This document shows positions 1 to 64,000 of a DNA stretch of 64,000 nt, piece by piece; within the stretch, counting starts at the first letter, position 1, and each line of letters begins with the position of its first letter. The notes beneath the pieces are model-generated. The model was not told the origin of the DNA and did no database searches. It saw only the letters and a program-made list of their open reading frames with translations. The DNA comes from an uncultured Candidatus Binatia bacterium (GTDB lineage: Bacteria > Desulfobacterota > Binatia > UBA9968 > JAJDTQ01). The position numbers and the translations under genes were made by a program. Location: positions 2,208,001-2,272,000 of the forward strand of contig OZ244070.1 of the NCBI GenBank assembly GCA_965215605.1. Direction: 5' to 3'.

Positions 1-205
1 AGCCGGCGCCTGGAGACGGAGACCCACTGCAATCTCGAAGTGATCTGGTTGCTGCGCCGGCTTCGGCCGGACTTCAAGACGATCGCGGACTTCCGGCGGG
101 ACAACCGGGAGGCGTTTCGGCAGGTGTTTCGCGAGTTCGTGCGTCTTTGCCGCGAACTCGACCTCTACGGCCGGGAGCTGGTGGCGGTCGACGGCACGCG
201 CATCG
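1..205 (+). pseudogene. IS1182-family transposase fragment (window-truncated 5', broken 3')
   Basis: Frame reads SRRLETETHCNLEVIWLLRRLRPDFKTIADFRRDN...ELVAVDGTRI, the DUF772/first DDE Asp region typical of IS1182; similarity stops after DGTRI. Confidence 0.8.
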
Positions 206-286
206 ACCCCATCGCGTGCCCGCTCGTTGCACGGTCCCCGGTCACTGGCAATACGGACCCGCGTTCCGGCATCCCATCCTGACCGT

Positions 287-760
287 TTAATCGTTATCCT
301 GGATCTGGCCGGTCAACGTCATCGTGCTCGGCATGGACCGGATGCCGGATGTCGGTGTGACCCATCCGGTGACGTCGCGGTAGAGGCCGTTAACCTCCTG
401 GTCGTAGAGCTTGAGCTTGAATACTTCCGGGTCTTCTCCATTGCTGTCGTCAATCGTGTTCACAGAGATCTTCTTGGTCTTGACCCCCGAGTTGAAGGTC
501 ACGGTGCCGGTGGTCTCTTCGTAATCCTCGCCCTTGACGGCAGCGGCGTCTTCCGTCTTGTACTTGTAGCGCACCGCCCAGCCGTTCGGTGCAGCCCCGA
601 GTTCGACGGTGAACTCCATCGTGTCGCCCTCGGTTGCGCCGGCGTCCACGGCGTCGGCCGCTTGCGGCGCCACGAGCGCAGCACCCCCCAACAGCACGAC
701 GCCGGCAAGGGCGGCGCGCCATGCGGTCCATTCGGTTTTCCTGTTCGATTCCTGTCTCAT
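287..760 (-). CDS. Small secreted single Calx-beta-like domain protein
   Basis: Signal-peptide-like AALAGVVLLGGAALVAPQAADA, then ATEGDTMEFTV...YKTEDAAAVKGEDYEETTGTVTF...IDDSNGEDPEVFKLKL (Calx-beta pattern); GGAGGG RBS-like site before ATG 760. Confidence 0.7.
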   Translation of the reverse strand: MRQESNRKTEWTAWRAALAGVVLLGGAALVAPQAADAVDAGATEGDTMEFTVELGAAPNGWAVRYKYKTEDAAAVKGEDYEETTGTVTFNSGVKTKKISVNTIDDSNGEDPEVFKLKLYDQEVNGLYRDVTGWVTPTSGIRSMPSTMTLTGQIQDND

Positions 761-855
761 GATCCTCCCTCCTTCTCGGGCGTGGGAGCCCGGTCGCGGG
801 CCGATTGCGCCCTGGACGAGTCGAAAGCTAGCCTGCATTATTCGCCACACCCACC

Positions 856-933
856 ATGACCAAAAATACTCCACTGCCGTTCGAATTGCCAGCCGTAAGC
901 CGCAAGAAGGTGACCGCCGATTTCGCGGGTGGC
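856..933 (+). pseudogene. IS1380-family transposase N-terminal remnant
   Basis: MTKNTPLPFELPAVSRKKVTADFAGG matches the characteristic IS1380 start (..LPF.FPAV.RKKVTA.FDGG); it ends at the stop codon of the convergent amidohydrolase. Confidence 0.7.
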
Positions 934-934
934 C

Positions 935-1927
935 TCAGGAGCCGTTGCCGCTGTCCAGCCCCAGGAGCCTCGCGGCGTTGCCGCCGCGCACCGCGTCGGA
1001 GCCGCCCAGGCCGGCGCGCTCCAGCAGTCCCAGGGGATCGGTCTCGCCCATGTCGTAGGGGTAGTCGGTGCCCAGCAGGAGGCGTTCCTCGCCGGCAAGT
1101 TGATGCAGGAAGGCGAGCATGCGGGGGTCGTGCAGGATGGTGTCGAAGTAGAAGCGGCGGAAGTATGTCTCCGGGTTGCCGGGCACGGCGCGCGCCGCGT
1201 CCACCGCGCCGTGGCCGTGGACCACCCGGCCCAGGAGATATGGAAGGGCGCCGCCGCCGTGCACCAGGCAGATGTTGAGCGATGGGTAACGCTCCATCAC
1301 GCCGCCGAGGATCAGCGATGCCGCGGCAATGGCGGTGTCCACGGGATTGCCCACGAGGTTGTTCATGTAGTACCGGCTGAGCCGCTCCGCGGCGGCGACA
1401 CGGTGCGGATGCAGTTGCACCAGCACGCCCATGTCGGCCGCGCACTCGAAGAAGGGCCGGAACGCCTCGTCGTCGAGGTTGACGCCGTCGATGTGGGTGC
1501 CGATCTCCACCATCCGGATGCCCAGCGCGTCCACCGCGTAGCGCAGTTCCTCCACCGCCGCCACGGGGGACTGCATGGGGACGGTGGCCACCGGGATCAG
1601 CCCCGGCTCACCGCGCGCCGCCTCGGCATTGGTTTCGTTGAAGAGCCGCGACACCGCCTGCCCGTGAACCCCTTCCAACTGGTAGGTCACGATGGTCATG
1701 GGCGGCGACAGCACCTGCCGGTCCAGCCCCCGCTCCCGCATGGCGCTCAGGCGGGCGGGAAGGTCGGAGAGGAACGGCTGCAGCGCCGCGGGCCGCGCTT
1801 CCCCCACCCGCAGCGACAGCCCGCCGGAGCCGTCCTCCTCGATGTGGCAGCCGTGCCGGGCGCCGTCCCGGCGCATGGCCCGGATCCACTCGGGCGGAGT
1901 GAAGTGGGCGTGGACGTCGATGACCAT
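935..1927 (-). CDS. Amidohydrolase_2 family protein (ACMSD-like decarboxylase/hydrolase)
   Basis: IDVHAH metal motif, LHP, HGGGALPY, FYFDT, LGTDYPY. Confidence 0.9.
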   Translation of the reverse strand: MVIDVHAHFTPPEWIRAMRRDGARHGCHIEEDGSGGLSLRVGEARPAALQPFLSDLPARLSAMRERGLDRQVLSPPMTIVTYQLEGVHGQAVSRLFNETNAEAARGEPGLIPVATVPMQSPVAAVEELRYAVDALGIRMVEIGTHIDGVNLDDEAFRPFFECAADMGVLVQLHPHRVAAAERLSRYYMNNLVGNPVDTAIAAASLILGGVMERYPSLNICLVHGGGALPYLLGRVVHGHGAVDAARAVPGNPETYFRRFYFDTILHDPRMLAFLHQLAGEERLLLGTDYPYDMGETDPLGLLERAGLGGSDAVRGGNAARLLGLDSGNGS

Positions 1928-2124
1928 GTGCGTCGTTCCCCTTTGCTTTTGCTGGTGGCCCCTGTGTTTAGGGACCGGACGGACGACTGCGCGATGCGCA
2001 TGCCGAATTCCCTACATCTACTACGCGACAGGTAGATGGGTCCATCCGTCGGAACTTCTCAAGAGACAACTTGATCAGGTATGGTATCGGTCGCGGTCAC
2101 GACGAACTCAAAGGTAGGTTACCG

Positions 2125-5100
2125 ATGCCGCCTAACCATGTAATTGACAACCATCACGAGACTCTGGCGGATCACCTTCGCCCCCGAATGATCAACGCGG
2201 ACGAGCTGCGCATGGTTTCCGCGTATTTCTCAATATACGGGTATGCGCTGCTGGAAAACGAACTTGGGACCATCGGAAGAGTCCGTTTTCTGTTCGGCGA
2301 GCCGGATTCGGCGGCCGATCTTGATCCCGGCAAGCAGGAGTTCAAGTCTTTCGAGATGACGGAGACGGGACTGTCCCCGCGCCATCAGCTACAACAAAAA
2401 CACCTTGCGCTGCGCTGTGCTGATTGGATTCGTAGTAATGTCGAAGTCCGTTCCATCAAGCAGGTGAATTTTCTGCACGGCAAGATGTATCTCACGGAGA
2501 CACGGGACGGTGGCGACGCAGTGGTAGGCAGCTCGAATTTCACTAAACGGGGTCTGGGCGGTGCAGCGGACGCCAACCTGGAGATCAATCTGGCGGTCGG
2601 CGCCGAGCCTCCGGGCGCGTGGCTTGACCTCAAGCAATGGTTCGATGCTCTTTGGCGGGACACCGGCCGCACAAGAGACGCCAAGGACGACGTATTGAAA
2701 GCGCTTGCCCGTGTCGGTCGCGACTACGCGCCGGAGTTCGTTTATTACAAGACGCTCTACGAATTGTTTCGGAGCGAACTGGAAGCCCAGAGAGCCGGTG
2801 AGAGCGACCTGCAGACACGTCTTTACGATACCGGGATCTGGAGGACGTTGTACGACTTCCAGAAAGATGCGGCGAAAACGGTCATCACTCGACTTGAGCG
2901 TCAGGGCGGATGCATCCTGGCGGACAGCGTGGGGCTTGGCAAGACCTACACGGCGCTGGCCGTCATCAAGTACTACGAACTCCGTTTCAACGCGCGGGTG
3001 CTCGTGCTGTGTCCGAAGAAGCTTAACGAGAACTGGATTCTGTATCCGGCCGCGAACGCCCGCAAGCAGAATCCGTTCATGGACGACCGCTTCGCGTTTA
3101 CAGTCCTGTCCCATACCGACTTGTCTCGAAGCAGCGGCGAGGCCGGTTCTATCAATCTCGCGGACTTCGACTGGAGTGGCTTTCATTTGGTTGTCATCGA
3201 CGAATCACACAACTTCCGGAACGCCACGGCAGGGCGCAAGGATAACCAAGGCAACGTCGTCAAGATGAGTCGCTATGAACGGCTGCTTGAGGAGGTCATC
3301 GCCAAAGGCGGCGACACCAAGGTGCTGATGCTGTCGGCGACCCCGGTCAACACGTCGCTCACCGATCTGCGCAATCAGATTGACCTGATGACTAACAAAC
3401 GCGAGGACTCGTTCCATGAGACTCTGGGTATTGGCAACTTCCGCAACTTGCTCGACGCCGCGCAGCGCAAGTTCAAGACTTGGGAGACGAGGAACAGAAC
3501 ACGGGACAAGACAAGCCTAGTCGAAGAGTTGGGAGCAGATTTCTTCAATCTCCTCGCGCGCGTCTCCATTGCCCGATCACGCAGGCAGATCAAGAAGTTT
3601 TACGCTGAGTCCATGCGCGAGATCGGCAGCTTTCCGTCACACGAAGTGCCAGAGAATCGCTATCCGCCGACGGACCTTCAGGGCGGGCTATCCTACAAGC
3701 TATTGAACGACCAGATCTCTTCGTTCTCCCTTTCTATCTACAATCCTTCCGCCTATGTCCTCAGCGAGGATGTGCTGCGCGACCTTCAGCAAGAAAAGGA
3801 AAAGTACCGTTTCAATCAGGCCGACCGCGAGAAGTTCCTGATCGGAATGATCCGAACGAACTTTCTGAAGCGGTTGGAGAGCTCCGCCCGGTCGTTGGCC
3901 CTGACGCTTGAACGCACGGTTGCCAAGATCGACGATCTTGCAGCGAAGATCGACGAATTCGACCGGAACCGAACTGAGTTGGACATCGAGACCGACGTGA
4001 CCCCCGAAGACGATGAGGACGATGAGGAGTTTCTCGTCAATCGAGGACGCCACCCTTTCCATTTGAAAGACCTGGACCGGTCCCGTTGGAAGGACGACCT
4101 CCTGCGGGATCGGGCTGTACTTGACAAAGCGCGTCGGAGCGTGGAACTGGTGACACCGGATCGGGACGGGAAGCTGGCTGCGGTTGTCGAAGATGTTCGT
4201 CGCCGGGCCTCAAGACCCACTACGGACAAGGACGGCCGCACCAACCGCAAGCTGCTCATCTTCACCACGTTCAAGGACACCGCCGAATACCTCTACGAGA
4301 ACCTCGAACCTGTGGCTCGTGAATCGAATCTGACCGTCGCTATGGTTGCCGGAGATGTAGTGCGGGCGCCTGAAGGCCCCAGTGATTTCCAGACGATTCT
4401 CGCCCGTTTTGCGCCTCGAGCGCGCGGAATACACAACGAGAAGAATGAACTCGATCTCCTGATCGCCACCGACTGCATTTCCGAAGGCCAGAATCTCCAG
4501 GACTGCGACACTGTCCTGAACTACGACATCCACTGGAATCCCGTGCGTCTTATCCAGCGCTTCGGACGCATCGACCGCATCGGTAGCCGTAGCCAGTCGG
4601 TGCGCATGATCAACTACTGGCCCACCAACGACATGGAGTTGTACCTGAATCTCCGGCACCGTGTGCAGGCGAGAATGGCGCTGGCGGACGCCGCGGCTAC
4701 AGGTGACGAGAACCGCCTGGCTGGTGATGCGGAAGAACAGGCACAGATGGAACTGAATTTCCGTGATGAACAACTCAAGCAATTGAAGAACGAAATCATC
4801 GATCTCGACGACATGGCGGACAGCGTAGTGATTAGCGACTTCACCCTGGACTATTTCCTGTCGCAACTCCTGCGTTATCTCGAACACAACAGGAAGGAAC
4901 TCGAAGCGGCTCCCAACGGGATCTACGCGGTCACCCAGGCAGAAGAGGGGAACCCCAGGTCCGGGGTTCTCTTCCTCCTGCGGCAGCGCAACGTCGCGGA
5001 CGGCGACGGCGCTCGTCATGTAAGCCTCACGTCACCCTGGTTTCTGGTCTTCATGCGCGACGATGGCACTGTGGGTCTGAGCCACATCAAGGCCCGCCAG

Positions 5101-5376
5101 GCCCTCGACTTGTTCGAGCGCGTGGCAGCAGGACAAGTGGAGTCATTACAGGAGCTCTGTGACGCCTTCGATGCGGAGACGCGTCAGGGTCGTGACATGA
5201 GCCGATACGACGCTCTGCTGGAAATCGCGGTGACAAGCATCGTCGGCCAATTCAAGGAAGTGGTCCGGCAGCATGTCGGCAAGCGCGGGTTCACGATTCC
5301 CAAGAAGGTTGAGCAACCGGCGGAACTCGACGACTTTGAGTTGGTAACTTGGCTGATCGTCAGGAATGGTACGTGA
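2125..5376 (+). CDS. PLD-nuclease + SNF2-family helicase fusion
   Basis: N-terminal LHGKMY...GSSNFT...NLEIN (PLD HxK motif); helicase motifs LADSVGLGKT, DESH, SATP, HWNPVRLIQRFGRIDRIG. Confidence 0.9.
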   Translation: MPPNHVIDNHHETLADHLRPRMINADELRMVSAYFSIYGYALLENELGTIGRVRFLFGEPDSAADLDPGKQEFKSFEMTETGLSPRHQLQQKHLALRCADWIRSNVEVRSIKQVNFLHGKMYLTETRDGGDAVVGSSNFTKRGLGGAADANLEINLAVGAEPPGAWLDLKQWFDALWRDTGRTRDAKDDVLKALARVGRDYAPEFVYYKTLYELFRSELEAQRAGESDLQTRLYDTGIWRTLYDFQKDAAKTVITRLERQGGCILADSVGLGKTYTALAVIKYYELRFNARVLVLCPKKLNENWILYPAANARKQNPFMDDRFAFTVLSHTDLSRSSGEAGSINLADFDWSGFHLVVIDESHNFRNATAGRKDNQGNVVKMSRYERLLEEVIAKGGDTKVLMLSATPVNTSLTDLRNQIDLMTNKREDSFHETLGIGNFRNLLDAAQRKFKTWETRNRTRDKTSLVEELGADFFNLLARVSIARSRRQIKKFYAESMREIGSFPSHEVPENRYPPTDLQGGLSYKLLNDQISSFSLSIYNPSAYVLSEDVLRDLQQEKEKYRFNQADREKFLIGMIRTNFLKRLESSARSLALTLERTVAKIDDLAAKIDEFDRNRTELDIETDVTPEDDEDDEEFLVNRGRHPFHLKDLDRSRWKDDLLRDRAVLDKARRSVELVTPDRDGKLAAVVEDVRRRASRPTTDKDGRTNRKLLIFTTFKDTAEYLYENLEPVARESNLTVAMVAGDVVRAPEGPSDFQTILARFAPRARGIHNEKNELDLLIATDCISEGQNLQDCDTVLNYDIHWNPVRLIQRFGRIDRIGSRSQSVRMINYWPTNDMELYLNLRHRVQARMALADAAATGDENRLAGDAEEQAQMELNFRDEQLKQLKNEIIDLDDMADSVVISDFTLDYFLSQLLRYLEHNRKELEAAPNGIYAVTQAEEGNPRSGVLFLLRQRNVADGDGARHVSLTSPWFLVFMRDDGTVGLSHIKARQALDLFERVAAGQVESLQELCDAFDAETRQGRDMSRYDALLEIAVTSIVGQFKEVVRQHVGKRGFTIPKKVEQPAELDDFELVTWLIVRNGT

Positions 5377-8226
5377 AGCGGAGCCTTCAAGCGCGGTGTC
5401 GTCATGGTGGATCGAACTGAAATACAGGCTGTGTTACGCGGTTTGTCGACCGGCGATCTGCTAGAAGGGGCCACGGGTCTCCTTGAAACCCTCGGCTATG
5501 CAAGTGATCGGACCCTCGCGGATTCTGGGGACCCGCGGGCCTTTTTTGCAGATTCTCCTTCTACTACGGAATCCCGTCACAACCTGCTGGACAAGGCCAA
5601 GGTCATTCGTCTGATCTTTCAGGTTACGGATGAAGAGATTCGATCCGGTGCTGGAGCACGTTTCATGGAATTCGATGGCGCCGGGTTCGATCAAGGGAGG
5701 ACGGATTGTTTTCTGTTCGTCGCTGTGGAATTGCGCGACGAATGGTATGCCCGCTCTACCTATGCCGGGATGACGCGGGAGATCAACCGGGCTTTTGAGG
5801 GAGCGCCCGCGGTCGTGCTCTTCCGCGCTGGACGACGTCTCACTATGGGTTTCGCTGGCCGGCGCGCCCACCAACGCGATGCCGCCCAAGACGTGGTGCA
5901 GGAAGTGAACCTGATCAAGGACATCAAACTTGCAACTCCCCATCGCGCTCACATCGATACGTTGGCCGAACTGTCCCTTCCGGCGATGCTCGCCTGGATG
6001 GACGCGCACGACAAACCCCATAATTTCGACGGCCTTCTCACGGCATGGCTCGCAATACTGAGCACCGAGGAACTCAACAAACGCTTCTACAAGGAACTGT
6101 TCGGTTGGTTCCAACGCGCCGTCAACGAGGCGAAATTCCCCCGCGACAAGAACAAGACCCTGCCTAAGGAGGAGCACATCATCCGCCTGATCACACGGTT
6201 GATGTTCATCTGGTTCATCAAGGAGAAAGGTTTGGTTGCAGGAGACATCTTTGTTGAGACACGGGTTCGCCATTTGTTGAAGGGCTATGATCCTGCGGCC
6301 GGCGATTCCTGGTATCGCGCCGTACTGCAGAACCTCTTCTTCGCTACCCTCAACACCGAGATCGGCAAACGTCGGTTCAGCACCGCCAGTCGAACCACCC
6401 ACCGGGTATTCTCCCTGTATCGGTACAAGGATCTGATGGCGAAACCGGACGAATTGATGGCGCTGTTCGAGAAGACCCCGTTCATCAACGGAGGCCTGTT
6501 CGAGTGCCTGGACAGTGGCGACAGGTCCCAAACCGCGAAGGGTTACCGCATCGACTGTTTCTCGGACAACCTGGAACACCGTGCCAAGTTGAGTGTGCCC
6601 AATCGCCTGTTTTTCGACGAAAAAGGGTTGATTCCGATCTTTGAACGCTACCGATTCACGGTAGAAGAAAACACACCCGTCGAGCAGGAAGTGGCGCTGG
6701 ATCCCGAACTGCTCGGCAAAGTGTTCGAAAACCTCCTCGCCGCCTACAACCCGGAAACGCGCGAGACGGTGCGCAAGCAGACCGGCTCCTACTACACGCC
6801 GCGGCCGGTGGTGAACTACATGGTTCGGGAGACAGTGGCTGCGGCGCTCGCAGAAAAGCTGAAAGCGGAGAATGACAAGGCCACGGAGTGGCGAGAACGT
6901 CTCGCGGGTTTGGTTGATGAAACCCATGCCTTCGGGAGTGACGACAACAGTTTTTTTGACGATGACAAGCGGCAATCGGTGGTCCGGCGCATTGCCGACC
7001 TGACGGTTCTGGACCCTGCCGTCGGCTCCGGCGCGTTTCCCATGGCCGTCCTGCATGCCTTGACGCTGGCACTCCGTAGACTGGACCCGGACAACCACCA
7101 TTGGGAGCAGGTCCAGCGGGACCGCGCCGGAACTCGCGCCAGACGTGCCTTCGACACCAGCGACGACGACACCCGTGGATTGGCGCTCAAGGAGATAGAC
7201 GAGACCTTCAAGCGCTATCGCGACTCTGACTTCGGGCGCAAGCTGTATCTGATCCAGAACACCCTGTTCGGCGTGGACATCCAGCCCATCGCCTGCCAGA
7301 TCGTCAAGCTGCGCTTCTTCATTTCGCTGGCGATCGAGCAGCAGGCGACCAAGGATTCTGCGGATAATTACGGCATTCGTCCGCTACCGAACCTGGAAAC
7401 CCGCTTCCTCGCGGCGAACACGTTGCTCGGAACGGCGGCGCAACGCAATCTTAGAACAGGGGAACAGGATCGCATCGAGGGCGAATTGCGAGAGAATCGC
7501 GAGCAGCATTTCAATGCCACCACTTGGGATGAAAAGACCGAATGCAGAAAGATCGACGAAAAACTCCGGACCGCACTGACGACAGAGCTCGTGCGTAACG
7601 CCGGCTTGTCTGGTGTCGAAGCAAGGAAAATTGCTGCGTGGGACCCATACGACCAGAACAGTGTGGCGGACTGGTTCGATCCGGAGTACATGTTCGGCAT
7701 CAACGACGGGTTCGATGTGGTCATCGGCAACCCGCCCTATATCCAGTTGCAGAAGAACGGCGGCCAGTTGGGGCAGTTTTACAGGAACGCCGGATACCAG
7801 ACGTTTGCCTCCACCGGCGACATCTACCAGCTTTTCTACGAAAAGGGCTGCCAACTGCTGAAGCCGGCCCGTGGACTGCTGGCCTACATTACGTCCAACA
7901 GTTGGTTGAAAGCGGAATACGGCAAACGGCTGCGCGGTTACTTCTCTGGTCAACACACGCCGCTGCGCCTGCTAGAGATGGGCAAAGATGTTTTTGACAA
8001 CGCCATTGTGGATACGAGCATACTGATTGCCCGCGAAGGGCGCGAGAGCGTCACCAGCAAGGCCGTGGATATGGACCGCTTGCCGGACAAGACGATCTTC
8101 CCACCGGCTGAACATCTTTGGGGTGAGCTGCGCCCCCGTGGCGAAAAGCCCTGGAGTGTGCTGTCATCCGTCGAGCAGGGTATTATGGACAAGATGGAGA
8201 AAGTTGGAACGCCGCTGAAAGAGTGG

Positions 8227-8238
8227 GATATCGCAATT
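8227..8238. repeat. 12-bp GATATCGCAATT, inverted copy at 13380-13391; outer limit of TRD-cassette homology
   Basis: Exact 12-mer on opposite strands, both in the DIAI reading frame. Confidence 0.7.
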
Positions 8239-8293
8239 AACTACGGAATTAAGACCGGCTACAACCGCGCCTTCATCATCGATAACATCACTA

Positions 8294-9447
8294 ATATCCT
8301 GTCCGATTAATTAGTTGAAAAACAATACAGGGTGTAGTACCATGGGGAGAAGGGTGAAGGAGGCACCATGGCACGACCACCAGCAGGGATCGTTTTGAGT
8401 GAGGAAGAGAAGGCGGAGCTTGAGAGATGGAGCCGGCGGCGCAATACGCGAGCGGGTCTTCATCTGAGAGCGGGCGTGATTTTGGATTGCGCGCGAGGTT
8501 ACACAGGGGAGGAGGTGGCGAAGCGACACCACACGAGCCAGCAGACGGTGTCGAAGTGGCGGGGGCGGTTCGCCCGAGAGCGACTGGCGGGACTGTCCGA
8601 TGCTGTACGAAGCGGCCAGCCGCGCAAGCACAACGACATACGGGTGCAGGAAGTGTTGGACGCGACACTGAATCGACGGCCGAAGCATGCCACGCACTGG
8701 AGCGTGCGGAGTTTATCCGAGGACCTGGATGTGCCACGGGATTTCGTTCATCGTGTATGGCGAGCATTCGGGCTCAAACCTCACCTGTCGCGAAACTTCA
8801 AGCTATCCACCGATCCGCACTTCATCGACAAGGTGCGGGACGTGGTGGGTCTTTATCTGAATCCGCCGGACAAGGCGCTGGTGTTGTGCGTGGATGAAAA
8901 AAGCCAGATTCAGGCATTGGACCGTACCCAACCCGGTTTACCGCTGAACTACGGCACACCCGAGACTCGGACCCATGACTATCGGCGCTATGGCACCACC
9001 ACGCTGTTCGCCGCACTGGAGGTAGCCACGGGTCGAGTGTTGGGCAAGCTGCACCGCCGGCACAGAAGCCAAGAGTTCATCGCCTTCTTGCGCCACATCG
9101 ACTCGCAGGTCCCGGCCGCCTTGGAAGTCCACCTCATTCTCGACAACTACGGTACCCACAAGACCGCCCAAGTCAAGAATTGGCTGTTACGACACCCCCG
9201 ATTCCACTGTCATTTCATCCCCACCTACAGTTCCTGGATGAACTTGGTGGAGCGCTTCTTCGCAACCTTGTCCGAACACCAGTTACGCCGAGGCACCTAC
9301 CGCTCCGTGGTCGCTCTGGAGAAAGCCATACGAAATTACCTCGACCTGCACAATCAACATCCCAAGCCGTTTCGTTGGACCAAGTCCGCTGATGCCATCA
9401 TTGACTCCGTCACCAGCGTTATTAAACGAATTAACCAGACACCACAC
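8294..9447 (+). mobile_element. IS630-family insertion sequence
   Basis: TA duplicated at 8292-8293 and 9448-9449; imperfect IRs ATATCCTGTCCGATTAATTAGTT / GTGTGGTGTCTGGTTAATTCGTT (rc). Confidence 0.92.
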
Positions 9448-9450
9448 TAA
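8368..9450 (+). CDS. IS630-family transposase
   Basis: HTH N-terminus; [46 protein letters not shown]. Confidence 0.95.
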
Positions 9451-9672
9451 CAGGTTGTTGAAAAACTCCGCCTGACGCGGATAACAGTAAGTAACATATT
9501 GGTATTGAGCGGGAGTAAAGGATGAGAGGAACGGATCCGCGTCAGGAAGGGATGTTCAGCTATGTGTCGCCGGCGGCGCGAGTGCCTGCGGACCATCCAT
9601 TGCGAGCGATGAGGTGGTCCTGGTTTGTAGGACAGGTAGGCGGCGGAGATAAGGTGTATTCCAGACGTTCGA

Positions 9673-10599
9673 TCATGCCGCCAAGGTCCCGTTTATCACG
9701 TCTTCGTGTTCCGATGGAACTGACAGAGGGGCGGGCGGGGTGTGAGGTCCGGCCTGCCTCTTGAGTCCTCGTTCGTAGGCCTCGGCCGGGGTGGAGCCGG
9801 CGAGGGCGGAATGAGGCCTTTGGGTGTTGTAGAAGTGGAGCCAGTTGGCGATGGTCCTTTGGGCGGCGAAGCCGTCCGAGAGCTCGTGCAGGTAGACGGC
9901 CTCGTACTTGAGGGAGCGCCACAGGCGCTCGATGAAGATGTTGTCCATGCACCGGCCCCTGCCGTCCATGGAGATGGCGACGCCGGCGTCCTTGAGCACG
10001 GAGGTGAACTCCAGGCTGGTGAACTGGCTGCCCTGGTCGGTGTTGAAGATCTCGGGAGGGCCGTAGCGTTCCAGAGCCTCTGAGAGGGCCTCGACACAGA
10101 AGCGGGCATCGAGGGTGTTCGACAGCCTCCAGGAGAGCACCCGGCGGGTGGCCCAGTCCATCACCGCCACCAGGTACAGGAAGCCCTTCTGGACAGGGAT
10201 ATAGGTTATATCTGCGGTCCACGCGTGATTGGGCCGTTCGATGGCGACCCCCTTGAGCCGATAGGGGTAGACCCGGTGCTCGGGATGCGGTCGGGTGGTC
10301 CGCGGCGCCTGGTAGATGGCCTGGAGACCCATCAGGCGCATCAGACGCCGCACCCGGTGACGACCCACACGGTCGCCCTCCCGCCACAGATGGCGGACCA
10401 TCTGGCGGCTGCCGTAGAAGGGGTACTCCAGGAACAGCTTGTCTATCCGGCGCATCAACGCCAGATTCTCCCCGCTCTCGCCCTTGGGCCGGTGGTACAC
10501 AGAGGATCGACTCACTCGAAGCAGATGGCATTGACGGCTCAAGCTGAGCTTGGGATGGCCGGGCTCGATCATCCCCCGGCGCTTCTCCCGGCTCACCAC
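9673..10599 (-). CDS. IS3 transposase OrfB (rve integrase core)
   Basis: WTADITYIP, FNTDQGSQFTS, DNIFIERLWRSLKYE; lies in the -1 frame relative to OrfA, with a T6 run at 10615-10620 (coding strand). Confidence 0.92.
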   Translation of the reverse strand: MVSREKRRGMIEPGHPKLSLSRQCHLLRVSRSSVYHRPKGESGENLALMRRIDKLFLEYPFYGSRQMVRHLWREGDRVGRHRVRRLMRLMGLQAIYQAPRTTRPHPEHRVYPYRLKGVAIERPNHAWTADITYIPVQKGFLYLVAVMDWATRRVLSWRLSNTLDARFCVEALSEALERYGPPEIFNTDQGSQFTSLEFTSVLKDAGVAISMDGRGRCMDNIFIERLWRSLKYEAVYLHELSDGFAAQRTIANWLHFYNTQRPHSALAGSTPAEAYERGLKRQAGPHTPPAPLSVPSEHEDVINGTLAA

Positions 10600-10874
10600 T
10601 TGAGCCCTTTGGCCAAAAAATCCCGCTCCACCGTCAGCTCCCCTATCTTCGCGTGCAGGTCCCGGACCTCCCCCTCGTGGTCTCCTCGTGCCCGCTCGGC
10701 TCCCTTCGAGAACACCTCCTTCATCCCCTCCACCGCCCGTTGCTTCCAGGTGCTCACCTGGTTCGGATGGACCTTGTGCCGCGCCGCAATCTCCTGGATC
10801 GTCTTGTCTCCGCGCAGCGCCTCCAGCGCTACCTTCGCCTTGAACTCTCCGCTGAACCGTCGTCGTGTGCTCAT
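10593..10874 (-). CDS. IS3 transposase OrfA (HTH)
   Basis: MSTRRRFSGEFKAKVALEAL...VHPNQVSTWK...LHAKIGELTVERDFL. Confidence 0.92.
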   Translation of the reverse strand: MSTRRRFSGEFKAKVALEALRGDKTIQEIAARHKVHPNQVSTWKQRAVEGMKEVFSKGAERARGDHEGEVRDLHAKIGELTVERDFLAKGLKW

Positions 10875-12557
10875 TGCGTATCCCCTCCCTAAGTCGGTGG
10901 AATACACCTTAGCAACCTGTCCGATTTTCCAGGACCACCTCAAAGAACCGGCAGCGGTTGATCGGGTCGGACATCGCGCGGGCCTTTTTCGGTCAGATAC
11001 TGGGCCAAGCCCGCGAAGGACGCCTGTTGTCGGATGAACACTTCAGCGTGGACGGGACGTTGCTGGAGGCGTGGGCGTCGATGAAGTCGTTCCGGCCGAA
11101 AGACGGAGGCGGACGGCGTGGTGGCGGTGGACGCAATGCCGAGGCGGACTTCCACGGCGAGAAGCGCAGCAATGCGACCCACCAGTCGAGCACCGATCCG
11201 CAGGCACGGCTGTACCGCAAGGGCCAGGGGCAGGAAGCGAAGCTGTGCTACCTGGGCCATGCGTTGATGGATAACCGCCATGGACTGATCGTCGATACCC
11301 GTACCACCGAAGCCGCCGGCCGGGCTGAGCGCGAGGCGGGCTTGGCGATGATTGCGGCGCGTCCCGGCATCGATCGGCTCACCCTCGGGGCGGACAAGGG
11401 ATACGATACAAAAGACTTTGTGGAGGGACTGCGCTGTGCCAACGTCAGTCCGCATGTGGCCCAGAACGACACCCACCGGCGTTCCGCCATTGACCGGCGC
11501 ACCACCCGTCACCGTGGTTACGCGGTGAGCCAGCGCATCCGCAAACGGATCGAGGAAGGCTTCGGCTGGGCCAAGACCATCGGAGGCATGCGCAAACTCA
11601 AGCACCGGGGCCTGGCCAAGGTGGACTTCCAGTTCACCCTCACCTTCGCCGTCTACAACCTGGTGCGACTCCGCACCCTGGGAGTCGGAGGTTGAGCATG
11701 CGTCCATGGCCACCGTGCGTCTGCGCCGGCTTCGTTCCCTTGAAATGGCCGGCGAAGCAAGTTCTGCTCCATGCCCTGAAGCCAGCTTTTCCATCGATTC
11801 TCTCACAAACGCTCAAATCTAGGCGTTTTTCCACGGCCTGCTAAGGAAGCGCTGGTGAGGGAGGATCCTCGGTCTGCCGAAATCATCAAACCGGTGTTGC
11901 GCGGCCGGGATATCCGCAGATACCGAGCAAAGTGGGCGGGACTGTGGTTGATCGCGACCTTTCCTGCTCTTGGAATCAACATTGACAACTATCCTGCGGT
12001 GAAGCGGCACTTGCTGTCTTTCGGCAAAGCGCGATTGGAACAATTCGGTAAGATCCTGCCGGACGGCACGACATCCAGAAAGAAAACTGTATACTCGTGG
12101 TACGAATTACAGGATACTTGCGCTTACCACGCAGCGTTTCGGCACGAGAAACTGCTTTGGATGGACATGTCCAATGAGGGTCGCTTCGCCTACTCCAACA
12201 CCGAAATCTACTGCAACGACAAGGGCTTCATCATGACAGGAACGGCTCTCAAGTTTCTTTGTGGGATTCTGAATAGCGCTCTTATCACCTGGGTCATGAG
12301 AAAGAACGCACTGACTACCGGATTAGGGCTTATACAGTGGAAGAAGTTCGCAGTGGAGCGGCTTTCTATCCCGCACATAACGGTCAGAGAGCAGCGCACT
12401 TTCATTGATTTCGTAGAACGTTTGCGAACAGATGACAGGTTCGCGACGAGTTTCGACCCACACGGTGTGGAAGTTGAGCTCAATCAACGCGTGTACTCAC
12501 TGTACAGCTTGACCCCTTCAGAGATCGCCGCAGTAGAGAGACACTGACCTGCTTCCT

Positions 12558-12584
12558 CACTTGCCCGATTCCGGGACCACCTCA
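12558..12584. repeat. Isolated degenerate IS3-type terminal IR
   Basis: CACTTGCCCGATTCCGGGACCACCTCA resembles AACCTGTCCGATTTTCCAGGACCACCTCA at 10914-10942. Confidence 0.55.
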
Positions 12585-12611
12585 ATGGAGAAGCAGCGTC
12601 CTTGGCCGTCG

Positions 12612-13391
12612 TCAATGATTTGTCGGACGATTGGGCTTTGCTGAAACGGCTCCCTTCAGAACAGCTTCAGATTCCTTGAAGGTGAGGCCGTAGAGCTTGC
12701 ATACGAGTCGGTCTATTTCCCTTTCCTTGTCGGTGGTGTTGACCGGCGGGTCTGAGGCCTTGAATTTTAGGACCCGATCGACCAAATCGACAAACGGTCG
12801 GCGGTGTGAGTTTGGTGCTTTTGGGATGGGTATGGCTTCTACGGAAGCACTGATCCATCGTGTTACACCCATGCCAGAGTTCAGGGCCGTTTTACCCATA
12901 AACCAGGTTATCAGCCTCGAGTTCAGCAACGCGCAGAGATATTTGATAGACGAACCAGACATCAGGAAGCCTGTGTTTAGGCAAAACGTACCATCCTTAT
13001 CGTAGGCAAATCGGCCTTCTTCTGTGAGGTCCATCCACAGCAGTTTCTCCTCCGAAAATACTTCGTGGTAAGCGCAATTACGAAGATTGTAAGGAGTTCT
13101 ACCCTTATCCTGCCGTTTTACCAATTGGGGATAGAAGCCATTCAGGTGGTCTTTGACTGAGGGATAGTCGTCAACATCGACAGGCGGAACATCACCGTAT
13201 CCGTTGTGCGCGTCAATCAACCACAGTCCCGCCCACTTTGCTCGGTATCTGCGGATATCCCGGCCGCGCAACACCGGTTTGATGATTTCGGCAGACCGAG
13301 GATCCTCCCTCACCAGCGCTTCCTTAGTGATGTTATCGATGATGAAGGCAGCATTGTAACCGGTCAGAATTCCTCGATAAATTGCGATATC
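12612..13391 (-). other. Silent alternative TRD cassette (open frame, C-terminal ~259 aa of the methyltransferase)
   Basis: DIAIYRGILTGYNAAFIIDNITKEALVREDPRSAEIIKPVLRGRDIRRYRAKWAGLWLI then diverges (HNG..KRQDKGRTPYNLRNCAY..EKLLW..LLNS); no MTase motifs upstream. Confidence 0.88.
13216..13349. repeat. 134-bp inverted repeat, right copy
   Basis: Reverse complement equals GCCTTCATCATCGATAACATCACTAAGGAAGCG...GGACTGTGGTTGAT. Confidence 0.92.
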
Positions 13392-13455
13392 GTTGGTCAA
13401 GTCTTCGCAGTCTACGAGGTGGATGACTCTCAAGTCCCAGAAACAGGAGTTTCCC

Positions 13456-14424
13456 ATGAGTCCGTCGGTGACGAATAGATCTGACATTCACAACACTGTC
13501 CTGTCCTCAGCAGTTGCCCCTAATACGCGACTGGCGTACAGCAAAAGTTGGGCGTGCTTCACCGCGTACTGCACAGACGAGCAGATCGGCGACCCCCTGT
13601 CCGCTTCTCCAGAAATCGTCGCCCGTTTTCTTCTGGACTGCGCTACACGGCCCCGTCTGGGGCGCGACGTACCGTTGTCCATGGGCACGGTCTTCGTCTA
13701 CAACAGTGCAATCACCAAACGGTTCACCGACGCTGATAAGGTCTCGCCCACCCACCACCCAACCGTCCGGGCAACTCTCAGAGGCTTGAGCCGCCTTACG
13801 GACGCCGCGCCGCGGCGGGTCAAGGCGTTGCGCGAGGAGCACGTGAGGGCCATGATCGCTCAGTGTCCCGACTCGGTTATCGGGATGCGGGACGCAGCCG
13901 TTCTCGCTCTAGGTTTCGCCGCTGCCCTGCGCCGGTCTGAACTCTGCGCGCTGCGCGTGGACGATGTGGCCATCCTCCAGCCGGGCCGTGCACACCCCCG
14001 GCGGATGTTGCTCACGATCCGCCGATCCAAGACCGACCAAACCGGCAAAGGCCATACGATCGCTGTCCCGGAAGGGAAGACGATCAGGCCCATCCACCGT
14101 GTGCGGGCATGGCTGGCGGCGTCCGGCATCACGCACGGGCCGTTGTTTCGGACGATGAAGCGGGGCGGCGCGGTGCAAGAGAGGCCACTGCACCATTCGG
14201 ACGTTCCGCGCTTGGTCAAGCGCTACGCTGCGTTGATCGGGCTAGATCCGAAAGAGGTGGCAGGTCATTCGTTGCGTGCTGGTTTTGTAACCAGCGCCGC
14301 GGCGCACCATGCGCGCCTCGACAAGATCATGGCTGTTACGCGCCACACCAACCCGGCCACGGTCATGAAGTACATCCGCGACGCCGACGCGTTCAGCGAC
14401 CATGCGGGCGATGCCTTTTTGTAG
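13456..14424 (+). CDS. Cre-like site-specific tyrosine recombinase
   Basis: AGGAG RBS; APNTRLAY SAM-like domain; catalytic LRRSEL, RRSKTDQ, GHSLRAGF, TRH, MKYIR. Confidence 0.93.
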   Translation: MSPSVTNRSDIHNTVLSSAVAPNTRLAYSKSWACFTAYCTDEQIGDPLSASPEIVARFLLDCATRPRLGRDVPLSMGTVFVYNSAITKRFTDADKVSPTHHPTVRATLRGLSRLTDAAPRRVKALREEHVRAMIAQCPDSVIGMRDAAVLALGFAAALRRSELCALRVDDVAILQPGRAHPRRMLLTIRRSKTDQTGKGHTIAVPEGKTIRPIHRVRAWLAASGITHGPLFRTMKRGGAVQERPLHHSDVPRLVKRYAALIGLDPKEVAGHSLRAGFVTSAAAHHARLDKIMAVTRHTNPATVMKYIRDADAFSDHAGDAFL

Positions 14425-14469
14425 AAACACCCATCTTCTAATGTGGCAGCCGTGCCGGTGGCCTTTCGG

Positions 14470-15045
14470 CTATTCGGTCTTGGACATCACGTCAGCGGCG
14501 GCTAGGTCCTCGCCGACGCGGTGGAACGGCCGGCCCGAATCGCTCAATGCAAGGACCACGACGATCTCGTCGGCGCGCGGGGCGTCGGCGACGGAGACCT
14601 GCATGGCGTCGAAATGGCTGAACTTCCAGACGTCGTCCTTGTGGTGCAGCGGGCAATCGATGACCGTCCCGGGGCCGCCGATCTTCTTGGTCGATGGCAT
14701 GACCGAGTTCGCCGGGCCGACGACCTCGCGCACCGGCCGGCCCAGCCGGGGGTGCATCACCGCCGCGGCATGCTCCTTCTCGCCGTTCTCGCCGACGATC
14801 GCCGCCTTGCCGTAGCTGTGGACGGCGGCCCCGTCGATCCCCAGCGCATCGATGGCGCGTTGAACCAGCACGCCGCCAAGCTCCGCCCCCGCCTTCTGCA
14901 ACTCTTCGAGGCCCTCGTCATAGACCCCGGCATAGGGGTTGGCGATCACCGCGATGGCCGCGGCTTGCCGCGTCGGAGGCTCCACCGGCCGGTCGATCTC
15001 GCGCCGGGTCTCCTCGACAATGGTGATAAGCTTGCGGATTTCCAT
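14470..15045 (-). CDS. Amino acid synthesis family (DUF1185/AA_synth) protein
   Basis: MEIRKL..VEE, NPYAG, SYGKAAIVGENGEKEHAAA, SHFD, DAPRADEI. Confidence 0.85.
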   Translation of the reverse strand: MEIRKLITIVEETRREIDRPVEPPTRQAAAIAVIANPYAGVYDEGLEELQKAGAELGGVLVQRAIDALGIDGAAVHSYGKAAIVGENGEKEHAAAVMHPRLGRPVREVVGPANSVMPSTKKIGGPGTVIDCPLHHKDDVWKFSHFDAMQVSVADAPRADEIVVVLALSDSGRPFHRVGEDLAAADVMSKTE

Positions 15046-15229
15046 ACGGCCTCCTCCCGGCCCTGTCGGGCCTGACTCGCTCAGGGCACTATGCCATCAT
15101 CGGGTTTTGTTGCAACACCTGCGCGGTGGCGTCGCAAGAGCTCGGTTTGACAACAAGCCCTCCTATGGTGTTTCTTGGGGAACCTCGAAAAATCGGGCAG
15201 ATACGGCGCTTACGAACAGGAGGACCTTT

Positions 15230-16207
15230 ATGAGAAAGTGGCTTGCCCTCGCTGTGTTGCTGACTCTGGTGGCCTTTGCGCAATCGGCCACCGTCGCGGC
15301 GGCGGACTTTCCGAAGAAGAACATTACCATCATCGTCGCGGGCTCTCCCGGCGGCGGTTTCGACCGGCTCGCCCGGGGCATCGGCAGGACCATGCGGAAG
15401 TACCTGCCCAAGGGCGTCCATCTGGTGGTCAAGAACATCACCGGCGGCGGCCTGGTCATCGGCACGGTGGCCATGTACAAGGCCAAGCCCGACGGCTACA
15501 CGCTGGGGCACCTGTTCACCGACGGCATGCTCGGCAAGCAGTTGATCAGCGGCGTCGCCAAGACCGGCTACGACGTCACCAAGTTCACCTACATCGCGCG
15601 GGTCGGAGCCGAGCCCTACAGCCTGATCGTGGGCAAGAACTCCAAGTTCCATACCCTTGAGGACCTCCGGAAGGCCAAGCGGGTGAAATGGGGCGTGGAA
15701 GGCATCGGCGTGTCGCGCTGGATTCCGACTTTCGTGGCGGCCAAGGAGCTGGGCATCCCGATGGACGTGGTGTCGGGGTACCGAGGCACCAGCGAGGGCA
15801 TCCCGGCCATGATCCGGAACGACTTCGACGTCTATCTGCAGCCCATCGACCACCCCACCACCGCCACCTACATCGCGTCGGGCGACGTGAGGCCGGTCCT
15901 CCACCTGCACGGCGAACGGCCGGTGAATGCCCCCGACACGCCCACGGCCAAGGAGAAGGGGGTCGATCTCCGCCTCTACGTGGGCCGCAGCATCGTGGCG
16001 CCTCCGGGTCTGCCCGATGACCGGAAGAAGATCCTGGAAGACCTGTTCATGAAGGCCATGACCGATCCGGAATACAAGGAGTTCCTGGCCAAGTCCAAGA
16101 GCCCCATCGTCCCCGGTGACTCCAAGGTGGCGCAGGCCGATCTGGACAACTACGTGAAGACCTACAGCAAGTACACCCAAGCCATGCGCGACGCATTGCC
16201 GAAATAG
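15230..16207 (+). CDS. Tripartite tricarboxylate transporter substrate-binding protein (TctC/Bug)
   Basis: Signal peptide; FPKKNITIIV..SPGGGFD..AR, AKPDGYTL, PDTPTAKEKG, APPGLP. Confidence 0.9.
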   Translation: MRKWLALAVLLTLVAFAQSATVAAADFPKKNITIIVAGSPGGGFDRLARGIGRTMRKYLPKGVHLVVKNITGGGLVIGTVAMYKAKPDGYTLGHLFTDGMLGKQLISGVAKTGYDVTKFTYIARVGAEPYSLIVGKNSKFHTLEDLRKAKRVKWGVEGIGVSRWIPTFVAAKELGIPMDVVSGYRGTSEGIPAMIRNDFDVYLQPIDHPTTATYIASGDVRPVLHLHGERPVNAPDTPTAKEKGVDLRLYVGRSIVAPPGLPDDRKKILEDLFMKAMTDPEYKEFLAKSKSPIVPGDSKVAQADLDNYVKTYSKYTQAMRDALPK

Positions 16208-16270
16208 TGCGCGACGGGTAGCGGGGACCGGTGACCCCCGGTCACCGCTGCCCGCGGAAAGCGAGATCGG

Positions 16271-17605
16271 ATGAATCAACCCGCCAAACCGGGCACCGGG
16301 CCGCGTCCGCCCATACCGCTGCCCTTTCACTACGCCTGGCTCGTCGTGGCCGTGACCTTCTTCGCCAGCTTCAACGGCGCCGGCATCCGTGTGGTTCCCA
16401 CCGTGCTGATCCTTCCGCTCGAAGCGGAATTTGGATGGGCTCGGTCCGCCATCACCTTCGGGATCTCCATCAACCTTCTGCTCTACGGCGCCGCCGCTCC
16501 TGTAGTGGGCTGGGTTCTGGACAAGTACGGGCCGCGCCGGGTGATGATGACCTCGCTGACCCTGCTCTTGGCGGGTCTGTTGGGCACCACTCTAGTATCC
16601 CAGTTGTGGCAGTTCTGGCTGACCTGGGGAGTCATGGTGGGGTTGGGGGCCGGCGGCATGTCCGGCGTGCTCTCCGCTTCGGTGGCGCATCGCTGGTTCA
16701 ACGCCCGGCGGGGACTCGCGGTGGGGATTCTCAGCAGCGGCAGCTCTTCGGGACAGATCGTCTTCGCCCCGTTCATGCTCCTGATCATCGGATACATAGG
16801 CTGGCGCATGGGTTCTTACGTGTTGGTTGCCTGCACGGTCGTGGCGGTGGCGATGGTCTGGCTGCTCATGCGCGACAAACCCGACGACGTCGGTCTGGAG
16901 CCCTACAACGAGGGGATCGGGGCAGAGACGGCGCCGGTGGTGGACAAAACGGCAGCCAAACAGGAGGAAGCGAAGCCCGCGGGACCGGTGATGGGCATCC
17001 GGGACGCCATCAAGACGCCCACCTTCTGGCTCCTGTGCGGGGTGTTCTCCATCTGTGGCGGCACCGCCAACGGGCTCATCGGAACCCACCTGATCCCTCA
17101 TGCCCTGGAGGAGGGATTCGAGGTGGCGACCGTCAGCTTTGCGTTCGCCCTGATGGGGACCATGAACATCATCGGGACGCTGTTCTCCGGCTGGTTGACC
17201 GACCGGGTCGATCCGCGAAAGCTGATTGCCGCGGTGTTCACCCTGCGGGGGTTGGCGCTCTTCTATCTGACGCTGGTGGACAACACCAGCGGACTCCTCA
17301 TCTTTACGGTCATCTACGGACTCGACTGGTTCGCCACGGTTCCGCCGGTGGTCACTCTCGCCGGCCAGACTTTCGGCAAGCAGTCCATCGGCCGGATCTA
17401 CGGTTGGATCTTCCTGTCGCACCAGATCGGCGGGTTCGCCATGGCCAACGCCGGCGGCCTCCTGTACGACTACGTGGGGAACTACGAGCTGGCGTTCTTC
17501 GCCGGCGGCTGGATGGGACTGATGGCCGCGGCGTTCGGGCTCAGCATCCGGCCCAGGAAGCCGATGCCGCCGCTGGCGCCGACGCCTGCCGGGGCGGCGG
17601 CCTAA
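16271..17605 (+). CDS. MFS transporter
   Basis: About 12 hydrophobic segments; GWVLDKYGPRRV motif A; RWFNARRGLAVG. Confidence 0.9.
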   Translation: MNQPAKPGTGPRPPIPLPFHYAWLVVAVTFFASFNGAGIRVVPTVLILPLEAEFGWARSAITFGISINLLLYGAAAPVVGWVLDKYGPRRVMMTSLTLLLAGLLGTTLVSQLWQFWLTWGVMVGLGAGGMSGVLSASVAHRWFNARRGLAVGILSSGSSSGQIVFAPFMLLIIGYIGWRMGSYVLVACTVVAVAMVWLLMRDKPDDVGLEPYNEGIGAETAPVVDKTAAKQEEAKPAGPVMGIRDAIKTPTFWLLCGVFSICGGTANGLIGTHLIPHALEEGFEVATVSFAFALMGTMNIIGTLFSGWLTDRVDPRKLIAAVFTLRGLALFYLTLVDNTSGLLIFTVIYGLDWFATVPPVVTLAGQTFGKQSIGRIYGWIFLSHQIGGFAMANAGGLLYDYVGNYELAFFAGGWMGLMAAAFGLSIRPRKPMPPLAPTPAGAAA

Positions 17606-17627
17606 GGGGTGCCGGCGCCGAGGGGTT

Positions 17628-18086
17628 TCACGACCCCTTGTTCGTCTTCCCGGCGGAGTCGAGATTGTAAACGGCCTGCCAGGGCACGGAGCAGTGGGCC
17701 CAGACCAGGGGCTCGAACTTCTCCCACCACTCTACGTCACGCCCCTCCATGCTCAGCACCCGCACCATGCGCACCATGTCCTGGATCTGGTATTTTTCCA
17801 GGGCGTGCCGGAAGGCGGGCATGATGCCCGTGCCTTCCTTGATGATCCGGCGGATTTCGAAGACGTCCCGGTTCTCCGCGGTGTGGCGGAAATCCGGGAC
17901 CTCGGCCGAGAGCGCCTTGGCAATGGGGCCGTCCCCCCGGCCCGAGGGACCATGGCAGCTCGCGCAGCGCTGGGCGTAGACGAGCTTCATCTCCTCCTCC
18001 CGGATGCAGCCGGAAAGGGCCGCCAGGGCCAGTAGCAGGAGCCCTGCCCGGAGGAAGGGTCTGGGGTAGCGGAACTTCGCCGACAT
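17628..18086 (-). CDS. Mono-heme c-type cytochrome lipoprotein
   Basis: Lipobox LSGC; CASCHG..GRGDGP; MPAF axial Met. Confidence 0.85.
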   Translation of the reverse strand: MSAKFRYPRPFLRAGLLLLALAALSGCIREEEMKLVYAQRCASCHGPSGRGDGPIAKALSAEVPDFRHTAENRDVFEIRRIIKEGTGIMPAFRHALEKYQIQDMVRMVRVLSMEGRDVEWWEKFEPLVWAHCSVPWQAVYNLDSAGKTNKGS

Positions 18087-18231
18087 CACCTTTTCTCCTA
18101 TCATCTTGAGTGCTTGAACAAAACAGATCATTGGGGCATCCGACCCGCCGGATGCACGGGACGATTGGCTTTCTCTCCCTGAACCCGATAGGCTTGGTCG
18201 CGTCTATCTCTCGTGAACGAGGGGTTTCGAG

Positions 18232-18834
18232 ATGGCCATCAGGATTACACGCGTGTATACGCGCACCGGCGACGACGGCACCACCGGCCTCGTGGGCGGC
18301 AAGCGGGTGCCCAAGGACTCCGAGAGGGTCGAGGCCTACGGCACCGTGGACGAGCTCAATGCAGTGGTGGGCTTGGTGCGGGCCTGGAACGAGCAGGGGA
18401 CGGGGGCGCGGGAGCTGCATCTCAAGCTCGACGCGACCCTCCAGCAGATCCAGCAGGAACTGTTCGATCTCGGCAGCGAGCTGGCGACACCCGGGGACTT
18501 CACCTACGACGGCATGCACCGGGTAGGGGAGGATGAGGTGACCCGCCTCGAGGGACTCATCAACGAGTGCCAGAAGGAGCTCGAGCCGCTCAAGTCCTTC
18601 ACCCTGCCCGGCGGCGGACCCATCAGCGCGCAGCTTCACCAGTGCCGGACGGTGTGCCGGCGGGCCGAGCGGGAGGTCCTCCGGTTGTCCCGGGTCGAAG
18701 AGGTGGGCGAATGGCCCCTCAAGTACGTCAACCGATTGAGCGACCTCTTCTACGTTCTGGGGCGATGGGTGGGCCGGAATCTGGGGGAGACGGAGTACCT
18801 CTGGCAAAGGGGTCTGACGAAGGGGCCGAAGTAG
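18232..18834 (+). CDS. PduO-type cob(I)alamin adenosyltransferase
   Basis: VYTRTGDDGTT, AYGTVDELN, RTVCRRAER, YVNRLSDLF. Confidence 0.95.
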   Translation: MAIRITRVYTRTGDDGTTGLVGGKRVPKDSERVEAYGTVDELNAVVGLVRAWNEQGTGARELHLKLDATLQQIQQELFDLGSELATPGDFTYDGMHRVGEDEVTRLEGLINECQKELEPLKSFTLPGGGPISAQLHQCRTVCRRAEREVLRLSRVEEVGEWPLKYVNRLSDLFYVLGRWVGRNLGETEYLWQRGLTKGPK

Positions 18835-18888
18835 GCGCGCGGCAAGCGCGCGGAAAGTCCGTCGCGGCGGCGGACGGCGGAGTCGGAT

Positions 18889-19662
18889 ATGGCGGGAATC
18901 CTTGCAGGCAGGAAGGCGTTGATCTTTGGCGTGGCCAATGAGCGGAGCATTGCCTGGGCGGTGGCGCGGGAGCTCCATGCCCAAGGGGCGGAGCTGGCCT
19001 TCACCTACGCCGGAGAAGTGCTGGAGAAGCGCGTCAGGCCCCTGGCCGAAGGCATCGGCTCCAGCCTCGTCCTGCCGTGCGACGTCACCCGGGACGACGA
19101 GATCGAGGCGGTCTTCGAGACCGTCGGCCGCGAGTGGGGCGGCCTCGACATCCTGGTGCACGCCATCGCCTACGCCAGGAAGGAAGACCTGTCCCAGCCC
19201 TACGTGCAGACCGGACGGGAGGGATTTCATACGGCCCTGGACATCAGCAGCTACTCGCTGGTGGCGCTGACGCGCCACGCCGCCGAGCTCATGAAGGGGC
19301 GCGGCGGCGCGGTGGTGACGCTGACCTACATGGGGTCGGAAAAGGTGATCCCCAACTACAACGTCATGGGCGTGGCCAAGGCGGCGCTGGAGGCCAGCGT
19401 CCGTTATCTGGCCCATGACCTCGGCCCGGCGGGGATCCGGGTCAACGCCATCTCGGCCGGTCCGGTGAAGACCTTGGCCGCCTCCGGCATCGCCGGGTTC
19501 CGGGACATGCTGCATCTCGTCAGCGAGCGGGCGCCGCTCAGGCGCAACGTCGACCCGGCCGAGATCGGCCGGACCGCCGTCTATCTCGTGAGCGACCTGG
19601 GGAGCGGCGTGACCGGGGAGACGCTCCACGTCGATGCCGGCTACAACGTGATGGGCATGTGA
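18889..19662 (+). CDS. fabI: Enoyl-ACP reductase
   Basis: GVANERSIAW, ISSYSL, PNYNVMGVAKAALEASVRYLA, AISAGPVKTLAASGI. Confidence 0.96.
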   Translation: MAGILAGRKALIFGVANERSIAWAVARELHAQGAELAFTYAGEVLEKRVRPLAEGIGSSLVLPCDVTRDDEIEAVFETVGREWGGLDILVHAIAYARKEDLSQPYVQTGREGFHTALDISSYSLVALTRHAAELMKGRGGAVVTLTYMGSEKVIPNYNVMGVAKAALEASVRYLAHDLGPAGIRVNAISAGPVKTLAASGIAGFRDMLHLVSERAPLRRNVDPAEIGRTAVYLVSDLGSGVTGETLHVDAGYNVMGM

Positions 19663-19689
19663 GCGCCGGCGGGGCGCGATGGCGCGCAA

Positions 19690-19708
19690 GGGCGGGTTCG
19701 AGACCCGC
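19690..19708. repeat. REP-like palindrome
   Basis: GGGCGGGTTCGAGACCCGC, similar to 39747-39771. Confidence 0.4.
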
Positions 19709-19744
19709 TCAGCCGGTCATGCGGAAGCGAACGGGGGACAGAGC

Positions 19745-20176
19745 GTGAAGGAGATTTCGCCGCAGGAAGCCTACGATACGTTACGGCAGGACGCCGAGGC
19801 CGTCTACGTCGATGTGCGCACGGTGGAGGAGTTTGCCGCCGGCCATCCGGAGGGGGCGGTCAATATTCCCATTGCGTTCCTCGATCCGGCCCAGGGCATG
19901 GTCTACAACCACGACTTCGTCGACGTGGTGGAGCGGCATTTCGCCAGGGACCGGAAGCTGCTGCTGGGATGCAAGGCGGGTCCGCGCTCGAACAACGCCG
20001 CCAATCTCCTGGAGCAGCAGGGCTACCAGGACGTGGCCAGCGTGCGCGGCGGCTTCGGCGGGATGGTGGACCCCTACGGGCAGGTGCTGGTGGAGGGCTG
20101 GGCGGGGCTGGGTCTTCCGGTGAGCCAGGACAACGGCGAAGGCACGAGCTACGAGTCGCTGGCCGGCGAGGAGTAG
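19745..20176 (+). CDS. Rhodanese-like domain protein
   Basis: YVDVRTVEEFAAGHPEGAVNIP; CKAGPRS active-site loop; start may be 19679. Confidence 0.88.
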   Translation: MKEISPQEAYDTLRQDAEAVYVDVRTVEEFAAGHPEGAVNIPIAFLDPAQGMVYNHDFVDVVERHFARDRKLLLGCKAGPRSNNAANLLEQQGYQDVASVRGGFGGMVDPYGQVLVEGWAGLGLPVSQDNGEGTSYESLAGEE

Positions 20177-20351
20177 TGACATGTTGACGGTCCGCCTCGA
20201 CTGCTTGACAGGGGTCCGGTTCTTGGGTCATAAAGGCACGTTTAAAACGGACCCTCTCCCAATACAAATCAAGACGTTACCGCCAATCGGCCGCTGCCGC
20301 GGCGAGGGCTTTCCCGTTCATTCGAGCGCCTGACGTTCAGAGATCGACCTT

Positions 20352-22436
20352 ATGGACACGTTAGAAGCATTTTACACCGGACTGGCCAATATCCTGCCGT
20401 TCTCGCCCGCCGGACAGGATCCGTTCCTGTTCATGCTCATCGGCATCGCCATCGGGTTCGTCGTGGGCATTCTGCCGGGGCTCGGGGGCGCCACGACCCT
20501 GGCGCTCATGCTGCCCTTCATCTACAAGATGGACCCCACCACCGCGTTCGCGTTCCTGCTGGGCTCCAACGCGGTGACCGCCACCACCGGGGACATCACC
20601 TCGATCCTGTTCGGGGTGCCGGGCGAGGGCATCACCGCCGCCACCATCGTCGACGGCCATCCCATGGCGAAGAAGGGCGAGGCCGGCCGCGCCTTGGGAG
20701 CCGCGCTCATGAGCTCGCTGGTGGGCGCGATCTTCGGCGCCTTCGCCCTGGCCCTGGCCATACCCATCGTCCAGCCTCTGGTGCTCTCCATCGGCTCCTC
20801 GGAGTTCTTCATGCTGGCGCTCCTGGGCATCACCTTCGTGGCGTCCCTGAGCGGCGGCAACCTCCTCAAGGGGTTGTGCACCGGCGCCCTCGGACTCGTT
20901 CTGGCCACCATCGGCCTGGATCCCATCGAGAGCGTCCCGCGGTTTACCCTCGATCCCCTCATCGGGGAAGACGCCGCGCTCTTCCTGTGGGACGGCTTGT
21001 CGCTGGTGTCGGTCACCGTGGGTCTTTTCGCCATTCCCGAGATCATCGAATTGTCGGTTCAGGGGTCGAGCATCGCGCGCCGAACCACCGGCAAGCTGGG
21101 CGGCGTCATGCAGGGCATCATGGACACCTTCCGCCACTGGAAGCTGGTGCTGGCGTGCAGCGCCATCGGTTCCTACATCGGCCTCATTCCGGGGCTCGGC
21201 GGCGGACCGGCCCAGTGGGTGGCCTACGCCCACGCGGTGCAGAGCTCGCCGGGCGACAAGGACCGCTTCGGCAAGGGGGCCATCGAGGGCGTCCTCGGAC
21301 CCGGCGCCGCCAACAACTCCAAGGAAGGCGGTTCGCTGGTCCCGACCATCGCGTTCGGGGTGCCGGGCAGCGTCTCCATGGCCATCCTGCTGGGGGCCTT
21401 CATCATCCAGGGAATCGTCCCGGGACCGGACCTGCTGGATCCGGCCAAGCACCTGAACCTGACGTTCTCGTTCGTGTGGATCATCGTCGTCTCGAACATC
21501 ATCACCGTAGCCGTGTGCCTGCTGTTCCTGAATCAGCTCGCGCGGATCACGTTCGTCAAAGGGACCTTCCTGATCCCGTTCCTCCTGCTGCTGATCTATC
21601 TGGGCGGCTTCGCCGTCAACAACGCCTTCGGCGATATGGTGATGGTGCTGATATTCGGCGCGGTGGGGTGGCTGATGGTGCGTTTCGACTGGCAGCGGCC
21701 GCCGCTGCTGCTGGGACTCGTGCTCGGCGGCATCGCGGAGAACAACCTGTTCATCGCCACCAAGGTTTACGGCGCCGGATTCGTGTTGCGGCCGGGTGTC
21801 CTGTTGATCGCGTTGCTGATTGTCGCGGGACTTTGCTACCCCATGTTCCAGGCCTGGCGGGAAAAGAAGCGGCTCGAGCGGCACGAAGCCAAGTTCGAAG
21901 TGCCGGGGGTCACCAAGACCGTCGAGGCGATCTCGCGCAACGAGCGCGTGGCATACGGCGTCTTCGCCTTGTCTTTCGTTGCGTTGTTCACCTACGTTCT
22001 GCGTGAGAGTTTCTTCGGCTTCGGCGCCGACGAGGAGCGCGCCGCGCTGTTCCCCATGATCATCGGCCTGCCGGCTTTTTTCATCAGCGTGGCGGTCTTC
22101 GTGAAGGAGATCCGCACCACCACCAGGGTCGTGGTGCACGGCGAAGAGGGCGTGGAGGAGGCGGAGGAGGAGATCTCCCCCGCCGAAACGCGCCGCCGGA
22201 CCGCAGCCATCGGCGCCTGGGTGGTGGGGTTCTTCCTCTCCATATGGCTGATCGGATTCGTGTGGTCGTCACTGGTGGCGACGTTCCTCTACCTCAAGCT
22301 CGGCGCCCGTGAGGGCTGGCTGATCACCGTCATCCTGACGGCGGTGGCGTATGCGTTCTTCGCCGGCGTCTTCGATTTGTTGCTCCACCTGCCCTTTCCG
22401 CCCGGCGACCTGTTCGTCTGGCTGGGACTTGATTGA
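20352..22436 (+). CDS. Tripartite tricarboxylate transporter permease TctA with C-terminal TctB-like fusion
   Basis: GILPGLG, TIVDGHPMAKKGEAGRAL, AANNSKEGGSLVPTIAFGVPGS; extra ~170 aa with 4 TM ending LHLPFPPG. Confidence 0.88.
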   Translation: MDTLEAFYTGLANILPFSPAGQDPFLFMLIGIAIGFVVGILPGLGGATTLALMLPFIYKMDPTTAFAFLLGSNAVTATTGDITSILFGVPGEGITAATIVDGHPMAKKGEAGRALGAALMSSLVGAIFGAFALALAIPIVQPLVLSIGSSEFFMLALLGITFVASLSGGNLLKGLCTGALGLVLATIGLDPIESVPRFTLDPLIGEDAALFLWDGLSLVSVTVGLFAIPEIIELSVQGSSIARRTTGKLGGVMQGIMDTFRHWKLVLACSAIGSYIGLIPGLGGGPAQWVAYAHAVQSSPGDKDRFGKGAIEGVLGPGAANNSKEGGSLVPTIAFGVPGSVSMAILLGAFIIQGIVPGPDLLDPAKHLNLTFSFVWIIVVSNIITVAVCLLFLNQLARITFVKGTFLIPFLLLLIYLGGFAVNNAFGDMVMVLIFGAVGWLMVRFDWQRPPLLLGLVLGGIAENNLFIATKVYGAGFVLRPGVLLIALLIVAGLCYPMFQAWREKKRLERHEAKFEVPGVTKTVEAISRNERVAYGVFALSFVALFTYVLRESFFGFGADEERAALFPMIIGLPAFFISVAVFVKEIRTTTRVVVHGEEGVEEAEEEISPAETRRRTAAIGAWVVGFFLSIWLIGFVWSSLVATFLYLKLGAREGWLITVILTAVAYAFFAGVFDLLLHLPFPPGDLFVWLGLD

Positions 22437-22541
22437 GACTCCGGAGGAAGCGACACGAAGGTGGCTCCCTCCGGGCTTCCCCCGGACGGTTCCCGGGTGG
22501 GCGTGTTGACCCGGTCCGGGGCGTCGGATAGGGTTTAAGGT

Positions 22542-23912
22542 ATGCGGACGCCTCTCTACCGTCTCGCCGTGGTGTCGGTGGTTGCCTGCTTCGCCACGGC
22601 AGGTCTCGGCGCGCCGGCGGCCCACGCCCTTTCGCAGCAGGAGGAGATCCGCATCAGCCGCGAGTTCCGGCAGCAGGCCCGGCAGCACCTCAAGTTTGTC
22701 GAGGATCCCGAGGTCGAGTTGTATGTGGACGGTATGGCCCGCCGCATCCTCGAAGCCGTCGGCAACATCCGATACCCCTACCGTTTCTTCGTCATCCAGG
22801 ACGACTCCATGAACGCGTTCGCGGTGCCGGGAGGGAGCATCTTCCTTCACTCGGGCCTGATTGAACGCGTGGAGACCTCGGACGAGTTGGCGTCGGTGGT
22901 CGCCCATGAGATCGTGCACGTCAACGCGCGGCATTTCGCCAGCCTGTCCTCCTCTTCCGACACGGCCATGCTGGTGGGGGTGCTTGGTGTGTTCCTGGCC
23001 CCGGTCCTGGGCCCCGCGGCGCTGGCCGGCCCCGCCGTCGCCATGAGCCGGCAACTCGAGTTCAGCCGGCAGATGGAAGAGCAGGCCGACAACCTGGGCG
23101 TCTCCTACCTCGCACGCGCCGGCTACGATCCCCAGGCCGCGGTGGATTTCATGAACCGGCTGTATCAAGAACGGATACTGAACCCCGTGGGAAGACCTCC
23201 CTACCTGATGACCCACCCCTTGACGGACAAACGGATCGGCAATCTGGTGGCCTCGATACGGACCCGCGGACTGAAGCGCCCGCGCTTCAGGGAGGGCGAC
23301 GAGATCCACCGCGTCAAGCTGGTGATCGAGTTGCGGAACGATCCGCAGGCGGTGGTGGAACGGTTGCAGAAGGCCCACGACAGGCATCCGGAGGCGGCCA
23401 TGCCCACCTACTCGCTGGGCATCGGCTATGCCGCCACCGGCCGGTGGGTGCGCGCGAGGGACATGCTGGAGCGGGCGGCGCGGTTGAAGCCGGCCATCCC
23501 GAACCTCGACCGGGACCTCGGACGGACGTACATCCATACGGAAGAGTTTGCCAAGGCCCACGCGGCATTCGACCGCATGTTGAAGCGCAAGCCCGACGAT
23601 CCCATCACCCACCTGTACCGAGGTCAGCTCTTCGGAAAGGAGGCTCGCTTCCGTCAAGCGGCGGATGCCTATCTCCGGGTGCGCCGGTTCGCCCCTTCCT
23701 GGCCGGAGGCCGCCCGGAGGCTGGGCTATGCCTACCGCAAGCTGAACCAGCCGGGGAAAGCGCACTACCATCTGGCGCAGTCGTACCTGTTGCGGGACGA
23801 GATCGGCAAGGCCATCGATTCGCTGGAGCGAGCCGCCCGGCATTACGAGCCGGACTCTCCCAGGCTGCAGGTTATCGAGGACGAAATCGCGGCCATACGC
23901 GCCGGCGGTTGA
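22542..23912 (+). CDS. M48 family metalloprotease with TPR repeats (BepA/YfgC-like)
   Basis: NAFAVPGG, AHEIVH, FSRQMEEQAD, YLMTHP, C-terminal TPRs. Confidence 0.9.
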   Translation: MRTPLYRLAVVSVVACFATAGLGAPAAHALSQQEEIRISREFRQQARQHLKFVEDPEVELYVDGMARRILEAVGNIRYPYRFFVIQDDSMNAFAVPGGSIFLHSGLIERVETSDELASVVAHEIVHVNARHFASLSSSSDTAMLVGVLGVFLAPVLGPAALAGPAVAMSRQLEFSRQMEEQADNLGVSYLARAGYDPQAAVDFMNRLYQERILNPVGRPPYLMTHPLTDKRIGNLVASIRTRGLKRPRFREGDEIHRVKLVIELRNDPQAVVERLQKAHDRHPEAAMPTYSLGIGYAATGRWVRARDMLERAARLKPAIPNLDRDLGRTYIHTEEFAKAHAAFDRMLKRKPDDPITHLYRGQLFGKEARFRQAADAYLRVRRFAPSWPEAARRLGYAYRKLNQPGKAHYHLAQSYLLRDEIGKAIDSLERAARHYEPDSPRLQVIEDEIAAIRAGG

Positions 23913-23918
23913 CCGTCC

Positions 23919-24665
23919 TCAATCGGTAAGCGCCCGCCGCAGCCGTCCGCGGGCCTGCACGTAGAGCTGGCAGGTCCTGGCTTCCGTCACCCCCAATTGC
24001 TCACCGATCTCCCGGAACTTGAGCTCCTGGTAGTGCCGCAGGGTTACCACCAGACGTTCACGTTCCGGCAGCATCGCCACCGCCCGTTTGAGCTTGTCCT
24101 CCATGTCCCGGCGCTCGACGGTATCCACGGGGTCCTCGGCATGCTCTGTGCCCCAGCCGTCCCGGTCGAGGACGAGGCTTGGTCCGGAAGCCGGGTCATC
24201 GAGGCTCAGGTGCTTCTGTTCGAGGACCCGGTGGTTGATCTTGTGGTACGTTTCCAACGGCAACTCCAGCTTGCCGGCCATCTCTTCCGAAGTGGCCTCG
24301 CGCCCCAGGCGTTCGCAGAGTTGCTGGCGCGCGGCGGTCACACGGCGTCCCCAGGCCCGGATCGAACGGCTTACCCAATCCAGCGAGCGCAGGCACTGAA
24401 TCATCTCGCCGTAGATACGGTGCCGGGCGTAGAGGTGGAACGAGACGCCCCGCTGGGGATCGTAACGCTCCAATGCCTCCAGCAGGCCCACGACCCCCGA
24501 GTTCACCAGGGATTCGAGATCGATGTTCGACGGCACCCGGCGATGGAGCTGGCGGGCCATGCGTTCGACGAGGGGAAGGCAGGCGGCGATGAGCTGTTTT
24601 CGGGAGCCGGCTTGCCCGGCCGCGGGAACCCTCCCCGGCTTGGCGCCGGCAGGCGAATCGTTCAT
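23919..24665 (-). CDS. FliA/WhiG-family (sigma-28) RNA polymerase sigma factor
   Basis: LPLVERMA, GVVGLLEALERYDPQRG, LRSLDWVSRSIR, LPERERLVVTL...EIGEQLGVTEARTCQL. Confidence 0.88.
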   Translation of the reverse strand: MNDSPAGAKPGRVPAAGQAGSRKQLIAACLPLVERMARQLHRRVPSNIDLESLVNSGVVGLLEALERYDPQRGVSFHLYARHRIYGEMIQCLRSLDWVSRSIRAWGRRVTAARQQLCERLGREATSEEMAGKLELPLETYHKINHRVLEQKHLSLDDPASGPSLVLDRDGWGTEHAEDPVDTVERRDMEDKLKRAVAMLPERERLVVTLRHYQELKFREIGEQLGVTEARTCQLYVQARGRLRRALTD

Positions 24666-24844
24666 GGCGACACGAGAGCGCAAGGCCCGTGCCAGCCGCC
24701 ATGAGAGGCGAAGAATCCTGTGCCTACGGCAGGTTGGCGAGAGTGGGTCCGTCCTCCCGCCGGGGCCGAGTGTCAACGACCGGGAGAGAAGGCGTCATCC
24801 GGTTGGCGCTTTTCCGGGACGGCGAGGCCGGCAAACCGCTGGCG

Positions 24845-27247
24845 CTAGCGGTAGAGCTCGATCAGCTCCACCAAACCCAGGGCGCGCATTTCGCCGAACA
24901 GATAGCGTTTGATCTGGTCGACACGGTCCATCTGGAGAGCCGCCCGCCCGATGTCGAGCGCGGTCTCGTAGCTGACCGAGCGCACCAGCTTCCGGACCAC
25001 GGGGATGGACAGCGACTCCATGCTGAACTCCTCGATGCCCATGCCCACCAACAGCAGCGTCGACAACGGGTCCGCGGCCATCTCTCCGCACATGGCGACG
25101 CGCTTGCCCTTGTCCCTTGCGGCGCGGATGACCTGGTTCAGGGCGGCGAGCACCGCCGGGTGAAAGGGCTCGTAGAGGGGCGCCACCTTCCGATTCCCCC
25201 GGTCCACGGCCAGGAGGTACTGGATCAGGTCGTTGGTGCCGATGCTGACGAAATCCACCTCTTCCACCAACCGGTGCGCCACCTGCACCGCCGAGGGCAC
25301 CTCGACCATGATCCCCAGCTCCATGTCGGCATCGAAGGGTACGTGGTTGCGGGCGAGACAGGCTTTTGCTTCCCGCAGCATGGTCTTGACCCGGAGGATC
25401 TCCTCCAGACTCGAGACCATGGGGATCAGGAGACGCACCGGCCCCAGCGCGCCCGCGTGCAGGATGGCCCGGAGCTGCATCTGGAAGGTCTCGGACGCCT
25501 CCAGGGAAACGCGGATGGAACGCCACCCGAGGAACGGATTGGACTCGGCGCGGGCGATGCTCACGTACGGGGGGTATTTGTCCGCGCCGATATCGAGGGT
25601 GCGGATGGTGACCGGCTTGCCGCCCATGCCTTCCACCACCTTTTGGTAGAGGGCGAACTGCTGCGCCTCGGTGGGGAAATCGTGATAGGCGAGAAACGGA
25701 ATCTCGGTCCGGTACAGGCCGATGCCCTCGGCGCCGTGGTTCTGCGCGAACCGGATGTCCGTCAGCAGCCCCATATTGGCGAATAGCCCGACCCGGTGGC
25801 CGTCGGTGGTTTCGGCCGGCAGGTCCCGCATCTCGTCGAGCTCCCGGTTGACGGCGAGATAATGGCGCTCCAGCCGGTCATACTCGCCGACGATGTCGTT
25901 GTTGGGGTTGACGAAGATCACCCCGGAGTTGCCGTCGACGATCAGCGAGTCCTCTTTCCGGACGCTTTCCAGCAATCCCTCCGCCGCCACCACGGTAGGG
26001 ATCTCGAAGGACTTGGCCAGCAGCGACGCGTGGGAGGTAACGCCCCCGGTGGCCAGCACGATGCCCTGGAACCGTTCGCGTTCGATGAGGGCCAGATCCG
26101 CCGGAGAGAGGTCTTCCGCCACCAGAATGGCGCCTCCGTCCGGAACCACGAGCCGCCTGTCGTCGAAGCCGGTCAGGTTGTCCAGCAGCCTCTGGGCGAC
26201 GTCACGGATGTCCGCCGTGCGTTCCTTCAGGTACCGGTCGCCGACCTCGCTGACGGTCTTCACGTGCCGGCGGAAGATGCTGCTTACGGCATAATAGGCG
26301 GTGAGGTGTTCCTGAACGATGCGGCTCTCGATCTGCTGCTGCAGCACCGGGTCGTTCAGCAACATCCGGTGCACGTCGAAGATCGCCCCGGCCTCGTCGG
26401 AGATGAGGGCGATCATGCGGGTCTTGATGGCCTCCACCTGGCCCACGGCCTGTTGCACCGCGGAGCGAAAGCGCTCCAGCTCACCCTGCGGATCGCCCGT
26501 GTGGGTCTTCTGGATGGCCCCCAGGTCCACGCGACGTTGCATGATGTGGACCTTGCCGTAGGCAAAGCCGGGGCAGGCCGCCAGCCCGGTCAGCCGGCTG
26601 CGGAACTTTCTCTGGGGCTCGGTGGTGCGTTCCTTGCCCCGCCCTTCGTATGACCTCAGCCGCCGCAGCGCGTTGACCATCCGTTGCCGGGACTGCTTGC
26701 GCTCGCGCTCCTTGTCCTTGAGCGAGTCCACCAGCCGGGCGTGCACGATAATGGTGGAAACCTGGGCCGAGATGGCCTTCAGGAGCCGCACCTCGTCCTG
26801 GGTGAACTCGCGCGGACGGGAGGTCTGCACCACCAGTACGCCGATGGGCGTCTTGCGGGCGTGGATGGGGACGCCGAAGAAGGAGTGGTAGCGCTCTTCG
26901 CCGGTTTCCGGGAAGTACAGGAAGCGCGGATGCGAGGGGGCGTCCATGACCATCACCGGCTCCCGCGTCTCCACCACCAATCCCGCCAGACCTTCGCCCA
27001 CCGTCATGGAGACGCGGCCCACGGCCACGGTATCCAGGCCTTGCGTGGCGCTGAGAGTGAGCCTCCCGCTGTCGGCGTCGAGGAGGTAGACCGAGCACAC
27101 CTCGGTCTGCATGCGCTGGGCCACGATCCCCGCGATGCTGTTGAGGCACCCCTGCAGGTCCTCGGCCTGGTCGACGAACCGACTGATCTCTTCCAGCGTG
27201 ACCAGATGGGAGGCGTCCTCGGTGGCGATGTCGGGGATGTTGGCCAT
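24845..27247 (-). CDS. ptsP: GAF-domain phosphoenolpyruvate-protein phosphotransferase (EI-Ntr)
   Basis: N-terminal GAF ([10 protein letters not shown]), GGVTSHAS phospho-His, [18 protein letters not shown]. Confidence 0.95.
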
Positions 27248-27344
27248 GCCCCATTCTAAGGGGTTCGCGGGCCGATCACAATTCGAGAGGCCGGGTTCCC
27301 GAGGCCGATTTGACCCGTTTTGGGGCAGATGTTACGTTGCCCCG

Positions 27345-27944
27345 ATGTCCACTCAACGGTCCATTGACGCCATGGAAACAGGGCCGGATGCCCTGGAGGG
27401 GCACGTTCGAGCCATCCTCGAGGCCCTCGGGGAAGACCCCGACAGGGAGGGCCTCGAGAAGACCCCGGCGCGGGTGGCGGCGGCGTTGACGTTCCTCACC
27501 AGCGGCTATCGCGAGGACCCCGACATCATCATCAACGGCGCGCTGTTCACCGAGGACTACCAGGAGATGATCGTCGAGAAGGACATCGACTTCCATTCCC
27601 TCTGCGAGCATCACATGCTGCCGTTTCACGGCAAGGCCCACGTGGCCTACATACCGCGCCACAAGATCGTCGGCGTCTCCAAGCTGGCGCGGCTGGTGGA
27701 CGCCTATGCGCACCGCCTGCAGGTGCAGGAGCGGCTCACCAACCAGATCGCGCAGACCATCATGGAACGCATCGATCCTCTCGGGGCCGCGGTGGTGATG
27801 GAAGCGGAGCACATGTGCATGCGCATGCGCGGCGTACAGAAGCAGAACTCCACCATCATCACGAGCGCTCTGCTGGGAGCCTTCCGGACGCAGGAGAAGA
27901 CCCGCGCCGAGTTCATGACCTTCGTCCGCGGTCACCGCTTCTGA
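27345..27944 (+). CDS. folE: GTP cyclohydrolase I
   Basis: [44 protein letters not shown]. Confidence 0.96.
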
Positions 27945-27947
27945 CTC

Positions 27948-29438
27948 ATGTCCATCGAGATCAAGATCAGGGAGATCGCCCCGGCACGGGTCCAGACGGC
28001 GTTGCTGGCCATCCCCGTCACCGACAAGGGCCTGGAGGAGAGTCCGGCAAAGCGGCTCGACCGCAAGCTCAAGGGGCAGCTCGAAGCTCTGGTGAAGAAG
28101 AGCAGCTTTGCCGCCAAGCGCGGCACGGCCCTGTTGCTGGCCACCCACGGCGCCATGCCCGCGGGCCACGTCCTGCTGGTGGGCTTGGGGGAGCAGGATG
28201 AAGCGGGGCCGCATGCCTGGCGCACGGCCGGCGCCGTCACCGCCAGGGAGGCCGGCCGGGTCTGGGCCGACGACGCCGTGTTCATGCTGCCGGCGGACCA
28301 GCAGACGGGCGCCGTCGTGGAGGCGGTGGCCGAGGGGGCCCTCCTCAGTGCCTATCGATTCAACAAGTACCGGTCCAAGGACCCTGCGCCGGGAGGTCTG
28401 CGCAGGCTGATCGTGGGACGGACCGCGTCCGGCCGGAGCGCCGCCTTGACCCGGGCGGTGCGGCGGGCCAGGGTCTCGGTGTCGGCCATCTGCCTGGCCA
28501 GGGACCTGGTGAACGAGCCGGCTTCCACCGCCACCGCCAGCTATCTGGCGGAGCAGGCCGTTTCCCATTGCCGCGGGGAGGGGCTCAAGGTGGAGGTGTG
28601 GGGCAAGCGCAAGATCCAGCAGACGAAGCTGGCGGGTCTTCTGGCGGTCAACCAGGGTAGCCGGGAGGAGCCGCGTTTCCTCCACATCCGCTACAAGCCC
28701 AAGACGAAGCCCCGGCGGAAGGTGGCCCTCATCGGCAAGGGAATCACCTTCGATTCCGGCGGACTCTCGCTCAAGCCGCCGCGTTCCATGGAAACCATGA
28801 AGCTGGACATGGCGGGGGGCGCCGCGGTCATCGCGGTGATGAGCGCGCTCCCGGAGCTGGCCCCGGACGTCGAGGTCGTGGGGCTGGTGCCGGCCACGGA
28901 CAACCTGCCTGACGGCGGCGCGCAGAAACCGGGGGATGTCATACGGTATCTCAACGGCAAGACCGTCGAGGTCATGAACACCGACGCCGAGGGCCGTCTC
29001 ATTCTGGCCGACGCACTGGTGCTGGCGGCGCGGGAAAAACCCGACTGCATGATCAATCTGGCCACCCTCACGGGCGCCTGCATCGTCGCCCTGGGCAACG
29101 AGTTGGCGGGGCTCTTCTGCAACGATGGAGAGCTCGCCGAAGAACTCGTGGCCTGTGGCCGGGACGCGGGTGAGGGTCTATGGCGGTTGCCTCTGGCAGC
29201 CGAATACCGCGAGGACATCAAGAGTCAGGTCGCGGACATCAAGAACGTCGGCGGCGGTTCGGCCGGAGCCATCACGGCGGCGTTGTTTCTGCAGGAGTTC
29301 GTTGACAAGGTTCCCTGGGCGCACCTGGACATCGCGGGTCCCGCGTTCGCCGCCAAGGACCGCGTGACCTGCCCGAAGGGAGGAACGGGGTTCGGTGTCC
29401 GTACCCTGTTGAACTTTCTCTCCGCCGCCGGAGAATAG
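27948..29438 (+). CDS. pepA: Leucyl aminopeptidase (M17)
   Basis: GKGITFDSGGLSLK, MKLDMAGGA, NTDAEGRLILADAL, WAHLDIAG. Confidence 0.95.
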   Translation: MSIEIKIREIAPARVQTALLAIPVTDKGLEESPAKRLDRKLKGQLEALVKKSSFAAKRGTALLLATHGAMPAGHVLLVGLGEQDEAGPHAWRTAGAVTAREAGRVWADDAVFMLPADQQTGAVVEAVAEGALLSAYRFNKYRSKDPAPGGLRRLIVGRTASGRSAALTRAVRRARVSVSAICLARDLVNEPASTATASYLAEQAVSHCRGEGLKVEVWGKRKIQQTKLAGLLAVNQGSREEPRFLHIRYKPKTKPRRKVALIGKGITFDSGGLSLKPPRSMETMKLDMAGGAAVIAVMSALPELAPDVEVVGLVPATDNLPDGGAQKPGDVIRYLNGKTVEVMNTDAEGRLILADALVLAAREKPDCMINLATLTGACIVALGNELAGLFCNDGELAEELVACGRDAGEGLWRLPLAAEYREDIKSQVADIKNVGGGSAGAITAALFLQEFVDKVPWAHLDIAGPAFAAKDRVTCPKGGTGFGVRTLLNFLSAAGE

Positions 29439-29451
29439 GAGACACGCAGCC

Positions 29452-29775
29452 ATGGCCATTTCCCACGTTGGAGACACCGAGTTCGAAACGGAAGTGATCG
29501 GCGCGCCCATACCCGTCCTGGTGGATTTCTGGGCTCCCTGGTGCGGCCCGTGCAAGTCCATTGCGCCGGTGCTGGAAGAGCTGGCCGAAGAGTATGACGG
29601 CCGGCTCAAGGTGGTGAAGATCAACGTCGACGAAAACCCCGAGACTCCCACCCGCTACGGCGTCCGCGGCATTCCGAACCTCATGATCTTCAAGGAAGGC
29701 GGCCTCGCGGGGCAGATCGTGGGCGCGGCGCCCAAAACCAGGCTGGTGAGCGAGATCGACAAGGCGCTGGGGTAA
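29452..29775 (+). CDS. trxA: Thioredoxin
   Basis: VDFWAPWCGPCK. Confidence 0.96.
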   Translation: MAISHVGDTEFETEVIGAPIPVLVDFWAPWCGPCKSIAPVLEELAEEYDGRLKVVKINVDENPETPTRYGVRGIPNLMIFKEGGLAGQIVGAAPKTRLVSEIDKALG

Positions 29776-30873
29776 TCAGCGCGCGTAGCGCCTCATGCTC
29801 ACGCTGATGAGCACGCCCACGGCTATCAGGGTGGTGACGAGTGAGGAGCCGCCGTAGCTGATGAGCGGCAACGGAATCCCCACCACGGGCACGAGTCCGG
29901 TCACCATGCCGATGTTGATGGTGAACTGCGAGAACAGAATCGCCGCCATTCCCGTGGCCAACAGCACTCCGAGACGGTCCTGAGCCCGCCTTACCACCCT
30001 GAGCGTGAGAAGAATGAGCAAGGCGTAGGCGGCCAGCAGCGCCACACAGCCCGAGAAGCCCCACTCCTCGGCGAACACGGCGAAGACGAAGTCCGTGTGT
30101 TGCTCGGGAAGGAACTCCAGCCGGTTCTGGCTGCCCTGCAGATAACCCGTGCCCCAAAGACGGCCCGAGCCGATGGCGATCTTGGACTGGACGACGTGGT
30201 AGCCGGCGCCGAGGGGGTCCGACTCCGGGTTCATGAAGGTCCAGATGCGGGTTTTCTGATACGGCTTCAGGAACTGCCAGGCCGCCGGCAGGGCGGCGAT
30301 GGCGACGATGGTGAGGTACAGCAGGGACCGTACGCGCAGTCCGGACATGACGATCACGACCATGGCGATGAGAAAGATGACGCCGGCGGTTCCCAAGTCC
30401 GGCTGCAGCAGCACGAGCCCCACCACCGGCGCGCTCAGCAGCAGCGGCACCCCGAGATCCATCAGGGAATACCCCGGCTCGTAGTAGCACAGCGTCTTGG
30501 CCAGCACGAGCACGAGGATAAGCTTGGCCGGTTCCGAGGGCTGGAGCGCGAAGAATCTCAGGTCGAGCCATCGCTGGGAGCCGCCGCTGGTGATGCCGAT
30601 GATCAGCACCAGGGCCAGGAGAATCACGACCGCGATGTAGACGGGGTAGGCCCAGTGGGCCAGTCGCTGGTAGTCCACGGAAAACGTGGCCACCATCATC
30701 GCCAGGCCGATGACGAGCCAGTAGGACTGTCGGGTGGCCAGATAGCGCGAGCACTCTTCGTTGACGCTGCAGGTGGCGCTGTAGATGGTCACGATGCCCA
30801 CCAGCGCCAGCGCCACGGTAAGCGTACACAGCGGCCAGTCGAAGCTGGAGACGAGCCGGCGATCAATCTGCAT
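29776..30873 (-). CDS. rodA: Rod shape-determining protein RodA
   Basis: QPSEPAK, QPDLGTA, QSKIAIGSG, LPEQHTDF, PLISYGGSS. Confidence 0.95.
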   Translation of the reverse strand: MQIDRRLVSSFDWPLCTLTVALALVGIVTIYSATCSVNEECSRYLATRQSYWLVIGLAMMVATFSVDYQRLAHWAYPVYIAVVILLALVLIIGITSGGSQRWLDLRFFALQPSEPAKLILVLVLAKTLCYYEPGYSLMDLGVPLLLSAPVVGLVLLQPDLGTAGVIFLIAMVVIVMSGLRVRSLLYLTIVAIAALPAAWQFLKPYQKTRIWTFMNPESDPLGAGYHVVQSKIAIGSGRLWGTGYLQGSQNRLEFLPEQHTDFVFAVFAEEWGFSGCVALLAAYALLILLTLRVVRRAQDRLGVLLATGMAAILFSQFTINIGMVTGLVPVVGIPLPLISYGGSSLVTTLIAVGVLISVSMRRYAR

Positions 30874-32761
30874 GGTCTGCCCGCGGCGGCGGCCTGACGT
30901 CCAGGGCAGAGAGCTGCCGGCTGCCCGGCTCGTGGTCATCCACCTCCTCGCCATCGAGGAGGAAATAGGCCTCGATGATCCGTTTGGCGATGGGCGCGGC
31001 CGTGGCGCCTCCGTGCCCCCCGTGCTCCACCAGGACCGTCACCGCGATCTCGGGTTGTTCGGCGGGAGCGTAGGCCACGAACCAGGCGTGGTCCCGCACC
31101 TCGTACGGCAGGTCCTCGCTCTTGACCGCTTCTCCGCGCATCTCCGCCACCTGGGCGGTGCCGGTCTTGCCGGCGATCCCCACGACATCCGAGCGCGCCC
31201 GTCTTGCGGTGCCCCGCCTGCCGTGGACCACGTCGAACAGCGCCCGCCTGACGACGCCCCAGTTTTCTTTCTTGAGCGCTACGGTGCCGGCCCGGACCGG
31301 GCCGTACTCTTCCATCACCTCGCCGTCCGGCGACACCACCTTCTTGACGAACCAAGGGCGGTACACGGTCCCGCCGTTGGCCACGGTGGCCGTCATGCTG
31401 GTCATCTGCAGGGGGGTGACGGAGAGGAACCCCTGCCCGATGGCCACCAGCGGCGTCTCTCCCGGGTACCACGGCGTTCCGAAGCGGCCCTTCTTCCACG
31501 CGCGGTCGGGAACCAGCCCCGGCCCCTCGCCTTCAAGCGGGATCCCGGTGGGCGACCCGAAGCCGAAACGGCGCGCGTACCGGGCGATCTTGTCGACGCC
31601 GAGGCGCTGGGAAATCTGGTAGAAGTATACGTCGCACGACTGCACCAGGGCCTGGTGCATGGTGACATGGCCGTGTCCCTGCTTCTTCCAATCCCGGAGG
31701 GTACGGTTGCCGACCTTGTACGAGCCGCCGCACCAGAGAGTCTGATCGGCAGAGATCACCCCTTCCTGCAACGCCGCCAGCGCGGTGACGATCTTGAAGG
31801 TCGAGCCCGGTGGAAACTGTCCCTGCAACGCCCGGTTGTGCAGCGGCGTCTCCTGGTCGTCGGTCAGATGCCGCCACTCCTGCGAGGTCAGGCCGCGGGC
31901 GAACCAGTTGGGATCGAACGCCGGTGAGCTCGCCAGCGCAAGCACGGCGCCGGTGTTCACCTCCAGGACGACGATGGCGCCTTCCTTGCCTTTCAACGCG
32001 TCGTGCGCCACCTGCTGGAGTTTCATGTCGACGGTCAGCACGACGTTGTGCCCCGGGGTGGCGTTGTGGCGGTCGATGACCCGGATCTTCCGGCCCATGG
32101 CGTCGACTTCCACCTTTTCCCCGCCGCTGCGGCCGGCCAGGTGCCGCTCCCAGCTCTTTTCCAGGCCGGCCTGTCCGATGGCGTCTCCGCTCCGGTAGCC
32201 CTGCCTGCGGAGTCGCTGCAACTGAGCGGCGTTGATCTCGCCCAGGTAGCCGAGTACGTGGGCCGCCACCTCGTCCGTCGAATAGCTGCGCCGCTCCCTG
32301 ACGCTGACATGGACTCCCGGCAGATCGAGCTGGTGGGTCTCCACCGCTACCACAGACGGCCAGTCCACGTCGCGGACGAGAGTAACGCGTTTCGCCCCGT
32401 TGCCGCCCTGGGCGGCCTCCTTGAGCCGCTCTTCGTCAACCTCCACCATCTCGGCGAGGCGCCGCAGGGTGTCTTCCTGCCCGGCATTGTCGTCCGGGAC
32501 GTACTGCACGTCGAAGGACGGGCCGCTGTGGATCAGCAGGCGGTTCTTGCGGTCGAACACCAGGCCGCGGACCGCCGGGACGCGTTCCAGCCGGATACGG
32601 TTGTGCTCGGACATGACGGTGTAGCGGTTGCCTTGCAGGATCTGGAGCACCCAGAGCCGGTACGTCAGGAAGGCGAAGGCCACCAGCACCAGGAGCGTGA
32701 AGAGGCGTATTCGCCGTCTGAACTCCGGCAAGGTCCGGGTATTAGGCCTATGAGGAAGCAT
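30863..32761 (-). CDS. mrdA: Penicillin-binding protein 2
   Basis: PGSTFK (SxxK), SCDVYFY, KTGTAQV; position in the mre operon. Confidence 0.95.
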   Translation of the reverse strand: MLPHRPNTRTLPEFRRRIRLFTLLVLVAFAFLTYRLWVLQILQGNRYTVMSEHNRIRLERVPAVRGLVFDRKNRLLIHSGPSFDVQYVPDDNAGQEDTLRRLAEMVEVDEERLKEAAQGGNGAKRVTLVRDVDWPSVVAVETHQLDLPGVHVSVRERRSYSTDEVAAHVLGYLGEINAAQLQRLRRQGYRSGDAIGQAGLEKSWERHLAGRSGGEKVEVDAMGRKIRVIDRHNATPGHNVVLTVDMKLQQVAHDALKGKEGAIVVLEVNTGAVLALASSPAFDPNWFARGLTSQEWRHLTDDQETPLHNRALQGQFPPGSTFKIVTALAALQEGVISADQTLWCGGSYKVGNRTLRDWKKQGHGHVTMHQALVQSCDVYFYQISQRLGVDKIARYARRFGFGSPTGIPLEGEGPGLVPDRAWKKGRFGTPWYPGETPLVAIGQGFLSVTPLQMTSMTATVANGGTVYRPWFVKKVVSPDGEVMEEYGPVRAGTVALKKENWGVVRRALFDVVHGRRGTARRARSDVVGIAGKTGTAQVAEMRGEAVKSEDLPYEVRDHAWFVAYAPAEQPEIAVTVLVEHGGHGGATAAPIAKRIIEAYFLLDGEEVDDHEPGSRQLSALDVRPPPRADHAD

Positions 32762-33272
32762 TGACGTACGAAGGCGATTTCCGCGGGGTTTCCATGCGTG
32801 TCTGGATCGAGCGAAGCATGACGAACAGAAACGGGGCGATGGCGGCGGAGAAGAGAGCCTCGTGGAGGATGGCTTCGGCGATGGCCATCCAGTCTCGGGC
32901 GGGCGGCTCGAACAGCGGAGAAATGAAGATCAGCGTGCCGACCTTCATCCACACCGCCGCAAATACGGTGACGGCGCTCATCAGGTGGCCCCTGGCCCAG
33001 ATGTAGCGGAACACCAGGTAGACGCCGAGAAATACCACCGAGAAGGCCACGGCGTTTACGCCGGGTTGGGGACTCGACAGGATATCGATGGCGTACCCCA
33101 GCAGAAACGTCGCCCAGACGGCCTCCACCCGTGGGCGGTTGAGCGCCCAGTAGACGCACAGGGTCAGGGTCAGGTCGGGGATGATGGGAGTCCAGCTTGC
33201 GAGGTGCAGGACCGTCGCCTGCAAGATCACGAAGATCACGCCGACGCCGAAGAAGACCAGCGACACATTCAT
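32748..33272 (-). CDS. mreD: Rod shape-determining protein MreD
   Basis: Hydrophobic 174 aa with PDL..., GYAIDILS, between mreC and mrdA. Confidence 0.85.
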   Translation of the reverse strand: MNVSLVFFGVGVIFVILQATVLHLASWTPIIPDLTLTLCVYWALNRPRVEAVWATFLLGYAIDILSSPQPGVNAVAFSVVFLGVYLVFRYIWARGHLMSAVTVFAAVWMKVGTLIFISPLFEPPARDWMAIAEAILHEALFSAAIAPFLFVMLRSIQTRMETPRKSPSYVNASS

Positions 33273-34252
33273 GGTGTAGCGGACGATGCCGGCTCGGCTA
33301 CCTCGGTCAGCGTGGACGAGAAGGCGCGTTTGGGCTTGTCGGAAATGAAGAGCACTTCCTCCATCACCAACGGATCCACGGCCAGCGAGACGCGGACCTG
33401 CTGGAAGAGCCCCGGCGCATCGTCTTCGATGTCGACGATGGTCCCCACCAGGAGCCCCTTCGGGAAGGCGCCGTCCAGCCCGGAGGTGATGAGCCGGTCG
33501 CCGGCACGGACATCCTCGTTGCGGCCCATGTACTTGACCACCGGTTCGCCGTCCACGGACCCGGAGACGATGCCGCGCACCCGGGTCCGCTGGGTGATGA
33601 TATCGAGGCCGCTCTTGTGATCCGTCAACAGCAGCACCTTGGCCGTGTTCTCGTCCACCGATACCACCTTGCCGACCACTCCTCTCGGTGTAATGACCGC
33701 CATGCCCTGATGGATGCCGGCGGCCGCGCCCTTGTCCACCGTAATGGTGCGAAACCAACTGCTCGCGCTGTTGCTGATCACCGTGGCCGCCACCGATTCC
33801 CTCAGGATGCGCGTGCGGATCTCCAGCAGCTCCATCAGGCGGTCGTTGGCAAGCTTCGCCTCGAAGAGCCGGTTGCGTTCGGATTCGAGGGCGGCGATCT
33901 GCGCTTTCAGGTTGGCATTCTCGTTCCAGAGGTCCTTGAAGGCGACGTAGTTGAGCTGCAGGTTGCGCATCGTCGCGCCGACGGCGTGCAGCGCCTTCTG
34001 GAGCGGTTTTACCGATTGCGACAGGACCCGGGTTACGGCATCGGGCTGATTCGGGTTGGTGGACGAGACGGTGACGACGTAGAAGGCCAGGGCCAGCGCC
34101 AACAGACCGTTGATGGGAATCCGATACCGGCGCAACACGGGCATGACCACGACCCCGGCCTTGTTGGCGCGGGTATCCGGCTGGCGGGATCTGGAGGGCT
34201 GCTGCGATGACCGGGGCGAGTCCGCAGTGTTTTTTTTCCTGGCTGCGGCCAC
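33269..34252 (-). CDS. mreC: Rod shape-determining protein MreC
   Basis: TM, coiled coil, ITVDKG, GVVGKV, TSGLDGAFPKG; exact start uncertain. Confidence 0.92.
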   Translation of the reverse strand: MAAARKKNTADSPRSSQQPSRSRQPDTRANKAGVVVMPVLRRYRIPINGLLALALAFYVVTVSSTNPNQPDAVTRVLSQSVKPLQKALHAVGATMRNLQLNYVAFKDLWNENANLKAQIAALESERNRLFEAKLANDRLMELLEIRTRILRESVAATVISNSASSWFRTITVDKGAAAGIHQGMAVITPRGVVGKVVSVDENTAKVLLLTDHKSGLDIITQRTRVRGIVSGSVDGEPVVKYMGRNEDVRAGDRLITSGLDGAFPKGLLVGTIVDIEDDAPGLFQQVRVSLAVDPLVMEEVLFISDKPKRAFSSTLTEVAEPASSATP

Positions 34253-34269
34253 GTGCCTCTTGCGTCCTT

Positions 34270-35316
<1,047 letters not shown>

Positions 35317-35511
35317 CTAATGCCACGAATGTTATGAGAAACCCGTTTCAAGATACCAAAACTGCCTGCCGGGCACAACAAACGACAGCGAGAAAGGGAG
35401 GTTTTGCGGCTCCCCTTCACATCATCACGGCGGCTACCTATAATGACCCGATTCCCGTCCGCGGACAGGGTCGGCCTAACGGAATCGGATGACTCGAGGA
35501 GCCTCGCGCAA

Positions 35512-37413
35512 ATGCTTGACGTGATACGCAAACACAAACGGTCGTGGCTGGTGATCCTGCTGCTCGGAGTCGGCGTGCTGGCGTTCGTCATGGTGGGCGT
35601 CGGCCCCCAGGGCGGTCAGAACCAGGTGGTCACCATCGCCGAGGTGAACGGCGACCAGATTACCTACAGCGAGCTGGAGAGGCACTACTACCGCATGATT
35701 CAGACCTACCAGCAACTGTCCGGAGGCCGGCTCTCGCCCGCCGATATCGAGGCGCTCAATCTCAGGGGCCAGTTGCTGGACGAGCTGATCCAGCAACGGC
35801 TTCTGCTGCAGAGGGCGCGGGAGCTGGGGCTGCGGGTGAGCGATGAGGAACTCGTGGACGGAATCGCCCGCAACCCCGCGTTCCAGTTGGCGGGCCGGTT
35901 CGACAAAGACGTTTACGAGCAAACGCTCCTCCAGCAGGGACTCACTCCCGGGGAGTTCGAGGCCCAGCAGCGCGAATCGTTGGTGATCCAGAAGCTCCAG
36001 GACCTGATCCAGCACTCGATTCCGGTCACCGCCTCGGAAGTCGAGGAGCGCTATCGGTCGGACAACGAGGAGATCGCGCTGGACTTCGTTCGCCTCAAGA
36101 CGGACGACTTCCTCGAAGGCATCGAGATCGAGGACGAAGAGATCAAGGACTACTACGGCAAGAACGGGGCGCTGCTGCGGGAGCCCCTCAAGGTCAAGAC
36201 AAGGTACGTCGCGTACCGGGTCGATGATTTCGGCGCCGACGTCCAGATCTCCGAGGAGAACATCCAGGCCTACTACGACGTCTACCGGGACCGCCGGTTT
36301 CGCAGGCAGGAGGCGGTAAGGTTCAGCCATATCTTCATCCCGGCGGCGCCCGGGGACGCTTCGCCCGAAGAGAAGGCGGCGCCGCGAAAGCAGATGGAGG
36401 AAATTCTGAAGGAAGCGCGCGGGGGCGCCGACTTCGGCGAGCTCGCCAAGCAGCACTCGAAGGGTGAAACCGCGGCCCAGGGCGGCGACATGGGTTTCGT
36501 CGGCCGGGGCCAGTTGGTGGATGCGCTGGACGCGGCGCTGTTCTTGCTCGAGGAAAATGAGGTCAGCGAGATCGTCGAGAGTCCCGTGGGGCTGCACCTG
36601 TTGAAGGCGGTGGAGAAGCAGGAGAACGAGATCATGGCGCTCGATCAAGTGCGCGAAGATATCATCAAGGCGCTCAGGCGTGAACGCGGCGGCGCGCGGG
36701 CGGCGCGGGCCGCGGAGGATGACCGGGAGAAGGGACTCGACGGCACGCCGCTGACGGAGGCGGTCTCGCAACGGAACATCGAGGTGTCGGTGACGCGTCT
36801 GTTCAGCGCCGGCGAAACGCTCGACGAGATCGGCGGGGTGGAGGACTTCTACCGGGCGGCCCTCACGCTGAAGCCGGGTCAGATTGGCCCCATCATCGCC
36901 GCCGCCGATGCGCTGTACCTGCTGGAGGGGGTCGAGAGGATCGAACCCGCGGTGCCGCCGGTAGACGACGTAAGGGAGAAGATCCGGGAGACCCTCACCC
37001 GGAGGAAGGCCGGCGAGCAGGCCCGCGAGAAGGCGGACGCGCTGCTGGCGGCGTTGAAGGAATCGCCGGACCTCCGCAAGGCGGCGGCGGATCACGGGTT
37101 CACCGTGGAGGACACCGGCCTGTTCCCGCGCAAGCAGGCGGAGATCCCTGAAATCGGGGTGCTCCCGCTGCCGCTGGGACGCCTCACGTTGTCGGAGCGG
37201 GACCCCGTGGCGAAGGCCGCCTACGTCCGCGGCGACTCCGTGTACGTGATGGTGCTCCGCACGACCGTGGAGGCCGATCCGGCGAGGCTGGCCGGTGAGA
37301 AGGAAGAGTTGACGGAGCGGATACGGGGCGAGAAGAGGGAACGGGCGTTGAGGCGGTTGATCGAGGACCTGAAGGCCAACGCCGCGATAGAGGTCCATCC
37401 GGAGTTCATCTGA
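35512..37413 (+). CDS. SurA N-terminal domain / PpiD-like peptidylprolyl isomerase
   Basis: N-terminal TM, AEVNGDQI, parvulin motif FSHIF...DFGELAKQHS...GGDMGF...GLHLLK. Confidence 0.88.
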   Translation: MLDVIRKHKRSWLVILLLGVGVLAFVMVGVGPQGGQNQVVTIAEVNGDQITYSELERHYYRMIQTYQQLSGGRLSPADIEALNLRGQLLDELIQQRLLLQRARELGLRVSDEELVDGIARNPAFQLAGRFDKDVYEQTLLQQGLTPGEFEAQQRESLVIQKLQDLIQHSIPVTASEVEERYRSDNEEIALDFVRLKTDDFLEGIEIEDEEIKDYYGKNGALLREPLKVKTRYVAYRVDDFGADVQISEENIQAYYDVYRDRRFRRQEAVRFSHIFIPAAPGDASPEEKAAPRKQMEEILKEARGGADFGELAKQHSKGETAAQGGDMGFVGRGQLVDALDAALFLLEENEVSEIVESPVGLHLLKAVEKQENEIMALDQVREDIIKALRRERGGARAARAAEDDREKGLDGTPLTEAVSQRNIEVSVTRLFSAGETLDEIGGVEDFYRAALTLKPGQIGPIIAAADALYLLEGVERIEPAVPPVDDVREKIRETLTRRKAGEQAREKADALLAALKESPDLRKAAADHGFTVEDTGLFPRKQAEIPEIGVLPLPLGRLTLSERDPVAKAAYVRGDSVYVMVLRTTVEADPARLAGEKEELTERIRGEKRERALRRLIEDLKANAAIEVHPEFI

Positions 37414-37416
37414 CGC

Positions 37417-38037
37417 ATGCAGATCTTCCTGCTACGTCACGGCGAGACCCGCTGGAACCGGGAGGGCCGGTGCCAGGGGAGCTCGGACATCGAGCTCAAC
37501 GAGGCCGGTCACCGGCAGGCGGGCGAAGTCGCCCGGCAACTCAGCCGTTGCAGGATCGACGCGGTCTATTCGAGCGATCTGCGGCGCGCGCTGCAAACCG
37601 CGGAGATCGTCGGCGGGCCCCACGGCGTTCCGATCACCATCGAGCCCGGCCTGCGGGAGCTCGACCACGGCGAGATGGAAGGGCTGACGTTCGTGGAAGT
37701 GCGGGAGCGGTTCGCCGGATTGATCGAAGAGTGGCGCTCGGAACCGGTGGCCGTGGTGTTGCCCGGCGGCGAGCGTCTCGGGGACGTGGACCGGCGGGCC
37801 TGGTCGGCGCTCAATCGCATTGTCGAGAGTCACGACGACGGCGACACCATCGTCGTGGTCAGCCACAACTTCCCCATTCTTTCCGTGTTGTGCCGAATCA
37901 GCCGGACGCCGCTGGACCGTTACCGCACCTTCCACCTGAATCCCTGTGACTTCAGTCACGTGAGCTTTACGCGTTCGAAGGGCTGGGAGATCCGGGAGGT
38001 CGTGACCGACCCGTCACAATTCGGCGAGTCAGCCTGA
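37417..38037 (+). CDS. Histidine phosphatase (phosphoglycerate mutase/CobC-like)
   Basis: LRHGETRWN, YSSDLRRALQTA, VVSH. Confidence 0.9.
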   Translation: MQIFLLRHGETRWNREGRCQGSSDIELNEAGHRQAGEVARQLSRCRIDAVYSSDLRRALQTAEIVGGPHGVPITIEPGLRELDHGEMEGLTFVEVRERFAGLIEEWRSEPVAVVLPGGERLGDVDRRAWSALNRIVESHDDGDTIVVVSHNFPILSVLCRISRTPLDRYRTFHLNPCDFSHVSFTRSKGWEIREVVTDPSQFGESA

Positions 38038-38052
38038 GAAAAGGAGGGTTCC

Positions 38053-38439
38053 ATGAGAATCGTTCACACCATGATACGTGTCAATCACCTGGATGAGAGC
38101 CTCAAGTTCTACTGCGACGGGTTGGGGATGAAGGTCTTGAAGCGGAAGGACTACGAGTCGGGCCGTTTCACCAACACCTTCGTGGGCTACGGGTCCGAGG
38201 ACGACAGCGCCGTCATCGAGCTCACCTACAACTGGGACACCCACGAGTACGACATGGGCGACGGCTTCGGCCATATCGCCATCGGGGTGCCCGACGTGTA
38301 CGCCACCTGCGACGACCTGCGCAAGAAGGGGGTCAAGATCACGCGCGACGCGGGTCCCATGAAGCATGGCGGCGGGGTGATCGCGTTTGTCGAAGATCCC
38401 AACGGGTACAAGATCGAGCTCACCACGCGGAAGGAGTAG
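38053..38439 (+). CDS. gloA: Lactoylglutathione lyase
   Basis: HTMIRV, IELTYNWD, GFGHIAIGV, AFVEDPNGYKIEL. Confidence 0.95.
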   Translation: MRIVHTMIRVNHLDESLKFYCDGLGMKVLKRKDYESGRFTNTFVGYGSEDDSAVIELTYNWDTHEYDMGDGFGHIAIGVPDVYATCDDLRKKGVKITRDAGPMKHGGGVIAFVEDPNGYKIELTTRKE

Positions 38440-38676
38440 GGGCGAACCGGTGCCGGCGGCGGAGTCGGAGTCGGATTCGGTGCCGGTGCCGAGCGAGCGG
38501 GGTGGGCGGCGTCCCGGAAATCAGGCGACGGTATTGCCGGGCTGTGTTGTTCTGCGTCGCCCGGGACGCGGTGGTTGACCGCGTGTCGTGGATTACGTCC
38601 GCCGGCCGTCGACAGATTTCCGGGACGCCGCCCGCCCCGCTCTCAGCACGGCGGTGATTGCCGGCACGTGATGCTA

Positions 38677-38835
38677 GTGTCCTGTCCGGTTAGTTCGCAT
38701 GATGAGATGCGGAGGATTTTTTGTTGTCGGCAAGGCGCGATGACGAGCAGTGGCGGGCACCACGCGAGGAAGAGCAACGCAGCCGACGGCAAAAAAGACC
38801 CGCAGATTATTATGCGAACTAACCGGACAGGACAC
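38677..38835. mobile_element. 159-bp MITE of IS630 type
   Basis: 27-bp perfect inverted repeat CTAGTGTCCTGTCCGGTTAGTTCGCAT (38674-38700 / 38812-38838) including flanking TA; no transposase inside. Confidence 0.85.
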
Positions 38836-38847
38836 TAGGGGGAGTTG

Positions 38848-39750
38848 ATGAAATTCGGGGTATGTCTCACGCACTACGGCCGGGAGATCGGGAGCGCGGA
38901 GTTGGTGGAGGCGGTGGGGGAGATCGAGCGGTTGGGGTTCGACTCCATCTGGGTCACGGACCACGTGGTCATCCCGGAGGGTGTGCGTGAGGCGCAGTCG
39001 ATCTACCGCGAGCATATGTTGGAGGCCTTTACGGTGTTCAGCTACCTGGCCGCGGTCTCCCGGCGGGCGCAGCTCGGCAGCAGCATCATCGTGCTGGCGT
39101 ACCGCAATCCCGTGGTCATGGCCAAAATGCTGGCCAGCATCGACGTCCTCTCCGGCGGGAGGGTCATCTTCGGGGCCGCTGCCGGGTACATGGAAGGGGA
39201 GTTCGACGCCTTGGGGGCGCGTTTCGAGGAGCGGGGCGAGGTGAGCGACGAGTACCTGCGCGTCATCCGCGAGATCTGGACCCACGACCGGACCAGCTTC
39301 AGCGGCAGGTACTTCAACTTCCACGAGGTCTACACGTCTCCGCGGCCCGTGCAGCGGCCGGGACCGCCCATCTGGATCGGCGGCAGGAGCAAGAGGGCCA
39401 TGCGGCGGGCGGTGGAGTTGGGCGACGGGTGGCACCCGATCGGCCTCACCGCTCAGGAGATGAAAGAGGGAAGGGTCTACATGGCCGGGCTGTGCGAACG
39501 GCGGGGGATCGCCCGGGTGCCCGCCATGTCGTTGCGCGCCAATCTCCTCATCGACGGCGTCTCGGAGCCGGTGGGACCCTACGCGGGCCGGGCGGGCAAC
39601 ACGCCGTTCAAGGGGGAGCCGTCACGGATCCGGGACCGCGTCGCGGAGTTCGAAGAAGCCGGCGTCGAGCACATCGTGCTGGACATGGCGACCCTGTCAC
39701 ACCCGAGCTTCCTGCGGACCCTTGAGGTCTTCGCGGCCGAGGTGTCGTAG
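38848..39750 (+). CDS. LLM-class flavin/F420-dependent oxidoreductase
   Basis: GFDSIWVTDHVV, YRNPVVMAKMLASIDVLSGGR, PPIWIGG, GDGWHP. Confidence 0.9.
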   Translation: MKFGVCLTHYGREIGSAELVEAVGEIERLGFDSIWVTDHVVIPEGVREAQSIYREHMLEAFTVFSYLAAVSRRAQLGSSIIVLAYRNPVVMAKMLASIDVLSGGRVIFGAAAGYMEGEFDALGARFEERGEVSDEYLRVIREIWTHDRTSFSGRYFNFHEVYTSPRPVQRPGPPIWIGGRSKRAMRRAVELGDGWHPIGLTAQEMKEGRVYMAGLCERRGIARVPAMSLRANLLIDGVSEPVGPYAGRAGNTPFKGEPSRIRDRVAEFEEAGVEHIVLDMATLSHPSFLRTLEVFAAEVS

Positions 39751-39771
39751 GGGCGGGTTTCAGACCCGTCC
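39747..39771. repeat. GTAG-type REP-like palindrome
   Basis: GTAG-GGGCGGGT-TTCAG-ACCCGTCC between convergent genes. Confidence 0.5.
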
Positions 39772-39802
39772 GTGCCCCGGCTCCCCGGACCGCCCGGCCC
39801 CG

Positions 39803-40732
39803 CTACAGCCCCAGCATCTCGCGCGAAGTCCGCTCGGTCCAGGAGCGGACCTCCGCCGCGTTCTCCTGCTCGTCCACCACCGCAAGCGCCCTCTTGAGAG
39901 GGCCCAGCCCGCCGCAGTAGTCGGAGCCGAAGACCACGCCGCCGGATCCCATCACGTCGGTGAGAAAGGGCAGGGCCTTGGGCCTGACGCTGGCCGTGTC
40001 GATGAGGAAATGCTTGAGGAAGATGTCGGAGTAGCGCTTGTCGCCGTCCGGCCCCCTGTGCCTCCAGGACATCCTCTGGACCAGCAAGGGGATGCCGCCG
40101 CCGCCGCTCCGTATCACCACCTTCAGGTTCGGATGGCGGTCGAAAACGCCGCCGGCGATCATGCGCATCACGCATTCATTCACGCTTGCGTCCGACAACA
40201 CGGCGTAGGAAACCCCGGCGCCGCCGTCCTCCAGCCGCTGGAGGGTGGGATCCTTGGCGTTGCCGCTGCCGTGCAGGAACAGCGGCAGGCCGAGCTCCGA
40301 CACCTTGGCGAACACGGGGTCCAGCTCGGGGAGGTCCACCTTCATCTCGCCGTCCACCCGGGGGTAGATGAGCACCGCCTTGAAGCCACGGGCGGCCATG
40401 CGCTCGATCTCCTCCACCGAGGACTCCACGTTCTTGAGCGACAGGGCGGTGATGCCGCCGAACCGGTCAGTGTGGCCGCCGATGCGCTGCGCCAGCACGT
40501 CGTTGGACAGGCGCGCCATCTCCATGGCGTCCGCCCCGTCGAGCTGGTCGGCGTCTTCGCTGGCGCCCTGGCAGACGAGTTGGTAGTCGATGCCCGCCTC
40601 GTCCAGCTCGCCGAGCCTCTGCTCGAAGTCGACGGCGTCGTAGTCGTCGACCTTCGGCGCCTTGCCGGCCTTCCGCCGGAAAGCGTCCACCACTTCCGGG
40701 GCCGTGTGGTGTGAATGCCAATCGATCAGCAT
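39803..40732 (-). CDS. Amidohydrolase_2 family protein
   Basis: IDWHSH, PLFLH, GGVFDRHPNLKV, FGSDY. Confidence 0.85.
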   Translation of the reverse strand: MLIDWHSHHTAPEVVDAFRRKAGKAPKVDDYDAVDFEQRLGELDEAGIDYQLVCQGASEDADQLDGADAMEMARLSNDVLAQRIGGHTDRFGGITALSLKNVESSVEEIERMAARGFKAVLIYPRVDGEMKVDLPELDPVFAKVSELGLPLFLHGSGNAKDPTLQRLEDGGAGVSYAVLSDASVNECVMRMIAGGVFDRHPNLKVVIRSGGGGIPLLVQRMSWRHRGPDGDKRYSDIFLKHFLIDTASVRPKALPFLTDVMGSGGVVFGSDYCGGLGPLKRALAVVDEQENAAEVRSWTERTSREMLGL

Positions 40733-40935
40733 GGGTTCCTCCCTGGCGCCCTCGCGCGCGTGTCGGCGATGTTCAGGCGGGGATTATAGGTCCGGACATC
40801 GAACCGGGTCAATCGGCCGGGTCAAGCCCGGGACATGTTTGACTGGTTTCCGCGCTTGGGCTAATCGTTTGGAAATTTACGCAAGCCCCTGAACGCGCGG
40901 TTGCGCGTGCCGGCGGGCTGTCCTGGAGGAACCAA

Positions 40936-41784
40936 ATGCCGACTGCTGTCATCGACGGTATCGAGATCCACTACGAAACCTACGGCTCGGGAACGCCGCT
41001 CTTGATGCTCGCGCCGGGCGGTTTCGATTCCACCATCGAGAAGTGGCGCGTGGCCAGTGCCTGGACCGGCATCGACGCCCTGGCCAAGCTGGGCTCGGAG
41101 CATCAGGTCATCGCCTACGACCGCCGGGAGGCGGGACAGTCCGGCGGACGGGTGGAGCGTCTCACCTGGACCGCGTACGCCCGCGAGGGCAAACAGCTCC
41201 TGGACCACCTGGGGATCGATTCGGCCTTCGTCATGGGCGGCTGCATGGGTTGCTCGGTGGCGCTTTCCTTCGGCGTCAACTTTCCGGAGGCGACTTTGGG
41301 CATGATCCTGCACTGGCCGGTGGGCGGTTACCGCTGGAAGGCAGCGAGCCAGGCGCGTTTCGCCAACCACCTGAACTTCGTCAGGAAAAACGGGATCGAC
41401 GGCGTAGTGGAGCGGGCCTCCAAGGGCACGACCTTCTGGACCGATCCCGAGTCCGGCCCCTGGGCTTCGGTCATCGCGCGGGACAGCGCATTCGCCGAGC
41501 GGTTCGCTGCCGAGGACCCGGAGCGTTACATGGGCATCATCGCCACCAGCGGGCCCGACCTGTTCGACCGCGAAACCGCCACCGGCGCCACGGCGGAAGA
41601 AGTCATGGGGATCAAGGCTCCGGCCGTCATCATGCCGGGCGACGACCCCTCCCACGCCACGTCGGGCGCGCACTACCTGCGCGAGTGTCTTCCCAACGGC
41701 GAGTTCTGGAACGTCATGCCGCCGGAGCAGACCACCGAGAACGTGTGCGATCGGGCGCTGGAGTTCACCCGAGCCCACCGGTAA
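40936..41784 (+). CDS. Alpha/beta fold hydrolase
   Basis: IHYETYGSGTPLLML, YDRREAGQS, GGCMG nucleophile elbow (Cys). Confidence 0.8.
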   Translation: MPTAVIDGIEIHYETYGSGTPLLMLAPGGFDSTIEKWRVASAWTGIDALAKLGSEHQVIAYDRREAGQSGGRVERLTWTAYAREGKQLLDHLGIDSAFVMGGCMGCSVALSFGVNFPEATLGMILHWPVGGYRWKAASQARFANHLNFVRKNGIDGVVERASKGTTFWTDPESGPWASVIARDSAFAERFAAEDPERYMGIIATSGPDLFDRETATGATAEEVMGIKAPAVIMPGDDPSHATSGAHYLRECLPNGEFWNVMPPEQTTENVCDRALEFTRAHR

Positions 41785-41802
41785 CACGCGGGGTCGTGCA
41801 CC

Positions 41803-42846
41803 ATGGCGCTGTTCATCAAGGCGGAGGAACTCGAGGGCCTCATCTCTATCACCGAGGCCGTGGACGCCGTCGAAAAGGGGTTCGCCTCGCAGGTGGACCA
41901 TCCCATCTTCAGCCTGCCGCGCCAACGGATGCTGGCGGACAACCGCCGCATCACCGTTCATTCCGGAGGGTGCGTCCCCTTGGGCGTGGCCGGCACCTTC
42001 GTTCACTACGAACGACACAACTACACCGCCGATGACCAGAGCTACGGCGCGGTGGGGAAGCGGGTCTACGTCAGCTACGACAGCGAGAACGGCGCGCTGC
42101 TGGCCATCATCGCCGGCTGTCCGCCGTTCTACCGGCGCCAGGCGGCGGAGGACGAGTTCGCCACGGAGACGGCCATCACCAGCGCCGCCGGCACCCGGCG
42201 CATGGCCAGGGAGGACGCCCGGGTGCTGGGGATCCTCGGCACAGGCCGTCAGGCCCGGCGTCATCTGGAGGCCATGTGCGCCATCCGGCCCATCACGGAG
42301 GTCAGGGTCTACAGCCGCAGCGCCGACAACCGCCGCGCCTTCTGCGAGGCCATGCAGCCTCACGTGGACGCGGAGCTCAAACCCGTGGAACGGCCCGAGG
42401 ACGCGGCCCGGAACGTGGACATTGTCGTCTGCGCCACCGGCAGCAACTTTCCCGTGGTCTTCGGGCGGTGGCTGGAGGAGGGGGTCCACGTCACCTCCAT
42501 CGTGGGCAGCAACAAGGAACTGCTCATGGAAGGGCTGGTGAGCCGGCCCCGGCGGGAGCTGGACGACGAGGTGCTGGCCCGGGCGGACGTGATCGTGGCG
42601 ACCCTGGTGCAGCAGGGTATCCAGGACGAGCAGGGCGACCTGCTGGAACCCGTCCGGAACGGGGTCATCGCGTGGGACGACGTCAAGGACCTGAGCGCGC
42701 TGGTGACCGGGAAGGTCCAGGGACGCCGGCGCGACCGCGACATCACCCTCTTCAAGCAGAACAGCGATCAGGGCGTGGGATACATGGCCCTGGCGCGGCT
42801 GGCCCACGACAAGGCCCGGGCGGCCGGCATCGGCATGGAGTTCTGA
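41803..42846 (+). CDS. Ornithine cyclodeaminase/mu-crystallin family protein
   Basis: LGILGTGRQARRHL, VRVYSR, DIVVCATGS, GRRRDRDITLFK. Confidence 0.85.
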   Translation: MALFIKAEELEGLISITEAVDAVEKGFASQVDHPIFSLPRQRMLADNRRITVHSGGCVPLGVAGTFVHYERHNYTADDQSYGAVGKRVYVSYDSENGALLAIIAGCPPFYRRQAAEDEFATETAITSAAGTRRMAREDARVLGILGTGRQARRHLEAMCAIRPITEVRVYSRSADNRRAFCEAMQPHVDAELKPVERPEDAARNVDIVVCATGSNFPVVFGRWLEEGVHVTSIVGSNKELLMEGLVSRPRRELDDEVLARADVIVATLVQQGIQDEQGDLLEPVRNGVIAWDDVKDLSALVTGKVQGRRRDRDITLFKQNSDQGVGYMALARLAHDKARAAGIGMEF

Positions 42847-42974
42847 CGCGGCGGATCTGCACTCTACGCTGCCCCGCGGCATTTTCTATCGTCGTCCGGC
42901 ATGTTATCTCTTGTATCATGCGTTCACGCGCACCGTACACGGCTTGCCGCTCACCAAGGGAAGCGAGGCGCTCG

Positions 42975-43649
42975 ATGCAGAGATTCCTGGTATCACTCGC
43001 CGTCTTGATCCTGTTCACCACGCTGTCCATCGTGCCGTCCGGCGCGGTGGATCGGGAGAAGCTGGAACAAAGAGTCACCAAGGCCCAGTTCGCGTTCCGG
43101 GACTTCCAGAAGGATTCCCGGATGACGTGGTTCCGCGAGAACGTGCGTTACGCCAAGGGGCTGCTGATCATGCCGACCTGGGTGCGGGGCGGGTTCTTCC
43201 TGGGCGGATACGGCGGCAACGGGGTGCTGCTGGCGCAGGATCGGGACGGAAGCTGGAGCCATCCGGCGTTCTATGATGTCCTGGCCGGCTCCTTCGGCCT
43301 CCAATTCGGCATCGCCGGCGGGCAGGTCATCCTCATGATCATGACCGATACGGGTTTGAGAAGGTTCCTGGACGACAAGTTCCAGCTCGGCGCCGACGCC
43401 AGCATCGGCGTGGGCCCGGAGGGCATCGGCGCCAGGGCCGAGCTCTTCGACATCTTCTCGTTCGCCCGTGTCAAGGGGGTGTACGGCGGCCTCACCCTGG
43501 AAGGCGGGGGCGTGATCGTCAACGAGGGCGACAATCGGGCCTACTACGGCGACAGCAAGGTCACGCCGACGGATATCCTGATCCGGAGAAAGGTCAAGAA
43601 CCCGCAGGCCGACGGTCTCATCCGGACCCTCACCGAGGCGACCCGGTAG
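42975..43649 (+). CDS. Lipid-binding SYLF (Ysc84) domain protein
   Basis: Signal peptide; GGFFLGGYGGNGVL, WSHPAFY, GSFGLQFG, KGVYGGLTLEG, NRAYYG. Confidence 0.88.
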   Translation: MQRFLVSLAVLILFTTLSIVPSGAVDREKLEQRVTKAQFAFRDFQKDSRMTWFRENVRYAKGLLIMPTWVRGGFFLGGYGGNGVLLAQDRDGSWSHPAFYDVLAGSFGLQFGIAGGQVILMIMTDTGLRRFLDDKFQLGADASIGVGPEGIGARAELFDIFSFARVKGVYGGLTLEGGGVIVNEGDNRAYYGDSKVTPTDILIRRKVKNPQADGLIRTLTEATR

Positions 43650-43680
43650 CACCGCGCGCCGTGCCGGCGGGAGAGAACGG

Positions 43681-44091
43681 TTAGCCCGCGGGCGAGAACT
43701 TGTAGAGCGTCACCTCCTCGGTGACGTCCTCGAACACCACCTCCACCGGCTGGTCGCACTCGAGCTTGTCCGGCGACTCGTTCACCACGTTGCTCACCAT
43801 CCGCGGCCCTTCATCCAGTTGAATGACCGCGAACACGTAGGGAATCTCGCCCTCGAAGCCCGGGTGGTACACGCGTTGGTAGATGCCGAACGAGTGGATC
43901 CGGCCGCGGCCCGAGGCTTTCTTCCAGTCCCATTCCGTGCTCCAGCAATGCGGGCAGGTGGAACCCGGCGGGAACCAGTACCCCGAGCATTGGCGGCATT
44001 GCGGCAACAGCAGCTCGTGGCGCTTGCAGCCCTCCCAGAAGGGCTCGGACTCGACCGTGGGATAGGGTAACGGCTTGGCGTACTCGCTCAT
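43681..44091 (-). CDS. Zn-ribbon/OB-fold (DUF35) protein
   Basis: PFWEG, CxxC...CxxC, ASGRG, LDEGPRMVSN; coupled to the thiolase gene. Confidence 0.9.
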   Translation of the reverse strand: MSEYAKPLPYPTVESEPFWEGCKRHELLLPQCRQCSGYWFPPGSTCPHCWSTEWDWKKASGRGRIHSFGIYQRVYHPGFEGEIPYVFAVIQLDEGPRMVSNVVNESPDKLECDQPVEVVFEDVTEEVTLYKFSPAG

Positions 44092-45257
44092 GACGCCTCC
44101 CTTGCGAGGATCATGGCGGACTGGCAGGCCGTGTTGCCGCCGTGGCCGCTCACCAGCGCTATCTCGGCGTCCTTCACTTGACGGTCCGGGGTGTGCTCGT
44201 GCCGGATTTGCCGGACGCCCTCGACAATCTGCAGCATGCCTTCGGTGTGCCCTTCAGAAAGCTGCCCGCCCGACGTGTTGGTGGGCATGGCGCCGTCGAG
44301 CAACAAGGCGCCCGAGCCCGCGAAGGGTCCGCCTTCGCCCTTCTTGCAGAAGCCGTAGTCCTCGAGCTGGAGCAGCACCATCTGCGTGAAGCAGTCATAG
44401 AGCTGCGCGGTGTCCACCTCGCCGGGGCCGATGCCGGCCATGCGGTAGGCCGCTTCGCCCGCCTCCTTGGCCCCGGTGGTGAGCATGTTGCTGTCCTCGA
44501 ACCAGCCGCTGAGCCGGTTGCCGAAACCGAACCCCATGACGTAGGCCGGGGGCTGCCGCAGGTCCCGGGCGCGTTCCGCCGAGGTCACCACCACCGCCGC
44601 GGCGCCGTCGATGTAGATGCTGCAGTCGTAGAGGCACAGCGGATCCACGATCATCCGGGCGCTCAGGTACTCCTCGATGGTCAAGGGTTTCTGGAAGAAG
44701 GCGTTGGGGTTCCGGCTCGCGTGGTCGCGGAACGCCACCGCGATGTGCCCCAGCTGCTCCTTGGTGGTGCCGTAGAGCTTCATGTGGCGCCGGGCGGACA
44801 CCGCGTAATTGGACGGGGCGCCGAACCAGCCAAACTCCGGCCCGAACTCCCCCTGGTTCTGAATGCCGATGCTGACCCGCTTGCGCGCGGTTTCGGTGCG
44901 GTGCGTGCGCGACCACGTATCCCGCCCGAACCCCACCACCACCGTGTTGCACAGCCCTGCGTCGATGGCCATGCAGGCCATGGCCACGCCCAGCACCTGG
45001 CTCGCGCCGCCGTTGTCGGTGGAGGTGCTGTAGGTCACGTTCAGGCCCAGCGCCGCCCCCACCCGCTGGTGGTGGCAGTAGACGTCGTCCGGCCCCCTGG
45101 TGACCAACCCGTCCACGTCCGCCTTTGCGAGCCCCGCGTCCGCAATGGCGTTCCGCGCCGCCAGCGCGAACATCCCGATGGGGCCCATCTCCGGCACCTT
45201 GCCGAGCTTGCTGTGCCCCACCCCCACGATGGCATACTTGCCGCGAAGATTGTTCAT
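44088..45257 (-). CDS. Thiolase-family (SCP-x-like) protein
   Basis: AIVGVG, HASRNPNA, DCS...DGAAAVVV, LYDCFT, NTSGGQLSEGH. Confidence 0.9.
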   Translation of the reverse strand: MNNLRGKYAIVGVGHSKLGKVPEMGPIGMFALAARNAIADAGLAKADVDGLVTRGPDDVYCHHQRVGAALGLNVTYSTSTDNGGASQVLGVAMACMAIDAGLCNTVVVGFGRDTWSRTHRTETARKRVSIGIQNQGEFGPEFGWFGAPSNYAVSARRHMKLYGTTKEQLGHIAVAFRDHASRNPNAFFQKPLTIEEYLSARMIVDPLCLYDCSIYIDGAAAVVVTSAERARDLRQPPAYVMGFGFGNRLSGWFEDSNMLTTGAKEAGEAAYRMAGIGPGEVDTAQLYDCFTQMVLLQLEDYGFCKKGEGGPFAGSGALLLDGAMPTNTSGGQLSEGHTEGMLQIVEGVRQIRHEHTPDRQVKDAEIALVSGHGGNTACQSAMILAREAS

Positions 45258-45447
45258 GGAACTCCTCCTGATGGTTCTCCCCACAGGTCCATCGAACCGA
45301 AAGCCACGATACACGAAACGGGCGGTGCGGGCGAGGGTCGTCACCCGAGTCGCGCCGCAAAGCGCATGGCCGTACCACAGTGTCAAATGCTATGAATGGG
45401 CACACTGAATGGAATGCGACTCCATCCGGACTTCTCAAGGGTGTCTG

Positions 45448-49038
<3,591 letters not shown>

Positions 49039-49283
49039 AAGTGAACGGTTTCTGTTGCGTTTTCAAATAGTTGCGTCTGGGCGACTCCTAATCTTCCGGG
49101 CTCTGACTACTAATCAGCGGGTCGCTGACTTCCGATTCGCCGCCTCTTGATTTTCAATCTTCCGCTCTTTGATTCGCACTCGTCATGGCTTATTCTTCCG
49201 GTCATACGACCCGTACAACTGGTATCAGCTACGGAACTCTGCCCAAGGTGATACATGAAACGTGGAGGCGTCGAGGCCGATGA

Positions 49284-49595
49284 GTGAACTTTCTGTTCTT
49301 CGGGGTTGTCGAGAAGACCCTCGTCGTATCCGCGCTGGAGATGAAGAAGGGCAGCGCTGAGGCGAAGGAACTTGCGGCACAACTTCAGGGCGGTGCGAAT
49401 TTCGCGGAAAAGCTCGTTCGTCGTGACCCCGGTCCTTCCAAGGTGTATTTCGTGCCCGTTGCCGTGTATGGCGGCAAACTAAACCGCGCCGAACGGGAGA
49501 GGTTGAAGCAACGTGAATGCAGGGTGGCGTTCCGCGGAGTTCATCACGAGATTCGTCTTGCCCGTTGCGGGAGTCCATTGAACACGCTTCTGTGA
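49284..49595 (+). pseudogene. Hypothetical protein fragment, PD-(D/E)XK-like, probably 5'-truncated
   Basis: FLFFG...ALEMKKG...QLQGGA pattern; in-frame upstream context not evident. Confidence 0.35.
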
Positions 49596-49644
49596 AGTGC
49601 ACGACGTTGTCGAGACGTATGGTACCCCTCATGCCTGCATCGGG

Positions 49645-49860
49645 CACTTTGGCGTAGCGTGTGTAAACCGCCATCCCGGGTCCGATGGCCGCTTGGGCGA
49701 GGTCCACCGGAGCGATGTTGCCGGCCTGGAGGTGGGCCAAGGCGGCGGGGAGTTCGGCCTTGAGCGCGGCGACGAACTCGCGCCGGGTGGCCAAGGGCGC
49801 GTCGTCCGGGCGCCGGCGACAGACCAGGACGATGCTGGAGGCGAGGGCGTTGGTGCCCAT
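49645..49860. repeat. 3' repeat block, near-identical inverted copy of about 56421-56636
   Basis: [14 protein letters not shown]...YAKV in both; terminal 41 bp GCCATCGGACCCGGGATGGCGGTTTACACACGCTACGCCAA identical. Confidence 0.88.
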
Positions 49861-50536
49861 GCCGATCATGCGGTTGGTGAGTTCGGTGCGCATGGGCCAT
49901 GTGCCCGTAACGGCGAAACCCGCACGAATCACGGCGTCAAGAAACGTCTCCCATCCAGTGCTGGCAGTCCCCGCTTCGCCCTTGGTCTCCGACTGCTTGA
50001 AGGCATAGTAGATCGTGCTTGGGAAACTGGGATGTGTATCCTGAGCCAATCGCGTCACGGCGCGCGTCATTCCCTCCATGAAAAAGGTCTCTGCCTTCAC
50101 TTTACTCCCGTGGCGGTATGGAGTGGCCACCAATTCCTCGGCCTTCGGCACAGCCACCGTGGCGAAGAGGCCTGGGAACGTTGATCGCAACGAACGCCGT
50201 AGCCATACGTAGAAAAAATCCGAGAGGTCAGCGTAACCGATGTTGTCGTAGTAGGGTGGATCCGTGGAAACGATTCGGGCAATAGACTGTTCTTGTACCG
50301 CAGCATCCACCAAGGTGGCCGTGCCGACGGAGTTAGGTACAAACGTCAATAAGGGGTCCATGACGCAAGCGGTCGCGGCGTCAACACTTCCCGTTGCCTT
50401 CGCCAAGAAGTTGGGTTCAGCATAATCCCAGACCATAGGGAGAGCTTGTCGCCCGAAGCAGTGTTGAGCTTTTTGTCCGACACCGTTCCACCGGACTAAG
50501 TTGTTGCCCGTCATTGCCAGCCGATCCACCGCGAAA

Positions 50537-50650
50537 GCCAGATACACTCCCACTGCCTCGGAATACGCCCGCGCCCCCGAGCCGCCGTCCCGCAGGGGGC
50601 GGTCGTCGTCAGCCATGGATTGGGCCGCCTCCGCGTAATCGTTTCTGACC
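50537..50650. repeat. 114-bp middle repeat block, inverted copy of 55631-55744
   Basis: GGTCAGAAACGATTACGCGG...GGAGTGTATCTGGC identical. Confidence 0.9.
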
Positions 50651-50992
50651 TGCTCGATGGCACCGCCCACCAAGTCGGAGAAGGTCGTCAAGGCAACCAG
50701 TTGGCGAGCCGTGAAGAGATCGCGCCACATGGTCATGCCATATTCTTGTACGCGGAATCCGAGCGCGCGTTCCGGTAAATTCGTTCCGGGGGTCCACTGC
50801 GGTTCCGCCCCATTCGCGACGGCTTCATGTTCAGGTGTTGGCGCCAAGTAAACCCGACCCCGGTCGCCTTCCGCTACAATCGCCATCAGCCTCCCGCCCA
50901 TGCGCCCGGATTTGGCCTCTGACCGCAGGTACTCGAACGGCAAGGGTGCGTCAGACATGAGGCACAGGAACGGCTTCCCGCTTCCCCCCGAT

Positions 50993-52110
50993 TTCGTCCC
51001 CGTCTTCACCTTCTCCTCATCCTTCGGCCTCCCCACCCTTACCTCGAACCGATACCGCCGTCCCTCAATCACCGGCTCGACATACGCCTCCTTCCCCTTC
51101 TTCGTCGACAACATGAACGTCGACGCCAACGGCACCTCCACCTCCGCATACGCAGGATTCGGACTCCTCACCGTCCGCGCCCACAGCCACGCGATCACCG
51201 TCAACTCCCGCCCCTCGTACCGCTTCAGGTCCGGCCGCTCCCGAACCATCTCCCCGGTCACCTCCACCTTCGGGTACAAATGCCCGATCCGTTTCTCCGC
51301 CTCGTCCCGCATCCACTGCCCGTAGTACCGCACGTCTTCCGCCAGCCCCTGCGCTCCCTTCCACTCCCGCTCCACCAGAGTTCTTTTCCCTGTCCCTCCT
51401 CCACTCCGAACCCCCGGGTTCACAGGCCCCCGCCCCGCAAACCGCGGCGGTATCTCGATCATCGCCTTGTTGATCAACACCGCCACCGGATTCAGATCGC
51501 TCGCGTGCGCCTCCAACCCCAATCGCTGCGCCTCCAATGGCAACGCTCCCCCGCCCGCAAATGGATCGTGAAACCCAGGCAGCTTCTCCCGGTCGTACAA
51601 CTCCTTCGCCCTTGGTTCATCCACGTTCCGCGCACACGCCCGCCGCCAACTCCGCCGTATCTCAGTCCGCGCCCGCTCCAGCACTACCTCGTTCGTCGTG
51701 TTCTCCCACTTCACCAACTCCTCGATCAGCCCGAACAACCGCTCACGCTCCTGCTCCGCCGCCACCCCCTCCAGCGTCGGCTCCGGTCCCATACCCAACT
51801 CCGTGCCCGCCACCGCCCGCTGCCCCTCCCGCTCCACCAGCCGCTCCTTCAATCGCCCCTCCGCCGCCTGCCTCCGGTCCGCGTCCGACAGCAACTCCTC
51901 CACGTACTCCGATGGATCGTCCACCATCTGCGCAAATATTACCGACCGCGCCGCCGCCAACGGTCGCCGCGCCCACCACAAATGCAGCGTGCTCGGATGC
52001 CCGTGCCGAATCGACTTCTCCCGCGCTGACGCCACGTTGATCGCCTCCAACGGCAACGCCACCTCGATCAACTTCTTCGTCTCTTCCATCCCTCCTCCAT
52101 TACCATGAAC
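50993..52110. repeat. 1118-bp inverted repeat (copy of 54171-55288)
   Basis: Boundaries read directly; identical translations in the mirrored sense and antisense ORFs. Confidence 0.93.
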
Positions 52111-52157
52111 TCGGAACAGCCCGATACATCAGCAAACGCACACAATGTCGGCGGCAC

Positions 52158-53153
52158 TTGCCGTGTGGCGGCATCGAAGAACTCCTGAAGCCGCTCGCCG
52201 GTGGCCCCGTTTGTCAAAGGAGACATCTCTTGACCACTCCTCACCTACGACAGTTCCAACTGAAGGAATACGGGTCGTCTTCCTACAGAAGCGCCACCGA
52301 TACCGCTCCCCTGTTCGAGGTCGTTGCCGAAGAGGTCTTTCGCCGCTACGGTCAGCGCTGGAAACCAACCACCGCCACCGTCAATCGTTCGTACCTGCGC
52401 AATCAAATCTTGCCATGGTTCCGGGGCCGGTCCATCGCCTCCATCACGCGCCGTGACGTGCAAGGCTGGCTGGCTTCCCGGTCCGCCACGCCGGCCGCGG
52501 CGAACCGGTCGCTTCCCATCCTTTCGGTGATCATGGGCCAAGCGGAAACGTACGGCTATCGCCCGGTCGAGACCAACCCCTGCGCGGGCGTCCGGCGCTA
52601 TCGACAAAGGGGCCGGGAGCGATTTCTCACCGTGGAGGAACTCCGCCGGCTTGGAGAGACCCTCGCCCAACGGGAATCTTTCGCGACCCTTCCCGCGGCC
52701 ATCGTCCGGTTGCTGTTGCTTACCGGTTGTCGCCAGAGCGAAATCCGGGCGCTCCGTTGGACCGAATACCGCGAAGGACACCTGTTCCTGGGCGACAGCA
52801 AGACCGGGCCGCGGACAGTGTGGTTGTCGGCCGCGGCTCGCGCGGTCCTCGACGACCTGCACCGTACGAGTGCTTGGATATTCCCGGCCGCGAGCGGCAA
52901 TGGTCCGCTGTCCACGGAAACACTGTACGGCTGGTGGCGTCCCGTGCGCGCGGCCGCCGGGCTGCACGACGTCCGGCTGCACGACCTGCGTCACAATTAC
53001 GCCAGCTTCGCCCTGCGCCAAGGTGAAACCGTGTTGACCATCGGGCGCCTTCTTGGGCATCGCGACCCTGCCACCACCTTGAAGTACATCCACTTCGCCG
53101 ACACGCTGGCGCAGGATGCGGTCGCAAAGGTGGGCGGGGTTCTGGCGGGTTGA
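52158..53153 (+). CDS. Tyrosine recombinase/integrase 1
   Basis: LLLLTGCRQSE, DSKTG, HDLRHNYAS, LLGH, TLKY; true start uncertain and no arm-binding domain seen. Confidence 0.9.
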   Translation: MPCGGIEELLKPLAGGPVCQRRHLLTTPHLRQFQLKEYGSSSYRSATDTAPLFEVVAEEVFRRYGQRWKPTTATVNRSYLRNQILPWFRGRSIASITRRDVQGWLASRSATPAAANRSLPILSVIMGQAETYGYRPVETNPCAGVRRYRQRGRERFLTVEELRRLGETLAQRESFATLPAAIVRLLLLTGCRQSEIRALRWTEYREGHLFLGDSKTGPRTVWLSAAARAVLDDLHRTSAWIFPAASGNGPLSTETLYGWWRPVRAAAGLHDVRLHDLRHNYASFALRQGETVLTIGRLLGHRDPATTLKYIHFADTLAQDAVAKVGGVLAG

Positions 53154-53159
53154 CAACAG

Positions 53160-54164
53160 ATGAGTCATCCAGGCGTTGTCGTTTCTGCGTCGTCGAGTGT
53201 CGTTCCCCGTCTTGTCGATTTTGTCTCAGGTCCATGGGCTACGGCATGTTACGATCGCTGCAAGCCATCGACCCGGCAACGGATGGTTTCCGCCCTGCGC
53301 AGGCAGTTGCTCCCGGCCTTCGGCCAGCAGCCCCTCGACGAGATCCTTCCGAACGCAGTGCAGCAATGGTTCGACGAGCACAGCGCCACCGCTCCCGGCG
53401 GCGCCAACCGCACGCTGGACGTACTGCGGCAGATCATGAATCACGCCATTGCATGCGGTCATCTGGAGACCAATCCGACCCGCGGCGTGACCCGCAATCC
53501 ACGCCCCATGTTGAACCGTTTTCTATCCCGGAAGGAAGTTCAGCGACTCCATGCTGTTCTCGATGAGCGCGCGGGCGCTTCCGCTCATCAACGACAGCAG
53601 GCAGACCTGATCCGATTGCTTCTGCTCACGGGTTGCCGGATCGGCGAACTCGTGCGCCTGCGCTGGGAGGACCTGGACGGGGATCGGCTCCGCCTGCCGG
53701 ACAGCAAGACGGGACCGCGAATCGTCTTCCTGAACGGGCAGGCCCACGCCATCCTTGCACGGCAGCCTCACAAGGGTCCGTTCATCTTTCCGTCTCGCAC
53801 ATCGGCATCGCGGCCCCATCCCGTCGACCTGCCCCTCTGGCGTTCCGCCCGCCGCCAGGCGGGGATCACCGATGTTCGGCTTCACGATCTCCGCCACACC
53901 TTCGCAAGCCACGCCGTGCTGCAAGGCGTGCCATTGCCGGTCGTCTCGCGCCTCCTCGGCCACACGCAGACGCGGATGACGCTGCGCTACGCGCACCTGA
54001 GCGACAGGGACGTTGCCGCTGCCGCCGAACGCATCGGACGGGGACTCGAGAGAATCGTGAGCGGTCGTAGGACGACCCGATCCGATCCCGGACAAACCGG
54101 CAACACGGAGGGTGCGGCACAGCCGCCGCGGGGAACGGATCGAAACGGATTAAGTATCGGGTAA
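53160..54164 (+). CDS. Tyrosine recombinase/integrase 2 (paralog of 1)
   Basis: LLLLTGCRIGE, DSKTG, HDLRHTFAS, LLGH, TLRY. Confidence 0.92.
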   Translation: MSHPGVVVSASSSVVPRLVDFVSGPWATACYDRCKPSTRQRMVSALRRQLLPAFGQQPLDEILPNAVQQWFDEHSATAPGGANRTLDVLRQIMNHAIACGHLETNPTRGVTRNPRPMLNRFLSRKEVQRLHAVLDERAGASAHQRQQADLIRLLLLTGCRIGELVRLRWEDLDGDRLRLPDSKTGPRIVFLNGQAHAILARQPHKGPFIFPSRTSASRPHPVDLPLWRSARRQAGITDVRLHDLRHTFASHAVLQGVPLPVVSRLLGHTQTRMTLRYAHLSDRDVAAAAERIGRGLERIVSGRRTTRSDPGQTGNTEGAAQPPRGTDRNGLSIG

Positions 54165-54170
54165 TTGTCG

Positions 54171-55288
54171 GTTCATGGTAATGGAGGAGGGATGGAAGAG
54201 ACGAAGAAGTTGATCGAGGTGGCGTTGCCGTTGGAGGCGATCAACGTGGCGTCAGCGCGGGAGAAGTCGATTCGGCACGGGCATCCGAGCACGCTGCATT
54301 TGTGGTGGGCGCGGCGACCGTTGGCGGCGGCGCGGTCGGTAATATTTGCGCAGATGGTGGACGATCCATCGGAGTACGTGGAGGAGTTGCTGTCGGACGC
54401 GGACCGGAGGCAGGCGGCGGAGGGGCGATTGAAGGAGCGGCTGGTGGAGCGGGAGGGGCAGCGGGCGGTGGCGGGCACGGAGTTGGGTATGGGACCGGAG
54501 CCGACGCTGGAGGGGGTGGCGGCGGAGCAGGAGCGTGAGCGGTTGTTCGGGCTGATCGAGGAGTTGGTGAAGTGGGAGAACACGACGAACGAGGTAGTGC
54601 TGGAGCGGGCGCGGACTGAGATACGGCGGAGTTGGCGGCGGGCGTGTGCGCGGAACGTGGATGAACCAAGGGCGAAGGAGTTGTACGACCGGGAGAAGCT
54701 GCCTGGGTTTCACGATCCATTTGCGGGCGGGGGAGCGTTGCCATTGGAGGCGCAGCGATTGGGGTTGGAGGCGCACGCGAGCGATCTGAATCCGGTGGCG
54801 GTGTTGATCAACAAGGCGATGATCGAGATACCGCCGCGGTTTGCGGGGCGGGGGCCTGTGAACCCGGGGGTTCGGAGTGGAGGAGGGACAGGGAAAAGAA
54901 CTCTGGTGGAGCGGGAGTGGAAGGGAGCGCAGGGGCTGGCGGAAGACGTGCGGTACTACGGGCAGTGGATGCGGGACGAGGCGGAGAAACGGATCGGGCA
55001 TTTGTACCCGAAGGTGGAGGTGACCGGGGAGATGGTTCGGGAGCGGCCGGACCTGAAGCGGTACGAGGGGCGGGAGTTGACGGTGATCGCGTGGCTGTGG
55101 GCGCGGACGGTGAGGAGTCCGAATCCTGCGTATGCGGAGGTGGAGGTGCCGTTGGCGTCGACGTTCATGTTGTCGACGAAGAAGGGGAAGGAGGCGTATG
55201 TCGAGCCGGTGATTGAGGGACGGCGGTATCGGTTCGAGGTAAGGGTGGGGAGGCCGAAGGATGAGGAGAAGGTGAAGACGGGGACGAA
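54171..55288. repeat. 1118-bp inverted repeat (copy of 50993-52110)
   Basis: From GTTCATGGTAATGGAGGAGGGATG to GGTGAAGACGGGGACGAA. Confidence 0.93.
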
Positions 55289-57191
55289 GATGGCGCGCGG
55301 GGCCAACTTCAAATGTTTGATGTCGGGAACGGCGCTCACTGCTGGTTATATTCGATCAGAGGCCCAGGCCGGACGTATGGGTTCCCGGTTGATGGCAATC
55401 GTAGCTGAGGGAAATCGCGGGCGAGTCTATCTCGCACCCGTGGCCAATCACGAGGCGATTCCGCGGACGGCAAAGCCAGCGTGGAAACCCGATCTTAAGG
55501 TGCCAACGCCATGCCACGATGTTGACCGTCTTCCGATGTACGGGATGCCGACGTGGGGTGATGCGTTCACTCCCCGCCAGCTCGTTGCGTTGACCACCTT
55601 CTCGGACTTGGTGGGCGAAGCCATCGAGCGGGTCAGAAACGATTACGCGGAGGCGGCCCAATCCATGGCTGACGACGACCGCCCCCTGCGGGACGGCGGC
55701 TCGGGGGCGCGGGCGTATTCCGAGGCAGTGGGAGTGTATCTGGCATTTGCTATCGACAAATTGGCCGATCGGAACTCAACCGTGTGCGCTTGGGCGACTC
55801 TTCGGGAACACGCCCGCAATACATTCGGGCGCCAAGCCCTCCCCATGGTGTGGGACTTCGCTGAAAGCAATCCGTTGTCCAAAGCGAGCGGCAATTTCGA
55901 CGGGGGCATTACATCAATTGTCGCTGCTTTGAGTTCGGTTGTGCCATTGGCATGGGGTAGCGCTACACAGAGCGACGCCCAGTCAGTCAATGACCGGGGC
56001 ATACGGGTCTTTTCTACCGATCCGCCATACTACGACAATGTCGGATATGCTGATCTCTCGGACTTCTTCTACGTTTGGCTGCGTAGAGCAGTTAGATCGA
56101 TCTTCCCTGACATCTTTTCTACCGTGACCGTTCCGAAGTGCGAAGAACTGGTAGCAACCCCATACCGGCATGGCAATAGGGCCAAGGCAGAGGCATTTTT
56201 TCTGTCTGGGATGACAGAAGCCATGAGGGGCTTGGCAGTGCGCTCACACCCTGCCTTCCCAGTGACAATATATTATGCATTCAAACAGTCTGAGACTAAG
56301 GGTGACACAGGTATTTCAAGCACTGGTTGGGAGACGTTCCTGGACGCTGTAATTCGCGCTGGTTTCTCCGTTACGGGCACGTGGCCGATGCACACCGAGC
56401 TAAGTAGGCGAATGGTGGGGAAGGGCACCAACGCCCTGGCATCCAGCATCGTCCTGGTCTGCCGCCCGCGCCCGGACGACGCCCTCCTCGCCACCCGGCG
56501 CGAGTTCGTCGCCGCGCTCAAGGCCGAGCTTCCGCTCGCCCTCGCCCACCTCCAGGCTGGCAACATCGCTCCGGTAGACCTCGCCCAAGCAGCCATCGGA
56601 CCCGGGATGGCGGTTTACACACGCTACGCCAAGGTGTTGGACGCCCAGGGCAGGCCGGTTCCCGTCCGGGATGCGCTGGCGCTCATCAACCAGACGCTCG
56701 ACGAAACCCTTGCCGAGCAGGAAGGCGAGTTTGACGCGGACACCCGCTGGGCGTTGGCATGGTTCGAGCAGCACGGGTTTGGCGAGGGTGAGTACGGCGT
56801 GGCGGAAACGCTCTCCAAGGCCAAGAATACGAGCATCGCGGGCGTCGTCGATGGAGGCATTCTGGACTCCCGCGCCGGGAAGGTTCGGCTTCTGCGGCCC
56901 GCGGAGTTGGCCGATGACTGGGATCCCACCGCGGATTCGCGGCTTACGGTTTGGGAGGCTGTTCACCATCTCGTTCGTGTTCTCGATGCAGGCGGCGAAA
57001 CGGAGGCCGCGCGTCTTCTGAGGCGGTTGGGAGGGGTAGGGGAAACCGCGCGTGAGTTGGCCTACCGGCTTTACAGCATCGCGGAACGAAAGAGCCGGCC
57101 GGCGGAAGCCTTGTCGTACAATGGGCTGGTCCAAAGTTGGCCGGAAATCGTCCGCTTGGCTGGCTCCCCGGAGCAGGCCGAGTTGCTCTGA
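54192..57191 (+). CDS. DUF1156-domain adenine DNA methyltransferase, full length (999 aa)
   Basis: [43 protein letters not shown] (motif I), STDPPYYDN (motif IV); GGAGG RBS. Confidence 0.93.
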   Translation: MEETKKLIEVALPLEAINVASAREKSIRHGHPSTLHLWWARRPLAAARSVIFAQMVDDPSEYVEELLSDADRRQAAEGRLKERLVEREGQRAVAGTELGMGPEPTLEGVAAEQERERLFGLIEELVKWENTTNEVVLERARTEIRRSWRRACARNVDEPRAKELYDREKLPGFHDPFAGGGALPLEAQRLGLEAHASDLNPVAVLINKAMIEIPPRFAGRGPVNPGVRSGGGTGKRTLVEREWKGAQGLAEDVRYYGQWMRDEAEKRIGHLYPKVEVTGEMVRERPDLKRYEGRELTVIAWLWARTVRSPNPAYAEVEVPLASTFMLSTKKGKEAYVEPVIEGRRYRFEVRVGRPKDEEKVKTGTKMARGANFKCLMSGTALTAGYIRSEAQAGRMGSRLMAIVAEGNRGRVYLAPVANHEAIPRTAKPAWKPDLKVPTPCHDVDRLPMYGMPTWGDAFTPRQLVALTTFSDLVGEAIERVRNDYAEAAQSMADDDRPLRDGGSGARAYSEAVGVYLAFAIDKLADRNSTVCAWATLREHARNTFGRQALPMVWDFAESNPLSKASGNFDGGITSIVAALSSVVPLAWGSATQSDAQSVNDRGIRVFSTDPPYYDNVGYADLSDFFYVWLRRAVRSIFPDIFSTVTVPKCEELVATPYRHGNRAKAEAFFLSGMTEAMRGLAVRSHPAFPVTIYYAFKQSETKGDTGISSTGWETFLDAVIRAGFSVTGTWPMHTELSRRMVGKGTNALASSIVLVCRPRPDDALLATRREFVAALKAELPLALAHLQAGNIAPVDLAQAAIGPGMAVYTRYAKVLDAQGRPVPVRDALALINQTLDETLAEQEGEFDADTRWALAWFEQHGFGEGEYGVAETLSKAKNTSIAGVVDGGILDSRAGKVRLLRPAELADDWDPTADSRLTVWEAVHHLVRVLDAGGETEAARLLRRLGGVGETARELAYRLYSIAERKSRPAEALSYNGLVQSWPEIVRLAGSPEQAELL

Positions 57192-57205
57192 CAACAGAGG
57201 CGATC

Positions 57206-57970
57206 ATGAGCAAGGCCGAGGAATTGTTGAAGCGTATCCGCTTGGGTGAGGATTCGACCCTGGAACTCAAGCGCGTGTCCTTGTCCGGCTCCAGAGTGAC
57301 GGACCCGGGTCGCGACGAGTTCGCGGACGAGTTGGGCGCCATGGCCAATGGATGGGGAGGCACGGTGGTGCTCGGGGTCACGGACGGACGGCGTGAGATT
57401 GTGGGGATCCCGTTGGCACAACTGGATGCGGTCGAGACCTGGGTTAGGGAAGTCTGTAACGACTCCATCGTGCCTCCGCTCGACGCGTTGATTCAGAAGC
57501 TGGAGTTGCCGACGCTCGGTGGCGATTTCGTGCCGGTGATCCGTATTGAGGTGGAGCGCAGTCTGTTCGTTCACAAGAGTCCCGGCGGTTATTTCCGCCG
57601 GATTGGCAGCTCGAAACGCGAGCTGTCGCCAGAGAGGCTGGCGCGTCTCTTCCAGGAGCGCAGCCAGACCCGCATGATTCGCTTCGACGAATCACTGATG
57701 CCCGGAACCAGGCCGGAACATCTGGACTACGCCCTGACACGGCGGTTTCTGCGCGAAGACGTTCCGGAAGAGGGTGTGACCGAAGATGCCGCGCACAAGC
57801 TGCGTCTCGTCGGTGATGACGAGGCGGGAGTGGCGAGGCTTACGCTTACCGGCGTACTCCTGTGCACGCGCGAGCCACAGCAATGGCTTCCGCACGCCTA
57901 TGTACAGGCAGTCAGCTACGCCGGTGAACGGACGGATGCGGATTACCAGACCGATGGGGCATGGGAATAG
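57206..57970 (+). pseudogene. AlbA_2/Schlafen-like DNA-binding protein, apparently C-terminally truncated
   Basis: GEDSTLELK, AMANGWGGTVVLGVTD, YFRRIGSS; ends before the EAxxNAxxHRDY ATPase-like segment usual in this family. Confidence 0.65.
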
Positions 57971-58040
57971 GGGTCCGGGCGCAGAAGGGGCGACTTTGTG
58001 GGACGCTACGCGCACCGTTGCGGACTCTGATAGCAGCAGC

Positions 58041-58667
58041 ATGGACGCAGTACCCTGTCCTGTTCTCACCATCGGCCATTCCACTCACCTTGTGGAAGCA
58101 TTCGCCGGCCTCCTGACGCGTTACCAAGTGGCGAAGGTGATGGATGTTCGCTCGACGCCGTACAGCCGCTTCAATCCACAGTTCAATCGTGAGTCGCTGG
58201 CGCGCAGTCTCGCGGAACGCGAGATCGGCTACGTGTTCCTCGGAGTGGAGTTGGGTGGGCGCTCGGACGATCCGTCCTGCTACGAGAACGGGCGCATCCG
58301 CTACGACTGGGTCGCGGCGACCGGGTCGTTCCAGCGAGGACTGGCCCGGGTCTTGCAGGACGCCGTGGGAAATCGCGTGGCGCTGATGTGCGCCGAGAAA
58401 GAGCCGCTGAACTGTCACCGTACCGTGCTGGTGACCCAGGCGCTCGCGGCTCACGGGATCGTAGTCGGCCATATCCTCGCGGACGGCGAACTTGAGACCC
58501 ACGCCAAAGCCATGGAGAGGCTGCTGGCCATTCACGGCGGTGCTCAACAAGCAGACTTGTTCGTCTCGCCTAGTGCTCGAATCGAATGGGCCGTCGCCAG
58601 GCAGGCAGAACGTATCGGGTACAGAAGGCGAGAGAACAGGGAGACTCGCGGAAGCGGCAGGTTGTGA
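58041..58667 (+). CDS. DUF488 family protein
   Basis: TIGHSTH, DVRSTPYSRFNPQFN, ELGGR, LMCAEKEPLNCHR. Confidence 0.9.
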   Translation: MDAVPCPVLTIGHSTHLVEAFAGLLTRYQVAKVMDVRSTPYSRFNPQFNRESLARSLAEREIGYVFLGVELGGRSDDPSCYENGRIRYDWVAATGSFQRGLARVLQDAVGNRVALMCAEKEPLNCHRTVLVTQALAAHGIVVGHILADGELETHAKAMERLLAIHGGAQQADLFVSPSARIEWAVARQAERIGYRRRENRETRGSGRL

Positions 58668-58696
58668 GCCACTACGGCGGTAGCCAAAGATAAAAT

Positions 58697-58715
58697 GTTA
58701 ACCCCAGGGGTTAAC
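58697..58715. promoter_or_regulatory. Perfect palindrome, probable antitoxin operator
   Basis: GTTAACCCC-A-GGGGTTAAC in an AT-rich spacer 18 bp before the toxin start. Confidence 0.65.
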
Positions 58716-58733
58716 TGATTTGACAACTCGTGC

Positions 58734-59072
58734 ATGGAAATATATATCAAGCCTACAAGGCTCAGGAAGCAACTGACGAACGCCAAGGCGATGAGGGTAG
58801 CTCATGGCCCCAAGCGAGCAAAGCTCCTTCAGCAGAGGCTTTCGGAAATCGAGGCATCACCGAATCTCGACGTCCTCAGTCGGCTTCCTGGACCGCGGTT
58901 TCATCCACTTAGGGGAAACCGCCGGGGCCAACTGTCGGTCGACCTCGACCACCCCTATCGGTTGCTCTTTGTTCCGGGCCACGATCCTGTCCCCGAGCTT
59001 CCTGCAGGCGGAACTGATCTCCGGTTGGTTACCAAGATCATCGTCATCGAAATCGCCAATACCCATGAGTAA
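58734..59072 (+). CDS. HigB-like (RelE/ParE superfamily, killer suppression) toxin
   Basis: RFHPLRGNRRGQLSVDLDHPYRLLF; overlaps the downstream antitoxin. Confidence 0.85.
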   Translation: MEIYIKPTRLRKQLTNAKAMRVAHGPKRAKLLQQRLSEIEASPNLDVLSRLPGPRFHPLRGNRRGQLSVDLDHPYRLLFVPGHDPVPELPAGGTDLRLVTKIIVIEIANTHE

Positions 59073-60159
59073 GCAAGAATTCAATCCTGATTACGCCGTC
59101 CCGCCGGGGGAGACCCTGCTCGAAACCATCCATGTGTTGGATCTGACGCAGAAGGAACTGGCTCTGCGCATGGGCCGTCCGGTCAAGACCATTAACGAGA
59201 TCATCAAGGGCGTGGCGGCCATTACGCCCGAGACATCTCTGCAATTGGAGAAAGTAACGGGGGTGCCGGCTTCTTTCTGGAATAATGCAGAGGCCAACTA
59301 CCGCGAGCGTTTGGCGAGGTCGCAGGAACGGCTCCGCATCGAGACGCAGATCGAGTGGCTGAAGCGTTTCTCGTACAGCAAGATGGTCGAATTGCAACTT
59401 GTTCCGGCATCCGTCGACAAGACGGAACGGGTCGAGAACCTGCTCCGGTTCTTTGGCGTGGTCTCGGAAACACAATGGCGCAGTACATATGCCGGTCTGA
59501 CAGGAGCCGCGCGAGAGGCCACCAGACTGAAGAGCGAGATGGGTGACCTGAGCGCTTGGCTGAGGGCTGGCGAATTGGACGCGCGGGAAAGCGTTTGCGA
59601 GAGCTACGATCTGTTGCGGTTCAAGGATGCGCTTTCGGAAATCCGGATCTTGACTCAACGGAGCCCGCCGGATGTATGGGCTGAAGTCTGTCGCCTCTGC
59701 GCGGAAGCCGGTGTTGTGGTTGTACTGGTGCCCGAGCTGCCCAAGACCCACGTCTACGGGTTCACCCGTTGGTTGACCAAGGACAAGGCGTTGATGCAGC
59801 TCAGTCTTCGCTACAAGACCGACGATGTCCTGTGGTTTACTTTCTTTCACGAAGCGGCTCACCTCCTCCTTCACGGAAAGAAGGAGGTTTTCCTGGAGTC
59901 TCGTGGGTCGAGTGACTCAAAGGAAAAGGCGGCCGACCGTTGGGCTGCGAACTTCCTCATCTCCGAGAGGGCCTGGGACGGCTTTGTCGAAACGCTGTCA
60001 CAGCGGGTCTCGGAGAAGGTGGTTCGCGACTTCGCCAATGCCCAACGAATAGCTCCGGGCATCGTCGTAGGTCGGCTCCAGAAGGAAGGGCGACTCAGGC
60101 ATTCGTTCCTGAACAAGCTGAAGCACAGACTTGAAATCGATTGGCCGTATGGCGGCTGA
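59065..60159 (+). CDS. HigA-type XRE HTH antitoxin fused to an ImmA/IrrE metallopeptidase
   Basis: AVPPGETL, TQKELALRMG..INEIIKG..ITPET; WFTFFHEAAH, EKAADRWAANFLI. Confidence 0.88.
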   Translation: MSKQEFNPDYAVPPGETLLETIHVLDLTQKELALRMGRPVKTINEIIKGVAAITPETSLQLEKVTGVPASFWNNAEANYRERLARSQERLRIETQIEWLKRFSYSKMVELQLVPASVDKTERVENLLRFFGVVSETQWRSTYAGLTGAAREATRLKSEMGDLSAWLRAGELDARESVCESYDLLRFKDALSEIRILTQRSPPDVWAEVCRLCAEAGVVVVLVPELPKTHVYGFTRWLTKDKALMQLSLRYKTDDVLWFTFFHEAAHLLLHGKKEVFLESRGSSDSKEKAADRWAANFLISERAWDGFVETLSQRVSEKVVRDFANAQRIAPGIVVGRLQKEGRLRHSFLNKLKHRLEIDWPYGG

Positions 60160-60255
60160 TCAACCTTCCATCAAACCCAGGCCGATCGGGTTGCGCACTA
60201 CACGGATCAATCGCGAGCACACCCGATCCTGACGAAACATGGACCGAGGCGACGG

Positions 60256-63200
60256 ATGGCAATCACGAACCACGAACGGGTCGGCAAGGCGATGGATCTC
60301 CTTCGGGACGGCTTGGCGCCTTTTGTCGAGCGAGAGTTGGTGGGCAAGGACGTTACTGATGGATACGCCACGCCTGCCAAGCCCGTGTCCGACCAGGACG
60401 CCGCGGGACTGCTCAAGCTGATCTGGGACAACTGGCAGTTGGTGTTCCGGAACATACTGGGGAACGCGGAACGGAGTCTCGTGGCGGAATTGCGGGACTG
60501 GCGCAACAAGTGGGCGCATCAGGAAAGCATTTCCGGCGACGATGCCTACCGGGCTCTCGATTCGGCGAGCCGCCTGCTGGCCGCGGTGTCGGCGCCGCAG
60601 TGGGAGGAACTCGACAAGATCAAGAACGAACTCCTGCGGGTCCGTTTTGACGAGCAGGCACGGGGTGAGCGTCGCAAGCAGATGGGCGCCGCCATCGAGA
60701 GTGGCGCGACGGCCGGGCTCAAGCCTTGGCGCGAGGTGATTACGCCACACGGGGATGTGGCCAGTGGCGGCTATCAGCAGGCCGAGTTCGCCGCCGACCT
60801 TTGGCAGGTGCACCTGGGTGAAGGATCTTCCGAGTACCGGGACCCGGTGGAGTTTTTTCGGCGCACGTATCTCACGGAGAGTCTCAAGCGTTTGCTGGTC
60901 AGGGCGGTGCAACGTCTGGCCGGACGGGGCGGCGACCCCGTGGTGGATCTCCAGACCAACTTCGGCGGCGGGAAAACCCACTCCATGCTGGCGCTGTACC
61001 ACCTGTTTTCGGGCGTTTCCCCCGGGGACTTGGCGGACGTCGAACAGATCATGCAGGAGGCGGGTCCGGACCGGCTGCCGTCCGTCACCCGGGTCGTTCT
61101 CGTGGGCAACAAGATCTCTCCCGGCAATCCGTCGATCAAGCACGACGGCACGGCCGTGCGGACCTTGTGGGGTGAGTTGGCTTGGCAACTCGGCGGCAAG
61201 CGGGCGTTCCAGAGGGTGCAGGCTGACGATGAGCGCGCCACGAGTCCCGGAGACGTTCTGCGGGAGCTTCTCAACGAATACGGTCCTTGCCTGATCCTCA
61301 TCGACGAGTGGGTCGCCTACGCGCGCCAACTCCACGATCAAAGCGATCTGCCGGCCGGGAGCTTCGAGACCCAGTTCACCTTTGCCCAGGCGCTCACCGA
61401 GGCAGCCAAGGCGGCGGAAAACTGTTTGTTGGTCATCAGCTTGCCCGCGTCGGATTCCGGCGGTTCGCCCCACGTGGATGACGCAGAGGTGGGCGGTCAG
61501 CGCGGACGCGAGGCCCTTGGGCGGTTGCGCAACGTGGTGGGCCGTGTCGAATCATCGTGGCGGCCCGCCAGTGCCGAGGAGGGCTTTGAAATCGTGCGGC
61601 GACGGTTGTTCGAACCTCTGGCCGACTCCGAGCGGTTCAGGGACCGGGACGTAGTGGCGCGAGCCTTTGCCGATCTGTACCGGACCCAGCACCAGGAGTT
61701 TCCGGTGGAGTGCCGCGACGCGGACTATGAGAAGCGCATCCGCGCGGCCTATCCGATTCATCCTGAAATTTTCGACCGGCTCTATGGCGACTGGTCCACT
61801 CTAGTGAACTTTCAACGCACCCGCGGCGTCCTGCGTCTGATGGCCGCGGTCATCCACAGCCTGTGGGCGACGGGCGACCGAAGCCCGATTATCCTGCCGG
61901 CCAGCATCTCCATCGACGACAGGCAGGTGCAGTTCGAACTGACCCGTTATCTCTCGGACAACTGGACGCCGATTCTCGAAAAGGACGTCGATGGTCCCAG
62001 TTCGCTACCGGTGCAGATCGACGGGCAGATGTCGAATCTGGGTAAATTCTCGGCTACGCGACGCGTGGCGCGCACCATCTACCTCGGCTCGGCGCCCACG
62101 GCGGAGACCGCGAACCGGGGTCTCGATGATCGCCGCGTCAAGCTGGGCTGCGTCTTGCCGGGCGAGTCGCCGGCGGTGTTCGGCGATGCGCTGAGACGCT
62201 TGGCCGGGACGGCCACATACCTCTATCAGGAGGGCACGCGCTACTGGTACTCGACTCAACCGACCGTCACGAAGCTGGCCGAAGACCGTGCCCAGCAACT
62301 GACGCGCGAGCCGGAAAAGGTGGGTTACGAGCTGCGGAACCGCCTCGCCGCCGACCTGAAGCAACGCGGCGATTTCAGCCGCATCCATCCCTTGCCGCAG
62401 TCCGGTCAGGATGTCCCGGATGACCGGGATGCACGTCTGGTGGTGCTGGGTAACGATCAGCCCTACAGCCGAGGGGCTGACAATCCCGCCCAACTCGCCG
62501 CGGCATCCATCCTTGAATCGCGCGGGAGCGCTCCCAGACTGTACCGCAATTCGCTGGTTTTCCTGGCCGCTGACAGGACGCGCCTGCAGGATCTCGACGA
62601 CGCGCTGAGGCGCTATCTCGCCTGGGAATCGATTATGGGCGAGCGGAACGAACTGAACCTGTCGCCGCACCAGGTCAAGCAGGCCGAGACGCAGAAAGAA
62701 GCGGCCTACAGCACGGTCACGGCGCGCCTGCCAGAGACCTACCAGTGGCTTCTGGTGCCCGAGCAACCGAAGCCGCAGAATACCATGGGCTGGCAAGTGA
62801 TCCGGTTGACCAGTCAGGACGCCTTGGCCGTGCGGGCGAGCAAGAGACTCAAAAACGACGAGCAACTGGTCACCGCCTTGGGCGCCAACCGACTTCGCAT
62901 GGAGATGGACAGGATTCCGCTATGGCGTGGCGACCACGTCGAGGTGCGGCAGGTCGTGGACGATTTCGCCCGCTACCCGTACCTGCCGCGTCTCAAGGAC
63001 GCCGATGTCGTGTTGAAAGCCATCACCGATGGAGTCGGGTTCCTCAGTTGGCAGCAGGACTCGTTTGCCTTCGCCGAGGACTACGACAAGGACGGAATGC
63101 GCTACCGTGGCCTCCGGGCCAACCAAATGATGACACTCCCGGACGGGGATTCGTCAGGGTTATTGGTGAAAGCGGAAGCCGCGCGCCGTCAATTCGACGC

Positions 63201-63543
63201 GGAGGCAAAGCCGCCAACGCCACCACCGGTACCCGACACCGACGGCGATGATCCTCCCAAGCCGGATGATCCAGTTGTCAAACCGCCCGACCCACCGGCG
63301 CCCGCTCGGCCAAAGCGCTTCCACGGCACCGTGTTCCTCAATGCCATGCGTGCCGGAGTCGATGCCAGCCAGATCGCCGACGAGGTCATCTCACATCTGG
63401 CGGGTTTGGTCGGAGCCAAGGTCACGGTAACGCTGGAGATCGAAGCAGAGGTTCCCGACGGCGCTCCGGACCACGTGGTTCGGACGGTCACCGAGAACAG
63501 CCGAACGCTGAAGTTCACGAGCCAAGGGTTTGAGGAGGAGTAG
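60256..63543 (+). CDS. DUF499 AAA+ ATPase with N-terminal Swt1-like HEPN domain
   Basis: RNKWAH (Rx4H); KPWREVITPH, AEFAADL, LQTNFGGGKTHSM (Walker A), ILIDEW (Walker B), YPIHPE, FQRTRGVLRLMA; Pro-rich linker. Confidence 0.92.
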   Translation: MAITNHERVGKAMDLLRDGLAPFVERELVGKDVTDGYATPAKPVSDQDAAGLLKLIWDNWQLVFRNILGNAERSLVAELRDWRNKWAHQESISGDDAYRALDSASRLLAAVSAPQWEELDKIKNELLRVRFDEQARGERRKQMGAAIESGATAGLKPWREVITPHGDVASGGYQQAEFAADLWQVHLGEGSSEYRDPVEFFRRTYLTESLKRLLVRAVQRLAGRGGDPVVDLQTNFGGGKTHSMLALYHLFSGVSPGDLADVEQIMQEAGPDRLPSVTRVVLVGNKISPGNPSIKHDGTAVRTLWGELAWQLGGKRAFQRVQADDERATSPGDVLRELLNEYGPCLILIDEWVAYARQLHDQSDLPAGSFETQFTFAQALTEAAKAAENCLLVISLPASDSGGSPHVDDAEVGGQRGREALGRLRNVVGRVESSWRPASAEEGFEIVRRRLFEPLADSERFRDRDVVARAFADLYRTQHQEFPVECRDADYEKRIRAAYPIHPEIFDRLYGDWSTLVNFQRTRGVLRLMAAVIHSLWATGDRSPIILPASISIDDRQVQFELTRYLSDNWTPILEKDVDGPSSLPVQIDGQMSNLGKFSATRRVARTIYLGSAPTAETANRGLDDRRVKLGCVLPGESPAVFGDALRRLAGTATYLYQEGTRYWYSTQPTVTKLAEDRAQQLTREPEKVGYELRNRLAADLKQRGDFSRIHPLPQSGQDVPDDRDARLVVLGNDQPYSRGADNPAQLAAASILESRGSAPRLYRNSLVFLAADRTRLQDLDDALRRYLAWESIMGERNELNLSPHQVKQAETQKEAAYSTVTARLPETYQWLLVPEQPKPQNTMGWQVIRLTSQDALAVRASKRLKNDEQLVTALGANRLRMEMDRIPLWRGDHVEVRQVVDDFARYPYLPRLKDADVVLKAITDGVGFLSWQQDSFAFAEDYDKDGMRYRGLRANQMMTLPDGDSSGLLVKAEAARRQFDAEAKPPTPPPVPDTDGDDPPKPDDPVVKPPDPPAPARPKRFHGTVFLNAMRAGVDASQIADEVISHLAGLVGAKVTVTLEIEAEVPDGAPDHVVRTVTENSRTLKFTSQGFEEE

Positions 63544-63635
63544 TCCTGCAACGCCGATGTCTTGACGAGAACGCTGGTCATCGCAACCATCATGAACTTG
63601 GTGAAGGTGGGGGATGGTCGAGCGGGGAATGAAGT

Positions 63636-64000
63636 CTAGCCAGTTGATTCCCTGGCCTTCTCGAATAGACCGTACATTCTCATGTCGAAGAGCCTGACGG
63701 AGAGGATCTCGGACTTTGGGATCACGATGGTGAAACAATCTGCTATTTCCTCGGCTGTCCGTTGGTCCTTGGCCGAGCGTCTACTGCTGAGCCAATCGTC
63801 GAAGACGTCACCGTAGAAAGTGGTGAAAACCAGTTCGCGTGTGTGTTCGTCTCTGTACCCGCTTACGGTAGGGATCAGGCTAACGTCGGATTCTCCGCCC
63901 GTTGTGATGCCGCTGTTGAGTACCATGCCCACATAAGACTTGCCGCTCCTGAGGGACAATTCTACATGGGCCGAGCGCCCCATTGCCTCCACCAATCGTA
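63636..64000 (-). CDS. Hypothetical protein, 5' part beyond the window
   Basis: Open frame running to the window edge (LRSGKSYVG...LIPTVSGYRD); function not recognised. Confidence 0.55.
   Translation of the reverse strand, partial: RLVEAMGRSAHVELSLRSGKSYVGMVLNSGITTGGESDVSLIPTVSGYRDEHTRELVFTTFYGDVFDDWLSSRRSAKDQRTAEEIADCFTIVIPKSEILSVRLFDMRMYGLFEKARESTG

What the first reader, a model, noticed from the sequence alone, without database searches (positions are those of the whole stretch)
5404..14424. Second, independent TRD-inversion switch: type IIG-like methyltransferase, silent inverted TRD and Cre-like recombinase
Seen: the native C-terminus (11844-12547, +) faces an alternative open C-terminus (13391-12612, -). 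They share a 134-bp perfect inverted repeat and then diverge (ATFPAL..RKKTVYSWYELQDTCAY vs DAHNG..KRQDKGRTPYNLRNCAY). A tyrosine recombinase starts 65 bp beyond the cassette. Joining 5404-8226 to the cassette gives an in-frame 1200-aa protein. Inference: a two-state specificity switch in a PLD-SNF2 + MTase system.
Basis: partly seen in the sequence, partly recalled or inferred. Interest (0 to 1): 0.75.

Follow-up and report, generated by a model that had tools for sequence, protein, structure and literature searches.

The report
Three-site methyltransferase shufflon, transposon-broken
A defence-type DNA methyltransferase gene faces an inverted spare copy of its DNA-recognition end beside a recombinase that likely flips the DNA at three sites to mix specificities; this copy is broken by nested transposons, so a flip would switch the enzyme back on, and the general kind of switch is already published.

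Summary
(1) A 3.55-kb IS630/IS5/IS3 nest truncates the expressed methyltransferase at 968 aa; as assembled the perfect repeat is 26 + 112 bp, and 134 bp only after removing the nest. (2) It is not two-state. Twelve loci from several phyla share the layout (methyltransferase, inverted spare TRD, same recombinase clade), either middle module is expressed (6 vs 6), and three TRD modules reassort. Three in-frame candidate crossover sites (RTWW-N6-TWAYYRNGGR) mark module borders; the 6-bp spacer matches between partner copies in 12/12, 11/12 and 12/12 loci. (3) Here a flip at site a or b would restore a 1200-aa enzyme: OFF to ON. Contigs from the probable source sample hold one-sided recombinant junctions at sites b and c (1 of 4 runs each; weak). 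The nearest recombinase relatives flank a promoter-like invertible spacer with the same core site. The class (PLD-SNF2 plus Cj0031-like enzyme with programmed inversions) is published (Milman 2023, PMC9881135), and this scan noted it in another genome (e1-3521717). Type IIG membership is unproven: no nuclease domain was identified.

The parts
2071..5376 (+). PLD (HxKxxxxE, GSSN)-SNF2 helicase fusion, 1101 aa from the first TTG; likely the nuclease/motor partner
   Evidence: Pfam PLDc_2, SNF2-rel_dom, Helicase_C; PADLOC HKD+Snf2 E 9e-102; motifs located
5404..8294 (+). 5' part of the adenine methyltransferase (motifs DPAVGSG, NPPY) with TRD module 1 (K type, INYGIKTG); frame runs into IS630 and stops at 8310 (968 aa)
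   Evidence: Eco57I; REase_MTase_IIG E 4e-87
8228..8247 (+). candidate crossover site a, expressed copy: ATAT CGCAAT TAACTACGGA
   Evidence: top hit in 64 kb with a profile trained without the window; spacer covariation
8269..8294 (+). 26-bp perfect arm (partner 13324-13349); holds candidate site b (8276-8295, read on -; spacer CATCAC), whose weak arm is the IS target CTAA
8295..9446 (+). IS630-family element, CTAA duplicated (8291-8294 / 9447-9450); two further identical copies in the genome
   Evidence: contigs of 3 of 4 runs cross the left junction by 30 nt
9451..11840 (+). IS5-family element, CTAA duplicated (9447-9450 / 11841-11844); transposase cut by IS3
   Evidence: (I6)
9610..10942 (-). 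IS3-family element inside IS5; 11 near full-length copies in the genome including this one
   Evidence: (I12)
11841..11952 (+). 112-bp perfect arm (partner 13216-13327)
11843..12547 (+). stranded 3' part of the expressed gene: TRD modules 2 (F type, ATFPAL..WYELQD) and 3 (MDMSN..WKKF)
12114..12133 (+). candidate crossover site c, expressed copy: ATAC TTGCGC TTACCACGCA
   Evidence: X20 junction
12559..12584 (+). IS3-end-like remnant between the two TRD stop codons
   Evidence: (D14)
12612..13391 (-). silent inverted TRD, 259 aa open, no start codon of its own at the domain border: modules 1 (R type, IYRGILTG), 2 (D type, DAHNG..YNLRN), 3 (MDLTE..TRW)
13062..13081 (-). candidate crossover site c, silent copy: GTAA TTGCGC TTACCACGAA
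13323..13342 (+). candidate crossover site b, silent copy
   Evidence: X17 34-nt contig
13371..13390 (-). candidate crossover site a, silent copy: ATAT CGCAAT TTATCGAGGA; similarity to the expressed copy ends just upstream
13456..14424 (+). tyrosine recombinase, 322 aa, single copy in the genome; R159, K192, H271, R274, H297, Y306
   Evidence: (XerD E 2e-6, Cre E 4e-6)

Best explanation
This is an invertible target-recognition-domain cassette of a PLD-SNF2 plus adenine-methyltransferase module, in which the adjacent tyrosine recombinase likely inverts the DNA between three nested pairs of in-frame sites (a, b, c) and so would reassort three TRD modules into up to eight alleles. Each site has a weak arm, a 6-bp spacer that must match its partner, and a stronger arm; different spacers at a, b and c would keep each site pairing with its own partner (inferred). 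In this genome three nested IS elements sit in the weak arm of site b of the expressed copy (shown), truncating the enzyme at 968 aa; inversion at a or b moves the nest to the silent side and gives a 1200-aa reading frame (computed), so the switch here would act as OFF to ON, with a reduced allele set. Methylation would mark self DNA and the PLD-SNF2 partner would restrict unmarked DNA (inferred, untested).
For: Layout recurs: 10 of 32 loci with a recombinase of 48% identity or more carry MTase-TRD / inverted TRD / recombinase, 4 more a silent-TRD fragment; 0 of 32 more distant recombinase loci have a TRD hit; 1 of 8 metagenome TRD loci adds another. Module 2 F is expressed in 6 of 12 loci and D in 6 of 12; modules reassort; near relatives L047 and L049 have modules 1 and 2 swapped (88-96% cross identity) with module 3 kept (93%). 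Spacer identical between copies in 12/12 (a), 11/12 (b), 12/12 (c); between loci 8/132 (a), 50/132 (c). Of 66 conserved degenerate TRD codon columns the only three invariant ones (ATT, ACT, GCT) lie in sites a, b, c. A profile trained on site a alone scores site c 5.3-18.1 bits and the unrelated promoter-switch repeats of congeners 13.5-17.8 bits. Site c scores under 5 in 6 of 6 single-TRD controls where it could be placed. Recombinant contigs at b (X17) and c (X20). Published precedent with long-read support.
Against: No recombinase assay; sites are inferred from sequence. No contig break at site a in any of 4 runs at depth about 5-12. The b and c junctions are one-sided, each in 1 of 4 runs of a single sample that is probably the source; library chimeras fit, and for b so does a separate IS630 insertion into the silent CTAA. 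Site a scores 10 bits or more in 3 of 11 single-TRD controls, so part of the motif follows from the protein. Site b scores only about 6 bits and is missing in L050. The site profile finds no matched pair at the long repeats beside other members of the recombinase clade (L029, L030, L032, L038), and 8 of 32 close recombinase loci show no repeat. Gene conversion also equalises paired sequences, and kin are not independent.
Confidence: 0.75

Rival explanations
1. Two-state switch: one crossover region, the long repeat, swaps C-terminus A for B.
For: The 134-bp (26 + 112) identity is the longest shared stretch here, and 4 of 12 loci show similarly long identity.
Against: In the other loci identity collapses to short blocks at a, b, c; modules 1, 2 and 3 reassort separately; an exchange within the 112-bp arm leaves 968 aa here.
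Confidence: 0.07
2. The modules shuffle by RecA-type recombination or gene conversion between the paralogous TRDs; the recombinase is a passenger or acts elsewhere.
For: Copies are about 50% identical in protein with long identical blocks; the window's recombinase groups with the congeners' promoter-switch recombinases rather than with other RM-linked ones (quick tree, SH-aLRT 94).
Against: Exchange points coincide with 6-14-bp identities too short for RecA (general knowledge); invariant synonymous codons sit in the arms; the recombinase lies about 65-210 nt from the silent cassette start in all 12 loci.
Confidence: 0.08
3. The locus in this genome is a decayed relic: the machinery once switched, but after the IS insertions it is fixed OFF.
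For: 3.55-kb IS nest, IS3-end remnant between the stops, a decayed remnant of the same element at the neighbouring position in G011 (L013), no site-a junction in 4 runs.
Against: Helicase, recombinase, both TRD frames and all site-a and site-c copies are intact; junctions at b and c appear in contigs. Compatible with the best explanation as to origin.
Confidence: 0.3
4. The recombinase is the integrase of the 12.5-kb island and acts on its ends.
For: The flanking genes are near neighbours in 13 of 13 congener loci laid, so the module is an insertion; the recombinase lies at its right edge.
Against: No direct repeat seen at the ends and no site-profile hit there; orthologues sit beside inverted cassettes or divergent gene pairs in unrelated hosts.
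Confidence: 0.05

Closest known systems
Programmed inversions in Cj0031-like Type II RM genes with an upstream PLD-SNF helicase gene (Bacteroides ovatus CP083813.1; also S. mutans CP044495.1), Milman et al. 2023, PMC9881135
   Same: PLD-SNF2 gene directly upstream of a large Eco57I/TaqI_C-type methyltransferase whose coding sequence is altered by inversion; long-read support in that paper (section 28 and find passages read; figures not visible).
   Different: Here the crossover sites are defined as three in-frame arm-spacer-arm sites; the host and recombinase clade are from marine (largely sponge-type) MAGs; the expressed copy is IS-broken. I could not compare proteins or repeat numbers with the B. 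ovatus locus.
Pneumococcal SpnIII/cod hsdS switch with tyrosine recombinase PsrA (PMC7096588 abstract; PMC7672463 passages)
   Same: One tyrosine recombinase inverting at three pairs of inverted repeats inside specificity-coding sequence to give several methylation alleles.
   Different: Type I HsdS with whole TRDs exchanged among three genes; here sub-TRD modules of one monomeric methyltransferase and a single silent copy.
Campylobacter jejuni Cj0031 Type IIG enzyme (PMC4889913 passages)
   Same: Eco57I + TaqI_C domain content; ON/OFF phase variation affecting methylation and phage restriction.
   Different: Varies by a polyG tract, not inversion; restriction is attributed to the same polypeptide, whereas no nuclease domain was identified in this methyltransferase.
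R64 shufflon (Rci, asymmetric sfx sites; recalled, no call)
   Same: Tyrosine recombinase beside inverted, start-less 3' cassettes; asymmetric sites with one conserved arm.
   Different: Swaps whole C-termini of a pilus adhesin using one spacer; here three different spacers nest within one domain.

Membership tests
Gene-altering programmed inversion of a Cj0031-like Type II RM gene (Milman 2023 class b) | Large Eco57I/TaqI_C methyltransferase gene as target | tested here: met
   Pfam Eco57I and TaqI_C, PADLOC REase_MTase_IIG; direct comparison with Cj0031 not run
Gene-altering programmed inversion of a Cj0031-like Type II RM gene (Milman 2023 class b) | Inverted repeats overlapping the coding sequence, with a shorter opposite-strand partial copy | tested here: met
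Gene-altering programmed inversion of a Cj0031-like Type II RM gene (Milman 2023 class b) | Adjacent PLD-SNF helicase gene and site-specific recombinase | tested here: met
Gene-altering programmed inversion of a Cj0031-like Type II RM gene (Milman 2023 class b) | Coexisting inversion variants within one population | tested here: inconclusive
   one-sided junctions at b (X17) and c (X20), none at a; contigs only. Both orientations are seen between genomes
Type IIG restriction-modification enzyme | Amino-methyltransferase motifs I and IV followed by a C-terminal TaqI-like TRD | tested here: met
   DPAVGSG at 537, NPPY at 776; TRD profile hits M.BseCI E 4e-13; model matches M.BseCI, MmeI, CamA
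Type IIG restriction-modification enzyme | N-terminal PD-(D/E)xK endonuclease in the same polypeptide | tested here: inconclusive
   no invariant PD..(D/E)xK pattern among 7 homologues; fold searches of the N-terminal model gave no significant match
Type IIG restriction-modification enzyme | DNA cleavage and methylation activity | not testable with these tools
   needs biochemistry or methylome
Tyrosine recombinase (Cre/Xer-like) invertase | R-K-H-R-H/W-Y catalytic set | tested here: met
   R159, K192, H271, R274, H297, Y306, aligned to XerD; roles from general knowledge
Tyrosine recombinase (Cre/Xer-like) invertase | Inverted arm-spacer-arm sites with matching 6-8-bp spacers | tested here: met
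   by sequence only:
Tyrosine recombinase (Cre/Xer-like) invertase | Catalyses the inversion | not testable with these tools
   needs assay
BREX-1 / DISARM class 1 | pglX/drmMI and drmD above family cut-offs, with pglZ/brxC or drmABC neighbours | tested here: not met
   PglX 58.6 vs cut-off 500 bits, DrmD 138 vs 610; no such neighbours in 1929-14465

The most novel reading that the evidence does not exclude
One marine-symbiont invertase clade reads a single short core site (RTWW-N6-TWAYYRNGGR) that is written three times, in frame, into one methyltransferase recognition domain, with three orthogonal spacers giving a 2x2x2 combinatorial specificity generator below the level of whole TRDs; the same invertase and site have been redeployed in the host genus as a promoter switch between two divergent envelope-protein genes; and in this genome transposons landing in one site's weak arm have turned the shufflon into a reversible OFF/ON defence switch.
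Probability: 0.45. Interest if true: 0.68.

Novelty: new member of a known kind. Interest (0 to 1): 0.5.

Why it matters
The class is known, but its crossover sites and allele logic were not given in the text I could read. Defined sites make it directly testable: a compact Cre-sized recombinase with three naturally orthogonal spacers, and a natural library of 24 TRDs built from three exchangeable modules for mapping sub-domain changes onto methylation specificity. It also suggests that uncultured marine symbionts use combinatorial phase variation of anti-phage methylation, and that one invertase lineage moves between defence and surface-gene switches.

Tried and rejected
134-bp repeat as an assembled feature: rejected. 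Island-end attachment sites: none seen. BREX/DISARM membership: rejected. Nuclease fold in the methyltransferase N-terminus: model pLDDT 77, VIA-align best Z 6.4 on one helical stretch, Foldseek no match at E 0.001: no verdict. Single-sequence PDB search with the silent TRD found nothing; the profile did. TRD model is mediocre (pTM 0.57), so modules were not mapped to base contacts; a search for the M.BseCI paper returned nothing relevant. The IS5 right junction is not bridged by any listed contig; no conclusion drawn. Plasmid collection: 2 single-TRD hits at 36%, not followed. Phylum draw: 5 of 400 other genomes have a TRD hit, each single within 1.5-kb flanks, used as controls. Promoter scan of 12500-13520: at chance level. 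The silent site-b score printed was one base out of register and is discarded. L043 was left out of the codon table (frameshifted copies). L035 and L011 are one locus, as are L040 and L013, counted once. The careful tree did not finish; only the quick tree was read, no clade test. Literature searches; none returned a paper on this recombinase clade or these sites; figures of PMC9881135 are not visible and its supplement was cut when stored, so it may show multi-site variants.
Full report
Observation. The two facing TRD frames, the quoted motifs, the recombinase start and the 1200-aa join are all in the sequence. The 134-bp perfect repeat is not: the window has a 112-bp arm pair and a separate 26-bp arm pair, because 3.55 kb of IS630, IS5 and IS3 sequence sits inside the expressed copy. 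Both IS630 and IS5 duplicated the same CTAA. The expressed frame therefore ends at 968 aa without most of its TRD; without the nest it would be 1197 aa. Contigs of 3 of 4 runs cross the gene-IS630 junction, so at least that insertion is not an assembly slip; the four runs are one sample, probably the source.

Context. The module (PLD-SNF2, methyltransferase, silent TRD, recombinase) is a 12.5-kb lower-GC insertion between two genes that lie 15-208 bp apart in 11, and about 1.3 kb apart in 2, of 13 congener loci laid. No direct repeat or site was seen at its ends. The methyltransferase is in 2 of 27 other genomes of the genus: G010 with one TRD and no recombinase, G011 with the full intact cassette. 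The closest recombinase hits lie in records titled Candidatus Binatia, so the host is probably of that group (inference).

Relatives. Of 66 recombinase loci, 32 are near full-length at 48% identity or more: 10 carry the complete two-TRD cassette, 4 a silent-TRD fragment, 4 a divergent gene pair, 6 other long inverted repeats, 8 no repeat (3 of these on short contigs). None of 32 more distant loci has a TRD hit; 2 partial hits were set aside. One of 8 metagenome TRD loci adds a cassette. Hosts named in the titles span Binatia, Rhodothermales, Thermodesulfobacteriota, Latescibacterota, Caldilineaceae, Opitutales and Poribacteria. In all 12 cassette loci one copy has middle module F and the other D; F is expressed in 6 and D in 6. 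Modules reassort: window K-F-S expressed / R-D-L silent, G011 R-F-L / K-D-S. L047 and L049 have modules 1 and 2 exchanged (88-96% identity crosswise, 45-59% like for like) while module 3 stays (93%), which needs crossovers at both ends of modules 1-2.

Crossover sites. Silent copies all begin at the same codon, and similarity to the expressed copy stops just upstream (1-8 of 15 nt). There each copy reads weak arm, 6 bp, TWAYYRNGGR. The 6 bp are identical between the two copies in 12 of 12 loci but match in only 8 of 132 between-locus pairs (0 of 200,000 permutations; kin not independent). A profile from this site a alone finds a second site, c, at the module 2/3 border (5.3-18.1 bits; spacer shared 12/12, 50/132 between loci, 37 of 200,000 permutations) and a weak reversed site, b, at the module 1/2 border (about 6 bits; spacer shared 11/12). 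Among 66 conserved degenerate codon columns in 22 TRDs, only Ile ATT (a), Thr ACT (b) and Ala GCT (c) are invariant, the next two also lie in arms, and all others are at most 86%. With the window left out of training, its three best hits in 64 kb are a, a and c; the other c ranks fifth, behind one background hit. Against: 3 of 11 single-TRD controls score 10 bits or more at site a, so the motif partly follows the protein; at site c all 6 placeable controls score under 5.

Independent support from another locus type. In 8 of 14 congener regions fetched, the recombinase's nearest relatives (77-83%) flank two divergent paralogous genes for signal-peptide proteins with no Pfam family ('porin-like' is my guess), separated by a 223-403-bp spacer. 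The repeat's inner end is RTAA CTCTGA TTACCAAGGAG, scoring 13.5-17.8 bits on the RM-trained profile, and the spacer faces the recombinase in 3 and away in 5 (L014 read by eye). Part of that arm is also a ribosome-binding site. The window's recombinase is sister to these in a quick tree (SH-aLRT 94); direction of transfer is not tested. The window's genome has one such gene, without recombinase or site. The profile does not explain the long repeats beside some other clade members.

Reads. X17 has a 34-nt contig (depth 3) covering 13324-13353 plus 4 other letters, with contig breaks at 8298 and 13324, which fits silent arm + 26 bp + IS630 start, the product of crossover at b (the 4 letters are not shown, so this is inferred). 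X20 has a contig that follows the expressed copy to 12131 and continues with the silent copy's 13063-13048, the product of crossover at c. Each is one junction in 1 of 4 runs; reciprocal junctions and any site-a junction were not seen. Library chimeras fit both, and a separate IS630 insertion into the silent CTAA fits the first. Weak support only.

Mechanism. Shown: anatomy, IS breakage, both orientations and module reassortment among relatives, spacer covariation, intact catalytic residues. Computed: inversion at a or b gives 1200 aa; at c or within the 112-bp arm alone 968 aa; c then a 1188 aa; 112-bp arm then a or b 1197 aa. Inferred: the recombinase performs these inversions; distinct spacers keep the pairs orthogonal; an intact locus yields up to 8 alleles; this locus toggles OFF/ON, with module F reachable only through an exchange in the 112-bp arm; alleles differ in methylation motif (the TRD resembles the DNA-binding domain of M.BseCI); PLD-SNF2 supplies restriction.

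Comparison. Milman et al. 2023 (PMC9881135; passages, section 28 and supplement search read, figures not visible) list Eco57I-domain genes as enriched inversion targets and confirm by long reads a Cj0031-like gene with an upstream PLD-SNF gene. That is the same kind. PsrA/cod (PMC7096588 abstract; PMC7672463 passages) is the functional analogue for one recombinase acting on three repeat pairs. Cj0031 (PMC4889913 passages) gives the ON/OFF and anti-phage precedent. PMC5903667 passages added nothing. Strict Type IIG membership is open because no nuclease domain was identified. Searches found no paper on this invertase clade or these sites. An earlier scan note reports the same kind in another genome.

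Verdict. A real inversion cassette and a new member of a published kind; richer than first read (three sites, shared core site with a promoter-like switch) but broken in this genome and untested at the bench. Interest 0.5.

Noticed in passing
L012, L014-L018, L020, L021 (congeners; e.g. L012 10407-13606): Divergent pair of paralogous signal-peptide protein genes (no Pfam family) with a 223-403-bp spacer found in both orientations next to the same recombinase clade: a likely promoter-inversion switch with core RTAA CTCTGA TTAC.
   Followed up: partly
window 45409-63543: Hma system (HmaA/B/C by PADLOC) with an inverted partial hmaB copy, nested inverted repeats (1135, 629, 212 bp) and two tyrosine recombinases; no hit to this finding's site profile.
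   Followed up: partly
L013 9693-10727: G011 holds a decayed remnant (5'-truncated recombinase, TRD module 3 fragment) beside the same right-flank genes as the window, besides its intact cassette elsewhere.
   Followed up: partly
window 12559-12584: IS3-end-like remnant between the two TRD stop codons.
   Followed up: no
L029 7001-13907; L038 7071-13953; L030; L032; L054: Other members of the recombinase clade sit between 2.9-kb inverted repeats or among several repeat pairs of unidentified genes; possible further switch types.
   Followed up: no
L023 10574-10587; L054 11833-11846: Single two-armed palindromic sites scoring on both strands, at the start of a long inverted-repeat arm beside the recombinase.
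   Followed up: no
L050 TRD copies, +133 from the D codon; window 11913-11932 / 13236-13255: L050 lacks site b but has a matching site at D-I-x-R-Y in both copies; the window's 112-bp arm has a weaker version (8-10 bits): a possible alternative site b'.
   Followed up: partly
window 233-795: Calx-beta domain gene (287-874, -) with a 95% identical copy about 8.5 kb upstream in the genome.
   Followed up: no
window 9451-11840: The IS5 transposase appears to lack an internal stretch at the IS3 insertion and no target duplication flanks IS3, suggesting an adjacent deletion.
   Followed up: no
window 38495-38838: Two short inverted-repeat elements (37 and 48 bp arms) in an intergenic region.
   Followed up: no

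What the first reader, a model, noticed from the sequence alone, without database searches (positions are those of the whole stretch)
49636..57191. Candidate invertible specificity switch (shufflon) in the DUF1156 methyltransferase of a DUF499/SNF2 restriction-like system
Seen: a full DUF1156 gene (54192-57191, +) and a back-to-back inverted allele (52089 to ~49636, -). The second allele has the same RBS, start and first 1.1 kb, differs in the middle, and loses homology at YAKV, so it lacks the last ~180 aa. Two catalytically intact tyrosine recombinases fill the space between them. Known: recombinase-driven inversion of specificity genes occurs in type I RM hsdS loci and in BREX pglX. Inference: crossover in the 3' block (49645-49860 x 56421-56636) flips ~7 kb and fuses the silent allele to the only C-terminus, changing the methylated motif and hence self/non-self recognition. 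I am not aware of a description of this for DUF1156/DUF499 systems, but cannot check the literature here.
Basis: partly seen in the sequence, partly recalled or inferred. Interest (0 to 1): 0.9.

Follow-up and report, generated by a model that had tools for sequence, protein, structure and literature searches.

The report
Invertible methylase switch in Hma defence
A bacterial anti-phage system carries a second, tail-less, back-to-front copy of its DNA-methylase gene beside two recombinase genes, an arrangement that most likely lets the cell flip DNA to change which sequence it marks as self.

Summary
A complete hmaB (DUF1156 methylase, 54192-57191,+) and a head-to-head copy (52089-49645,-) flank two intact tyrosine recombinases inside an Hma system (SNF2 helicase, methylase, DUF499 ATPase). 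Three shared blocks (1118 nt perfect; 212 nt; 629 nt) bracket two divergent cassettes, so four coding states are possible. Homology ends exactly after V815, before the C-terminal domain.

Support:
- A genome from another family (G097) has the same parts: truncated inverted hmaB, the same mosaic, the same end-point and an orthologous recombinase pair. There the full-length gene lies on the strand opposite to hmaA and hmaC.
- The shared blocks evolve in concert in both genomes, while the cassettes are saturated at synonymous sites.
- The silent copy is open for 815 codons, and dN is far below dS.
- The cassettes lie in the insert between Rossmann strands 2 and 3. Swapping part of that region in the related MANTIS methylase switches specificity.

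Against:
- No inversion was seen. The reads were uninformative and no recombinant protein is on record.
- Only 2 of 56 Hma-bearing genomes have the arrangement.
- The recombinases' other relatives are not linked to Hma.

Verdict: probable programmed inversion switch (about 0.6), a new variant of a known kind.

The parts
45409..49038 (+). hmaA: SNF2 helicase with a C-terminal NOV_C nuclease-like domain
   Evidence: Pfam SNF2-rel_dom, Helicase_C, NOV_C; PADLOC HmaA 1666 bits
49039..49644 (.). Spacer. On the - strand it is the unrelated read-through tail of the silent allele's ORF (to 49225). No family match.
   Evidence: Translation; Pfam found nothing for the ORFs here; protein search with the tail found only the window's own protein
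49645..52089 (-). Silent allele hmaB' (aa 1-815): complete N-terminal domain, methylase core and target-recognition insert, but no C-terminal domain
   Evidence: 815 codons without a stop
49645..50273 (.). Block 3, left arm (pairs with 56008-56636): 629 nt, 78%; last 75 codons dS 0.29; exact runs of 38 and 41 nt
50274..50530 (-). Cassette V2 of allele A (aa 521-605; 39% aa identity to B). By synonymous divergence the unexchanged part runs on to aa 740.
50531..50742 (.). Block 2, left arm (pairs with 55539-55750): 212 nt, 89%, exact run of 114 nt
50743..50992 (-). Cassette V1 of allele A (aa 367-449; 51% aa identity to B)
50993..52110 (.). Block 1, left arm (pairs with 54171-55288): 1118 nt, 100%, includes the RBS and 21 nt of leader
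52158..53153 (+). int1, tyrosine recombinase (the true start is probably further downstream)
   Evidence: Pfam; 68% identical to the G097 orthologue; sister to it in the tree, 99/99
53160..54164 (+). int2, tyrosine recombinase, 40% identical to int1
   Evidence: Pfam; 66% identical to the G097 orthologue; sister to it, 89/88
54192..57191 (+). hmaB, complete methylase (999 aa): motif I F177AGGG, motif IV D610PPY. V1 = 55289-55538, V2 = 55751-56007. The only C-terminal domain is at 56637-57191 (aa 816-999).
57137..60159 (+). Embedded genes between hmaB and hmaC: Schlafen AlbA_2 protein (57137-57970), DUF488 (57786-58667; PADLOC PDC-M45B), HTH + M78 peptidase (58804-60159; PD-Lambda-2_B-like)
60256..63543 (+). 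hmaC: Swt1-like HEPN fused to a DUF499 ATPase
   Evidence: Pfam; PADLOC HmaC 1151 bits

Best explanation
The locus is an Hma (helicase-methylase-ATPase; 'BREX-related type 1') defence system. Between hmaA and hmaB it holds a diversifying module: a second copy of the methylase gene that lacks the C-terminal domain (aa 1-815), and a tandem pair of tyrosine recombinases. The silent copy lies head-to-head with the complete gene. The two copies share three blocks that bracket two divergent cassettes, V1 (aa 367-449) and V2 (aa 521-605, effectively to about 740). Both cassettes lie inside the large insert between Rossmann strands 2 and 3, which is the target-recognition region of this methylase class.

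Inversion between the arms of block 3 would flip about 7 kb. Inversion at block 2 would flip about 5 kb. Either would re-join a different V1/V2 combination to the single C-terminal domain, giving four full-length methylases (BB, AA, AB, BA). Inversion at block 1 would only flip the recombinase cassette. In the related MANTIS system the methylase's recognition region programs both methylation and restriction, so each flip should re-aim both modification and defence.

Shown: the anatomy; its recurrence with orthologous recombinases in a second genome; concerted evolution of the blocks; intactness of the silent allele; the position of the cassettes in the fold.

Inferred: that inversion happens; that int1/int2 catalyse it, rather than RecA acting on the long repeats; and that the recognised motif changes.
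For: 1. Anatomy.

2. Second example. G097 belongs to another family of the same class. It has hmaA, hmaC, a full hmaB and an inverted copy with the same mosaic (844 nt at 98%, 256 nt at 99%, 327 nt at 96%, separated by divergent stretches). Its homology ends at the same nucleotide, after the V815-equivalent codon.

3. The G097 recombinase pair keeps the same gene order. It is 68% and 66% identical to int1 and int2, against about 40% between the paralogues. The two Hma-linked pairs are sisters in both halves of the tree (99/99 and 89/88), excluding 20 rows from loci without Hma genes.

4. Concerted evolution. A versus B has dS 0.004 in block 1, 0.36 in block 2 and 0.29 in aa 741-815. In V1, V2 and aa 606-740 synonymous sites are saturated (pS 0.71-0.90). 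G097 shows the same pattern independently.

5. The silent allele has 815 codons with no stop. dN/dS is about 0.07-0.18 in the conserved parts.

6. In G097 the full-length hmaB lies on the strand opposite to hmaA and hmaC, and the truncated copy is co-directional with them. In all 5 viral-contig loci that hold the three genes, in G023 and in the window, the three genes share a strand. An inversion between the two copies explains the G097 arrangement most simply.

7. Among 236 retrieved homologues, 3 (P0017, P0039, P0231) have an intact N-terminus and lose homology within 5 codons of the same point, each running into an unrelated tail.

8. P0120 is in the same 90% cluster as the window's HmaB. 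It matches the window's HmaB closely outside V1 (91% overall) but carries a third V1 type, 54-56% identical to V1A and V1B.

9. Among homologues, V1 and V2 types assort independently.

10. The AlphaFold model (pLDDT 93, pTM 0.93) puts V1 and V2 in the insert between beta2 (194-198) and beta3 (589-593). The truncation point falls at the junction to the C-terminal helical domain.

11. Literature. DUF1156 methylases carry the recognition insert after core strand 2 (10.1101/2025.10.09.681413, passages). In MANTIS MtsC, exchanging aa 445-527, which lie between motif I (241-245) and motif IV (621-624), switched both methylation and restriction specificity without toxicity (10.64898/2026.09.23.753747, passages).
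Against: No molecule in the other orientation was seen. The 4 public runs are kept as short contigs that end at the repeats and cannot tell orientation.

No full-length protein with the A cassettes exists in the 5.8-billion-protein collection; the best full-coverage hit is 76% identical. No B-body-plus-A-tail protein exists there either.

The arrangement is rare. Of 56 distinct Hma-bearing genomes found in 4 samples, 2 have it. Six viral contigs show no second copy. In the 70 plasmid records, 73 places were counted and no duplicated locus was noticed, but the records with two places were not opened.

The recombinase pair's other relatives (56-67% identical) lie in 17 metagenome loci. None of the 22 loci returned holds an Hma gene. 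None of the 7 searched for repeats has flanking inverted repeats. One pair sits at the edge of a defence island next to housekeeping genes, so the family's usual job may be integration.

The G097 truncated copy has a frameshift in V1, which could be decay or a long-read error.

No short repeated recombination site was found.

The mapping of the MANTIS swap onto HmaB rests on position relative to motifs, not on an alignment.
Confidence: 0.62

Rival explanations
1. Static relic. The truncated copy and the recombinase pair are debris of a mobile island or of an old rearrangement. The repeats are kept alike by occasional gene conversion, but no programmed switching takes place, and the recombinases serve integration and excision of an element.
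For: Tandem pairs of this recombinase family are abundant in the genus (22 of 28 genomes match at E<=1e-40, many as pairs about 1.2 kb apart). In metagenomes they occur without Hma genes or inverted repeats. One sits at an island border. G097 has a second such pair with no repeat. The arrangement is rare (2 of 56 genomes). The G097 copy has a frameshift. No recombinant is on record.
Against: Integration makes direct repeats, not inverted ones. The same module, with orthologous recombinases and the same end-point to the nucleotide, recurs inside the Hma operon of a genome from another family. An 1118-nt perfect repeat next to saturated cassettes needs frequent, recent exchange. The silent allele is intact over 815 codons. 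In G097 the C-terminal domain sits on the copy facing away from hmaA and hmaC.
Confidence: 0.2
2. The switch is real, but it is driven by general homologous recombination (RecA) between the long repeats. The recombinases are bystanders.
For: The repeats are long for a site-specific system: exact runs of 1118 nt and 114 nt. No short conserved core site was found repeated at the block edges. Gene-conversion-like gradients of dS are seen.
Against: Block 3, the only crossover that moves both cassettes together, offers exact runs of only 38 and 41 nt. The recombinase pair is co-inherited with the module in two genomes. Truncated copies in five independent sequences end within 5 codons of one another and then run into unrelated tails. 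This points to a defined site, or at least to a domain border.
Confidence: 0.12
3. Assembly artefact: two strains' hmaB alleles were joined into a false inverted duplication.
For: The genome is a metagenome-type assembly with 5.7% contamination. One run (X4) holds a close variant strain (table 3). A near-identical relative with another V1 exists.
Against: Contigs of 2 to 4 independently assembled runs bridge every unique/repeat junction (table 8). An unrelated single-contig genome (G097) shows the same design. The recombinase genes sit exactly between the repeat arms.
Confidence: 0.03

Closest known systems
Programmed inversions in defence methylase genes: BREX type 1 PglX, class 1 DISARM DrmMI and Cj0031-like type IIG enzymes (Milman et al. 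2023, PMC9881135; passages read)
   Same: A full-length methylase gene plus partial inverted copies. Repeats lie inside the coding sequence. A nearby recombinase is present. The presumed effect is a change in the specificity of a methylation-based defence system.
   Different: The methylase belongs to another class: DUF1156 with a central recognition insert, not a gamma-class enzyme with a C-terminal recognition domain. The system is a different one (Hma). There are two cassettes separated by a conserved block, and the constant part is the C-terminal domain. There are two tandem recombinases. Neither 'Hma' nor 'COG1743' occurs in that paper's main text; its supplements could not be seen.
Type I restriction-modification hsdS shufflons, e.g. 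the pneumococcal hsdS inversions (PMC4948785 and PMC7096588, seen only as listing and abstract starts; PMC7672463, abstract start)
   Same: Two recognition modules are shuffled combinatorially by inversion between repeats. A tyrosine recombinase lies next to them. One locus gives several specificities.
   Different: There is no HsdS subunit here. The cassettes lie inside the catalytic methylase itself. The repeats are much longer (1118 nt).
MANTIS / Gao_RL (BREX-related type 2) methylase MtsC (bioRxiv 10.64898/2026.09.23.753747; abstract and passages read)
   Same: A homologous class of methylase with a central recognition domain between motifs I and IV, working with a DUF499 ATPase and a helicase-nuclease. 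A laboratory swap of part of that domain changes both methylation and restriction specificity.
   Different: MANTIS has four genes (with MtsB and a PLD nuclease). The swap was made in the laboratory. No natural shuffling, recombinase or inverted copy is mentioned: 'shuffl' and 'recombin' occur 0 times.
FimB/FimE of the E. coli fim switch (recalled, not checked in a call)
   Same: Two paralogous tyrosine recombinases are encoded in tandem beside the DNA they invert.
   Different: The fim switch flips a promoter between 9-bp repeats. Here coding cassettes would be exchanged between long repeats. Relatedness was not tested.

Membership tests
Hma defence system (PADLOC; = DUF499-centred BREX-related type 1) | HmaA: SNF2 helicase with a nuclease domain | tested here: met
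   PADLOC HmaA 1666 bits over 13-1208; Pfam SNF2-rel_dom, Helicase_C, NOV_C
Hma defence system (PADLOC; = DUF499-centred BREX-related type 1) | HmaB: DUF1156 N6-adenine methylase | tested here: met
   PADLOC HmaB 1499 bits; Pfam DUF1156; FAGGG and DPPY motifs in the translation
Hma defence system (PADLOC; = DUF499-centred BREX-related type 1) | HmaC: DUF499 ATPase, same strand, same locus | tested here: met
   PADLOC HmaC 1151 bits; Pfam DUF499 + HEPN_Swt1; all three on the + strand
Programmed gene-altering inversion (shufflon-type switch) | Inverted repeats inside a full gene and a partial silent copy of it | tested here: met
   Three repeat pairs; perfect over 1118 nt
Programmed gene-altering inversion (shufflon-type switch) | Site-specific recombinase encoded next to the repeats | tested here: met
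   Two Phage_integrase proteins lie exactly between the arms. Orthologous pair in G097.
Programmed gene-altering inversion (shufflon-type switch) | Both orientations present in one population (reads) or among close strains | tested here: inconclusive
   Only contigs were available, and they break at the repeats. No recombinant proteins on record. Indirect hints: the G097 strand arrangement and the V1 swap in P0120.
Programmed gene-altering inversion (shufflon-type switch) | Variable parts fall in the specificity-determining domain | tested here: met
   V1 and V2 lie in the insert between beta2 and beta3 of the model. This insert is named the recognition domain in two papers. The assignment is by position, not by experiment on this protein.
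Type I RM hsdS shufflon | The shuffled gene is an HsdS specificity subunit, with HsdM and HsdR present | tested here: not met
   No HsdS, HsdM or HsdR family among the Pfam and PADLOC matches of the locus genes
BREX type 1 PglX inversion | The shuffled gene is PglX within a BREX operon | tested here: not met
   PADLOC's best match is HmaB (1499 bits). Type II methylase models score 101 bits or less, and no PglX model is listed. PglZ was not searched for specifically.
MANTIS / BREX-related type 2 | Four genes, including the small MtsB protein and a PLD-nuclease helicase | tested here: not met
   The helicase carries NOV_C, not PLD. The PADLOC PLD_Helicase model scores 96 bits against 1666 for HmaA. 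An MtsB homologue was not searched for.
RIT (recombinase-in-trio) elements | Three tandem tyrosine recombinases | tested here: not met
   Only two recombinase ORFs lie between the repeat arms

The most novel reading that the evidence does not exclude
The truncated hmaB plus the int1-int2 pair is a self-contained, horizontally portable 'specificity-diversifying module'. It can plug into Hma operons in either orientation: head-to-head in the window, tail-to-tail in G097. It uses a defined crossover site at the methylase/C-terminal-domain junction (...AVYTRYxxV), and combinatorial exchange of two recognition cassettes gives a four-state methylase. Its existence would also mean that in Hma, as in MANTIS, the methylase's recognition insert alone programs what the helicase-nuclease restricts. 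Otherwise switching would be lethal.
Probability: 0.3. Interest if true: 0.8.

Novelty: new variant of a known kind. Interest (0 to 1): 0.62.

Why it matters
Hma and BREX-related systems are widespread. One paper reports Hma in 26 phyla (PMC8565338), and another counted 1,485 distinct systems. Even so, how Hma recognises its targets has not been shown.

A natural two-cassette switch would mark which residues set specificity. It would predict that the methylase programs restriction as well as modification. It would also extend phase-variable epigenetic defence to another methylase class.

There is a practical warning too. The published Hma survey kept only loci in which each hma gene occurs once, all hma genes share a strand and none is a pseudogene. 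That filter would discard exactly these loci.

Tried and rejected
**Reads.** One search found 4 runs from one study, all kept as Logan contigs. Laid on 49000-57400, they break at the repeats. The only 'opposite strands' joint (50262/55112, one contig, side 32) joins non-homologous positions and was set aside. No verdict on orientation.

**Recombinant proteins.** A search with allele A aa 366-821 found no close full-length form. A search with the A tail found only the window's own protein.

**Genome-contig scan with int2.** Only hits of 40% identity or less, most of them 24-33%.

**More examples.**
- Plasmids: 70 records with 73 places; no duplicated locus noticed, and records with two places were not opened.
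- Viral contigs: 6 loci, none duplicated.
- Own order: 15 of 123 genomes match. The count includes G801, an unpublished genome from which only this tally is used.
- Order of G097: 16 of 56.
- Phylum sample: 14 of 401.
- None of these gave a new case.

**int2 orthologues (E<=1e-75).** Only G000 among 401 genomes of the phylum sample. Only G097 among the 55 genomes of its family.

**Apparent leads that failed.**
- The split hmaB of G015 is an insertion-sequence (IS) insertion at contig ends.
- P0017 is not encoded in G097.
- The second recombinase pair of G097 has no repeats.
- G023 has a solitary second hmaB on the same strand, not an inverted one.

**Structure.**
- The first AlphaFold run, with 22 close sequences, gave pLDDT 49 and was discarded.
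- A PDB profile search gave 0 hits.
- Foldseek against the PDB gave nothing better than E 0.046, only generic methyltransferases.

**Recombination site.** No further copy of the boundary motif was found in 48.9-57.4 kb. Four-way DNA conservation peaks coincide with conserved protein motifs.

**Promoters.** No sigma-70-like site was found in 48.8-57.9 kb.

**A wrong recollection.** I recalled that 'BIM' elements are recombinase pairs. That was wrong: they are one recombinase plus another protein (PMC3414803).

Full report
**1. What is in the window**

ORF listing, translation, Pfam and PADLOC give this gene order:
- hmaA, 45409-49038 (+): SNF2 helicase with a NOV_C nuclease-like end.
- A 606-nt spacer.
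- A reversed hmaB copy, 52089 to 49645 (-).
- int1, 52158-53153 (+), and int2, 53160-54164 (+).
- The complete hmaB, 54192-57191 (+), 999 aa.
- Three embedded genes: AlbA_2, DUF488 and HTH-M78 peptidase.
- hmaC, 60256-63543 (+): HEPN + DUF499.

PADLOC scores of 1666, 1499 and 1151 bits identify an Hma system. One paper files Hma under 'DUF499-centred BREX-related type 1' (10.1101/2025.10.09.681413, passages). In canonical loci hmaA, hmaB and hmaC follow one another on one strand. This holds in all 5 viral-contig loci that contain the three genes and in G023. The silent copy and the two recombinases are therefore an insertion between hmaA and hmaB.

**2. The repeats**

The repeat finder, a nucleotide alignment and direct comparison show three inverted blocks.
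- Block 1: 54171-55288 x 50993-52110. It is 1118 nt with no mismatch and includes the ribosome-binding site.
- Block 2: 55539-55750 x 50531-50742. It is 212 nt at 89%, with an exact run of 114 nt.
- Block 3: 56008-56636 x 49645-50273. It is 629 nt at 78%, with exact runs of 38 and 41 nt near its outer end.

Between the blocks lie two divergent cassettes:
- V1, aa 367-449, 51% amino-acid identity.
- V2, aa 521-605, 39% amino-acid identity.

Homology stops after the codon of V815 (...[10 protein letters not shown]). The silent copy then reads on into unrelated sequence.

The two recombinases fill the space between the arms of block 1. Each has the R, K, HxxR, H and Y motif residues. They are 40% identical to each other.

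**3. Is the structure real?**

Logan contigs from four public runs (one study, two samples) cover the region in pieces. They bridge each junction between repeat and unique DNA by 44 nt or more in at least two runs (table 8). These runs may include the source sample, so this is weak independent support. The stronger argument is that the design recurs in an unrelated assembly (section 4). The contigs end at the repeats and cannot show orientation. There is therefore no direct evidence for or against flipping.

**4. A second example**

I searched 401 genomes of the class with the conserved 3' block. Forty-two matched, and only G000 and G097 had a second, inverted match nearby. G097 is a single-contig genome from another family. 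Its locus reads:
- hmaC (-), int2-like (-), int1-like (-).
- An HSDR_N gene (+).
- The full hmaB (+).
- An inverted hmaB copy (-).
- hmaA (-).

Its two hmaB copies are tail-to-tail and show the same mosaic: 844 nt at 98%, a gap, 256 nt at 99%, a gap, then 327 nt at 96%. In a four-way alignment the conserved and divergent stretches of the two genomes fall in the same columns. Homology ends at the same nucleotide in both.

The G097 recombinases are 68% and 66% identical to int1 and int2, and they lie in the same order. In a tree of 26 rows the two Hma-linked int1 sequences are sisters (99/99), and so are the two int2 sequences (89/88). All rows from loci without Hma genes fall outside these pairs. 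HmaA, HmaB and HmaC are 80%, 66% and 72% identical between the two genomes.

In G097 the complete hmaB faces away from hmaA and hmaC, and the truncated copy follows hmaA in the operon direction. An inversion between the copies that carried the C-terminal domain across explains this most simply. This is an inference, and it is weakened by a 750-nt gap after hmaA and a frameshift in V1 of the truncated copy.

**5. Signs of ongoing exchange and selection**

Nei-Gojobori estimates between alleles A and B:

| Segment | dS or pS | dN or pN |
|---|---|---|
| Block 1 | dS 0.004 | dN 0 |
| Block 2 | dS 0.36 | dN 0.055 |
| aa 741-815 | dS 0.29 | dN 0.053 |
| aa 606-740 | dS 2.25 | dN 0.165 |
| V1 | pS 0.90 | pN 0.35 |
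| V2 | pS 0.85 | pN 0.44 |

Three tracts are thus kept alike while the rest is saturated, and G097 shows the same independently. This calls for repeated exchange between the copies in each lineage.

The silent allele has no stop in 815 codons, and dN is far below dS. Part of that signal could predate the joining of the two alleles in one genome.

**6. Wider family**

Two searches of the 5.8-billion-protein collection each returned about 8000 relatives. I retrieved 236 of them.
- Three (P0017, P0039, P0231) have a normal N-terminus and lose homology within 5 codons of V815. Their tails are unrelated to each other. With the window and G097, that makes five sequences truncated at one spot.
- The AlphaFold model places this spot at the junction between the methylase core and the C-terminal helical domain. 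A domain border, a recombination site, or both could explain it.
- P0120 is in the same 90% cluster as the window's HmaB. It matches the window's HmaB closely outside V1 but has a third V1 type.
- Across the homologues, V1 and V2 types combine freely. Thirty-three are A/A-like, 50 have an A-like V1 with another V2, and 35 have another V1 with an A-like V2. The set was chosen by likeness to allele A, so the numbers are biased.

**7. Where the cassettes sit**

A first model built from 22 close sequences failed (pLDDT 49). A second, built from 108 diverse sequences, reached pLDDT 93.2 and pTM 0.93. Its features are:
- beta1 at 173-175, followed by the FAGGG motif.
- beta2 at 194-198.
- A large insert up to beta3 (589-593).
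- beta4 at 605-609, followed by D610PPY.
- The rest of the core up to about 815.
- A helical C-terminal domain from 825.

V1 and V2 both lie in the insert. No solved structure resembles the model.

Two papers call this insert the target-recognition domain of DUF1156-type methylases. In MANTIS MtsC, replacing aa 445-527 with the corresponding stretch of a sister enzyme changed the methylated hexamer. It also changed the restriction specificity, without toxicity (10.64898/2026.09.23.753747, passages). Counted from motif I or from motif IV, that stretch corresponds to roughly aa 381-516 of HmaB, which overlaps V1. This is an estimate by position, not an alignment.

**8. How it most likely works**

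Site-specific or homologous crossover between the arms of block 3 would flip 49646-56635 and put V1A-V2A on the C-terminal domain. Crossover in block 2 would flip 50743-55538 and give V1A-V2B. Crossover in block 1 would only turn the recombinase cassette.

Four methylases could thus be made from one locus. Because restriction in this class follows the methylase's recognition domain (shown for MANTIS, inferred for Hma), both self-marking and targeting would change together.

The pair of recombinases may act as a hetero-complex or on different sites. Nothing here tests that.

**9. Against, and rivals**

The arrangement is rare. Pooling searches gives 56 distinct Hma-bearing genomes, and 2 have it. 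Many of these assemblies are fragmented, and a 1-kb inverted repeat would break their contigs, so the rate may be underestimated.

The recombinase family is common in this genus. Its nearest other members (56-67% identical) lie in 17 metagenome loci, 10 of them as tandem pairs. None of the 22 loci returned holds an Hma gene, and none of the 7 searched for repeats has flanking inverted repeats. One pair sits at an island border.

This keeps alive the reading that the pair is an integrase module and the copy a relic (0.2). It also leaves room for the reading that RecA rather than the recombinases does the flipping (0.12). An assembly artefact is unlikely (0.03).

**10. Novelty**

Inversion switches are described for hsdS, PglX, DrmMI and Cj0031-like enzymes (PMC9881135, passages). 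I found no mention of one for Hma or DUF1156 methylases in any of the following:
- The 5 papers that contain 'DUF1156' (listing, with passages of one).
- The 2 papers that contain both 'DUF499' and 'invert'.
- The BREX-related survey: 'phase', 'recombinase' and 'integrase' occur 0 times.
- The Hma embedding preprint: 'recombinase', 'inver' and 'shufflon' occur 0 times.
- The MANTIS preprint.
- A search for intragenic invertons.

Supplementary tables were closed and might list such a locus. I rate this a new variant of a known kind.

Noticed in passing
window 60256-63543: HmaC carries an N-terminal Swt1-like HEPN domain (aa 11-112) fused to the DUF499 ATPase. The G097 HmaC has the same fusion.
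   Followed up: partly
window 57137-60159: Three genes are embedded between hmaB and hmaC. They are a Schlafen AlbA_2 protein whose ORF starts inside the end of hmaB, a DUF488 protein (PADLOC candidate PDC-M45B, 256 bits) and an HTH + M78 peptidase protein (PD-Lambda-2_B-like). This fits the reported habit of Hma to hold embedded defence genes.
   Followed up: partly
proteins P0006, P0048, P0127, P0132, P0156, P0168, P0073; probably also G024:C1:4610706-4614320 and G012:C1:3737180-3740800: Some HmaB homologues of about 1000-1270 aa carry a Y1 (IS200-like, PF01797) transposase domain. In P0006, the only one read, it lies in frame inside the recognition insert, at the variable loop of block 2. 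The reading frame stays open through it.
   Followed up: no
protein P0242, from a 13.9-kb contig that could not be read: A 194-aa ORF consists only of the HmaB C-terminal domain. It starts at M806 ([10 protein letters not shown]...), nine codons before the truncation point, and is nearly identical to the window's. It may come from a rearranged or broken copy in a related strain.
   Followed up: no
genomes of the same genus; L046-L057; L068:8117-10416: Tandem pairs of paralogous tyrosine recombinases, about 1.2 kb start to start, are very common in this genus: up to 20 matches per genome. They also occur in metagenomes. One pair lies between folC/accD-like genes and a type IIG-like methylase. 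What these pairs do is unknown.
   Followed up: partly
G023:C1:1263800-1288100 (L077, L078): A relative has a complete hmaA-hmaB-hmaC locus. It also has a solitary second full-length hmaB 13 kb away on the same strand, with no helicase or ATPase beside it.
   Followed up: partly
G015 contigs C262 and C180 (L075, L076): The closest hmaB orthologue in the genus is cut at about aa 565 by an insertion sequence, which ends both contigs. DUF488 survives there only as fragments upstream of hmaC.
   Followed up: partly
window 40861-42882 (-): A 673-aa ORF upstream of the locus has no Pfam or PADLOC match.
   Followed up: no
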